A stretch of 64,000 nucleotides of DNA from assembly GCF_963921235.1 (NCBI RefSeq), contig NC_086097.1, forward strand, positions 166,038,001 to 166,102,000. The letters run 5' to 3'. Below the pieces are notes generated by a model, which had not been told where the DNA came from, made no database searches, and saw only the letters and a list, made by a program, of their open reading frames with translations. Each line of letters starts with the position of its first letter. Positions within the stretch are counted from its first letter, which is position 1. Positions 1 through 64,000 of this stretch are shown here, piece after piece. The DNA comes from Mobula hypostoma (Eukaryota). The position numbers were made by a program, and so were the translations under genes.

Positions 1-570
1 TAAAAGAATTTAACAGAGATGAATGCAAGATATTAAGATTGGGAATGAAAATAATCAGAATTTTATGCTGGGAGAGTTGCTGAATCCAAAAGCAAAATTG
101 GAATCACAACCAGAAAGCAAAATCTGGAGCTATTTAGCTAGAAGTAACAGAAAGTCACCTGATATCATAAACACACGGGATTCTGCATATGCTGGAAATC
201 CAGAGTAACACATACAAAGTGCTGGAGGAATTCAGTAGGTTGGGCAGCATCAATGGAAAGGAATAAACAGTTAAATTCTTGGCCCAAGGCCCTTTATCAG
301 GACCTGAAACTGCCTGACCTGCTGAGTTCCTCCAGCATTTTGTATGGTTCCTTTGCTATGATAATGTGTTTGAAAATATACATATATGTCTGCACCTACA
401 GTACGAGATATAATCCTGCACAGAGAATTGCAAAGGAGGATATAAACAGAATGGGAAATATTAACAGACTGATGCCCAGCTTAACAACACTCAAAGAAGA
501 GATTGAAGCCTTCAGTGTGTATTGTTTTGAAAAGAAGCATCAGCAAATACAGTACATTTATCATTATTTT
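1..570 (+). mobile_element. Very old CR1/L2-type LINE ORF2 remnant, interrupted by a pLTR hairpin at ~169-350
   Basis: One frame reads FNRDECKILRLG (cf. CR1 FNxDKCKVLHLG). Later KEDINRM..RLMPSL and FSVYCFEKKH follow the CR1 C-terminal pattern. Heavily decayed. Confidence 0.4.
169..350. repeat. Penelope pLTR-derived hairpin insertion
   Basis: Antisense pLTR arm (gattctgcatatgctggaaatcc...) followed by a shorter sense arm (ctgcctgacctgctgagttcctccagcattttg). Same family as the 3' ends of the PLEs at 38.8 and 48.8 kb. Confidence 0.75.
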
Positions 571-732
571 AAGCTTTAATAGTCTGGGTTCATTGAAACC
601 CAGTTACAGAGAAAACAGACATTCTTGAAACAGAGATCTGAGGCTTTGAGGAATGAAAGTCGAGAATGTGCGGAATGTAAATCAAATAGCGTAGAACTTG
701 ATAGATTATTTAAACCAATATGCAGTTGATAG

Positions 733-835
733 GAAGAGAAAATCTGCAGATGCTGGAAATCCAAGCAACACACACAAAATGCTGGAGGAACTCAGCAGGC
801 CAGGCAGCATCTATGGAAAAGAGTAAACAGTCGAC
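733..835 (-). repeat. Penelope pLTR 3' fragment
   Basis: aatctgcagatgctggaaatccaagcaacacacacaaaatgctggaggaactcagcaggcc is the reverse complement of the tail at 4200-4285. Confidence 0.8.
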
Positions 836-2359
836 ACAGGACAAATCCAATCCAATCCACTGTCCAATCAGTCTATTCTCAATCATCATCAAAATGATGG
901 AAATGGCTCATCAACAGGGAAATCAAACGGACATACTCACCAATAACCAAAAATATCAGGATTACCCTGCTTGCAGACCGAATCACAGCCTTGGTTCAGA
1001 CATAGACCTAGGAACTAAAGTCCAGAGGTGATGTGAGTGTGACTGCCCTTGACATCAAAGAAGTACTCCACAGTGTGTGGCATCTTGAAAGCCTAGACTG
1101 AAGTCAGTGGGCACCATAGATAAACACTCCAATGAATGGAGTCATATCACACACAGAGGAAAGTGGTTGTGTTTAATAGAGGTAAGTCATTCCAGCCGCT
1201 GGACATCATTGCAGGAGTGCCTTAGGATGTTGTCCTAGATTCAGCTGTTCCACTACTGACATTTCTTTTATCATAAAATCAGAATTAGGGATATTAGCTG
1301 GTGCTTTTGTTCAGTTCTATCCCCAACTTCTCAATAAATGAAACAGCCACTGTCTGAATGCAACATGACCAAGACAGTCTCTCCTAGAATGTGTGCAAGA
1401 CTAGACAAACTCAGGCATGGGATGATAAGTGTCAAGTGACCGTCTTCAAGGGTGAGCCCAGCCACTTGTCATCTTCAGTTACCATGAAGCAAATGGATCA
1501 ACCACATAAATCCTTCTCAGCCACTAAGGAAAATCTGCTTCTCCTCTGGTCTTGTGAGTTTTGAGCTCATAGAGTCATAGAACATTACAACACAGAAACA
1601 GGGCCTTCTGCCCACCCAATCTGTGCAGAACCATTATTCTACCTAGTCCCATCGAACTGCATCTGGACTATAGCCCTTCATACTCCTCCCATCCATGTAC
1701 CTTATCCAAATTTCAATTAAATATTGAAATCGACCCTGCATCCAACACCTGCGCTGCCAGCTCATTCCATACTCTCACCATTCTCTGAGTGAAAAAGCTC
1801 CCCCTCATGTTCCCCTTAAACATTTCACCTTTCACCCTTAACCTATGACCTCTAGTCGTCATCTCAGTGGAAAAAGGCTGCTTGTATTTACCCTATCTAT
1901 TCCCCTCATAATTTTGTATACCCTGTCAAATCTCCCCTCAGTCTTCCACATTTTAGGGAATAAGGTCCTCAAGTCCTGGCAACATCCTTGTACGTATTCA
2001 CTACACTCTTTCAATCTTATTTACACCTTTCTTGTAGGTAGGTGACCAAAACTGCACACAATACTCCTACCCTGGTTGGTTTTCCCAAAGTGCAATGCCC
2101 ATACTTGCCTGCATTAAATTCTATCTGCCATTTTTCAGTTGGTGCAGATCCCACTGCAAGCTTTGATAGCCTTGCTCGCTGTCTACAACACTCCCAATTT
2201 AAGGGTCATCTGTGAATTTTCTGATCCAGTTAACTACATTATCATCCAGATCATTGATACAGATGACAAGCAACAATGGACCCAGCACTGATCCTGTGGC
2301 ACTCCACTAGTCACAGGCCTCCAGTCAGAGAGGCAACCATTTACTACAACTATGACTGG

Positions 2360-4288
2360 CAGCACCTCCAGGCTGGGAATTTATATGGTGCTGCTGGAAC
2401 ACCAGTCTCCCCTTCTCCCACCACCCCTCTGCAATCCCGGGTCTCTCAGGTCTCACCGTCAACTCTTGGGTCCTCGGAGACTCCACCTTCCTCTCACCCC
2501 ACCTTCCCTGAACATCCCAACCCTCCCCCTCCTCTGCCACCATCAACCCCCTTCCCCCCTCTTCTCATAGCTCTCATCCGGATTGGTCTTCACCGTCTCT
2601 TCTACCTTCCCCTCTCTGAGGCAGAACATTCTATCCTCAGTAAGACCTTACTGTCCCCCGTACCCACATCTCAGTGAGTTTCTTGGCCACCACAATGCTG
2701 AGCTCTTCTTCTACGACCTCTGTCTCTGAACCTTCTTCTTTGGCAAGGACTCTCCACTCTGCACTGATGACCCCTTCTCCTACCTTCAACCATCCTCCTC
2801 TTCCCGGACACCCAGCTCTGGTTTTCTGCCTGCTCTGGATCTTTTCATTGCTAACAGCTGTTGAGACATCAACAGTCTTGACTTCACCATTCTTCTCTCC
2901 ATTTCTGACCTCACTCCTTCCGAATGCACTGCTCTCCACTTTCCCTGCACTAATACTAGCCTCACCATCAAACCCGCAGATAAGAGGGGGGCTGTACTAG
3001 TCTGGCAGACCAACCTCTACCAGGCGACAACTGTCAGACAACTCCTCTTACTTATCTCTCGAACAGGACCCCACTAAGGAGCACCAGGCCATTGTCTCCC
3101 ACAGCATTACCAACCTTACCTCTGGGGATCTCCCATCCACCCCCACCAACCTCATAGTTTCCTCACCTCGCACTTTCCTTTTCTACCTCCTACCCAAGAT
3201 CCATAAACCTGCCTGTCTAGGTAGACCTATTATTTCTCCTTGTTCCTGCCTCACCAAACTTACATTATCATACCTTGACTCAGTTTTGATCCCCCTCCCC
3301 CCCCCCCACATTTCAGTCCCTTTCTACCAACATCTGAGATACTTCACACACTCTTGATCTTTTCAGTGATTTCAAGTTCCCTGGCCCCGATCATCTTATT
3401 TTCACCATGGATGTCCAGTCCTTATATACCTCCATCCCCCACCAGGAAGGCCTTAAAGCTCTCCATTTCTTTCTGGACACCAGACCCAACCAGTTCCCCT
3501 CCACTGCCACTCTCCTCCGTCTGGTGGAACTGGACCTTACTCTCAATAATTTCTCATTTGTCTCCTCCCACTTCCTTTAAATAGAAGGTGTAGCTATAGG
3601 CACCTACATGGGTCCCAGCTATGCCTGCCTTTTGGGTGGCTACGTGGAAAAGTCACTCCCCAACTTTTCCTCTGCTACATTGACAACTGCATTGGTGCTG
3701 CTTCCTGCGCCCATGTAGAACTCGTCGACTTAATCAACATTACTTCCCACTTCCACCCTGCCCTCAAATTTACCTAGTCCATTTCCAACACCTCCTTCCC
3801 CTTTCTCGATCTCTCTGCCTCCATCTCTGGAAAGAGCTTATCTACTGATATCTTTTATAATCTCCCTGATCCTCACAGTTACCTGGACTATGCCTTTTCC
3901 GATCCTGTTACTTGTAAAAATGCCATTCACTTCTTTCAATTCCTCCATCTCTGCTGCATTGGCTCTCAGGATGAGGCTTTTTATTCCAGAACTAAGGAGA
4001 TTTACTCCTTCTTCAAAGAAAGGGGCTTCCCTTCCTCCACCCTCAACACTGCCTTCACCTACATTTCTTCTATTTTACACATGTCTGCACTCACCCTGTT
4101 GCCATCCTGCCAGAGATGGGGTTTCTCTTGTCCTCGCCTACCACATCACCAGTCCTGATGAAGGGTCTCGGCCCAATACGTTGACTGTTTACTCTTTTCC
4201 ATAGTTGCTGCCTGGCCTGCTGAGCTCCTCCAGCATTTTATGTGTTTTGCTTGGATTTCCAGCGTCTGTAGATTTTTTCTTGTTTGTG
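2360..4288 (+). mobile_element. Old degenerate Penelope-like element (RT region, internal deletion, pLTR with decayed hammerhead)
   Basis: Nucleotide similarity to the 37 and 47 kb PLEs (ggtgtagctataggcacctacatgggtcccagctatgcc; ctacattgacaactgcattggtgctgc). Jumps at ~4150 to the pLTR cagtcctgatgaagggtctcggccc. Left end approximate. Confidence 0.85.
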
Positions 4289-4558
4289 ATCTACTGGCCC
4301 GCTCTGGCTTCTCCTGTAAAGCCAATGTCTAATCCAATTTACTACCTCATTTTGAATGCAAAGTGACTGAACCTTCTTGACCAGCCTCCCATGCGGGACC
4401 TTGTCAAGTGCCTTGCTAAAGTGCATGTAGACAACATCCACTGGCTTCCCTTCGTCCACATTTCTGGTAACTTACTCGAAAAACTCCATAAGATTGGTTA
4501 GATGTGACTTACCAAAACCATGTTGACTATCTCTAATCAGTCCCTATCTATCCAAATA

Positions 4559-6147
4559 TAGGTTTCCCCTGCCATCCGAAGGTACAGTGTTCCTATGAAA
4601 TGGTTCGTAAGCCGAAATGTCGTAAAGCGAAGAAGCAATTACCATTTAATTATATGGGAAAATATTGTGGGCGTTCGCAGACCCAAAAATAACGTACCAA
4701 ATCATGCCAAATAACACATAAAACCTAAAATAGCAGTAACACATAGTAAAAGCAGGAATGATATGATAAATACACAGCCTATATAAAGTAGAAATATTTT
4801 TCCACAATCATTGCCTGAACTGTTCTCCGTAGCGAAAATCTCACGCAAGTACTGTCGGCAGAAAATCTCACACAAGCGCTGTTGGCAAGAACACTCTCTC
4901 CAGTAACCTTTAAGCTATGAAGTTGCCAAATCATACCAAATAACACATAAAAATACACAGCCTGTATAAAGTAGAAATAATGTATGTACAGTGTAGTATC
5001 ACTTACGGGAATCGGGAAGATAACTTGCCGAGCACACTGATGATGGTGTGTTAGACTGAGTCGGAGTTTGGGTGGTGCAGTGGCCCCCACCCTCCAGGCC
5101 GCTGAACAATACATTGCCGCGAAGCACGCAGGGGTCCAGCGGTAGCCGGGAAGCACACAGCACATCTTTAAGAAAAAAGCCGAAATAAACGTGCTAATTA
5201 ATTAGGTGCCGCCCGACACATAATTGTCGGCCCAGATCAGTGCTGATTTCCAATTGCATCGCCTCTGATCTGGGCCGACAATTACGTGTCGGCGGCACCT
5301 AATCAATTAGCATGTTTATTTTGGCTTTTTTCTTAAAGATGTCCTGTGTGCCTCCCGGCTACTGCTGCATTCTCCGCGAATCGGTATCTGTCCGTGGCCT
5401 GGGGGTTGGGGTGGTGGGACACTGGAGTGTCATCTCTTCGTCTGTTTCCATCAGGCAGGCAGCTCATCTTCTCCTATGACTGCTCGCCTCGATGTCGAAG
5501 GTCAAGGTTCGTCGTCTGCTGTGGCTGATGTGGAAGGCTTGCTCGACTGCTGAGCCTCGTGCATTTTTCTGTCACACAGTTCTTTAATAAGGACTCAAAC
5601 CATCCTGCAAATATCTCCTAAAACCGACGTACCCTTTCAAAATTAAATTCGTACTTTATCATTACTCATTCGGTTTTGATTGTTATCCTTTTTTCTTCCA
5701 ATTGCATCAGCTCTTCATCTGTCAGTTCTTGGTGATGGGATGCCAAAACCTCTTCAACATCATGTTCGTCAGCTTCCACAAGCCAAACTCACTTTGTTCT
5801 TACTTCGTTCACCACAATCAAAACGCTTAATTATGTCTAGTTTTACACTAAGTGTAACACCCTTACCAGCTCTTTCAGGCTTTTCCGATACCATAGAACT
5901 CATCTTGCAAACAACTGCACACAGGCATGTGTTTAAGCAACGCCGGCGAGAATGCAGTTCCGAATCCGCGGGAGAGCGGCTGCTCGGGACGCGCACTGCC
6001 TTTTATCGTGCACTGATTTTTTCATGCGCTGAATTTTTTTTCGTAACAGTGAACACACCTTCTGTTAGCGAAAACAGGGTACTAATGTAGGTCTTTCGTA
6101 ACAGTGAGGTTTCGTAAAGCGAACGTTCGAAAAGCGGGGGACACCTG
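4559..6147 (-). mobile_element. Non-autonomous Tigger/pogo (Tc1-mariner) DNA transposon
   Basis: TA at 4557-58 and 6148-49. Imperfect TIRs taggtttcccctgc / gcgggggacacctg. Transposase HTH stub KGVTLSVKLDIIKRFDCGER at 5769-5900 (minus). Host CR1 sequence rejoins across the TA. Confidence 0.85.
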
Positions 6148-6612
6148 TACTTATATATCTGATCCCTTGGAATACCTTCCAAAAACACTCCCATTCCTGA
6201 TGTCAGGCTCATCAGCCTATAATTTCTTGGCTTCTTCTTAAAGCCTTTCTTTAACAATGGAATAACATTAATTATCCTCCAATCCTCTAGCACCTCAATT
6301 ATGGCTAAGGATGTTTTAAATATCTCTGCTAGGGCCCGTGAAATTTCTGCACTGGTCTCCCACAGGGTCTGAGAGAACTCCTTGTTCAGGCCCTGAGGAT
6401 TTTTCCCCCCTAACTTGCCTCAGAATGGCAAACACCTCCTCCTCTGTAATCTGTATAGGGTCCATACCTCACTGCGGCATTGCCTCTCATCCATAGACTC
6501 TTTGTCCATCTCCTGAGTTAATACAGATGTGAATAATTTATTTTAAATATCCCCTATCTCTTTTGGCTCCAGAGGACCAATTTTGTCATGTTATCCTTTT
6601 GCTCTTAATATA

Positions 6613-6755
6613 CAGTATTGTGCAAAAGTCTTAGGTGCATATATATAGCTAGGGTATTGTCCACACAAAAAGTAATGCATAAAGTTACTATAATACTGTG
6701 CAAAAGTCTGAGACATCCTAGCTATGTACATGTACCTAAAACTTTTGTACAGTAC
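6613..6755. mobile_element. Tc1/mariner-type mini-MITE
   Basis: cagtattgtgcaaaagtcttagg ... cctaaaacttttgtacagtac inverted ends after TA. Same family as 51126-51192. Confidence 0.65.
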
Positions 6756-7454
6756 CCTTCACCTTGTTTCCGAGAGCAATTTCATGTCTTCTCTTAGCAC
6801 TCCTGATTTCCTTCTTAAGTGTTCTCTTGCATTTCTTATACTCTTCAATTACCTAATTTGTTCCTGCCTGCCTATACCTGTTCTGCACCTCCTCCTTTTT
6901 CTTAATCAAGCCCTCAGTATCTCTTGAAAGCCAAGGTTCTCTAAATCTGTTATCCTTGCCTTTCATTTTGATGGGAACATACAAAACTCTCTTCTCTCAA
7001 AATTTCACCTTTGAAGGCCTGCTGCTTACCAATTACATCTTCACTAGAAACCAACCTGTTCCAATCCACACTTGCCAGACCATTTCTGATACCATCAAAA
7101 TTGTCCTCTCTCCAACTTAGAATCTCAAACCCAGGACCAGATTTATCCTTTTCCACAATTACCATGAAACTAATGCATTATGATCACTAGGTGCAATGTG
7201 TTCCTGACACATGCTTCTGTCACCCACCCTATCTCATTGCCTAATCTCGTAATTCTAAATCCTCACACTCCCTATGCAGGAACAATGTGTGAGAGCCTTA
7301 ACCTAAAGGTTGAAAAGATTACCCTGGTATCAATTTCTCATAGGCATTTAGGGATGGGCATTAACTACTGGCCATGTCACTAACTCTCACATCTCCAAAA
7401 ATAATGTATAAAAAAGCAAGAAGCTCCTCTTATTCAGGACACTATGCAGAACAA

Positions 7455-7740
7455 GCTGCGTTATAGTGTAGTGGTTGGTGGAATGATTGACAGTACCAGC
7501 AATGAGGGTTCAATTCTCACCATTATCTGTAGGAAGTTTTATGTTTTCCTTGTGACCACATGGGTTTTGTTGGGATGTTCTGGTTTCCTCCCACATTCAG
7601 GTTAGGGTTAGTAAGTTGTGGGCATGCTATGTTAGCATTGGAAGCAGAGTGACAACTTTGAGATGCGCCCTGCACATCCTCTGACTGTGTTGGTCATAGA
7701 GGAAAACAACACGTTTTACAGTACACTTTGATGTTTCGAT
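7455..7740 (+). repeat. tRNA-derived SINE (V-SINE/HE1-like), decayed
   Basis: A-box-like gtgtagtggtt, B-box-like gggttcaattc, and V-domain-like tgggtttt..tggtttcctcccacattc. Confidence 0.6.
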
Positions 7741-8239
7741 GTATAATAGTTATAATACATTTAAACTTGTCCCGTAATGCAGGCCACTTAATGTGTAAGG
7801 GTGTTGAAATGAAATACAGTACATGACTTAGCAGAAAATAGCTTCTTTAGATGGTTTAATTTAATTGCAACTGCCCAAGAAGATGGTAGAGGTAGGTACA
7901 CTCCCAACATTTAAGAAGGATGTGGACAAGTACTAGAATGGCCAGGGCATAGTACGATAAATACTGAGTACTGGTAAGTAGAATTAGTATAGATGGATAC
8001 TCAATGGTCAGCATAGATACAGTGGGCCAAAGGGCCTGTTTCTGTGCTGTATGACTCTGTGTCAAGATAATACATACAAAAAGGGATTGAAAAGATTCTG
8101 GTAATTCCAGACTTCTTCATTCTTACTTGTTTGATTGTCAATTGCTTGTGGGAGTCATCAGCCTGCTTAAAAAGCATCATCTACCACTATTTCTGAAAGA
8201 AATAATAGAGGTAAATTAATGTTGTAATCTAGGCTGGCT

Positions 8240-8620
8240 CTGTTATAGGAGTCAAACTGGACACACTGGAGGCTGTGGTAGAACAAAGGACCCTATGGTA
8301 AAACCTGGCAATTCTGGACAATGTTACTTATTCTTTGCGAGCTGCCTTGGTCGAACAGGGGAGCACTTTCAGTAATAGACTCAGACACCTATATTGCCAA
8401 AGAGCGTCATATGAAGTTGTTCTTAACCTTGGTCATTAGGCTTTATAATGAGTCAACCTATAGATGGGGAGGTGATGACCCCCTCCTGTTACACTGTTAG
8501 AGGTAATTTTTTTAAATTCTTTCTTACTTCTCTTCTAACATTTGTTTATTTGTATATCTGTGCACTTGTAATGCTACTGGACACTGTAATTTCCTTTGGG
8601 ATCAATAAAGTATCTATCCA
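8240..8620 (+). mobile_element. Rex1/Babar LINE 3' fragment
   Basis: Resembles the Rex-type 3' end at 59970-60470. Ends gggatcaataaagtatctatc. Confidence 0.55.
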
Positions 8621-8841
8621 TCTAGGAAAATAATTTTGGTTTACCCAGAGGTAGTGCTGTCTTGATAACAAGAAGTGGAAATGGTTTAGTCTATCCCTTT
8701 AAATATCAAGTCATCAATTTACTGGGCTGGTCTTTGGCTCATTGTCAATTTGGTTAGAAATATAATGAATTGAGCTCTAGAAGGGCTTTACATTCATCCA
8801 CTTCATGACTGTGAGCAGGAAAAGGAAGAATAATACTTCCA

Positions 8842-9145
8842 AATAACACACACAAAATGCTGGAAGAACTCAGCAGGCCAGGCAGCACCTATGGAAAAAG
8901 GAACAGTTGACGATTTGGGTCGAGGCCCTTCAGCAGGACTGGTGGGAAAAAAGATGAGGAGTAGCTTTAAAAGGTGGGGGAGGGGAGAGAAGAAAATCTG
9001 CAGATGCTGGAAATCCAAGCAACACACACAAAATGCCGGAGGAACTCAGCAGGCCAGGCAGCATCTTTGGAAAAAGGTACAGTTGACGTTTCGGGTTGAG
9101 AGAAAACCTGCAGATGCTGGAAGTCCAAGCAATACACATATTGTT
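8842..9145 (-). repeat. Tandem array of three partial Penelope pLTRs
   Basis: Three head-to-tail pLTR pieces starting at ~8843, ~8990 and ~9100. Flanked by the 13-bp direct repeat aataatacttcca at 8829-8841 and 10139-10151. Confidence 0.8.
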
Positions 9146-10100
9146 GTGTACATACATCTATTGATGCTTCTGGACACATCTTCAGTGATGTTCCTGGAAT
9201 CATCGGATGTTTCGGGTCTTTCAACATCATACAACCTCCTCCAGGTGACCCAGCCGGGGCTGATCAGACCCCAGCTTGTGTCCAAATGGCTAGCTACTTA
9301 TGACTCCATGGCTCCCCTCTTTTGAGCCACAGCCATCTTGAGGCCCTCTCTGCCGCATCGGTGGTACTGCGGATGGCTCTCCTCTTCCTCTCTCCCTCGA
9401 TGCCCAAAATGCTGAAGGCTCTAACTAAAGAATGGGCTACGAATCCCCTACAACCAACCTCCACTGGGAAGATGTTTTGGAGCCTTCCTTCTCCTCTTCT
9501 CCAAACCGTTCCGCTGTGATACTAACAATAATTGTTGTCATGGTTTGCAGCTTCCTATCAACCCCTCCCTTTGCCGTTGCCTCCAGAATTTGGTTAACAT
9601 CTTCATCAAACTGCTTCCACAGTGAAGTCATGTTAGCTGCAGGCCATTTGATCCGCCTCCTGTTAGACTTCATGTTAGAGGGATTAGTTTGCAACACTTG
9701 GAGGTTCTGGGCACTATGGGGTGACTCCGGGCCTGGCCCCTCCTTCGTCTCACCAGGTTGGATACCTGCGCGTTGTGCTGCTCCTGCTCCCACCAAACAC
9801 TTCATCCTCGCTTGGTGGATCTTCAAGCCGCGATCGTTCTTGCAGATTTTGCCACATGCATACTGCTTCCTCATCATTGTTTGTTCATCGCCTGGGTCTG
9901 ATGTCGTTGTGTCCATCCGACTGAGGTGCTCATCCCCCCCACCCTCTCGGGCACCCCTGGGGGTATCTTTTCCTTAGATTCTTTGTGGCTTCTGTGGGGG
10001 TCCTCCTTTCAGAGGACACAGATTGGGTTGCCAGCCCGTTCTGCCCTGGTTGCCGTCTCTCCGGGCTGTCACTGACTCTCCAGTCGTGACCACTCTTTTC
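9146..10100 (-). mobile_element. Internally deleted HERO-like (REL-endonuclease, R2/NeSL group) non-LTR element
   Basis: N-terminal zinc finger CGKICKNDRGLKIHQARMKC and RIKWPAAN..WKQFDEDV (ORF 9437-9916). Joined at ~9463 to the C-terminal VEVGCRGFVAHS..AAERASRWLWLKR* (stop 9294-96). No RT. 24-bp TSD at 9122-9145 / 10115-10138 (1 mismatch). Confidence 0.8.
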
Positions 10101-12669
10101 GTTAATAATACTTCAGTCCAAGCAATACGCATATTGTTAATAATACTTCCACTAGCCTTTCAGTTGGGAGATTTGGGGAGGTGGGGAAGAAAATACTTTA
10201 CGAATTTAGATGAAGAAATGAATAAGTGTCTCTGTAAGTATAGGGAAGGTGGAACAGATTGTCATGTAAAAAAACTGAACAGGGAAAATGAAGTGTGTTC
10301 CAATGTCGAGAAATGAATAATATGGTAATGTTCATGGTTTCATGATCTGTTCAGAAATCCAATGGTGGAGGGAAGTGTGGGTCTTCAGGATCCTGTACCT
10401 CCTCCCTGGTTGTAGTGAAGAGCAGGGGACATGGCCTTGATGGTGTGGGTCCTCAGCGATGGATGCCACCTTCTTGTGGTACAGCCTCTTGATGACATCC
10501 TTGATGGTGGAGGGTGGAGTGAGTTGTGCACTTGACGGAGGTAGCAGAGTCTATAATCCTGCACATTGGAGCATCCATACCATGCTGTAAAACTCTTCAC
10601 CATACATCTGCAGAGATTTCTAAGAGTCTTTGGTGACATATTGAAACTGCTCAAACTCCTAGCTCCTAACAAATGCACCATCATTGTACTTCTCAGTAAA
10701 TTTAGCAAGACATGGACTAAGTTCAGGCATGTCCTAATGGTGAATGTAAGATTGGTGGGTGTCAAGCTGGATTCAGCCCATTAATATAAATACTAACAGT
10801 TAACACAGCCTGATTTCCCATCAATAATACAGAACCTCTGAATAAACACAGCTGATTACCCAGCACCTCTTAGGGAGATGGCTCAGGAGCGATTTCATAT
10901 AGGTCAACACTGAGAATTTTTATGTAGTTACCAGTGGTGATAAAAAAAAGCAAACAATGATGGAATGGAATTTCTTAAAAAAATAAAATCATAGATTTAT
11001 GCCTAATTATCAGTATGAATTTAATCAACATATACCATTCTTTCCATTGTGTGGTAATCTGACTGAAATCAATTTAGGAACTTCAAATTATAATTCACAT
11101 GAGGCCGGGAGACTTGTAGGTTTGAGATCTATTTTAAAAGTGAATAAAATAAAGATTCAAACAGCTTAAATTAAGAAATCAGCAAATGGTCTGCATATTT
11201 TATAATCAGCCTGGATTAACAATGCAATTTTCCAATTTCTTTTTAGAAACTCATTAGATAGTTGCGCCTACCAGTGCGCTTTTGAATTCTCTACAAGAGA
11301 TTTGTTCTAGCCTAGTTGAGGAGGTTTCTTTGTCCCATTCAGCTGAGAGTATCTGTGGACATGAAACATATTTATCTGCAGATATAAATCAGGATTTTCC
11401 TGCTCTGTGACAACATGCGTTTCTCTGGCTGGAATGAACAATCTGTATAACAAATGGAAAAGTTTTGGAAAATGATTATTTATTGCCAAATATAGCTTCA
11501 AGAAGGGAGGATATTTCCAACTCTATCTTCCTGCTATCCATCATTCTTACTTAGAGGATGAAATGAAACTTAAACCATTTGTCAGAGACTCCTTTGACAT
11601 GCCCTTGTCAGCAAAGGACAACTGTGCTCAGGTCAAAAAATATTTTCTGGTTACAATTAGTATTAAATGTCGGTCTGGAATGTTATCAAAGGGTTTCGCT
11701 GAGTAAAAACCATTAAAAGTTTCAGAAAATGTGAGCTTTCTCCCTCTTCTGATGTCACAACCTTACACTCTTGTTTATTCTATTCTGTTGCTTCTAATCC
11801 AGAACTTTGCAGTTATTTAATCACTTTTAGACCACACACACCAATTGTATCTTGAAAGGAATCAGATAGACGTTCACATTTAACTCCAAACATTTCTTCA
11901 GGTTTGCTTTTCTTGTTTGAATTCAAATCAGGATCAAGGATCCTAAAATATAACAGAAAAAATAATGTTTCCTAGAATCAAATAATAGAATACATAACTT
12001 ACTTGGACTTACTTTTGAAGGTTTCATATTCAGCATGCAGATGCTAGGTGTAATTGCCACCTCTATTGTATGATTTCATGGTCATCTGACCTCACATCTC
12101 CACATATTCCAGCCACTTCAACATTCTTTTCCACCAAGACCTCCATTTTTAAAAACTTGTTTTCAAACAGGTTAAAAATGTGATTTAAGATGAGTTTTAT
12201 TTGTCACATGAACAGTAAACTGCATTGTTCGCAGCACATCAAATCAATGAGGATTGTATTAGGAGCAGCTTGTGAGTGTCACCATGCTTTTGATGCCAAC
12301 ATCGCAACTCACTAACCTTAACCTGTACTTCTTTGAAATGAGAACACCTACAGTAAACACATGTGGTGATGGGGAGAATATGCAATCTCCTATAGATAAC
12401 CGTGTCCTTTTATTATTTTGTTCTAGCTGCTCAGTTTATCTTTATTACCTGCAGACTCATATGCTGCTGCAAACTTCAGGTACGGGATGAGATCAAAACA
12501 CTGCTCCCAGAAGATCTCTAGGACTTTGTGACGAGTCTGGAACAGCGTACAGATATGCAGTTGAAAGATCTGACTGGTTGCATCAAAACTTGTTACGGAA
12601 ACTCTAATGCACAGGAATGCAAGAGGCCTCAAAGAGTAGTGGACTCAGCTAGTCCCATCACTGGTACAA

Positions 12670-13052
12670 CTCTCTCCTCTTGCTGTGAAATGGGGACATC
12701 TCTTTTTCCTTTATTAAGGGGAGAGAGAGAGAGAGAGCCTGTGGTATGTCAAGTTACCAGGTGAACGAGTACTTATTGGGGTATTGTAAGTCTGTGTCTT
12801 TATTGATCCTTTGCTGCACGCTTGAGTGCTCAGTGGAGGGCGCTGATGCTCTTTTGCTGGTGGGGATGGTGTGGGGGGGGGGGTGGTCATCGATTGCTGC
12901 TGGGAGAGAGGAGCTCTGGGGGGGCTTTGGGTTCTAACATTTAACTGTCATTCATTCTTTGGGGCACTTCTCTGTTTTCGTGGATAGTTGCAAAGAAAAA
13001 GAATATCAGGATGTATATTGCGTACATCTCTCTGACATTAAATGTACCTATT
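12670..13052 (+). repeat. Unclassified interspersed repeat (3' part of the element at 63028-63826)
   Basis: Shares gctgtgaaa..gagagagagag..tgtggtatgt ... gttctaacatttaactgt ... ctctctgacattaaat with 63440-63800. Confidence 0.75.
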
Positions 13053-14007
13053 GACCCTACTGGGCTATTGAGGACATCTATAAGAGGCAAGGTCTCAGAA
13101 AAGCAACAGCAGGGAGCCCCACCATCCAGGCTGTGCCCTCTTCTTGATACTGCCTTCAAGAAGAAGATACAGGACCCTGAAGACACACACCTCAATAACA
13201 ACCTCTTCCTCACAGTCTTGTTTCCTCAGAGTTTTTTTTCACTCTCAAATTTCACTAATGATGTTATTTTTATTTTGTCATGTAAGTTATGTATAATTTA
13301 TATTAATTTAAGTTTATGTAAGTTATGTTTGTCATATTTGTACTGTTAGGTACTGTGCTGCTGCTGCAAAATGCTAATTTTCATAACATTATACCTTGGG
13401 TAAGTATGACTGTGACAATAAAACTGAAGATAAACTTGAAAGGTGTCTAAGTTTCCTTGAATGAATGTTGTGCAACATATACACCTCTGACCAAACAGAA
13501 CCAGAAATGTCAAACCATGTTCAGCTTGGTGGTCACTTTCCATTCTTTATGGGCATGCCTCCTTCCGGAGGTGTGCATCTCAGACTTTAAGAATAACATC
13601 TGAGGCTTGCTTCTGCTGATCCCTTTTTTTCACTTCAACTCAGACCAATACAGGCTGCTTGAAAGATGGAATACCCCATCCCCCATATGGAGGAGTTGAG
13701 GTGGGGTTGACAATTGACTCCTGATGATACTTGCATCAGGTAGGGCACATTACTCCTTCCAATGCAGGGTGGAAAATCCTAAATCAAAATGGTTCTTCCC
13801 ACTTTCCAGAACTTGTTTGGATCAGTTAAGCCTGACCCATTCTAAAATCATTTGACATAATGGTTGTGTATCTGATTTCCTAATTAGTTAGGTGGGTACA
13901 ATGTTTGAAGTTCTTGATTCTTCATTGCTGGATCTTGGGTTAGAATGTAGTTGACTCCTTGGTGATAATTTAAATATATACATGACTACCTTGACGATCA
14001 CTGTTAT

Positions 14008-14131
14008 AGAAACATAGAAACATAGAAAATAGGTGCAGGAGTAGGCCATTCGGCCCTTCGAGACTGCACCGCCATTCAGTATGATCATGGCTGATCATCC
14101 AACTCAGAACCCTGCACCAGCCTTCCCTCCA
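14008..14131 (-). repeat. CR1-type 3' tail fragment
   Basis: (ATAGAAAC)n tail followed by aggtgcaggagtaggccattcggccc, matching the 3' UTR of the CR1 at 15560-15590 in reverse. Confidence 0.7.
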
Positions 14132-14583
14132 TACCCCCTGATCCCTTTAGCTACAAGAGCCATATCTAACTCAGTTATGAGACATTTGATTCCCCACATT
14201 GGTGCAGAGGTGAATTTCTGTTAGTTTCAGAATTAAGATCAGGTTTACTATCACTGGTATGCAGTTTGTTGTGAAAATTGTTTGCAGCAGCAGTACAATG
14301 CAGGACATAACAATTACTGAAAGTTACAGAAATAAATAGATAGTGCAAAAGAGGAATAGGGAGGTGGTGCTCATGGGTTTATGGATCACTCAGACATCTC
14401 ATGACAGACAGGAAGAAGCTGTACTTAAAATGCTGAGTGTGGGACTTCAGGCTCCTGTACCTCCTCCTCAATGGAGGTAATGAGAAAAGGTCATGTTCCA
14501 GGTGGTGATGGAATCTGCCGCCTTGAGCTTCTTGAAAATGTCCTTGATGGTGGGAATGGTCATGCCATTAAGAAGCTGACTAA

Positions 14584-15607
14584 GTGGTATTCCACAGGGG
14601 TCGGTGTTGGGGCCGCTTCTTTTTACGATGTATATTGATGACTTGGATTATGGATTACGTGGTTTTGTGGCTAAGTTTGCGGATGACACCAAGATAGGTG
14701 GAGGAGCAGGAAATGTTGAAGAAACGGAAAGGTTGCAGAGAGACTTAGTCAGTTTAGGAGAGTGGGCAAAGAAATGGAAGATGAGATACAACGTTGACAA
14801 ATGTACGGTTGTACATTTCGGAAGAAGAAATAATCGGGCAGATTATTATTTAGATGGGGAGAAAATTCAAAAATCGGAAGTGCAAAGGGCCTTGGGGGTC
14901 CTTATGCAGGATACCCTAAAGGTTAACCACCAAGTTGGATTGGCGGTAAGGAAAGCGAATGCTATGTTGGCATTCCTTTCAAGAGGAACAGTGTATAAGA
15001 GTAAGGAGGTGTTGATGAGGTTCTATGGGGCATTAGTGAGACCTCATTTGGAATACTGTGTGCAGTTTTGGGCCCCCTTTCTTAGAAAGGATGTACTCAT
15101 GTTGGAGAGAGTTCAGAGAAGATTTACGAGGATGCTTCCTGGAATGCAGGGGCTAACATATGAGGAGTGTCCGTCGGCTCTTGGATTGTATTCATTAGAG
15201 TATAGAAGAATGAGAGGGGATCTTATAGAAACATTTCGAATGTTGAAAGGGTTGGACAGAGTAGATGTGGAAAGATTGTTTCCCTTGGTGGGTGAGTCCA
15301 GGACAAGAGGCCATAGTCTTAGAATTAGAGGGTACCCAGTTAAAACAGAGATGAGGAGAAATTTTTTTAGCCAGAGGGTCGTGGATTTGTGGAATTCGTT
15401 GCCACATATGGCTGTGGAGGCCCGATCATTGAGGGTGTTTAAGGAGGAGATTGACAGGTATCTAATTAGTCAGGGTATCAAGGGATATGGGGAAAAAGCC
15501 AGAAATTGGATCTAGATGGGTGAATAGTTTAGCTCATGGGGGAGCTGTGGAGCAGACTCGATGGGCCGAATGGCCTACTTCTGCTCCTTTGTCTTGTGAT
15601 CTTGTGA
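14584..15607 (+). mobile_element. Young 5'-truncated CR1 LINE: RT C-terminal half and 3' UTR
   Basis: Open frame 14604-15515 with GIPQGSVLGPLLF, KFADDTK, RPHLEYCVQFWAP and RRNFFSQRVV. tcttgtga repeat tail. Sits inside a decayed Rex-type remnant. Confidence 0.92.
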
Positions 15608-16713
15608 AGTCTACAGGCACTTCTGATTCTATGCATTGGAGGCTCCATACAAGACAGAATGCACTCCATTGTACTTCTGTAGAAATTAGAAACAGTTTTT
15701 TGTGACATACCAAATCTCTTCAAACACCTAATAAAGTTGTTGGTATCACTTCCTCATGATTGCATTAAAATGTTGGACATGCGATGGATCCTCTGAAGTA
15801 TTGACACCCAGGAAGCTGAAATGGCTCTCCCTTTCCACCTCCGATCTGTCAATGAGCACTGATGTGTGTTCTCCCAACTTCTCCTATCTGATTGCTACTG
15901 GTCCAGTGGTGAGTTATTGCTTTAATACCATAGATCTGATGTGAATTTCTCTCTGTTACAGAGGTAACTTTTTGTGTGATTCTAGTTGTAGGTTTCTGAC
16001 TTTTTATCAGAATATAGAACATAGAATAGCACAGGAACACACCCTCTCTACCATACCGACGGCATCTATATCACAACCATGGATTCGGCAGTGCAGTAGA
16101 TATGGCAACTGCGCTTGTGAATTTGCACATGTCAACTAATTAATATTTAATTATGGTAGTATTTAACTCCATACTTGTCATTGTAGTGCTTGTCGAGATC
16201 TGGACAGAGCACAGCAATGCTTCGCTTCTGTTTTGCATTTGGCCTTCCCTGAGATGTTGGACTTTCAAGTCAACTGACTCTGAAGACTAGCAGTATTCGT
16301 TTAATGTTTAGATGTTCTTTTCAGCCATAGTTTAGGCTTCGTTTTCCTTTTGAGAGGTTTAGCTAACAGCCCTGTTTGGCGTAGTGTTTATTGTTTTATT
16401 TTCCCTTTAACACCATTCGTATTAAAGTCTGCGAACTATCGACCTGCTTCAGTGTGTCTCACTCTGCACTTGGGCCATATTTGAACCTGATAACTATCTG
16501 ATTGTGTGGCGTATACAATCATGGTAAACATAATTTTATGTTCTTCCACATGGTCTTCCTCAGCCTCTGATGTTCCAGAGAAAGTTGATCCTCATCAGTC
16601 ATCTTCATTACCTCCTCAAAAATCACATTCCAATTTGTGATACAGGATGTCCCACACACAAAGCCATATTGATTATCCCTAACGTCCATGCTTTGCTTCT
16701 CCAAATATAAGGT

Positions 16714-17000
16714 TGTAGCGATGTGCTACACACAGCGTTAGAATAACCACACGGAGTCGGTGAGTTAGAGTTGCGATGAAAGATATTTATTTAAACTTCG
16801 CGGCCCGCTTTAAAGCCTTCCCGTTCCCGCCCTCCCTGGGCGGGACTACTGTGGGGAATGCATATTCCCAGACCCTTTCTGCGCGCGGGATTTTCCCCCT
16901 GCTGGTGAAGATGGCCTGGCGCCCTTTTTGCTGCCGGCCCTCTGCCTGCGCGCGCTGTTTCGTGAGCTGGTTCGTGGGTGCCAGAAAGTGGGTCGCCACA
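16714..17000 (-). repeat. 3' LTR of Gypsy element
   Basis: tgtagcg...gccaca. Six substitutions versus the 5' LTR by my manual comparison. Preceded on the minus strand by a poly-G PPT (17004-17016). Confidence 0.97.
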
Positions 17001-18258
17001 TAACCCCCCCCCCCCCGGAACCGGCAATACCTCCCCCAATGTCCACAGTCTGGATCGGCCTCTGTTTGGGAGGTCTGCCCCTGTGCCGCGGTGCCTGAGC
17101 CTGGACCGGTTGCGCCAAGTCCACATGGGCCGGTTTGAGTCGGTCCACCGTGAAAATCTCCTCTCTCCCCCCAATGTCCAGCACGAACGTGGACCCGTTG
17201 TTCCTGATCACCTTAAACGGCCCCTCGTAGGGCCGCTGTAGTGGTGCCCGGTGTCCGCCCCGTCGTACAAAAAGAAACTTACAGTTCTGCAGGTCTTTGG
17301 GTACGCAGGTTGGGCTCTGTCCGTGCTGTGAAGTGGGTATGGGGGCCAGGTTACCGAGCCTCTCCCGTAGTCTGTCCAGGACTGCTGTGGGTTCTTCCTC
17401 TTGCCCCCTTGGGGCTGGTGTGAACTCTCCTGGGACGACCAGGGGCGCGCCGTACACCAACTCGGCCGACGAAGTGTGTAGATCCTCTTTGGGCGCCGTG
17501 CGGATTCCGAGCAGGACCCAGGGAAGTTCGTCCACCCAGTTAGGCCCCTCCAGGCGGGCCATGAGAGCCGCTTTCAGGTGATGGTGGAAGCGCTCCACTA
17601 GTCCGTTCGACTGTGGGTGGTAGGCAGTTGTGTGGTGTAGCTGTGATCCTAAAAGGCTGGCCATAGCTGACCACAGGCTGGAGGTGAACTGGGCGCCCCT
17701 GTCGGAGGTAATGTGGGCCGGTACCCCAAAGCGTGCTACCCAGGTTGCGATCAGTGCTCGGGCGCAGGATTCGGAGGTGGTGTCGCTGAGCGGGACTGCC
17801 TCTGGCCATCTGGTGAACCGGTCTATCATAGTTAGGAGGTACCGCGCTCCTCGTGACACTGGCAGGGGCCCCACGATACCCACATGGATGTGGTCGAACC
17901 TCCGGTGGGTGGGTTCGAACCGCTGCGGTGGAGCCTTGGTGTGCCGCTGCACCTTGGCCGTTTGGCATTGTATACACGTTTTGGCCCATTCACTGACCTG
18001 TTTACGCAGTCCATGCCACACGAACCTGTTGGAGACCAGCCGGACAGTTGTCCTGATGGAGGGGTGCGCTAAGTTGTGAATGGATTCGAACACCCGCCGG
18101 CGCCAGGCTGCTGGGACGACGGGGCGGGGTTGGCCAGTAGCTACGTCACATAGTAAGGTCCTCTCACCTGGGCCTACGGGGAGGTCTTGGAGCTGCAAAC
18201 CGGAGACAGCAGTCCTGTAACTGGGGATCTCAGTGTCTGCCTGCTGTGCCTCTGCCAC
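16846..18258 (-). pseudogene. Gypsy integrase (out of frame with upstream pol; frame runs into the LTR)
   Basis: HHCC (IHNLAHP..CIQC), core HIHVGIVGP / ITSDRG / GLVERF, and GPY/F motif PYEGPF. The first catalytic Asp is replaced by Gly. Confidence 0.92.
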
Positions 18259-18259
18259 G

Positions 18260-20051
18260 GTCTGGAAAGTGCGTCTGCCACGACATTGTTCTTTCCAGAG
18301 ACATGCCGGATGTCCGTCGTGTACTCGGAGATGTAGGACAGATGCCGCTGCTGGCGGGACGACCAGGGGTCGGACACCTTAGTGAACGCAAAGGTAAGCG
18401 GTTTGTGGTCTGTGAACGCGGTGAAGGGCCTACCTTCTAAGAAGTACCTGAAATGTCGGATTGCGAAGTATAGTGCCAATAGCTCCCAGTCGAAAGCACT
18501 GTATTTGAGTTCAGGTGGTCGTAGGTGTTTGCTGAAGAACGCCAGGGGTTGCCAGCGGCCCTCGATGAGTTGTTCCAGCACTCCACCGACTGCTGTGTTG
18601 GATGCGTCCACCGTGAGGGCAGTAGAAACGTCCGTTCTGGGATGCACTAGCATCGCGGCGTTTGCCAAGGCTTCTTTGGTTTTAACGAAAGCGGTTGCGG
18701 CCTCTTCGTTCCAGGTAATGTCCTTGCCCTTACCCGACATTAGAGTGAACAAGGGGCGCATGGTTCGGGCTGCTGAGGGGAGGAAACGGTGGTAGAAATT
18801 CACCATACCCACGAATTCCTGCAAGCCTTTGATTGTGTTGGGTCGGGGGAAGTGGCGGACCGCGTCTACCTTGGCGGGCAGCGGGGTTGCCCCATCTTTA
18901 GTAATCCTGTGGCCCAGGAAGTCGATGGTGTCGAGTCCGAACTGGCATTTGGCTGGATTGATTGTAAGGCCGAGTTCACTCAGGCGGGAGTAGAGCTGGC
19001 GGAGGTGGGACAGATGCTCCTGCCGACTACTGCTGGCTATGAGGATGTCGTCCAAATAGATGAATGCAAAGTCCAGGTCACGTCCCACCTCATCCATTAG
19101 CCGCTGGAAAGTCTGTGCGGCATTCTTTAGACCAAACGGCATTCGGAGGAATTCGAAAAGTCCGAACGGGGTGATAAGTGCTGATTTGGGGATGTCGTCC
19201 GGATGTACAGGGATTTGATGGTATCCCCGGACGAGGTCTACCTTGGAAAAGATCCTTGCGCCGTGTAGGTTTGCTGCGAAGTCTTGAATGTGCGGCACAG
19301 GGTAGCGGTCTGACGTTGTAGCCTCGTTCAGTCTGTGGTAGTCACCGCATGGTCTCCAGCCCCCCGTTGCCTTGGGCACCATGTGAAGGGGGGAGGCCCA
19401 TGGGCTGTCGGACCGTCGTATGATCCCTAATTCCTCCATCTTCTTGAACTCCTCCTTCGCCAGTCGGAGCTTGTCTGGGGGAAGCCTTCGAGCACGGGCG
19501 TGGAGGGGTGGTCCCTGGGTCGGGATGTGGTGCTGTACTCCGTGTCTGGGCATGGCTGCCGTGAACTGCGGTGTCAGTACTGATGGGAAATCCGCCAGGA
19601 CCCTGGTGAATTCATCGTTGGACAGCGTGATGGAGTCCAGGTGTGGGGCTGGCAACCGTGCTTCACCCAGGGAGAACGTTTGAAAAGTCTTGGCGTGGAC
19701 TAATCGCCTCCCTTGCAAGTCGACTAGCAGGCTGTGGGCTCGTAGAAAATCTGCCCCCAGCAGTGGTTGGGCCACGGCGGCCAGTGTGAAGTCCCACGTG
19801 AACCGGCTGGAGCTGAACTGTAGCCGCACCGTGCGGGTGCCGTAGGTTCGTATTGTGCTGCCATTAGCGGCCCTCAGGGTGGGTCCCGGTTCTCTGTTGC
19901 GGGTGTCGTAACTCGTTGGAGGTAAGACGCTGATCTCCGCTCTGGTGTCGACCAAAAAGCGGCGTCCCGACTGCTTGTCCCAGACATACAGGAGGCTGTC
20001 CTGATGGCCAGCCGCCGTAGCCATCAGCGGCGGCTGGCCCTGGCGTTTCCC
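18260..20051 (-). pseudogene. Gypsy pol: protease, reverse transcriptase, RNase H
   Basis: FLVDTRAE (protease; DTGA altered), MPFGLKNA, YLDD, TVDAS, FTDHKPL, VADALSR. Within ORF 18174-20117. Confidence 0.95.
20006..20051 (-). promoter_or_regulatory. -1 ribosomal frameshift signal (G GGA AAC plus 12-bp GC hairpin)
   Basis: Slippery heptamer at 20045-20051 is in the gag frame (CCG GGA AAC). 5-nt spacer, then stem ggccagccgccg/cggcggctggcc (20006-17, 20028-39). pol lies in the -1 frame. Confidence 0.85.
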
Positions 20052-20728
20052 GGGAATTTGCAGGGCGGTCTGCAGCGGTGGGCCTCCGTGCCCCACCGCT
20101 GGTGGTAGAAACACCATTGTTCGTTGGGCTCCTCACTCCCGTCGCCGGGTTTTGTAGGCTCTGCTGCCGGGCCTGGTCTGGTCTGTCGTTGGGCACGCGG
20201 CTTGGTGATCTGTGCGACGGATGCCCCTCTTTCTTTCCTGGCATTCCACAGCACATCTGCTCGGGCTGCCACCTCCCGGGGGTTGCTGAACTCTGCGTCG
20301 GACAGCAGCAGGCATATGTCCTCGGGCAGTTGCTCTAGGAACGCCTGCTCAAACATGAGGCAGGGTTTGTGTCCTTCAGCCAGGGCCAGCATCTCGTTCA
20401 TTAATGCTGACGACAGCCTGTCTCCCAAACCATCCAGGTGCATTAAGCGGCGTGCTCGTTCACGCCGTGAGAGTCCGAAAGTCCTTATGAGCAGGGCTTT
20501 GAATGCTGTGTATTTGCCGTCCTCCGGGGGCGACTGTATAAACTCCTCAACTTGTGCAGCAGTCTCCTGGTCGAGTGAGCTCAGCACGTAGTAGTAGCGA
20601 GTGGACTCCGAGGTTATCTGCCAAATGTGGAATTGTGCTTCTGCTTGTTCGAACCATAAATGGGGTCGCAGCGTCCAGAAGCGTGGCAGTTTTAACGAAA
20701 CTGCGTGAACAGATGCAGCGTCGGTCAT
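20024..20728 (-). CDS. Gypsy Gag (234 aa) with C-terminal CHCC motif
   Basis: MTDAASVHAVSLKLPRFW..WFEQAEAQF. C-x2-H-x9-C-x3-C (CFYHQRWGTEAHRCRPPC). ATG lies just downstream of the PBS. Confidence 0.9.
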   Translation of the reverse strand: MTDAASVHAVSLKLPRFWTLRPHLWFEQAEAQFHIWQITSESTRYYYVLSSLDQETAAQVEEFIQSPPEDGKYTAFKALLIRTFGLSRRERARRLMHLDGLGDRLSSALMNEMLALAEGHKPCLMFEQAFLEQLPEDICLLLSDAEFSNPREVAARADVLWNARKERGASVAQITKPRAQRQTRPGPAAEPTKPGDGSEEPNEQWCFYHQRWGTEAHRCRPPCKFPGNARASRR

Positions 20729-20752
20729 CTCTGGTCCAAATATCGTTTGGGC

Positions 20753-20766
20753 CGTCGGGGTCACCA
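20753..20766 (-). promoter_or_regulatory. Primer binding site, tRNA-Trp
   Basis: TGGTGACCCCGACG, 2 nt after the 5' LTR, is complementary to the 3' end of vertebrate tRNA-Trp. Confidence 0.9.
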
Positions 20767-20768
20767 AT

Positions 20769-21055
20769 TGTAGCGGTGTGCTACACACAGCGCTAGAATA
20801 ACCACACGGAGTCGGTGAGTTAGAGTTGCGATGAAAGACATTTATTCAAACTTCGCGGCCCGCTTTAAAGCCTTCCTGTTCCCGCCCTCCCTGGGCGGGA
20901 CTACTGTGGGGAATGCATATTCCCAGACCCTTTCTGCGCGCGGGATTTTCCCCCTGCTGGTGAAGATGGCCTGGCGCCCTTTTTGCTGCCGGCCCTCTGC
21001 CTGCGCGCGCTGTTTCGTGAGCCGGTTCGTGGGTGCCAGAAAGTGGGTCGCCACA
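20769..21055 (-). repeat. 5' LTR of Gypsy element
   Basis: 287-bp direct repeat of 16714-17000. Confidence 0.97.
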
Positions 21056-22292
21056 AGGTAAATATTATCACTAAGAATCTTGTCCAATAATTTCCCAATG
21101 ACTGATGTAGAGATCACCAGCCTATAATTTCCTGGATTATCTCTGTTGCCCTTCTTAAACAAGTGAACAACACTGGCTATTCTCCAGTCTTTTATGACCT
21201 TACCCTTGGAAATAGAAGGTAAAAGATCTCTGTGAAAGCACTAGAGATTGTCTCAATTTGCCCCCCCCCACCCAGTATTTCTCATCAGGTCCTGGGGACC
21301 GATCCTCCCTAATGTTTTTCAAATTACCCCACAACTCCTCCTTTTTAATGTGGACATGCTCTAATATCAACATATTGATCTTGCCTTCTTCTTGGTGAAT
21401 ACCCAATTATGCCAATGTTAAGTAATGAAGGCATTTTGTTCAGTTAGACTTATGTTCTCTTGAGAACAGAAAAATAAAGAGTGGTTCAATTTAGCAACTG
21501 AAGTTTAAACAGAGAGAAACTATTGTGTGTTAATGTTGTGGAATCTAGAATCAGCCCTAAAGCCAAAGCTGATCATTCAATTGTGATATTAGGTGGCACT
21601 TTTTAAGATGATGGGTAGAGGAAGCAACTGAAAGTATTGAACCAATTGAAAACTGTGACCAAGAGGTTTTTGTTGGGGAAGGATACTAAGAATTATAGGA
21701 TAAACCGTATGTCACCACTATTCTTGTCCAGGTGGACCAAGAAAGAGTATCTCAGTTCTTGGGTCCTCTATCGGATGACCAACTTTGCATTCAAATTCTT
21801 TTGTGTGGCATATATAAATATGGAAAACATGGTACTACTTAATAGAAGTTCTTGGCTTGAATGTTCCTGCTAAAATATAAGTGGGTCATGAAGATATGTA
21901 TAAGAACAGAAGAAGTCTGCGCTACCCAATTGAAGTTCACCACAGATTCTTATGGCTTAAATAAATGACATACGATCACTCTGCATGGATTAATTGTTAG
22001 GGTGGGCAGTCAAAGTAAGTACCTTGTGTGCTGTAGTTTCCAAAAGGAAGCATATGTCATGATTGAATGCAAAATATTCTCACATGTATATTCTCCACAT
22101 TAAACATACACATGCTCAGTGACATGGATAAATACATCAAACTGACTGAGAAAGAGTCAGCTATTCCAGCCAACTTAGATTTGTAAAGGGTAGCTCATGA
22201 TGTAAAAGAATATACTTGAGGCTATCAAGTACAGATAAAGTGTTACTAGATGGCACTTGGACTTTCTGAAAACAAAAACAAAATTAACTGAT

Positions 22293-22386
22293 AAGAGAAG
22301 AGGAAATCTGCAGATGCTGGAAATCTAGGCAACACACACAGAATGCTGGAGGAACTCAGCGGGCCAGGCAGCAGTAAACAGTTGAT
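22293..22386 (-). repeat. Penelope pLTR 3' fragment
   Basis: aaatctgcagatgctggaaatctaggcaacacacacagaatgctggaggaactcagc. Confidence 0.75.
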
Positions 22387-24149
22387 GACAGCAGTCAAGA
22401 AGGTCACCATTAAGTAGAATAGGGCAGCCTGATTGATTGGTATCCCCATCTACCTAACACTACAACTCACCAGCCTCTCCCAAACCCATGACTGCATCTA
22501 GGTTTGAGGAAGCACCAACACCTCCAAGTCACAGGCTGATGTGATTATTTATCCTATCACCACTGGGTTTAAGTTTGGCAGCTTCTTACCATTGCAAGAT
22601 CTTTAGCACACGAATTTCTGTGGTTCAGAAAAGTGGTGCTAGTACCTAAAGTCAGGGTCAGTATAGGGAGAGCTTTACTCCAAATTGAGCTAGTAGATTA
22701 CTTCACTTGGAAATGATTAATGGGGCTTTGGACTAAGTATTCCATAGCAAATCTTTGTTTGACAAACATAAAATTCAAAAACAAAATTTCCAGTGCAAAA
22801 TGTACTATCCTCGTTATAGCCTGGTGTACAGTACATTAACAAAGTTAAACAAAAAAGTTGCTTAAGATAAACTTCAGAGTACTTTATTAAATAGTAAACA
22901 CAATAATGTTGTGGGTAGTGTCATAAACTGAATGACAACTGTGTGTCATTTCCAACATTTGATTCCCTGAGCAAAACTGTTTTTTAATTTAATGAATTTT
23001 AATTTAATTAGTGATATAATTGTGTTAAAAATGATGTGTATACCTTATTTTATGTTAGCTAGACTGAGGCTTTGAACACTCTGAGAATTTTACAGGTAAG
23101 TAGAATGTGAAGCTTCACGGAAATTGACTGAACATTTCCAAGATCCACAGAATCTGGAATAAGCCCAGAGTTCCGTGAAAACCAATCCAGAAACACATGC
23201 AGTTACTTACTGCTGTTGTAGTTGTGATAGACCAACATCCTGTAATAATTCATATTATTTATTGTGAAGACATATAACCAGCCTGTTCTGCTGTTATACC
23301 AGGACCAAAGGGAACAGTTTAATAGTTAGCAGGGGTTCATGGAGGAAGTATTGGTTGGAACACTGAATTTTAATCTGATGAAATACTTTCACTCTGGAGA
23401 ATGATTTCACTTTGATCCCATTGATCCAAAATGAGGTCAATCTGCCTACTGTTCACACTTAACTTTGCCTGAAACCGGATGAATGGTGAAACAAGCTGAG
23501 TGTCAAAACTGTCATGTGTACTGAGTTACAAATGTAGCAAGTTTTAAACTGCTCCATTCTCTCCAAATCACCTTTAATTTGCATTTGTTTTAATCTAACA
23601 ATAAGAGATTGTGTTGTAATCACAACTAGCAAGCAGATTCAACAAATGTTATTTGCAAGTGTTCATGACATTGTAACAGCTCAGTTCTGACAATTAGTGT
23701 ACCCTAGTATTAACTCCTGCATGGTTATTTTTCATTGCGCGAGATTGCTTGATATAGATGTTAAAAGTTCTAAATAGTATTCAATTCTTTAAAATTATTA
23801 ACAGAGTACTTGTTGCCAGCTGTAGGTAGCTGTCTTGCTTTAGAATCAGAAGCTTGTAGGTTCAAATCCTACCCCAGAAATGAGGCTCTCACACTAGTCC
23901 AATGCGGAGTGAGTAAGCAAGTTGGAGATCCTGTGTTATGACTGAAATGTTAAACTGAGGTGCTGAACCATAATGCCTCACCTTGACTTGGACAAGATTC
24001 CTGCTAGTTTCGAGGTTATCTACAAGGCAAATAAGAAAATGTTCAAATAATGTTGCCTGCACTCTAGACCAGGTTCATCCCCAAGATCCATTGTTGAGCT
24101 GCAGTGTGGTGGCAATGCTTGAAGATGCCTCCAAGTCATATTCCAACTC

Positions 24150-25270
24150 TTATGTCAGAATGCTGTTCATTGATTTTAGTTCGGCACTCAATACTGTGAT
24201 TCCCTCCAAGCTGATCGCCAAACTTTGCCAGCTTGGTGTCAGCTCATCCCTCTGCAATTGGACCTTGGACTTTCTGACGAACAGACCCCAATCAGTTAAA
24301 TTAGACAACCTCTCCTCCTCCACTCTCACCCTGAACACCGGCGTGCCTCAAGGCTGTGTGCTGAACCCCCTTCTGTACTCCCTTTTCACCTATGACTGTG
24401 TTCCTGTACACGGTTCTAACTCCATAATCAAGTTTGCAGACGACACCACAGTGGTTGGCCTGATCAAAGGGGATTGTCCAGCAACAACCAACAACAACCT
24501 GGCCCTTAACACCCAGAAGACCAAGGAGATCATTGTAGACTTCAGGCAGGCCAGGAGCTACACTCATGTCCCCATCTACATCAACAGAGCTGTAGTGGAG
24601 TGTGTATCAAGCTTCAAATTCCTTGGTGTCCACATTTCTGATGATCTTATCTGGTCCCTGAACTCCTCCATCCTGATCAAAAAGGTGCAACCGTGCCTTT
24701 ATTTCCTGTGGAGCATCAAGAAAGCTCACCTCTGTCCCAGGATACTGACAGACTTTTGCCGCTGTACCATTGAGAGCATACTCACCAACTGCATCTCAGT
24801 GTGGGATGGCAATTGTCCTGTATTGGATCACAAAGCCCTCCAGCGTGTGGTGAAAACTGCCCAGTGGATTATCGGCACCCAATTGCCCACCATTGAGAAC
24901 ATATACCATAAATGCTGCCTGGGCAGGGTGAAAAACATTATCAAGGATGCATCTCACCCTAACCATGGACTTTTCTCCCATCCGGTAGGTGCTACAGGAG
25001 CCTCCGCTCCCGCACCTGCAGGCACAGGAAGAGTTTCTTCCCTGAGGCTGTGACCCTGCTGAACCCCTCATCACAGTGCTAAGCAGTATTGCATCCATAT
25101 TGTACTGTCTCAGTACTTTTATATTTGCATGCTGTAGCACTTACTTTTTATTCAGTTATTTTGTAAATAATACTATTCTTTTGCACTTCTGGTCAGATGC
25201 TAATTGCATTTCATTGGCTTTGTATCTGTATTCGGCACAATGACAAGAAAGTTGAATCTAATCTAATCTA
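24150..25270 (+). mobile_element. Rex1/Babar LINE, 5'-truncated RT and 3' UTR
   Basis: [50 protein letters not shown]. (AATCT)n tail. Confidence 0.9.
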
Positions 25271-28200
25271 TTAATATTAATGAACCTTAGTTTGTTATTT
25301 AAGTGTGTTGAATTTATCCTTACCTTCATAAATCATCATGTATTATATATGTACTACTGTGCTTTACATCCTGCTTCAGAGAAACGTTGCCTTGTTTCTA
25401 TATACATTATATGGTTATATATTGTATGCCATGTACACATATGTAGTTAAGTGACAATAAACTTGAGCTGACGACTTGTTAACATGTTCACTGAAACAAA
25501 TGAGACATTGGCCTTTTAACTTAATGACCCCTGAACAAAGTTTTCCACAATCCTATCCCTGTTGCACAACTTCACTCTGACAACCTCATGGCAGCATTGC
25601 TGATGATAATGATGAGGACATCTTGTTAGTTGTAAAGAACTTTGCGGTGTTCCAAGACTATGAAAGACACCACATACTGCAAACGCAAAGCTTTCTTTCT
25701 TCATGTATCCTCACATATAAAGATCTAAATACGCAAGGAAGCCTGTTATAGAGTTATTTTTTCACCTTTAGAAAGTTAGTATGAATTCTTCAGTCTATTC
25801 TCTTTCCAATGTATGAAAGAAATGTAAAGCAGTTCTGACCTGATTTTAAATGTGCACAAGGCCATAGTTAAAGAATTCAGATAAACAAATTAAAGGCCAA
25901 AGAATAGAAGGTAAGAATATTCATTGGGAAGAATTGCAGTGTTCAGGATGTGGTTGAGGCTCTTTGGAGTGAATGATTTGTTGCTTTCTCATAACCATTT
26001 GACTTCAATAATACCTGATATATCAGTATTAGTAGTTGAAGAAAAGGAATTTGCATTTGTATAATGCCATTTCTGATTCTAGAAACACAGAAAACCTACA
26101 GCACAATACGAGCCCTTTGGCCCACAAAGCTGTGCCAAACATGTCCTTACCTTAGAAATTACCTAGGGTTACCCATAGCCCTCTATTTTTCTGAGCTCCA
26201 TGTACCTGTCCAGGAGTCTCTTAAAAGACCCTATCATATCCGCCTCCACCACTATCGATGGCAGCCCATTCTACGCACTCACCACTCTCTGCATAAAAAA
26301 ACTTACCCCTGACATCTCCTCTGTACCTACTTCCAGGCACCTTAAAACTGTGCCCTCTCATGCTAGCCATTTCAGCCCTGGGAAAAAGCCTCTGACTACC
26401 CACACGATCAATGCCTCTCATCATCTTATACACCTCTATCAGGTCACCTCTTGTCTTCTGTTGCTCCAAGGAAAAAAGAACAAGTTCACTCAACCTATTC
26501 TCATAAGGCATACGCCTCAATCCAGACAACATCCTTGTAAGTATCCTCTGCACCCTTTCTATGATTTCCACATCCTTCCTGTAGTGAGGCAACCAGCACT
26601 GAGCACAGTAATCCAAGTGGGGTCTGACCAGGGTCCTATATAGCTGCAAAAATACCTCTCGGCTTCTAAACTCAATCCCATCATTGATGAAGGCCAATGC
26701 ACCGTATGCTTTCTTAACCACAGAGTCAACCTGCGCAGCAGCTTTGAGTGTCCTATGGACTCAGACCCCAAGATCCCTCTGATCCTCCACACTGCCAAGA
26801 GTCTTACCATTAATGCTATATTCTGCCATCATATTTGACCTACCAAAATGAACCACCTTACACTTATCTAGGTTGAACTCCATCTGCCATTTCTCAGCCC
26901 TGTTTTGCATCCTATCAATGTCCTGCTGTAACCTCTGACAGCCCTCCACACTATCCACAACACCCCCAATCTTTGAGTCATCAGCAGACTTACTAACCCA
27001 TCCCTCCACTTCCTCATCCAGGTCAATTATAAAAATCACTGTTTAGGGGTCCCAGAACAGATTCCTGAGGCACACCACTGGTCACCAACTTCCATACAGA
27101 ATATGACCCATCCACAACCACTCTTTGCCTTCTGTAGGCAAGCCAGTTCTGGATCTGCAAAGCAGTGTCTCTTGTATCCCATGCCTCCTTACTTTCTCAA
27201 TAAGCCTTGCATGGGGTACCTTGTCAAGTGCCTTGCTGAAATCCATATACACTAAATCTACTGCTCTACCTTCATCAATGTGTTTAGTCACATCCTCAAA
27301 AAATTTTATCAGGCTCATAAGGCACGATCTGCCTTTGACAAAGCCATGCTAGCTATTCCTAATTATATTATACCTCTCCAAATTTTCATAAATCCTGCCT
27401 CTCAGGATCTTCTCCATCAACTTACCAACCACTGAAGTAAGACTCACTGGTCTGTAATTTCCTGGGCTGTCTCTACTCCCTTTCTTGAATAATGTAACAA
27501 CATTCGCAACCTTCCAATCCTCCGGAACCTCTCCCATCCCCATTGATGATAGAAAGATCATTGCCAGAGGCTCAGCAATCTCCTTCCTCACCTCCCACAG
27601 TAGCCTGCGTACATCTCATCTGGTCCTGGTGATTTATGCAACTGGATGCTTTCCAAAAGCTCCAGCACATCTTCTTCCTTAATATCTACATGCTCAAGCT
27701 TTTCAGTCCACTGTAAGTCATCCCTACAATCGCCAAGATCCTTTTCTGTAGTGAATACTGAAGCAAAGTACTCATTAAGTAGCTTTACCATCTCATCTGG
27801 TTCCATACACACTTTTCCACTGTCACACTTGATTGGTCCTATTCTCTCACATCTTATCCTCTTGCTCTTCACATACTTGTCGAACACCTTGGGGTTTTCC
27901 TTAATCCTGTCTACCAAGGCCTTCTCATGGCCCTTTCTGGCTCTCCTAATTTCTTTCTTAAGCTCCTTTCTGCTAGCCTTATAACCTTCTAGGTCTCTGT
28001 CATTACCTTGTTTTTTGAATCTTTCACAAGCTCTTCATTTCTTCTTGACTAGATTTACAACAGCCTTTGTACACCACGGTTCCTGTACCCTACCATCCTT
28101 TCCTTGTCTCATTGGAACATACCTATGCAGAACACCTCACAAATACCCCCTGAACATTTGGCACATTTCTGCTATACATTTCCCTGAGAACATCTGTTCC

Positions 28201-28868
28201 CATTTTATGCTTCCAAGTTCCTGCCTGATATCCTCATATTTCCCCTTACTCCAATTAAACGCTTTCCTAACTTGTCTGTTCCTATCCCCCTCCAATGCTA
28301 TGGTAAAGGAGGTAGAATTGTGATCACTATCTCCAAAATGCTCTCCCACTGAGAGATCTGACACCTGACCAGGTTCATTTCCCAATACCAGATCAAGTAC
28401 AGCCTCTCCTCTTGCAGGCTTATCTACATATTGTGTCAAGAAACCTTCCTGAACACACCTAACAAACTCCACCCCATCTAAACCCTCACTCTAGGGAGAT
28501 GCCAATTGATATTTGGGAAATTAAAATCTCCCACCACGACAACCCTGTTATTATTACACCTTTCCAGAGTCTATCTCCCTATCTGCTCCTCAATGTCCCT
28601 GTTACTATTGAGTGGTCTATAAAAAAACACCCAGTAGAGTTATTGACCCCTTTCTGTTCCTAACTTCCCTCCACAGAAACGCCGCAGACAATCCTTCCAT
28701 GTCTTCCTCCTTTTCTGCAGCCGTGACACTATCTCTGATCAACAGTGCCATGCCCCCACCTCTTTTACCTCCCTCCCTGTCCTTTCTGAAACATCTAAAG
28801 CCTGGCACTCGAAGTAACCATTCCTGCCCCTGAGCCATCCAAGTCTGTAATGGCCACAACATCATAGC

Positions 28869-30743
28869 CAGGGGTGCAGTGCTAATTTTTTAGGTGCCGG
28901 AGCTGACAAAATGCTTGCCATTTCCTATATCCGCTCTATATATATATGTCACACCCAATTTGTGTACCTGCTCATTTCATGTACTGGGCAACTTCCTTGC
29001 CCCATTCATATAATGAGCAGGTATATAAATTGGGTGTGACATATATATGAATAGGGCTTTTTATAATGTCAAGCACTAAACCAAGATGAAAGAAATATAT
29101 GAATTCCAGAGCTCCACAGAAATATAGTGATAGTTAAGACACTAACAAGATTAAAGCTATTGCTACATTTCGGTGTATAACTGGTACAATAAAACATATA
29201 AAACTTAATTTAATAGTATGACAAAGTATTGCATGGTTACACTCACTAATTATCATAAAATATAATTATCAAGCAAGTAAAGAGGCTTAGAAGTTTGAGA
29301 GCCTTTCAAGGATGTTGCCGTGAACATACGGTGCTGCAAGTTGTTTGTAAGACTAGTAAGAAACTGTAGATAATTAATGAAGACAATTTTGTTGTTGCTT
29401 GTTAAGGTAATTTCTTCAAACTTTTCCAAGAGCATCTTCATTAGCTATATTTTCAACACTTAGAGCAGCAGTGTGAGCTTTTGATAGTTTGTGATCAACA
29501 ATTTTTTTTCTGAGAGACTTCAAGCGTGTACTTCGATTGGCTCCATCATAGGATACTTGGTACATCTGCCATTCATTTGACAGCCTCAAACCCTTAGAAG
29601 TGAAAAGTGTCAGATTGCTTTTGTTTGCACATACTTTACACCTAAGTTTATCATCCTTGAAGTCTAACCAGGGATACGTTTCCTTCTTTTTCATCCATAT
29701 TTCTTCAGTCCAAACATCTGAACAGGGATACAAGCCTGACTTCGAAGGACCATTACTTTCAGATCTGCATTTGGACCCGGTTAGAAAATTTGAACTAGAA
29801 GCAGGTGAAACACAGCTTTTGTCACTTTTACTGTTATCAGTCTCTTGTACGTTATTCTGTTACACTCCTCAGCTTGTTTACGAAAGAAAGAAGTTAACAT
29901 TGTTTGCTTAGAAGCCATAGGGTTGTTAGTGAGAAAAATTTACTTTTGTATTGGCGAGTAATCCATGGACCACCACAGATGTAGCTTTACTAGTACACCT
30001 GAGTCAAAGCAGACAGCAGGGCCCACAGCGCTTGGCAGTGCATAAAAATAACAGAAATAAAGCAAATAAGTTTTTTACACTTTTAGCCACCTAAATTGGA
30101 ACCAAGTAATCAAGTATGAAAATTATGCTTTTTCAGGCATAATTTTGCTATCAACAGGGATATGCTTCTGTGACATGTCCTCTAGCCACACATTTAATGC
30201 TTTCTCATTCTTTGCAAGCACTTTATCACGAACCAGAGAGACCATTTTTGCCATTGTAAGGGTAGCACTAACACTTCAATGAATTTCAGCTTCTTTCTGC
30301 TTTATTGCGCAAATGCTGGATTCGTTCTTACCGACCTTACGGCCCACTTCAGCAAGCGACATGCCACTTTCCAAAAGATCTAAGATTTTTATCTTCTTGG
30401 CAAACAATGCTCGAACAACGAGTGCTGGAGAGAGACTGAGGATCTGTAAAATGGCGGGAGGCTACAGCAGGAACAATGGGTTGAGCGAGGAGGAATTTCA
30501 CAAATACCTAAATAAAAAACAGTCACAGCTCCAGGATTTCACCAAAAATGATCAAATATCCTAATGTTATTAGTGGTATTTTCCCCACCAGCCACCAGCC
30601 CCTCTCCCCAACCTCCGCTTCCGTAAAATTCCCTCTATTTAATATGTGGCCGCTGTTAAATTCCCCGGTTATTTATTTTGACTTTTTTTTTACAAAGGTG
30701 CCAGAGTGGCGCTCCGGTGCGCTCCAGCAGTACTGCACTCCTG
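28869..30743 (-). mobile_element. Non-autonomous hAT DNA transposon
   Basis: 15-bp TIRs caggggtgcagtgct / agtactgcactcctg (13/15 match). 8-bp TSD atcatagc/gtcatagc. Transposase N-terminus KQTMLTSFF..YPWL..CKVC..HKLSKAH (TTF-type zinc finger) at 29416-29910. No catalytic domain seen. Confidence 0.88.
30123..30407 (-). pseudogene. Tigger/pogo (CENP-B-like) transposase DNA-binding fragment inside the hAT element
   Basis: My translation: KKIKILDLLESGMSLAEVGRKVGKNESSICAIKQKEAEIH*..RDKVLAKNEKALNVWLEDMSQKHIPVDSKIMPEKA*. Confidence 0.8.
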
Positions 30744-30881
30744 GTCATAGCTCCAAGTACTGATCCACACTCTAAGCTCATCCGCTTTGTTCATAATAGA
30801 CACATCTCAAACCACCGGTCTGAGCGCGTCCCTTCTCTATCACCTGTCTCTCCTCCCTCTCGCACTGTCACCAAACTTTTT

Positions 30882-31871
30882 CTATTTGTGAGCCAACCGC
30901 CCCTTCCTCCGTCTCTTTAGTTCGGTTCCCACCCCCCAGCAAACCTTGTTTAAACTCTCCCAAGTAGCCTTAGCAAACCTCCCAGCCAGGATATTGGTCC
31001 CCCTGGGATTCAAGTGCAACCCGTCCTTTTTGTACAGGTCACTCCTGCCCCAGAAGAGGTCCCAATTATCCAGAATTCTGAATCCCTGCCCCCTGCTCCA
31101 ATCCCTCAGCCACGCATTTATCCTCCACCTCATTCTATTCCTATACTCACTGTCAGGTGGCACAGGCAGTAATCCCAAGATGGCTACCTTTGTGGTCTTG
31201 TTTCCTAACTTCCTTCCTAACTCCCTGTAGTCTGCTTTCAGGGCCTCCTCCCTTTTCCTGCCTATGTCGTTGGTACCAATATGTACCACAACCTCTGGCT
31301 GTTCTCCTTCCCACTTCAGGATACCGTGTTTACGATCAGAAACATCCGGGACCCTGGCACCTGGGAGACAAACTACCATCCATGTTTCTTTCCTGCGTCC
31401 ACAGAATCACCTGTCTGACCCCCTAACTATAGAGTCCCCTTTCACGGCTGCCATCCTCTTCCTTTCCCTATCCTTCTGAGCCACAGGGCCAGATTCTGTG
31501 ACAGAGTTGCAGCCATTGTTGCTTCCCCCAGGTGGGCCATTCTCCCCAACAGTACTCAAGCAGCAGTACTTATTGTTAAGGCGACAGCCACAGGTGTGCT
31601 CACTCGCATCTGACTCCTACCCTTCCCTCTCCTGACTGTTACCCACTTATCTGTCTCCCGAGGCCCCGGTGTGACTACCTGCCTATAACTCCTCTCTATC
31701 ACCTCCTCACTCTCCCTGACCAGACGAAGGTCATCGAGCTGCATTTCCCTAATGCGGTCCCTAAGGAGCTGCAGCTCAACACACCTGGTGGAGATATGGC
31801 CATCTGGGAGGCTGGGAGTCTTCCAGACTTCCCACATCTGACACCCAGCACAGAACACTGGCCTCACACAT
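30882..31871 (-). pseudogene. CR1 ORF1 (zinc finger/leucine zipper plus SGNH esterase domain), frameshifted
   Basis: ORFs 31556-31867 and 30882-31379 with CLPGA, HIGTNDI and DGLHL motifs. Confidence 0.88.
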
Positions 31872-34059
31872 GTTCCTCCTGTCTGTATTCTACACAGGCA
31901 ACCTACCTCGCCTCAACCCGTTATCGGCGAAGCCCCCTTGAACCAAGGCCTTCTTACACTGTCTCCCTCTACATCGTCGCCTGCTCCTCGGATGCCCGCT
32001 CTATAAAGCTGTCTCCTTTTAAACTCTGGGACGTTCTAGAGTTTAGATTCTAGGAGGTTCCAAAGCACTTCACAGTCAATAAAATTTAGAAATATTATTG
32101 TTGTTGCAAGGTGAATAATGTGACAACTAATCTCTGAAAGGCAAGTTTCCACAAGCAACAATGTAGTATTGATTGAAGGATAAATATAGCTTAAAATTGC
32201 TTCTCCACAATATGATCAGGTTCTTGAAATCACCTGAAAAATCTTAACACTACCTTAGTGTACAGTGTATTTTTTTCTCTCTCTCTCAAGCTACATTTGT
32301 GTCATGTCTGTACCGAACAAGTGTAAGTTATGTATCATTTATGTTCATTTAAATTTGCATTAACTTATGTTTGTAACGTATTGTGTTGCTGCTGCAAAAA
32401 CCTAATTTTCATGGAAGTTATACACCGTGTATGTATGATGCCTATGGCAATAAAATTAAATTCAAGATATTGTATTCACAGTAGTTACAAGGGATTACCT
32501 GAAGGTACTGAGGTGCTCACACTTTCAAAGTCTCACCTGGGAGATGGCACTTCTGACCTTGTAGCATTCTATCTGCAATGCAGTAGTATATCAGCCTAGA
32601 ATTTGTGCTCAGGTTAACGATTAGGACTTCAACTCACTGCTAACCTAGCAAGCTATGTACTTGCTGAGGAATGCCTGATACTTGCCAAACTCAGCCAATA
32701 ATTTCTGACACTTTGTTCGGTACGAAATTCACACAAACCAATAAAAAGTGCATTGCTGAGGTATGCCTTTCAAATGGATCCATGGGGAAGTAATGATTTG
32801 TAGCCTTTTCTTGGTTTATTCCAGATCAGCATGTTATGACCCAGATCTTGACCTTGCAGTGTGCCTACTGGCTGCTTTTAGTTAGTCCTCCTTTTATATC
32901 TTTCACCTTGACTCATTACCCACAAAATTGCCTGTAAGTGTGAAGCTAGGGAAACGTGACATCTACAATATTTTGACCAAGATAAACAACTGTTTTATTG
33001 CCTGAACCAACAACAAGCGAAATAAGCAGCATCAGGACTGAGATGTTAGATGGATTTGTTGTTGGATTTTGCGCAGATGAGCAAACAGACAGAAGACATT
33101 TTGTGAACTGGCTCTCATTTAAATTGAATCCATGAGCTGTGGATGCCTAACAGGAAAACTACCGAGATTTGCCAGTTTTGAGTTGCCATGATATAAGGTT
33201 TTCCAAAGGGTATGTGGACAGGAATAAGTCATGTTATGGAAAAGAGGTAAGAAGGCACCTGTCATGATGAGGTATCATGGAAGTGTGTAGGGAAAGAATG
33301 AAGGATGGAGCAGACCAGATTATAACTGGAAGTGAACTTTCTGATCTAATTGAGAAACTTCAGTTTGTTGGGGGAGGGGAGTCTCTTCTGTGCTTATTAC
33401 CACCTTCACTGGGCTGGAAATGAAAGGGGCATCTCCATCTGATTTTACACTTAAGTTGCAGATGGGGTTTCATACATATTACTAACTTCATTCTGCACCT
33501 TGCAGGGTGCTTCTTTCTGCAAGATACAGACCTCAACCTTCTCCCCGCCCCCACACCCTCACATGTTAAACTCTTTTAAGAAACAATGGTAACTGATGAG
33601 TTTTTTAGACATTATTCTGGGGGGGGGGTGGGTCTACAGTCCTTGTCCCACCAGAAAACAAGTTTTATTTATTAGAATATCATTTTCCAAATACCTGTAA
33701 CTTATACCTTTGTCAGAAACTAAGCATGACAAAAATAATTAGCACAATGTTGGACATTGACTAAGCCCGAGGAGGTGGGGATGGTATGCTATGATGAAAA
33801 TGCTGCATGTCTATTATTATTACACAAGATCACAAGGAAATAGGAACAGGAGACAGTTCCTTGGCTACTCAAACCTGTCCTGCTATTCACTATTATCAAA
33901 TCTGTTCTGCCCACTTTTTAATTCCTCATTTGTGTCAGTTCCCCAATTTCCTAATCTTTCAGAAGTTAGTTTATTTACTTCGTAAATATTTCCATATCCC
34001 TCCAGGGTAGAGCATTCTAAAGATTTAGCATCCTCTGTGAGATGAAATTCCTATGCCAG

Positions 34060-34460
34060 GACGTGAGGCCTTGAGTTAGGGAAAGGTTAAACAGGTTAGG
34101 GCCTCATTCTCTGGAGCATAGGAGACTGAGTAGAGAATTTATAGAGGTATGAGGGGTATAGATAGAGTGAATGAATGCAGGCTTTTCCCCCTCAGGTTGG
34201 CTGAGACTAGACCTAGAGGTGATATGTTTAGGGGAAGTCTTTACTCAGAAGTTGGCTTGATTGTGGAATGAGCTGTCAGTGGGAGTGATGGATGTGGGTT
34301 CAATTGCAACATTTAAGAAAAGCTTGATCGGTGCATGGATGAAAGAGGTATGGAGGGCTATGATCCTGGGACTAGGCAGAAGATCAGGCCAGTGTAGACT
34401 AGATGGGCCAAACAGCCTGTTTACGTGCTTTAGTCCTTTATGACTCTATGACTTTATGAC
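34060..34460 (+). repeat. Old CR1 3' fragment
   Basis: WNELS..V.D.GSIATFKK peptide and (TGACTCTA)-type tail. Confidence 0.65.
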
Positions 34461-35214
34461 CTCAATCTTAAATGACTGGCTCCTTATCTTGCAATTACAT
34501 CCCCTTGTTTGACGCTCTCCCACTAGTGGAAACATTTATTTCATCAAACCCGAGAAATATTATACAACTTCTTTAGCTGTTTGCGACAGGGCAACCTTCT
34601 AATCCCAGGAATTATTTTTGGGCATCTCTTGCATTGGCTCCAGTGCTTGTATATGCTTTCTTAAACTTTGGGCCCAAAACTGTGCTGCAGGTCTGGTCTC
34701 ATGAATGCCCTGTGCACTTGTAACACGACCTCTCTATTTCTAACCTCCAATCCTCTTACAATAAATACCAACTTGCTGTTTGCTTCCGAACTATGCTACA
34801 CTTGCCTTCTAATTTCTTGTGATCTATCCATATAATTGTCATTTCACACTTTCCACACATACCAGGTGCGAGACTGCCTTGAGGAAAAGAGAGGATCCAG
34901 GGAGTCATTTGAAAACTCTTTCATCTGGCGTTAAAGAGTAGCCACTAATTTTCAACCGGCAGCAATGCTCAAACATCCTCTAATTGCTTTCAGGAAGTCT
35001 TGAGGGAAATTAGCCTCCAGCGCATAGGCCCTGCTGATAGTAATTAAACTTTTGGCCTTGAAGTGACACAGCTCCATCTTTGCAGCAGATCATTACCTCA
35101 ACTGCATCATGACTTATCGGAGGAGTGCTGTTATATCTGTACAGTTCATGATTCTGCTTCAGATGGAGTGAAGAACATCTGTATTTTTAATTTTTAATTT
35201 TTATTTAAAGATAC

Positions 35215-35465
35215 AGCACAGCACAGCCCAATGAGCCGGTGGCGCCTGATTACACGCATGTGACCAATTAACGTACTAACCTGTACGCCTTTGGAAAGTG
35301 GAAGGGAACTGGAGCACCAGAGTACCCAGAGAAAACCCATGTGGTCATGGGGAGAACATATAAACTACCTACGGACAGGAAGGAGTTTGTACATGTCGGG
35401 AAATGAAGACGAGCTGCTGGCGCTGTAATTGCATTAGGCTAACTGTTATGCTACCTGTGCTGCCC
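35215..35465 (-). repeat. tRNA-derived V-SINE-like element
   Basis: ggaactggagcacc..gaaaacccatgtggtcatggggagaacatataaact is the reverse complement of the V-SINE core seen at 7530-7600. Confidence 0.6.
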
Positions 35466-36834
35466 TCTGTGGTATCTTACACAATAACCAGTGCTGTTTC
35501 ACAGACAACAAAGTACTTCTGTAATCTCATCAACCAGGCTGTATAGGAAACAGTTAAGCACTTATAAAATCTCAGTTGAACTTTTCCCCTGCAAAGCTGC
35601 ACTTCTTCACTACTTCATCTTAGTTGCAACTTCTTGAGTTTTATATATCAGTATTCTGAAATGGGATCTCAACCTGCTGCATCATAACTCATCAGCAAAT
35701 TTGTAACCCACTGCAACAGTCCTCAGTTTGCTTGTGATCATTTCAACGAAGGAGCGAGTTCAACCGAAAGGAAAAGTTATACGGGAGAATGTTCCTGTTT
35801 TTCCCTGGGCTGGTAGATTTGGAAATACAAAGCCAAATTAAAAATGTTGGGAACTTGAAACAAAACAGAACTGGAGATATTCAACAAGTCAGGCAGTGTC
35901 TGTGGAAGGAAGAAAAGGAGTTTATGTTTCAGATCTGAGACCGATAACCATTATTTATGAAAGGTCTTCCATCTGAACTATTACCTCTCCACAGGTGCTG
36001 ACTGAACTGCTGAGTGTTACCAGAGAAGAGTTGGACTTGGAGATGAAGATGCATATTAGTGAGATTACAGCTTTTGATAGGGCATTGAAGTTTTAAAGGG
36101 ACCTAACTGGTTGTGATTTCTTTTAATTTATTTTTCAGGAACTAGGTATTGCTGGCGAGATGAGCAGTTCTTGCTGACTCATTGATTGCCCTCGAAGAGA
36201 CAGTAGTGAGCCTTTGCCTTGAATAACAGCTTTCCCTCTGTTGGACCCACTCCCTCAATGCTATTGATGCGGGAGTTCCATGATTTAGATGTAGGACTGA
36301 TGAAATATTTCCAAATCAAGTAGTGGTGCACCCATTCACCTTTTGATGTTGTCCTGCTTGGTGGAGAGGTCAAGGGTTTGAGAGGTGCTGTCAGAGTAGC
36401 CTGGGGCTGTAACCTTAGTGCGTTCTGTAGATGGTACACACCACAGCTGCAGTGCAGCACTTTGGAGAGAATAAACATTTACGTCGCCAGATGGAGTGCC
36501 AATCAGACAGGCTGGTTTGTCTTGGACATGACTTGTGTTGTTGCGCTCACCGGGGCAAATTCGGGGCATACCGTCACTTGCATCTTGTAGATTGTGAAAA
36601 GAGTTGGGAGGTGAGTCATGTGCCACAAAGTAGCCTGTCTCTGACCTGTTCTGGCATTTGTCCTGGTATTGATGTGGCTGGTCCATGGAGACTCCCTTCC
36701 CTTGGATGCTGATGGTGGGGGACTCAGTCACGTCACTGAATGTAAAGGGAAAGTGGTTTCAATTCGCTGTTGTCTGTGATGGTAATTTCCAAGCACCTTC
36801 ACAGCACAAATGTCACTTATCATTTATCAGATGC

Positions 36835-37057
36835 TCATACAAAATGCTGGAGGAACTCTACAAGTCGGGTAGTTTCTATGGAAGGGAATAAACAGTCGAT
36901 GCCATGGGCCGAGACCCTGCATCAGGCCTGACTTATCAAGCCTTGGCCCAAAACATTGGCATTTTATTCCATTCCATAGATGCTACCTAGTCTATTTTTC
37001 TCCACCATTTTGTGGGTGTTGCTCAAGATTTTCAGCATCTGCAGGACCTCTTGTGTT
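36835..37057. repeat. Old Penelope pLTR hairpin insertion
   Basis: Left arm catacaaaatgctggaggaact.. (end-truncated) is inverted against a full right arm ..cattttgtgggtgttgctcaagattttcagcatctgcag. Confidence 0.7.
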
Positions 37058-37341
37058 TATGGTTTATCAGCTGTTGCTTGGTTGTTGTCTAGGTCTTGCT
37101 GCATGCAGGCGTGGAAGACTTTATTTGCTGAGAGATTGCCAATGGAACTGAACATTGGGAAGTTCCTCACTTCTAACCTTATGGTGGAAAGAGGGTCATT
37201 GACGACGCAGCTGAAGATTTCAGTCTCCATTTCCTTACAAGAAAGGAATTTATTAGCTTCCATTATCTACTAACAATAGTCACAATTCCAGCTTTCATGA
37301 AGGATATTTTCCACATGCTATGACCAGGATTAGTTAGCTGA

Positions 37342-38894
37342 ACAATCTATGTTCTGTGCCTATTCTGGTATCTGTCCCCCACTTTTCCTTCGCTACATCG
37401 ACGACTGCATTGGTGCTGCTTCCTGCACGCATGCAGAACTCGTTGACTTTATTAACTTTGCCTCCAACTTTCACCCTGCCCTCAAGTTTACCTGGTCCAT
37501 TTCCGACACCTCCCTCCCCTTTCTAGATCTTTCTGTCTCTGTCTCTGGAGACAGCTTATCCACTGATGTCTACTGTAAGCCTACTGACTCTCACAGCTAT
37601 CTGGACTATTCCTCTTCTCACCCTGTCTCTTGCAAAAACTCCATCTCCTTCTCGCAATTCCTCCGTCTCCGCCACATCTGCTGTCAGGATGAGGCTTTTC
37701 ATTCTAGGACGAGGGAGATGTCTTCATTTTTTAAAGAAAGGGGCTTCCCTTCCTCCACTATCAACTCTGCTCTTAAATGCATCTCCCCCATTTCACGTAC
37801 AGCTGCTCTCACTCCATCCTCCCGCCACCCCACTAGGAATAGGGTTCCCCTGGTCCTCACCTACCACCCCACCAGCCTCCGGGTCCAACATATTATTCTC
37901 CGTAACTTCCACAACCTCCAACAGGATCCCACCACTAAGCACATCTTTCCCTACCCCCCTCTCTCAGCATTCTGCAGGGATCGCTCCCTACGCAAATCCC
38001 TTGTCCATTCGTCCCCCCCATCCCTCCCCACTGATCTCCCTCCTGGCACTTATCCGTGTAAGCGGAACAAGTGTTACACATGCCCTTACACTTCCTCCCT
38101 TACCACTATTCAGGGCCCCAAACAGTCCTTCCAGGTGAGGCAACACTTCACCTGTGAGTTGACTGGGGTGATATACTGCTTCCGGTGCTCCCGATGTGGC
38201 CTTTTATATATTGGCGAGACCCGACGCAGACTGGGAGACCGCTTTGCTGAACATCTACGCTCTGTCCGCCAGAGAAAGCAGGATCTCCCAGTGGCCACAC
38301 ATTTTAATTCCACATCCCATTCCCATTCTGACATGTCTATCCATGGCCTCCTCTACTGTAAAGATGAAGCCACACTCAGGTTGGAGGAACAACACCTTAT
38401 ATTCCGTCTGGGTAGCCTCCAACCTGATGGCATGAACATCGACTTCTCTAACTTCCGCTAAGGCCCCACCTCCCCCTCGTACCCCATCTGTTACTTATTT
38501 TTATACACACATTCTTTCTCTCACTCTCCTTTTTCTCTCTCTGTCCCTCTGAATATACCTCTTGCCCATCCTCTGGGTCCCCCCCCCATCCTCCTTGTCT
38601 TTCTTCCCGGACCTCCTGTCCCATGATCCTCTTGTATCCCCTTTTGCCTATCACCTGTCCAGCTCTTGGCTCCATCCCTCCCCCTCCTGTCTTCTCCTAT
38701 CATTTTGGATCTCCCCCTCCCCCTCCAACTTTCAAATCCCTTACTCACTCTTCCTTCAGTTAGTCCTGACGAAGGGTCTTGGCCTGAAACGTCGACTGCA
38801 CCTCTTCCTACAGATGCTGCCTGGCCTGCTGCGTTCACCAGCAACTTTGGTGTGTGTTGCTTGAATTTCCAGCATTTGCAGAATTCCTGTTGTT
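37342..38894 (+). mobile_element. Young 5'-truncated Penelope-like element (Neptune-type): RT C-terminus, GIY-YIG endonuclease, complete pLTR
   Basis: ORF 37349-38461 with RYIDD, LPFLD, Cys linker CKRNKCYTC, and VIYCFRCSRCGLLYIGETRRRLGDRFAEH. 12-bp TSD ttagttagctga (37330-41, 38895-906). Confidence 0.95.
38761..38798 (+). ncRNA. Minimal type I hammerhead ribozyme in pLTR
   Basis: tagtc-CTGACGA-agg(gtcttgg)cct-GAAA-c-GTC^-gactg. Confidence 0.8.
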
Positions 38895-41240
38895 TTAGTT
38901 AGCTGATCCTCTTTGGCTTCTCGACAAGCAACAGAAAATCTGTTCAATACACAAGAAAAGTCTGCTGGAGGAACTCAGCGGGACAGGCAAAATCTATAGG
39001 GGGAGATGAACAGTCAACATTTTGGGCCAAGACCATTCATCATGACTGAACGGTAGGAGGGCAGAAGTCAGAATGAAAGACTGGAGTGAGGTGGAGGAGC
39101 AAGAGCTGGTTAATGCGTAACAGGTGAATTCCAGTGAGAGGGGTCAGAGATGGAGTTGAGGAATGGGAATTATTTGAGAAGCTGGGAGGTGATAAGTAGA
39201 AGAGGCAAAATAATACCCAATTGGGCTAGCAAGGATCCCAGGTACTTGTGATCCATTAACTGCTTCCCTTTCTTCCCTCCTTCAGTTTACTATGCATTAG
39301 CCCTACTGCTATGCACAGATTATAAAACATTTTCAGCCCTTTGCCTCCTCTTCCTCTAGCTTTTTATTATGTGTGTTGCTCCATTCCAGTATCTGTAGAC
39401 TTCCCTGTGTCTCCAGGAAACCTGGCTGATTATCTTGTCTGTAGGTCCCAGCTGTGTGCAATTCAGTTAGTTTTCATCAGGAGAGAAGATGGGGGAAGGA
39501 TGTGAACATCTCTTGGCAATATGAGACCAGATAACTTAACGTGACAGTTAACAAGCAGGTTATGTTTTTTGTTTGCTTTCTCTCTTTCCTAGTTTTGGAC
39601 CCGAAATGTCTGGTTGTTGTTGTACAGATGTGGCCTGACCAATTGAGTATTTCTAGTATTTTCTAATTTTGTTTGAGATTTCCAGCGTCTGCATTTTAAA
39701 CAAAATTCATCATTAAAAGTAGATTTGTTGGTCAGCAGTGTTTGTGGGACCTCATTGCATGCACCTTGAATGTTATATTTCCTATTGTTACTGCAGGAAC
39801 TACATTTCAAAAGTGCTTCATTGTCTTTTAGCAGCTTTGAAATCTCCCAAGGACGTGAAAGGCACTATATAAATGTAAATTCAGCTTTCTTTCACGAGTA
39901 ACTACCAAACCAATGCTGAGTAGGTGCCTCTGCATTCAGTTGGGTTACAACTGTCAGCACAGGTGGGTACAATGACAAGAATCATATCCTCAGTAATTCT
40001 GAGGCCAAAACTTTATTTTTAGGCAGCCTGTCATCTATTACAATTCTTGGGCAAATAATTACTGGAGCTTAACTGAAGTGTTGGATGAAACACGATAAAA
40101 GCAAGGTTAGGGTATTGTGAAAACTGAAAAAAAAAGAATATTACACAGTTTAAAGGATTAAGAAAAAGTTGAATTCGGTTACTGAAACCTGAAAACGTAA
40201 TTATCTGAAATGTTTCCGATTAAAGACATTTGACTGAAGTTAATTGAACTTCCGGTGGATTAACACCTGGGCTGAAATAACTGGAGAAATTCAGCCATGT
40301 AAGAGGATTGCATGCATCATGCATGTTAAATTCTGCTGTAGTACCGTGATCTGTATGACTAGAGGCCTTATTGGAAACAGTCCAGCAGTAACTTCTTTAA
40401 TGTAATTGCCCCTCTGACTTCAAACAGAAATAATCATCCAGCAGTTTATATTTCCTTTCATCTCTATTGATTTTCTCAAGTCTCTCTGCTTTTAAAATTA
40501 AGCTGACATTTTAGACCAGCCCTAATGGAGCTCAGAGGCAGACATGAAAGTGACTTTTTTCACTTCATTCCTAAATCAAAAAATACATGTAAATGCAATA
40601 GGACCAAATCAAGTTGGCTGCACTATATCATGTTCAGCTTCTTTGAGGGAGCCAGTCTTGGATTTGTGTGGACAATGGACTCTGCATGAGGTGCATTGGC
40701 AGAGACTGCCTTGCTCAGGTACCCCAAATTTATTTAGGCAATTTGCCTCTTCCATTCTAAACCGAGTATGGAAAGCTGTAGGTGTGCAGAGCAGAGGCCT
40801 GACCTCTAATCCTCCTCATCCTTGTCCCTAAATTCCTCCGCATTACTGATCCAAAGCTCTAACCTGACCCCTAACTCCCTTCCCTGTCTCCAAAATCAAC
40901 CATAGGAATTTAAAAACAACTAGGTCTAAGCCACAACTTTGATGGAGACCACAACTATCTTGACTTCTATCAGTCCCATTCCTGTACGTATTTCCACGTA
41001 CCCTGTTCTCCTTCACATCAGTGCCATTCTCGTTCACCAATTAGCCTTCAATGCTAGGGGTGATTTACCATATGGCAACTTAATCTGCCAATTGCACATA
41101 TTTGGGATGTGGATGGAAACTATAGCAGCTGAGGAAACTCTTGTTTTAGCAGCAAGAGCTAACATCAGCTTTGGACCGTGGTACTTTGAGGCAGCAACAC
41201 AAATGTGAACTTCAGAAAGAGCTGGAACAAATTAAATTGA

Positions 41241-41389
41241 AAACAAAAGAGATTCTGCAGATGCTGGAAATCCAGAGCAACTCACACAAAATGTGGGAGG
41301 AACTCAGCAGATCAGACAGCATCTATAGAAAGGAACAAACAATCAAAGTTTCATGCTAAGACCTTGACTGTTTATCCCTCTCCATAGTG
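41241..41389. repeat. Penelope pLTR hairpin-type insertion
   Basis: Full antisense arm plus a short sense arm (ttgactgtttatccctctccatag). 13-bp TSD caaattaaattga (41228-40, 41390-402). Confidence 0.8.
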
Positions 41390-44300
41390 CAAATTAAATT
41401 GATCGTCTATTCATTTGCATACTGTTTTTTGTTCTGAATAAAACACTGACACTGTATGGAATCCAATGCTATTTTTCTCTCTTGGTAATTTACTAAAGTT
41501 TCCACTGTTTATTTTCTTACTGGTAATGGATCAGTGATTAAAGATGTTTCTCCACTGTGGTAAGTTGATGGTGTATATTGATATTGGTATATCAGTGATG
41601 GTAAAATCTGGTGGAGTTAATGGATTATGGAGATATCAGAATGGAATTAGTACAGGATTAGCATACTAGATGGTTGTCATGCACTTGGGGCAGGGGGACC
41701 TCTTCTTCTGCTGCATGACCCTTTGACTAACTAAGGAGTGAGTACTGGGGATGATGGTGGGAAAAGACAGCCACATTGGTTTGCTTGTCCTTCCAGTAAA
41801 TGTGAACCTCTATGATTAGTGTCCTGGCTAATACTATTTGTCCCTGATCCTGATACTCACCAGCATGTATCTTGCCGCCATCATTGCCCTGACACTTTTT
41901 CTCAAAGGTAAATCTAATATGTATCCCTTATGCAAGTCTTCCAGATGATTTAAAACAATAGAAGCTGTCCCGATGACCTGAAACGTCGACAACCCCTTTC
42001 CTCCTACAGATGCTGCTCAACACACTGCATTCTTCTAGCAGACTGTTTGTTGCTGCAGTTTCCCACCTCTGCAGTCTGTTGTGTGCAGATGAATTACCTG
42101 CTCATTATCGTACCACTATTCATGGGAGCTTGGTGTTCGTAAATTGTTTTAAAAATATTACCTACATAGTACAGTGACGGCAGTTTAAATGGCTTTTCTG
42201 AGATCTTGAGATGACTTATAAGTATGATTCTTTACTCATTTCATTCAACTACAGAAGTTAAAGCATGAAGACAAAACTTGTTTCAGATTTAAAATTACAA
42301 GTATAGGCATGCCATTTAAAAAGGGAATACTTGGCACCATATCTATTGTCTTGTATGCTAATTGAAAGCAAAACTAATTCCCTTAATGGCATCTTTGTAA
42401 GTAAGACTCTAATAATAGTGTAGTATTTGGGAATGATACATTCATGTAGATCATCTGTTAATGATCAAGATAAAATGAGAAATGAATCGTTCCAGATTTT
42501 AGGGAGAGACAATTCCTGGCACCACTGTAAACAACTTCTCCATGTATACATGAAAAAGCTTTCTAAAAACCATGAGGGAATTGTTTGAACAAAAAAAGCA
42601 AAACCCACAAAGGCTGAAGTCATGTAAAGAAATTGTTAGAAGAATGTGGTGGAAAGAAAGTAATATTTTCTCCAAAAGCTTCAAGGCTTGTAAACAAAAG
42701 AGTAAAATGAGAAGATTCTGATGCCATGCTTGCATCTATCTGAGGTATGAAACCGCAAAGGAACAAATTGACATTAATAATCTGGAAATCAATCTATTTG
42801 ACAAGGAAAAGATAAAAGAACAACAAGAAATTTTTGTTCCCCAGGCTCTTCCCCTGGCAGAACTAGCTTTTACCCATAGTGGTAAGTGAATGGCGCATGT
42901 TGCTAGGGTGGTGGTAGAGACAGATTCATTAGGACATTTAAGAGACTCTTAGACTGGCACATCATTGAAGGAAAACTGCTGGGGTATGTTGGAGGGAAGG
43001 GTTAAATTGGTCTTGGAGAGTGTTAAAAGGTCAACACAATATCATGGGCAAAGGGCCTGTACTGAGCTGTACTCTTCTATGTTCTCTGTGTATGTTCGAA
43101 TTCTTTTTGGATATTTGGTAAATGGTTTATTACTATCTCATGTACTGAGAAACGGTGAAAATCTTTTGTTTACATGTCACACAGATCGACTGTTCCATAT
43201 ACAAGTACATCGATCTCGTACAAAAAAAAACAGGATGCAGAATATAGTATTACAATTTCAGGGATTCCCCCTCCCTTAAAGTTGCTCTACAATTTTTATA
43301 TAAGTCACAGGGAGAGCCATTGGTCTCACTGTAATGCTGACTACCTGCTGAAGGCATTATATTCCATGGGAACTCCACTGCTAACCATCTGTTCTAGCTG
43401 TAGATAGAGCCATGCAGCATGGTAAAAGGCTCTTTGGCTCATTGGGTCGGTCTCCACATCTCTCCTTGAGCAGTAAGTGTTTCTCTGGTTTCTATGTGTA
43501 ACCGTGTTCTACTGATGTTTACAGCAAAATCAAAAGAGCTATTAGAAGAAGGGAGCATGTTTTCATTCAATTCAGGACACAGGAAAATCAATAGGAATCA
43601 GTCCTACTTCCCCACTATTGAGTTCATTTACAAATGCTGCCAAAAGAAAGCAGCATCCATCATCAAGGACCCCACTATGCAGGTCATCTCGCTACCACTA
43701 TTGGGCAGGAGGTACAGAATCCTTAGGTCCAATGCCACTAGGTTTAGGAACAGTTATTAACCTACAATCATCTTCTGAACTGGTGTGGATAACATCATTC
43801 ATCATGACTCTGAACTGATTCTATGAACGACAGGCTCACTTTCAAGGACTTTTTACAACTCATGTTCTCAGTAGTATTTTTATATGCTCAGTTCTACCTC
43901 TTTTGATCATTGGTTGCTCATCAGTCTTTATTCATGTATAGTTTTCTTGTAAAATTCAATTGTACTTCTTTTTCTCCTGTAAATTTTTGCAAGAAAATGA
44001 AACCCAAGGTAATATATGTTAACATATATTTACTTTGATTATAAATTTACCTTGAACTTACCTGAATGATTTAGATCCTTTCTGACATCTGAGCTAATGT
44101 GTGGTAGATGCCTGAGGGTGAAGCAGGTGGAGCATTCATTTGTGCATCAGAAAGGGCAGAGTAAAGCATGACACCACTTCAAGATCCAAGTTTTTGGTGT
44201 GGTCACCAAGCATCTGGTGGAAGGAAGACCTGTGGAAGACTTTAAACCACCAGGCTGGAAAGGCAACAATGTTCTGTTCTGTTGTATATTATTTGGTCAA

Positions 44301-47073
44301 ATAACGTGGTTTTATGATGGCAATGGAGATTCTTGATAAATTGGTTATTTTGTCTGTAGATTCCTTCTGTTATTTCCTGTGTTGACAATGCCTTGTTCAA
44401 CTAGAATTTGTGTATTGGAAGTGCTAAAATGCGTCTTGTAAAATCAATCACAATCTCACATGTTGATTAATGTCCTTTCAATTGGATCAGATTATTTTCA
44501 GTTTGATGCTGGTATTCAACACCTGGTACCCATGAGTAATATGGGCCGTTCAATCTCTCTAACTCTGAGCAGACATTCCATATTCGGATCAGAACTCCCA
44601 CTGCCAAGTCCAGATGGGATATCAAGTGCTGTTGCAATACAAGTCAAATTTATTTTTGGACTGTAATGGAAGGGAATTTTTCCCTTGGTGAAAACTACAA
44701 ATAATTGGCACCGAACAAACCATTTTCAATACAATTTGCAGAGTCATAATCCCTGGAAAGAAATAATCATTGTTTCAACACGTTTAGAATACAACTGGAA
44801 GGATATTGATTTTGTCCTTGAGATTGAATAGATAACTAAAATATTTTGTCACCAAAAATTTAGGATTATAGCTAAATTTGTGACAAGTTGGGGAAAACAA
44901 GCAAACCATTACTTTCTTGTAGCTGTGGAATGTAAGGCAATTAGATTAATTTGGCTGAAGGTAGAGAAATTATCATTGTTCTAGCTGCCAATCAAATCTT
45001 GGCAAGGCAATTTTTCTAGAAAGCCAATCACTATGGTTGTCAACAAAGAGAAGGACTGTATGAAAGTCAGGCTAAAATAATTTGGCTTAGAAGACAATTT
45101 AAGTACACTCGTTGACTGGCTGCAGATTGCTTCTCTTTCTACCTTACTGGCAGCCACCAATACCTTTAAGAATATTAAGAAATTGGTATGGGAAGTATCA
45201 CATTTATCTCATTATTCCCTGAGATTACTTGTACTGTAATTTAGTTCTTTATGCAGGTGGAAACATAATATTGTGGAATATGAATGATTGTAGTCTTAGG
45301 TATGCCATGGAAATCAATAAAAGGTCGTGAGATTAAGGGATTCTGCAGATGCTGGAAATCTAGATTAACACAAACAAAACGCTGGAAGAACTCAGCAAGT
45401 CAGGCAGCATCTGGGGGGAGGGGGCATTTGCCTTTCAAATAGTCCAACAATGTTAGTGATACTATTCCATCAGAGAAATATCAGTTATGAATGTCGGCTT
45501 ATATTAACACAGGACCTTTTTTGGAAGAGGAATCTCAACTCTGCTGTTCTTGCAGTTGTCATTGTATCTTCAAGGATGTGGTTTTTAATTTAGTTTTAGC
45601 TCTCCCCACCCCATTATCAAATAGCAGACGGGGGCCAAATTACTGTAAAAGATTGATTCTTTTTTGGCTCTAATTTTACACTGCAGACAGTAACGTTCCC
45701 AGCAAACTCAGCTTGCTAATTCTGCAAAAGGAGTTTCAAAAGCTTAATTTAAGTACATTTACAATTTTGAAGGCAAGGTCTGAGTAGACTTGGCAAAATT
45801 TATTGGGAGCAACAACCAGTGGCAGTAAGGTAAGGTATGGTATTCGTTTTTTGTGGACCTGATAAAGAGGGAGTGATCCTCTGAGACTCCCAAAGAAACT
45901 TTGGTCTTCAGTGCTCCATTCATCTCTGACTAGTAATCCAGAATCTGAAGAGAAGGAAGGGCTTTTGCTTTAGCCCTAATTAGATCTCATCTTGACTATG
46001 TTCTACTGATATATTAACCACTGAATCTTGAATATATCAGTCCAAAGTAGTCACTGGTTATGTTGCCTAGAATATTACTGGGGTTCTGTAAGAAAGTTTG
46101 CTTGTTCTTCTCATGAGCAAGTGGGATTCCTCTGGGTGCCCTGGTTTCCTCCCAGAATGCAAAGACATACTGGCTTGTAGATTAATTGTTCATTGTAAAT
46201 TGCACCGTGATTAGCCTAGGGTTAAATAGGTGGTTTGCTGGGAAGTGTGGCTTGTTGGCCCTAAGGAACCTCTTCCGCACTGTAAAATAAAAAACCCTGG
46301 TGTAATGTTAAGTGCTTGGCATTGCCTCCCTGCCATTTTCCTGAGTGTGTTTAGTGGGGATGTGACAAACAATACACCAATCAAGCCCAGCTGTCAATGT
46401 GAGCCAGTTTAGCTAACGCACGGTTAGATGAGGTCAAGATTTTTTTGGCGGATTAGAATGAGTTTTACTTCCAGCAAAAAAAAAGTCATTAGAAACAAGT
46501 TAGGCTGTTTTATATGCAATTTAATGGTTATAATCAAATATCTCCTGCTGACAGTGAGCTGCCAAAGGCCATCAGGGGTTCAGGTTTCACTTCCTAAGGC
46601 CTGGATGTGAAATGCATTCAGTCTCTCGGACTCCGGGTTGTTTTGGGAATCAGTGGTGAATTTAGCTGAAGGGTAAGGCATTAAAAGTGCTGTCCTCCGG
46701 CTCCAAATACTTCTCTCACTTCTGAAATGCATAAATCAGAGAACACAAAAGTCTGGGTGCTGGTGTCTACATTGGAACCCAATAGTTCTGACAGTTCTGG
46801 TTATCAAAGTGCTTTGAGTACTTAGGAATGTCCCATTTTTATGCTGCATGCTGCTCAATGCTGCAGGAAATGCAGGGCCTATCTGTGAACCTTGGAGCCA
46901 GTTTCACAGTCACAAGTTTGGGACTAGGAAGTTTCAATCTTTCTGTGGAGGTTTGTGGTGAACAAGGGCCAGAAGAGAGACTGGGAGGAATGCTGTTTAT
47001 AGATGATTCAGTGATGGTACCTGACTTGATCACAGTAGGTTTTGGCTGTCCTGACTAACTAGAGATCTATCAT

Positions 47074-48835
47074 AAACAACAGGAATTCTGCAGATGCTGG
47101 AAATTCAAGCAACATACATCAAAGTTGCTGGTGAACTTCTTTTTGGATTGCAGACCTAATCAGTTCCCCTCTACCACCACTCTGCTCCGTCTAGCGGAAT
47201 TAGTCCTTACTCTTAATAATTTCTCCTTTTGCTCCTCCCATTTCCTCCAAACTAAAGGTGTAGCTATGGGCACCCGTATGGGTCCTAGCTATGCCTGCCT
47301 TTTTGTTGGGTTTGTGGAACAATCTATGTTCCAAACCTATTCTGGTATCTGTCCCCCACTTTTCCTTCGCTACATCGACGACTGCATTGGTGCTGCTTCC
47401 TGCACGCATGCAGAACTCATTGACTTTATTAACTTTGCTTCCAACTTTCACCCTGCCCTCAAGTTTACCTGGTCCATTTCCGACACCTCCCTCCCCTTTC
47501 TAGATCTTTCTGTCTCTGTCTCTGGAGACAGCTTATCCACTGATGTCTACTATAAGCCTACTGACTCTCACAGCTATCTGGACTATTCCTCTTCTCACCC
47601 TGTCTCTTGCAAAAACGTCATCCCCTTCTTGCAATTCCTCCATCCCCGCCGCATCTGCTCTCAGGATGAGGCTTTTCATTCTAGGACGAGGGAGATGTCT
47701 TCATTTTTTAAAGAAAGGGGCTTCCCTTCCTCCACTATCAACTCTGCTCTTAAACGCATCTCCCCCATTTCACGTACATCTGCTCTCACTCCATCCTCCC
47801 ACCACCCCACTAGGAATAGGGTTCCCCTGGTCCTCACCTACCACCCCACCAGCCTCCGGGTCCAACATATTATTCTCCGTAACTTCCGCCACCTCCAACA
47901 GGATCCCACCACTAAGCACATCTTTCTCTACCCCCCTCTCTCTGCATTCCGCAGGGATCGCTCCCTACACAACTCCCTTGTCCATTCGTCCCCCCCATCC
48001 CTCCCCACTGATCTCCCTCCTGGCACTTATCCGTGTAAGCGGAACAAGTGCTACACATGCCCTTACACTTCCTCCCTTACCACCATTCAGGGCCCCAAAC
48101 AGTCCTTCCAGGTGAGGCATCACTTCACCTGTGAGTCGACTGGGGTGATATACTGCGTCCGGTGCTCCCGATGTGGCCTTTTATATATTGGTGAGGCCCG
48201 ACGCAGACTGGGAGACCGCTTTGCTGAACATCTACGCTCTGTCCGCCACAGAAAGCAGGATCTCCCAGTGGCCACACATTTTAATTCCACATCCCATTCC
48301 CATTCTGACATGTCTATCCACGGCCTCCTCTACTGTAAAGATGAAGCCACACTCAGGTTGGAGGAACAACACCTTATATTCCGTCTGGGTAGCCTCCAAC
48401 CTGATGGCATGAACATTGACTTCTCTAACTTCCGCTAAGGCCCCACCTCCCCCTCGTACCCCATCTGTTACTCATTTTTATGCACACATTCTTTCTCTCA
48501 CTCTCCTTTTTCTCCCTCTGTCCCTCTGAATATACCTCTTGCCCATCCTCTGGGTCACCCCCCCCCCCTTGTCTTTCTTCCCGGACCTCCTGTCCCATGA
48601 TCCTCTCGTATCCCCTTTTGCCTATCACCTGTCCAGCTCTCGGCTCCATCCCTCCCCCTCCTGTCTTCTCCTATCATTTTGGATCTCCCCCTCCCCCTCC
48701 AGCTTTCAAATCCCTTACTCACTCTTCCTTCAGTTAGTCCTGACGAAGGGTCTCGGCCTGAAACGTCGACTGCGCCTCTTCCTATAGATGCTGCTTGGCC
48801 TGCTGCGTTCACCAGCAACTTTGATGTATGTTGCT
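47074..48835 (+). mobile_element. Young Penelope-like element (Neptune-type) with inverted pLTR piece at the 5' end
   Basis: Open frame to 48438 with KGVAMGTRMGPSYA, YIDD and GIY-YIG. Inverted pLTR at 47074-47136. 14-bp TSD tagagatctatcat (47060-73, 48836-49). Near-identical to the 37 kb copy. Confidence 0.95.
48735..48772 (+). ncRNA. Minimal type I hammerhead ribozyme in pLTR
   Basis: tagtc-CTGACGA-agg(gtctcgg)cct-GAAA-c-GTC^-gactg. Predicted cleavage after 48767. Confidence 0.82.
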
Positions 48836-49160
48836 TAGAGATCTATCATCTCTCTTTCCATTTCATTTATCACATTGTCCAATCTTCTTGCTTGATATAG
48901 GGTTCTTACATTCCCAGTGGCAATAATTTTCTTTTGTGTTACTTGAATTTTATGAGCAGTAGCTTGATGACGGTCAGGAATCCCTTGCTGACCAGAACCA
49001 ACCTTACCGGCCGAAGCATCTTCAGAATTGTCTTGAAGATCTTGACGCTGTTGTTGTGTGATACATTTTGTGAGTTTGACCATGGTTTTCTTAGCAAATA
49101 GATTCTAGGAAACGTAGCATCTAGCAACAGTGGTTTGTTATTGCCTACCGCTGGGCGAAC
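48836..49160 (-). mobile_element. RTE-clade LINE 5' end (5' UTR and start of AP endonuclease), inverted
   Basis: IATGNVRTLYQARRLDNVINEMER matches the RTE endonuclease start motif (IATWNVRTL). Confidence 0.75.
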
Positions 49161-49179
49161 TAAATAAATCGAATTAGTA

Positions 49180-50592
49180 ATAGAACAAATTATCGCCCTT
49201 GAAGATTATGGAATTGAAAAACTTACTGAGTTAATCAATTGACGTTTATGAGACTGGAATAATACCAGAAGAGATGAAAAAAATCAGTATTTATCAGTCT
49301 TCTTAAGAAACCTGGAGCAATAGAATGTGAATTACATAGGACCATAAGTTTAATGAGTCATATCACCAAGATACTTCTAAGAATTTTGATGACACCAGCT
49401 AAAAGTAAGATACAAGCTGAATTAGGTAAAGAATAATGTGGTTTTGTGAAAGACAAAGGTACAAGAAACGCAATATTGATGTTAAGGATACTATCAGAAT
49501 GAGCTATTCAAGAGCAAAAAGATTTGTTTGTTTGGTTTATCGACTATACAAAAGCATTTGATAAAGTGAAGCATAATAAGTTATTTGAAATATTACAGAA
49601 AACTCTAGATCTAGATTTGAAAGACCTCTGCCTAATCAGAAATCTGTACTGGGAACAAACTGCCGCTGTAAGAATAGATGGAGAAGTGAGTCAGTTTATG
49701 AAAATCAAGAGAGGTGTTAGACAAGAGTGTGTTTTCTCCCCTGATTTATTTAATGTGTACAGTGAAACAATATTACAAAAAATAAGAGACATCTTCGGAA
49801 TCAAAGTTGGTGGTGAAAACATCAATAATTTCAGATATGCAGATGACACTTTGTTAACTGCAAATATGGAGGAAGAACGACAAAACTTAATTGATATAGT
49901 TGTTGAAGAAAGTGCAAAAATGGGTCTATCTATCAATCGCAAAAAGACAGAATGTATGGTGATATCCAGAAAGAAGGAGAATCCTATCTGCAAGCTGAGA
50001 ATGAACGGGGAAGACATAAAACAAGTACAGAACTTTTGCTACTTAGGAAGCTGGGTGACATCAGATGGCAGGTGCGACATGGACATCAAAAGAAGAATAG
50101 GGATGGCAAAAGACACCTTTACGAAAATGAAGCGTATACTGACCAACACTAAACTAGGAATGACAATCCGCCTCAGAGAACGAAAATGTTACGTTTATCC
50201 AGTTATGTTATTTGGCTCAGAATGTTGGACAATATCTAGTAACATGAGGAAGCAAATTGAAGTAGCAGAGGTGTGGTTTTTGAGGAGGATGCAAAGAATA
50301 TCATGGACAAAATGCATATCTAATGAGGATGTCATGAACAGAGCAAACACAAAAAGAGAAATAATGTATGAGATCATTGGACATGTGATTAGGAAAGAGG
50401 AGTTAGAATACACGGTAATTATGGGAAAGACTGAAGGGAAGAAAGCAAGAGGAAGACAAAGACAAATGATGATGGAGACAGCAGCCAGAGAACTGGAACT
50501 GAATACCAATGAATTGATCCACTTGACCCAAAACAGGAGTGTGTGGGCCATGGCAGTCAAAGCTCAAACTGGGCATGGCACCTGATGATGAT
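49180..50592 (+). mobile_element. RTE-clade LINE RT and 3' end
   Basis: FIDYTKAFD, RGVRQEC, NNFRYADD, FCYLGS, GKKARGRQR. Stop at 50583-85 runs into a (TGA)n tail. Confidence 0.92.
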
Positions 50593-51125
50593 CATCATCA
50601 TGTCTCTCACTTATTAGATATCTACAATAGATGAACAAAAGGATAGGCATACGTGTTGGATCACTATGGCCACTGTGCTGTACAATGAACATATATTTGT
50701 TCTAATTCTGTTCTTTCTATATAATTTTGTATAATTTAAGTTTAATTTATGTTACTCTTGTGAATGTTGTGTCTCTAATACTATGTGCCGGTGATGCTGC
50801 TGCAAGGAAGTTTTTCATTGTGTCCCTGCACACATTTACTTGTGCACATGACAGTAAACTCAACTTTGACTTTGACTTTGATATTGTGCAGTGTCCCAAA
50901 GTCAAAGCCTAATTTGATTATATTTTCATAGGCACAAATACATGTCAGCACAGGTGTAATGAAAAACTTACTTGTAGCAGCATCACGGGCACATAACATC
51001 AAAAAAGCAGCTTTTGATCGACGAATCCATGTACAAAACCTTGCACTATTTAGTTTTATCGTAACACAGTAATTTGTTATGCCTCTACTGTGCTACTGCA
51101 ACAAAACAACACATTTCATAATTTA

Positions 51126-51192
51126 CAGTACTGTGTAAAAGTCTTGGGCACATAAATATACTTAAGATGCCTAAGACTTTTGTACAGTACTG
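51126..51192. mobile_element. 67-bp Tc1/mariner-type MITE
   Basis: TA|cagtactgtgtaaaagtcttgggca...tgcctaagacttttgtacagtactg|TA. Confidence 0.8.
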
Positions 51193-52084
51193 TAGGAATG
51201 TTATGTATTGCACTGTACTGCTGCCGCAAAATAAAACCAAATTTCATGACATACGTGAGTGATGTTAAACCTGATTCTGCTATGGCTCTGAGTGTGGGAA
51301 GGGGGTAGGAAAGGGGATCATGGTTGGGAAAAAGGGAAGGGACAGGGGACGGAGCACGATGCACCAGAGAGACATTCTGTAATGATCAATAGACCAATTG
51401 TTTTGAATGAAATGACCTTGCGTAGTGACTCAGTGCTGGGTGTGTCTGCACATGCACCAAGCCCTATCCCTGGCACTCCTTCTCTGCCACCTGCCCCACA
51501 TCCATCCCATGGGGCTCCACTCTTGGTTTGCTTAATTGCAGATCTGTTAGCTGTCATTCATAGTAAGTGTCCCATTTATTCATTCATGCAATATGCTTGG
51601 CAATACTGGCATTTATTGTCCTTCCTTAGTTACTGCTGACCCCAGCGGCCAGTACCAAGCCATCAGGTAAAGATGCTAGATTTCATTCCCTGAAAGGTCA
51701 TAGTTAATTGGGGGCAGGGGTTTAAAATAAATGATACAGCCACAATTACTCTTCATATTTTAAAAAAATTCTAAATATATTATTTACTTGAATTTAAATT
51801 CCCCAGGTCTTGTGGTTAGATTTGAGCTCATAATTGTAGATTAGAGATCAAGGATTTCTGCATACTAAGGAATTAAGGAATATGGAGTTAGTGGGGGAAT
51901 GTTTCACTGAGGTAAAAGAATGGCAAGGCAGGCATGAGGGGGTTGAATGGTCATCCCCTGCTTCTGCTTTTGTCAGTTCTACATTTATGTACTGATGTGA
52001 TGGAATGATCTGTTTAGATGGCATGTAAGATTTTTATTCACTGTACCTCAATACATGAGATAATAAAAAAAGCACCAGTTTTCA

Positions 52085-52400
52085 TAAAATACATAGAATG
52101 TACAGCAGGGTATGTGGTGCCATCCTATCTATATGCACTCCATGATCAACCTAACCCTTCTTTCCTACACAGCCCATAACCCTCCATTTTTCTTACATCA
52201 CGTGTCTATCTAAGAGTCTTTTAAATGCCCCTATTGTATTAACCTCTACCCACCACGCCAGCAGTGCATTAAGCAGTTGCCACTCTCTGTGTAAAAAAAA
52301 CCTCTGACATCTCCCTTAAACTTTCTGCCATGCATTTTAAACGGATGCCTTCTGATATTGACTATGCCATCCTGGGAAAAAGGTGTTGGCTGCCCACTGG
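52085..52400 (-). repeat. Old CR1 3' fragment
   Basis: GRKFKGDVRGFFY peptide and CR1-type tail. Confidence 0.65.
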
Positions 52401-55400
52401 CTATCAGCTCTGTAACCTTTCTGTAAAAGAAAGACTTATCTTTAACTAGCATTTTCTGCAGCTCTCTAGGAGAAGCACATTACAGCTAATATTTACAGAA
52501 TACAGCCACTGTTGAAATGTAGAAAATGCAGCAGCCATTGTGTATATAGCAAGCCGCCACAAACAGCAGTGTGATAATGAGACCATAATCTGTATTTTTT
52601 ATGTGATGCTGACTGCGGGATAAATATTCGCCAGAGAGATCACTGCTATTCTTTTTTAGTATAGTCTGAGCTGATGAAACCGGCAGACCTTGGTTTAATG
52701 CTCCATTGCAAAAGGTGTCTCCTCTGACAGTGCAGCGCACTGCCTGTACTGCAGTGGAACATCACCTACATTCAGAGTATTGTCACGGTGTGTCGTGGAA
52801 ATCTGACTCTGTGGCAAAGGCATAGCTCCTGGTGAGTGAGAGGTGGAACAGGCTCAAGAAACGAAATGGGTGTATCCTTGTTTTTTTTTGTGTTAGGATT
52901 AAAGGAACTTAGATAAAAGTGCTGGGATTTATTCAAAGCAAAAGGGACACTGAGTGTAATGCTTTGGAGGCCTTTCTGTTTCAAATTCTCCTCTGCGGAG
53001 GAGTTCTGTGGCTGTGTGGCTGGATGTACACTTACTCCTTTGCTTTGACTGCTAGATTAGTCAGTCTCACATTTTGTAAACATTTAGGTCTTAAGGAATC
53101 TTCCAACTTATTAAACCATTTTGGTCTTAATAAACTATTTTTTCTATTTCAACAGTAAGATGAGAAATTCAGTTCTCATTTTTAACATATTTTGTTCACG
53201 AGCAGCGGTCTGCTTGGGCTGCAGTTAAATGGTCTGTTTGTCGAACACCCAACTGAGAACTGGTACAAATTGGGAAATATTTTTCTGCGCGCGTCACACG
53301 GACAAACTAAGTCGAGCAGCAAGACACCAGTAGAATGTTTATTTTTAAAATAATCAGGAATCCCTGTTGAATATCCTTAACATGTTAGTACTTCAATCAG
53401 ACATCAGCAATGCATGGATCAGATAGTATTAGCACTGCTTGCGATTGGTAGTTTTTAACACTATCAGAAATGCATATGGTAAATGAATGAAAAATCACTT
53501 TCAGTCAGTGCCAGGCCCTGTTCCAACTTTTCTCTGAGCTTCTTCTGTTTGAGGCTCCATCCAGATGCATTGACAAACAAGCCCCGATCAAACAGGCATT
53601 AAAACCAGTGACGGGTGTAAGTGCTAGCACACCCAGAAAAATTCAACAGTTCTATGTTGATGGCCTTTGATGAGGCTTTGAAGGCAAAGTGCCAGCAGTA
53701 TATGTGGCTTTATGAGCCCGGGCCAGCTGGCCTTTGTGAAAGTAATGGCCAGATATAAATACACAAAACATTTTCCTGGGAGGAGGAAGGATCTATCCAT
53801 TTATTGCATTATTTTCCTAAACACAGAACAAAGAGTATGGAGGAGGAAGAGGAGGGCATGAGGTTACTGATCCAGTATATTTTTTTAACAATCTGGCTCA
53901 TTGTATGTAGCTTCTTTCTGAATAATACTTGTCTTTTTCAGTTATAGTTGTACTTCACATAAATCATCAGTGACTGCTATTGTTTGGTGACTTAGTTTTC
54001 AATACATTTTCCACTGCACTTCAGTAAATCTGTTCTGGCCAATCTCCAGTGGCCAGTGTGGCTGTATTCATGACTCAGACTATTGGGATCTTCATTTTGA
54101 CAGTCACTTAGGACCTTGGAGATCTTACATACCGTTGTTCATGTGAAGGGAGTTTAACAGGATGCTTGAGTTAGTGAATTAACTCAGCCTATAATTGATC
54201 AAAAGGGAACAAATACATAAATTAAATCCATAGTTTCTCAGTCATTTCTTGACATTTTTGTTTTTTTTCTTACTCTGCCATGTCAATGAACACTTAGAAA
54301 ACTTCTTAGCATTCCTTTTATTTCCTGTTCCAATGTGTTTCACGGCAATGGAGGGAGGGGCTCTTGATGTAAACCCCCTCCAATTTAATGAACGTTGGAA
54401 ATGAAAGAAGTCAATGGAAGGCATTGTCCAAACTCAGGAGTAGAACATGGGTCTGATGCTCATCTATAGTTCCCTGCAATGGCAAGCAGACATCACTGGC
54501 CTGCCTGCCTTTTCAAGAGCTGCTGACAACAGTTTCAAGAAGCGTTCTGGTGTTGGATGCCTATAAAATTACAACATTTTCTCAGCCATTACAATGGGTA
54601 ATCTGCATGCTGAACTTCAGCAATTACAACGGAGAGGAAAGCCTGGGAGGGAGAAAGGGAATATCCAGGGGTAATTATTTTTTTAATTGAGTAACTTATT
54701 TACTGTTGTAAGTATTTTGACATGCTCTTCACAGCAATTAGTTGTTTTTTCCCAATGTTACTGCAATAAGAATTTTAAATAGTTTACAACTGGATGATCC
54801 TGTATACACACTCAGCTGTAGACATTGTAGCCGGCTTCATTAAGAAGATTGCTGCTTGAAAAAGTTGATCCAGGTTAATGTGGAAGTAGTAGAGTGACAA
54901 ATAAAGATGGTTCATCGTTGCCAGGGAATTCAGGGCTAGTAAAATTCATTCTATTTGACAACTGATAGGCCCAGGATCATTAATTCTCAGAGAAAAGTGG
55001 TCAACAAACAAATCTTTTTCCAAGGTATGTGCACCTCTGCATAGTAATTATGTTTCTGTCATAATAAACCAGAAGGCTGAACTAATTAAACATGAGGACA
55101 TAAGCTCAAATCCCACTGCAGCAATTAAAGAACTAAATAAATATGGAATTAAATAACCACTATTAGTCATAGGGACTAGTAATTTTTGAATCTTTGTTTC
55201 ACTAATGTCCTTTACAAAACAGAAGTTGTTACCAATTTGTGGGAATATGTGATCAGTTGACTTTTAACTCCTCAGGAATGGATGTAAGAGAAAGAGTTGT
55301 GAAAAATAGCAGAGAAAATATTTTATCCATTATTTATCACCCAGTCAAGCTAAGAAAACAGTCTGTGTTTCACTGCTGTTTCTGAGATTTTGATAATCAC

Positions 55401-56940
55401 AGAATAGCTGGTGCATTTGCAATGTTATAGTCACAAATACATTTTACACATTGAGATATCTAGAAATGTCAATTTGGGTCAGACAATAAATGGTGGTCTT
55501 AATAGCAAGGCTAATACTTTCCAAAACAAAAGAACAAATATAAATCAATGTCAAAGAACAATTTTCTTTTTTGGTTTGTTTTTCTTGGCCAAATGGGTCT
55601 CCTAACAGTGGTTGGTTGTCATGGACAATGTAATGCAGAGAGCGAAAATTGTATCATTACTCAGGTAGTGAAACCATGGTAACACTGCATGTTAATTCAA
55701 GCAAATTAATGTTCTTCCAAAGGAAGTCTCATCAGGTCTGAAACAAGATTCCAACTACTGTACATTGACCCTATTTGTCACTGGGTGTGGATATGGCCCA
55801 AGTGCGCAGTGAGAGATAACGAAGCAGGTCAATAGTTGACAGACTTTAATGCAAACGGTGTTAAAGGGAAAAGAAAACAATAAACGCTAGGCCAATCACG
55901 GCCGTTAACAAAAACTCTCAAATGGAAAACGAAGCCTACACTGTGGCTGAAAGGAACAACTAAGAATAAAACGAATACTGCTAGTCTGCAGAGTCATCTG
56001 ATTCAACAGTCCAATTTCTCAGGCAAGGCAGAATGCAAGCAGGCAGTGAAGCGTTGCTGTGCTGTGTCCAAGTCTCGACAAACACTGATGGAATGAATGG
56101 AGTTAAATACTATCACAATGAAATAATAATTAGCTGACACATTCATATTCACAAGCGCAATTGCCGAATCTGCTGCGCTGCCGAATCTGTGGTTGTGACA
56201 GGGCCCCCCTCTCTTGGCATAGCCCCTGAGGCGCTCCAGACCTGTGTCCGCTGGAAGTTCCGAATGAGGGACTTGTCCAAGATGTCCTTCAGTGATGTTA
56301 GTAGATAAGTGTCATGGTGTGCACTGCCAATTTTGGAGCCAAAGACTTCCACGTAGAGACAGAAACAAGAGCTTTTACAGAGGTAGTTCGACCAAGTGAC
56401 ACCGTGAGATGGATCATTCTCAAAATGAGGGCCCTCTGATTGGAGCTAATTTGGCATCTGCTAGAACAATAAAACTAACACAGAATCCCTGAGCCTATCA
56501 AAATAAACTTAACAAACTTAAACAGAAAGCACCAGGAAACCGCATTACAATGAGCGAGTTCCTCGAGAAAAACACAAGCAACTCTTAAACCATTAATAAC
56601 TGTTGTTAAGCAACAATTAACCAATTCAGGTGCTCTAAAAACCTCAGAGCCCAATGCTCTCTGATGCCCTGCACAGGCCTGAAGTAGTCACTACAGGACC
56701 CCCCTCCATACAGCTGCCACCTGATGGCCCAGGAAGACCTGAAAACTCAAGAGACCTTGGGGACTTGAGAGGGAAGCACGGGAACCCCAATAGACTGGGA
56801 GGCCTGAGAACCCCAACAGACTGAGATCAAGAAACCTCTGGTGGGGCTGAGAGGGAGACTTGGGAGTCCTCGAGATGGGGGAGGACATTGAAAACCCCAA
56901 ACACTTTGATTAAACCTTGGAAACAATCAGAAAAATAAAA

Positions 56941-57176
56941 AAAAACGCAAACAACAGGAATTCTGCAGATGCTGGAAATTCAAGCAACATACATCAAAGT
57001 TGCTGGTGAACGCAGCAGGCCAAGCAGCATCTATAGGAAGAGGCGCAGTCGACGTTTCAGGCCGAGACCCTTCGTCTTAGTCCTGACGAAGGGTCTCGGC
57101 CTGAAACGTCGACTGCGCCTCTTCCTATAGATGCTGCTTGGCCTGCTGCGTTCACCAGCACTTCGATGTATGTTGC
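56941..57176. repeat. Young Penelope pLTR head-to-head hairpin
   Basis: Near-perfect inverted arms of ~95 bp around 57077-57084. 13-bp TSD cagaaaaataaaa (56928-40, 57177-89). Confidence 0.9.
57078..57115 (+). ncRNA. Minimal type I hammerhead ribozyme
   Basis: Identical to 48735-48772. Confidence 0.8.
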
Positions 57177-57695
57177 CAGAAAAATAAAATCCTTGGGAAC
57201 ATAGAGAAAAGTCCTCAGGAAACCGTGAAAGTACGCAACTTGAAATGTAGAGAAGGAACCTTTTCAAATCTTGCTCAGTGTTTTACCTTTCACAATTTTT
57301 TCCAGAGGCAATTAGGATATACTCAATTTTACAGATCAAGACAGTATAGGAAGGTTTCTTTCATCGCTAAGCTAGATGGTTCTCTGTAGATCTGTTTAAT
57401 TGCTACATGAAAGTTCAATTTTCCCAGTCTGTACCATGACTTTCATCAAGAGGTTAAAAATACTCTTGATAGGGTTACTTCACTTGTGTATTTGCACACT
57501 CCAGCCAGGGATCAGTTTTTGGAGTAGGGCTGTTCTAGAATTTACACTATTGACTTGAATGATGATTTGTTGAATCAATTGATAAGCTTGCTTGAAGCAC
57601 TCATTTGTTATGCAGACCTTAGTGACAGGTCCATGAAGCTGGGAACCTGGGTATTTGTGACTTGAAAAACTTGGAATGGATACCGGAGAAACTCA

Positions 57696-58573
57696 GGCTA
57701 CGTCCACACTAGACCGGATAATTTTGAAAATGTCGATTTCGCGTAAAAACGATAGGCGTCCACACCAGGCGTTTTTGAAAATATCTCCGTCCACATTAAA
57801 ACAGATATTTGGGCGAATCTCCTCCTACTGGGCATGCGCAGGACGCACAGAAAACAAGCGAAGAGGAAACGGTATACTTGGTGCGCATTTGTCCAGTTAC
57901 AGACTGGAAAAACTGAAAAGGAAACTGCCAAACGAAAGACTTGGTGCACGTTTGTCCAGAAACATTTCCTACAGCCATAGTCTCTTCACCGATGAAAGGG
58001 ATGATAGCTACAACCTAATGCAATAAGGCTTGTTACTGGGCAAAAGTGAAATTTGCTGTTACCTCACTTGTTTGCCTTTACTTTTGGATGTCTTTGTGTA
58101 TTATTTTGCTGTATTTAACATGTGCAATAAAACAAGTTACTGGGCAAAAGTGACAATTGCATCTATTGAATGTTTGCATAAGCAATACATTAATAAAGTA
58201 CCTTGTTAAATGTATAAAACATGTCTGCATCAGTGTTATCTTGTATTTCCATACAATGTTACATTAGGCTGCTACCCATCTACTGTCAGATATTGTTGTT
58301 GTGGTGTTGGAGGTTGTGTTCAAGAAAACAATGAAATGCCGTGCTGCCGCCACCATTTGTTCTGACACGTCATGACAGTGTTTTTAAAATTAGCCGGTTA
58401 CCCCGTACACACTACAACGGCCAACCGGCGTTTTCAGATTTAAACACTCTGGAGAGTGTTTTAGAAAAGCTCCGTTTTCGGGGGAGGAAACGCCATTTCA
58501 GTATGGAAGGAGGCTCAAAACGAAGAGAAAAAGCTTTGGTTACGGATTTATCCAGTCTACTGTGGACGTAGCC
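57696..58573. mobile_element. PIF/Harbinger-type MITE
   Basis: TIRs ggctacgtccacactagaccggataa / ttatccagtctactgtggacgtagcc. 3-bp TSD TCA on both sides. Confidence 0.88.
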
Positions 58574-59969
58574 TCAGTGTAGACTAGAGAAACTGAGAAT
58601 GGACTTGGAACTCTCAGAATGTAGAGTCAGGACATGCACTGAAAATAAAGGCACCCTCTTGTCAAGCCACCAATGTCAAAACGTCACTGTTCAGATTTTG
58701 CTGGGTCCATTGCCTGGCAAGATCCTTCTATCACAATGGAGTCCGAAACAAAAGTTTATACATAGGAATTCCAATGGAACACTATTGCCTTGACGAATCA
58801 CTCTGACCAATGAATCTCAAGGCCAAGGTCTGCTGCTCTCTCTCTCTCTCTGCTGGGTCCATCCTTGTGTACTCGAAACTTGTCACCAGGTTCAGGCATG
58901 ACCCAAGTGCGAAGTGAGAGAGGTAGTTCACAGACTTTAATGCAAACGGTGTTAAACAGAAAACAATAAACGCTAGGCCAAAAGGGCCGTTAACTAAAAC
59001 TCTCAAAAGAAAAATGAAGCCCACACTGCGGCTGAAAAGAACAACTAAGAATAAAACGACTACCGCTAGTCTTCATAGTTAGTTGATTCGACAGTCCAAT
59101 TTCTCAGGCAAGGCGGAATGCAAGCAGGCAGTGAATCGTTGCTGTGTCCAAGTCTCAGCAAATAGAACGACGCAATGAATGGAGTTAGATACTATCACAA
59201 TGAAATAATAACTAGCTGACATGTGCATATTCACAAGCACAGCTGCTGAATCTGCTGTGCTGCCAAATCTGTGGTTGTGACCCTATTGTGTGGAATTAAA
59301 TGAATGCGTTAATTTTCTCACATTTTCAAAGCGTCTTACTTTTACTTCCTGATAAAATTGTAGCCTATTACACACAATCAAATTTCAGCAGTGGATGGAA
59401 GGGTACTGGAATACCATGATGCTGTTATAAGGAGGGCAGTTGTAGGTTGATGGCACAACTTCAGTTCTGCAACAGAAGCAAAATGTCACATCTTCCAAGA
59501 GATTCAGGGACTTTGGGACATTGATTCACTGTTGCTAAGATGTCAAGGAGAAAGTTACAGGGATACCATAAATGGAGCACACTGGAAATTCTATGGTGAA
59601 GCACAACGTTACTACGCGAATGTGATATAATGTCTGTGAAAACATTTTTGTATAGTAAATTTTGGCCAGAATTGCTAAGTCTGTAATTTTTTCTTCTAAA
59701 CTTGATTTATAAATGCATGGAGGTACCTGGACAAAGGCTCTGGTTTTCTATACTGTGCAGCAAACACTTGGAGTTTCCTTTGTAATTTTCTGTCACAAGT
59801 AAATGATACGTGGATGGCACTTGAGCAAAGATAAGCTGCAACAGAGTGTGTGAGGCTTGCTTTGGCATCACTTAAGGAGGCACTGGCTTAACTAGTCTCA
59901 GCCTTTGGATTCTGATACTGGTCATGCACAGTTTTTGTTACTTTTTCAATGACAATCTATTGTCTGTGG

Positions 59970-60470
59970 TACGAGTCTGTGGTGGCCAGTGCTATCATGT
60001 TTGCTGTTGTGTGCTGGGGCAGCAGGCTGAGGGTAGCAGACACCAACTGAATCAACAAGCTCATTTGTAAGGCCAGTGATGTTGTGGGGATGGAACTGGA
60101 CTCTCTCACGGTGGTGTCTGAAAAGAGGATGCTGTCTAAGTTGCATGCCATCTTGGTCAATGTCTCCCATCCACTATGTAATGTACTGGGTGGGCACAGG
60201 AGTACATTCAGCCAGAGACTCATTCCTCCGAGATGCAGCACAGAGCGTCATAGGAAGTCATTCCTGCCTGTGGCCATCAAACTTTACAACTCCTCCCTTA
60301 GAGGGTCAGACACCCTGAGCCGATAGGCTGGTCCTGGACTTATTTCATAATTTACTGGCATAATTTACATATTACTATTTAACTATTTATGGTTCTATTA
60401 CTATTTATTATTTATGGTGCAACTATAACGAAAACCAATTTCCCCCGGGATCAATAAAGTATAACTATGA
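59970..60470 (+). mobile_element. Rex1/Babar LINE 3' fragment
   Basis: ESVVASAIMFAVVCWG..SHPL..TERHRKSFLPVAIKLYN. Tail ggatcaataaagtataactatga. Confidence 0.85.
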
Positions 60471-60509
60471 CAAGTCCCTATATTAACAGCTATCCAACAC
60501 TTGCTCCTC

Positions 60510-63500
60510 TGTAACACCCTGGGAAAGGTTTCGCTGCTAATGTAATGGTTTTTCCTGTAGCAGCAGTGTTTGGGTGATGGCTAGAGATGATGGGGGCGTT
60601 AGAGTGTGTACCGTCCAATGAAGGGAGTGCTCTTGTTGTGTGCCTGAGACCATGGTGATCTGGGTCTTTTGTTCAGTGGAAGATGGAGAGTGAAGATGCC
60701 AGAAAGGAGAGGTCGTGGACACCAGAAAGGAGTGAACCTGGAGTGGGGCCAGGAGTCGACGAAACCCAGGGAAATCGATGGAAGACCAGCGGAAGAGAAA
60801 CCGTGAGCTCCGATTTGTGCACTAAAATGGGCCCTTTTCTTTTTATTTTAATTTACTGACCCTTTGGTCAAATTAAGAATTATAAAGCGAAATCGTTTAA
60901 TTGCATATGGTGTACCGTCTGTTATTTAATTGTACTGATTTGTCACAGGGTAACACAGCACGCAGCATCCAAACAAACAGGAGGTTTGGTGGGGCCAGAG
61001 ATTGTCTTACCCAGACTTACACAGTCGACAGAACCTGAGGGTTACAATTGTGGGGGCGAATGGCCCCTGCAAATGTAGAAGACATTTAGCAGCCTTTGTG
61101 TAAGTTGAAGGAAACTGGGATCATCACTGAGACCAGCAGCCCCTATGCATCCTCAATAGTAGTGGCCAGGAAGAAGAATGGGAAAATATGGATGTGTGTG
61201 GACTATAGGGCTCTGAACTGGCATACTGTCCAAACCAGTATACCGTCCCAAGGATTGAAGACGCCCTGGCCTGTCTGAGTGGTACAAAGTAGTTCAGTGT
61301 GCTGGTCTTGAGGAGTGGACTATGAGTGAGGCTGACAAAGAGAAGACAGCATTTATAAGTCCACTGGGATTCTTCCAGTTAGAAATGATGCCCCAGGGCA
61401 TATCAGGAGCCCCTGCAACCTTCCAGAGTGTCATGGAGAAAACGGTGGGGGATACGAACGTGCTTGAGGTATTGGTGTATCTGGATGACTTCATAGTGTT
61501 TGGATCCACCTTGGAGGAACATGAAGTGAGGCAACTGAAGGTGCATGGCCGTCTGAAAGCTGAAGGTTAAAATTTTCCCTGGACATGCCAGTTCTGCAAG
61601 ATGTCTGTCAGCTATGTCGGGCACATAGTCTTCCGGGATGAAGTACCTACGGATCTGTCTAAGATTGAAGCGGTGACCACTTGGCCAAGGCCCCAGACTG
61701 TGAGCGCTTTATACTCGTTCCTTGGGTTCTGTGGTTAATATCGGAGGTTCGTGAAGGGCTATGCAAAAACGAGTCACCGTTGAATCAGCTTCTGTGTGTT
61801 TACTCTCCCTTGGGGAAGAAAGGGAGGGGAGAAAAGGACAGGAGGGTAGAAAGTATCTTAGCCCATCGGAGCCCTTTAGACTGAAGTGGGATGTAAAATG
61901 TGAAAAGGCCTTTTAGTCGCTGAAGGAGCTGCTGACCCAGGCGCCGGTGCTGGCTTTTGCGGACCGCCGATTGCTGTATGTATTCCACATGTATGCCAGC
62001 TGATAGGGCTTAGGGGGTGTCCTGTATCAGGATCAGGGTTCCGAGCTGAGGCCCGTTGCATTTGCCAGCCGGAGTCTGTTGCCCTCCAAGAAAAACTATC
62101 CCACACACAAATTGGAGTTTCTGGCATTGAAATGGGCTGTGGTGGATAAGCTGAGTGACGACCTCTATGGTGACAAATTTGAGGTGAGGACGGACAACAA
62201 TCATCTAACTTATATCCTGACCTTGGCAAAATTGGATGCCACAGGCCATCAGTGGTTGGCAGCGTTGTCAGCCTGATTTCAGCCTGAGGTACCAGCCAGA
62301 AAGTCAGAACATTGATGCTGATGCTTTGTCCCAACATAAGCATGAAGGGCTGGACAGGTACGAAGAGTGGGAGATTGTTCCTGCCCCAGGAGTGAAAGCC
62401 ATGTGCCAGTTTGCCATCACAGTGAAGGCAGGCAGAAGGCAAGGGCAGGATCGAGTGGTAGATCAATTGGGAGCTTCTGATGACGCCATTCCACAAGTTT
62501 ACTGTTATCTGACTGCTCTGAAGACAAACCAATTACCTGAACTGAGTCCTGAGGAACTGGCAGCTGCTTAGCGAGATGACCCAGGCATCGGTACCATTTG
62601 GTCAGCGGTTGAAAAGGGAGACGTGGCCCAAGCAGAGAAGACAAAACATGCTGCAGGTCCTCCACTACGGAGAGAATGGCCCAGATGGGAGTTGAGGAAC
62701 CAGATCCTATACTGGGTCATGTCTCCTCTGGACCGACCTCGGTGTTCCCGGCTGGTTTTGCTGGAGACGTATCAGAGGATTGTGTTGAAGTCGCTTCATG
62801 ATGATTCTGGATGTTTGGGGATTGAAAAGGCCTATGAATTGCTCAGAGGTCGGTTTTACTGGCCTTGAATGAAACCGAAGGTTGAAGAGTACTGCAAGTC
62901 ATGCATTCAATGCATACAGAGGAAGACGTTGCCTACGAGAGCAACTCCATTGTCCCACTTGCAGAGTGAGGGGTCCCTTGACCTGGTGTGTATGGATTTC
63001 CTGTCAATAGAGCCAGATGCCAGCAACTGGAGTGATGATGGCACTAAAGAGCGACTCCTTTGTTTGCATCTTCACAAAGAGCTCTATTTCCATCTACAGT
63101 ATCTTTATTTTCCCCTTTCAGGGTTCTTTTGAAGACCCTGGCCTGGAGTTACACACTGACTACGGTTCTTTGCGGGAATGGGACCCACACTTGGGGTTTC
63201 ATAACTGGCCGTTTTTGTGTTTGGCACGCCAAGGGCTCATCTTTGGAGGCCTAGGATCCCAGGGCTCTGGAGACGGGAGGATTGAAGGGTGGTGTCACGG
63301 CAGGAGATCTGTGTGTCATCGAGGGAGTCAGAATATCTACGGCTGTGTGCCCAGATCTTTGGGCACAGAGCTCGAAAAAAAAGCGGCGTAACAGGCTTCT
63401 AACTCCGTAAACCAGCGAGTTTTTTGTTATGTCTCCCCGCTTGCTGTGAAAACGGAGACACCTCTTTCTCCCTTATTAGCAAGAGAGAGAGAGAGTCTGT

Positions 63501-64000
63501 GGTATGTTGAATACTGGGTGAAACGTGAAGTCTTTGGGGTAACTGCAAGACTGTGCCTTTGCTGTTGCTTTGCTCACGCTTGTGTGCTAGGTGGTGGGTG
63601 CTGATGCTTTTTTTTGCCAGTGGGGGAGGGGGAATCATTGCTCGCTGCTGCTTACATGCGGGAGGGGGGAGCTGGGGGGGACTTGGGGGTTCTAACATTT
63701 AACTGTAGTTCATTCTTTGGGGCACTCTGTTTTCGTGGATGGTTGTGAAGTAAAAGCATTTCAGGATGTATATTGTACACATCTCTCTGACATTAAATAT
63801 ACCATTGAAACCTTTGAAATTTTTGAAACATGGCATATGTCTTAGTCATCATGGATCACTACACCAGATATGCACAAGCTTTCCCTATCAAGGATCAGCG
63901 GGCGTCCACAGTGGCCAAAGTGTTAAGGGAGAAGTATTTCATTTATCATGGTCTCCCCAGGCGGATACATAGTGATCAGGGATGGGATTTCGAGATCAGA
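60510..64000 (+). mobile_element. Decayed Gypsy LTR retrotransposon (LTR 60510-61046, then RT-RH-IN remnants; gag and protease missing); continues past the window
   Basis: tgtaac...gttaca LTR. SSPYASSIVVARKKNG, CVDYRALN, MPQGISGAP, YLDD, HKLEFLALKWAV, RFYWP, CMDFL and IHSDQG, with many stops and frameshifts. Confidence 0.9.
63028..63826 (+). mobile_element. Unclassified ~800-bp non-coding insertion within the Gypsy integrase
   Basis: Integrase reading MDFLSIEPDASN resumes as MAYVLVIMDHYTRYAQAF after it. (TTGAAA)-type repeated tail. Second copy at 12670-13052. Confidence 0.75.

Follow-up and report, generated by a model that had tools for sequence, protein, structure and literature searches.

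A minimal hammerhead ribozyme motif in the end repeats of a highly abundant Penelope-like element of Mobula hypostoma

A short repeat that recurs throughout the genome of Mobula hypostoma carries a sequence resembling a minimal hammerhead ribozyme. This raises the question of which element the motif belongs to and whether it cuts RNA, either that of its own element or that of the host. The window considered here comprises 64,000 nucleotides (contig NC_086097.1, positions 166,038,001 to 166,102,000, assembly GCF_963921235.1) and holds three copies with an intact core. With a probability of roughly 75%, we regard the motif as the minimal type I hammerhead sequence that a young and highly abundant Penelope-like element, probably a member of the Neptune clade, carries in its pseudo-LTR, and the three window copies as likely dead by-products of the spread of this element.

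The motif and its conservation

The three intact motifs are found on the plus strand at exactly the coordinates given by the initial annotation, i.e. at 38761-38798, 48735-48772 and 57078-57115, with predicted cleavage after 38793, 48767 and 57110, respectively. Stem I (TAGTC/GACTG), the core CTGACGA, GAAA, CG and TC can be read in all three, and the residues that define minimal hammerheads (C3U4G5A6N7G8A9, G12A13A14, A15.1-U16.1 and H17) are present. In the isolated motif, helix I (4-5 bp, closing the 5' and 3' ends) is predicted with a pair probability of 0.93. The register agg/cct initially assigned to stem II has to be replaced, as its pair probability is 0.02 compared to 0.94 for GGGU/GCCY with an unpaired A after A9. 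Helix III had been described as reduced to the palindrome ACGT, and indeed ACGU without a loop is found in all five subfamily consensus sequences when the consensus is built in a CpG-aware manner.

A descriptor that checks the helices matches exactly these three copies in the window and yields 19 matches in 654 kb of random genome stretches, with no match in any of five shuffles or in the reversed sequence. Genome-wide, the exact core pattern occurs 65,753 times (reversed control: 0), and the count rises to 128,558 when CpG decay is allowed. The expectation of a very large number of motifs is thus borne out, with self-cleavage itself being predicted. An Rfam scan returned no hammerhead family among its 16 matches at E<=10; canonical Rfam models miss these motifs. 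Judged by its sequence, the motif is that of a minimal hammerhead ribozyme, borne by the end repeats of a highly abundant Penelope-type element, and its self-cleavage is a prediction. The motif class itself is ordinary; hammerheads in Penelope end repeats are already known (Cervera 2014).

As far as the available text of the report on minimal hammerheads of metazoan Penelope-like elements goes, including fish Xena, Poseidon and Neptune (PMC4209133), the motif shares with them the type I topology, the short helix I, the lack of loop 3, the palindromic 15.2-16.2 positions, the unpaired nucleotide between 9 and 10.1, the location in the pseudo-LTR and the occurrence mostly as single dispersed copies. 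It differs in a helix II of 4 bp, in a G10.1-U11.1 pair instead of G-C in the youngest subfamily, in an A6C change in one subfamily and in its abundance, with at least 65,753 exact copies compared to about 4,000 in the coelacanth and 9,000 in Xenopus. Cartilaginous fish are not named among the hosts in that text.

Comparison of the five subfamilies shows variation at 4/5 free positions, at 2/31 core or paired positions and at 33/69 tail columns (core or paired positions vs. tail, Fisher 3e-5). Changes are confined to N7 and loop 2, apart from a one-sided C11.1U: the pair 10.1-11.1 is G-C in four subfamilies and G-U in the youngest (156/190 copies), the three window copies included. Judged from the alignment, this is the pattern that would be expected for a selected ribozyme. 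Of the conservation and covariation check suggested earlier, the former thus holds, core and helices being more conserved than the flanking tail, but compensatory changes are absent. As the helix columns are otherwise invariant, conservation could also reflect protein binding. The subfamily with the A6C core change (8,033 genome matches) is older and has its own UTR and ORF remnants. In another hammerhead, A6C is reported to be more than 10,000-fold slower in Mg2+ relative to Mn2+ (PMC7151607, in the part available). In all five subfamilies, a pyrimidine tract followed by AG precedes the motif.

The parent element and its copies in the window

The window contains 19 pieces of the family, and each intact motif belongs to a separate insertion of the young element, flanked by target duplications of 12-14 bp. 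The first insertion (37342-38894, plus strand) is 5'-truncated and comprises the end of the reverse transcriptase (RT), the linker, the GIY-YIG domain, the 3' UTR, the hammerhead and a tail to about +136 of the family numbering. It carries an open frame at 37334-38461 and a 12-bp duplication at 37330-41 and 38895-906. The second (47074-48835, plus strand) consists of a short inverted arm (47074-47136, minus strand, +74 to +136) joined to a 5'-truncated direct arm (47137-48835) that ends at about +102, with a 14-bp duplication at 47060-73 and 48836-49. The third (56941-57176) is a head-to-head pair of short arms, in which a minus arm lacking the start of the core (56941-57076, +9 to +136) meets a plus arm (57077-57176, +1 to +100) between 13-bp duplications at 56928-40 and 57177-89; its hammerhead forms part of one arm of a perfect 76-bp inverted repeat.

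The decayed copies listed in the initial annotation belong to older members of the family. A broken copy at 3001-4286 (plus strand), with RT remnants and about 76% identity to the second insertion, holds a motif without G12 at 4151-4187 (plus strand; annotated as 4150-87). In a short minus-strand copy at 8836-8945, the motif at 8905-8944 (annotated as ~8905-40) has an A6C core (CTGCTGA) and has likewise lost G12. The motif at 36893-36930, for which no strand had been given, lies on the minus strand within an old head-to-head pair (36834-37058; minus arm 36834-36934, plus arm 36920-37058) in which both hammerheads are decayed. The copy annotated at ~41970-90 is only partly a motif: the plus-strand fragment at 41975-42082 keeps its 3' half (41975-41991), without CUGANGA.

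The motif lies 173 nt before the start of a single ORF of 1016 aa that encodes an RT, a linker and, at its C terminus, a GIY-YIG with CCHH, as read from motifs in the translation. Pfam yields E=1.3e-5 for RVT_1 and E=2.5e-4 and 9.6e-4 for GIY-YIG, all scores being below the curated cut-offs. The linker sequence CKRNKCYTC (CX4CxxC), present in both window frames, matches the CX2-5CxxC pattern between RT and endonuclease, which according to the accessible part of Craig et al. 2021 (PMC8557442) is common to Neptune and Nematis and absent in Poseidon. With the endonuclease-positive Neptune/Nematis elements of that study the family further shares the C-terminal GIY-YIG with CCHH, DKG and GxKF-like motifs, pseudo-LTR partial tandems (here with two motifs 3.5 kb apart), an inverted 5' arm, a one-sided 30-40-bp tail and target duplications. 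It departs from them in the absence of a (TA)n preference, none being seen by eye in the flanks, and in two traits described below that do not appear in the accessible text, namely the strict coupling of +100 with +136 arms and the accumulation of 5' ends at the edge of the hammerhead.

The view of the common repeat as a Neptune pseudo-LTR is therefore supported as regards the end repeat of an endonuclease-positive element with a Neptune/Nematis-type linker, while the clade is assigned by motifs and host range rather than by a tree. On this basis the element is likely Neptune; no named Neptune or Nematis proteins occur among the 120 relatives listed, and in the part available of a 2026 preprint (Li et al. 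2026, bioRxiv 10.64898/2026.07.22.740005) only Neptune and Poseidon are reported for vertebrates. The non-LTR retrozymes of animals described there, also in one chondrichthyan, are similar in that they are short, non-coding, derived from pseudo-LTRs and equipped with type I hammerheads. An identity with retrozymes is not supported by the copies examined, which form no tandem arrays of short hammerhead units: they are scattered, truncated forms of an autonomous element and occur solo, head-to-head or as ends of ORF-bearing elements, although arrays may exist elsewhere in the genome. Literature searches found no paper on this Penelope family or on the 5'-end pile-up, although published supplementary motif tables could already list the motif.

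Insertion ends and the role of the hammerhead

The 5' ends of short copies show an approximately 25-fold pile-up at the front edge of the motif and not at the predicted cut site. Among 127 young copies, 19 begin at +1 to +5 (0.044 per base, compared to 0.0006-0.0019 upstream of -30) and two at +33 to +37; most of this sample was selected for an intact +4 to +37, so that ends lying beyond this point escape notice. Where stretches were taken without regard to the motif, 11/14 short copies end at -11 to +12 and none at +33 to +37; this set includes the window and its two neighbours, and the share of copies beginning downstream of +4 is drawn from these sampled stretches. Overall, the ends spread from -11 to +20, broader than one sharp start. 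A search for cut-site fossils gave no pile-up at +35: in a larger sample 3/161 ends fall at +35/+36, and all three belong to the partner arm in a head-to-head pair, two of them showing 4-nt microhomology. It follows only that cut RNA does not serve for copying, which says nothing against cutting. In 2,989 genome copies a purine precedes A(+3), and in 30/30 of those checked the upstream sequence proper to the young family is missing. With many short copies starting from the front edge and not from the cut site, the RNA probably remains uncut when DNA copies are made from it.

At the other end, insertions stop at about +100 or +136, and each of the 33 head-to-head pairs consists of one arm ending at +100 and one ending at +136. 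Within pairs the arm lengths correlate (21,1,3,8; p=1e-4). Fold-back self-priming was discarded as the origin of the pairs, since either arm may be longer, which fits two primings better. The comparison of pair-arm identities included two rows out of register.

We infer from these ends that the element's protein would initiate copying on each of the two nicked target strands, using two fixed sites within one and the same RNA. The template would be uncut and probably start near A(+3), where helix I has its first base pair; priming on the leader would yield run-off copies of 100-136 bp and priming on the downstream repeat the long copies. Cleavage after GUC is predicted from published relatives to be weak and to require either dimerisation via the ACGU palindrome or the protein of the element; it is likely not needed for spread. 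The hammerhead may then be the folded 5' tip of a template RNA rather than a cutter required for mobility, with a protein dimer copying the uncut leader into both strands. We put this combined reading forward tentatively, at a little under even odds. Catalysis would be dispensable because the A6C subfamily, with a core presumably crippled in Mg2+, made thousands of copies and the youngest subfamily is predicted to mask its own motif by its upstream UTR (helix I probability 0.03 vs. 0.95). A family-wide off-switch of this kind was rejected: the upstream masking hairpin was reached in 4/60 shuffles for the youngest subfamily, but in 21 and 22/60 for two others.

The closest mechanistic parallel is the Poseidon element PAc of the green anole (Frangieh et al. 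2024, PMC11167929), for which the available text describes two internal RT start sites defining the tail, priming on both target strands, an uncut RNA template as the main substrate, no reads ending at the cut site and hammerhead mutations without effect on insertion in vitro; here, the corresponding features are deduced from insertion ends. PAc differs in belonging to another clade, in lacking the linker zinc finger and in an ORF that starts inside the hammerhead, compared to 173 nt after its first base in the present element.

Alternatively, the pile-up may mark a barrier and not a transcript start, the folded or protein-bound motif halting, at its front edge, either the RT or an exonuclease that trims a longer RNA in the 5'-3' direction; as a variant, a splice acceptor would lie there. 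In line with this, a shoulder of ends lies at -11 to 0 (13/127), the boundary by eye tracks the motif in the A6C subfamily too, and a cap-like G excess before A(+3) is absent (47 G vs. 53 A among the first 100 matches listed, p=0.42), a hint seen in a few hand-picked solo copies having been lost in these matches. The splice variant could draw on the pyrimidine tract and AG ahead of the motif and on a Drosophila virilis intron that ends at helix I (PMC4209133, available part). Independent RT stalling, however, does not predict the correlated arm lengths, solo copies with clear target duplications lack a common upstream exon, and no GT..AG joint into the motif occurs among the joints listed (15 of 38, contigs only). 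We regard a barrier as a genuine possibility, albeit one with the balance of odds against it.

A hammerhead that is active and needed in vivo appears unlikely. According to the model of Cervera 2014, a dimer in a tandem transcript would cut, the released or circularised unit RNA would be the template and the pile-up would stem from a second, linear RNA. The partial tandems suit this model, no end at +35 would be expected from a circle closed by religation, and the subfamily consensus sequences preserve core, helices and ACGU palindrome despite several CpGs, which have decayed in 30-38% of old copies. The spread of the A6C subfamily and, in the youngest subfamily, the G10.1-U11.1 pair and the predicted masking of the motif speak against it, as do the low rates published and the in vitro insertion by mutants, as far as the accessible sources report.

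For the three window copies, misfolding is predicted in their own flanks, and the hammerhead fold in context is predicted for 9/106 sampled copies (4/65 with native upstream sequence, 1/26 head-to-head, 4/15 solo with foreign upstream DNA), so that most genomic copies would misfold inside read-through RNA. These predictions render doubtful the extension made in the initial annotation to the cutting of host pre-mRNA; in spite of at least 65,753 intact cores, the 4/15 solo copies predicted to fold and three window copies on one strand, 8-10 kb apart, we consider it highly improbable that many intronic copies do so, given that the dimer helix III has only 4 bp (-3.1 kcal/mol, against -7.5 for a competing GUCGAC self-duplex), that published minimal motifs showed no cleavage as monomers (PMC4209133, available part) and that no host gene was identified around the copies in a scan of nine window frames, which is not a gene prediction.

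Implications for Penelope-like elements

The role of hammerheads in Penelope-like elements has been stated to be unclear (PMC8557442), and the insertion mechanism has been addressed in one in vitro study (PMC11167929), as far as the accessible texts go. With the present family, the number of such motifs known from a single genome grows about sevenfold or more. The family offers A6C and C11.1U as naturally occurring variants of the core, together with numerous ORFs that are young and intact and with junctions in the thousands, which make the requirement for cleavage and the start of the template directly testable. If the motif is indeed the folded 5' tip of an uncut template, this genome would hold an in vivo record of several hundred thousand events of the Penelope insertion mechanism.

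Hammerhead motifs and their carrier element

A helix-checking descriptor finds exactly three matches in the window (19 in randomly drawn genome stretches totalling 654 kb; none in five shuffles or in the reversed sequence), which, along with a direct sequence check, bears out the intact type I hammerhead motifs that the initial annotation had placed at 38761-38798, 48735-48772 and 57078-57115 on the plus strand (copies 1, 2 and 3). An Rfam search of the window gave no hammerhead match at these motifs. Hereby, +1 denotes window position 38760, 48734 or 57077, the motif spans +2 to +39 and the predicted cut falls after C(+34). In the predicted fold of the isolated motif helix I reaches 0.93, while the stem II register proposed initially, agg/cct, has to be replaced (0.02) by a 4-bp helix II, GGGU/GCCY (0.94). 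With the latter register, the A that follows A9 stays unpaired, as in the minimal hammerheads described in PMC4209133. The decayed copies listed alongside are present, the one near 41970 retaining its 3' half alone.

Each of the three copies sits in an insertion of its own, flanked by target duplications that measure 12, 14 and 13 bp, respectively. Upstream of copies 1 and 2 lie ~295 nt of UTR, preceded by coding frames that run from the last part of an RT through a CKRNKCYTC linker into a GIY-YIG domain containing a pair of internal cysteines. Linkers of the CX2-5CxxC type are described as diagnostic of Neptune or Nematis (PMC8557442), and a 2026 preprint found Neptune and Poseidon alone in the vertebrates it surveyed (bioRxiv 10.64898/2026.07.22.740005). 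The element is Penelope-like with a Neptune/Nematis-type linker, and by linker and host range the earlier designation as a Neptune pseudo-LTR is likely. The 17-mer used to describe the repeat corresponds to the tail, the pseudo-LTR part downstream of the motif, near +104 to +136, read on the minus strand. The full frame starts at +173 and encodes 1016 residues in a unit of ~3.5 kb; at least four of 20 long copies fetched are partial tandems with motif and tail ahead of a full frame. A genome protein search returned 62,785 first-look candidates, of which the 150 scored show 95-100% identity; the nearest named protein relatives are from ray (85-90%) and shark (67-71%).

The window further holds a Gypsy-type LTR retroelement (16713-21055, minus strand; 288-bp terminal repeats 98% alike) whose gag, RT/RNase H and integrase occupy different frames, and the fragmented pol gene of a second LTR retroelement (61259-63391, plus strand). 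Non-LTR retroelement fragments at 14580-15515, 23974-25053, 26221-28889 and 49503-50585 are CR1/L2-like and RTE-like by their motifs. Short inverted-repeat elements (5137-5367, 28940-29048, 50763-51014), which give weak chance Rfam microRNA matches, are probably non-autonomous DNA transposons. Another ~420-bp repeat occurs in three copies 74-82% alike (16071-16489, 55775-56199, 58880-59281), and a minus-strand frame at 29416-29859 with a weak C17orf113-type zinc finger match (E=0.0085) is perhaps a DNA-transposon remnant. No host gene was identified among the nine window frames scanned.

Abundance and subfamilies

The anticipated very large number of intact motifs is supported by 65,753 exact core-pattern matches genome-wide (control 0), rising to 128,558 with CpG decay permitted (control 1); per-genome counts published elsewhere are about 4,000 and 9,000 (PMC4209133). 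Profile matches (114 per 654 kb) extrapolate to ~600,000 pieces genome-wide.

Among 315 motif hits, five subfamilies (102, 17, 9, 9 and 4 members; CpG-aware consensus) were defined, the remaining hits being unclustered or devoid of native upstream DNA. Across them, variation affects four of the five free positions (N7, loop 2) and only two of the 31 that belong to the core or to pairs, compared to 33 of the 69 columns in the tail (Fisher 3e-5 and 1e-3), a pattern as for a ribozyme under selection. Core and stems are conserved above the tail; no two-sided, compensatory pair change was found across the five subfamilies. The two core or paired positions that do vary are of particular note. The youngest subfamily carries U at helix II position 11.1 in 156 of 190 copies; since the following G is retained in 189, this substitution must be inherited. 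The core change A6C (CUGCUGA) marks an older subfamily with 12% divergence and 8,033 genome matches. By eye, 4 of the 30 matches read resemble point changes in young copies; ORF remnants lie directly upstream in 12, ten of them of the older type. In another hammerhead, A6C lowers the rate in 0.3 mM Mg2+ to 3.55e-6 per min from 0.3 for A6 (PMC7151607). In all five subfamilies a pyrimidine tract and AG directly precede +3, which by sequence could serve as splice acceptor or as initiator; the youngest subfamily has a 4-nt duplication there.

Insertion ends and the template RNA

The 3' ends lie near +100 or +136 almost equally often (60 and 67 of 127), corresponding to the one-sided tail of Neptune/Nematis-type elements in PMC8557442. 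Head-to-head pairs, two inverted arms joined, invariably combine one +100 with one +136 arm (33/33 in stretches L081-L200 and the window; 34/34 in an overlapping set), consistent with in vitro work in which the RT started at two sites and both strands were primed (PMC11167929). Such pairs would arise from a single uncut RNA through twin priming, once at +100 and once at +136.

At the other side, 19 of 127 5' ends fall at +1 to +5 (0.044 per base at risk vs 0.0006-0.0019 upstream of -30) and two at +33 to +37, the predicted cut region; selection for an intact +4 to +37 in most of this sample conceals ends further downstream. In stretches free of this selection, window and neighbours included, the 5' ends of 11 among 14 short copies lie at -11 to +12 and none at +33 to +37. 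In 2,989 intact copies across the genome, a purine replaces the native pyrimidine before A(+3), the first base pair of helix I, and all 30 of these that were read (18 head-to-head, 12 solo) lack the young family's upstream sequence.

The template RNA would have its 5' end at about +3, which we take, with a probability of roughly 0.55, to be the transcript start. A barrier or a trimmed end at this position is the less probable explanation. Arm lengths within pairs are correlated, both short or both long (21, 1, 3, 8; p=1e-4), suggesting that a shared template, rather than independent stalling, sets the limit. A cap-like G excess before A(+3) was not found in the first 100 copies listed (G 47, A 53, by eye; p=0.42), and this parity counts against a capped start. 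At several junctions in stretches L231-L260, short extra letters repeat motif positions +7 to +15 or end in GTG, looking as if the RT had slipped back at the template end.

Predicted folding and cleavage

Fold predictions here are equilibrium models that omit tertiary contacts and proteins. When the youngest form is modelled with its native upstream UTR, the pyrimidine tract is predicted to sequester the core by pairing (helix I 0.00-0.03), but no such masking is predicted in two other subfamilies; copy 3 lies inside a 76-bp perfect inverted repeat. Among 106 intact copies in 240-nt native context, both helices are predicted above 0.5 in nine. Published minimal motifs show no cleavage as monomers and poor cleavage as dimers (PMC4209133), and cleavage of an anole motif required the element's protein (PMC11167929). 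Sequencing-run contigs contain the family sequence, but as contigs they cannot reveal RNA ends. From these published relatives, weak, dimer- or protein-dependent cleavage is predicted, which would be dispensable for spread.

Hammerheads in Penelope pseudo-LTRs, fish Neptune among them, are already published (PMC4209133); in the literature covered, to which Lunse 2017 and one Cervera supplement do not belong, no paper was found on this family or the 5'-end pile-up. In conclusion, the hammerhead observation is real, and the family offers useful natural variants.
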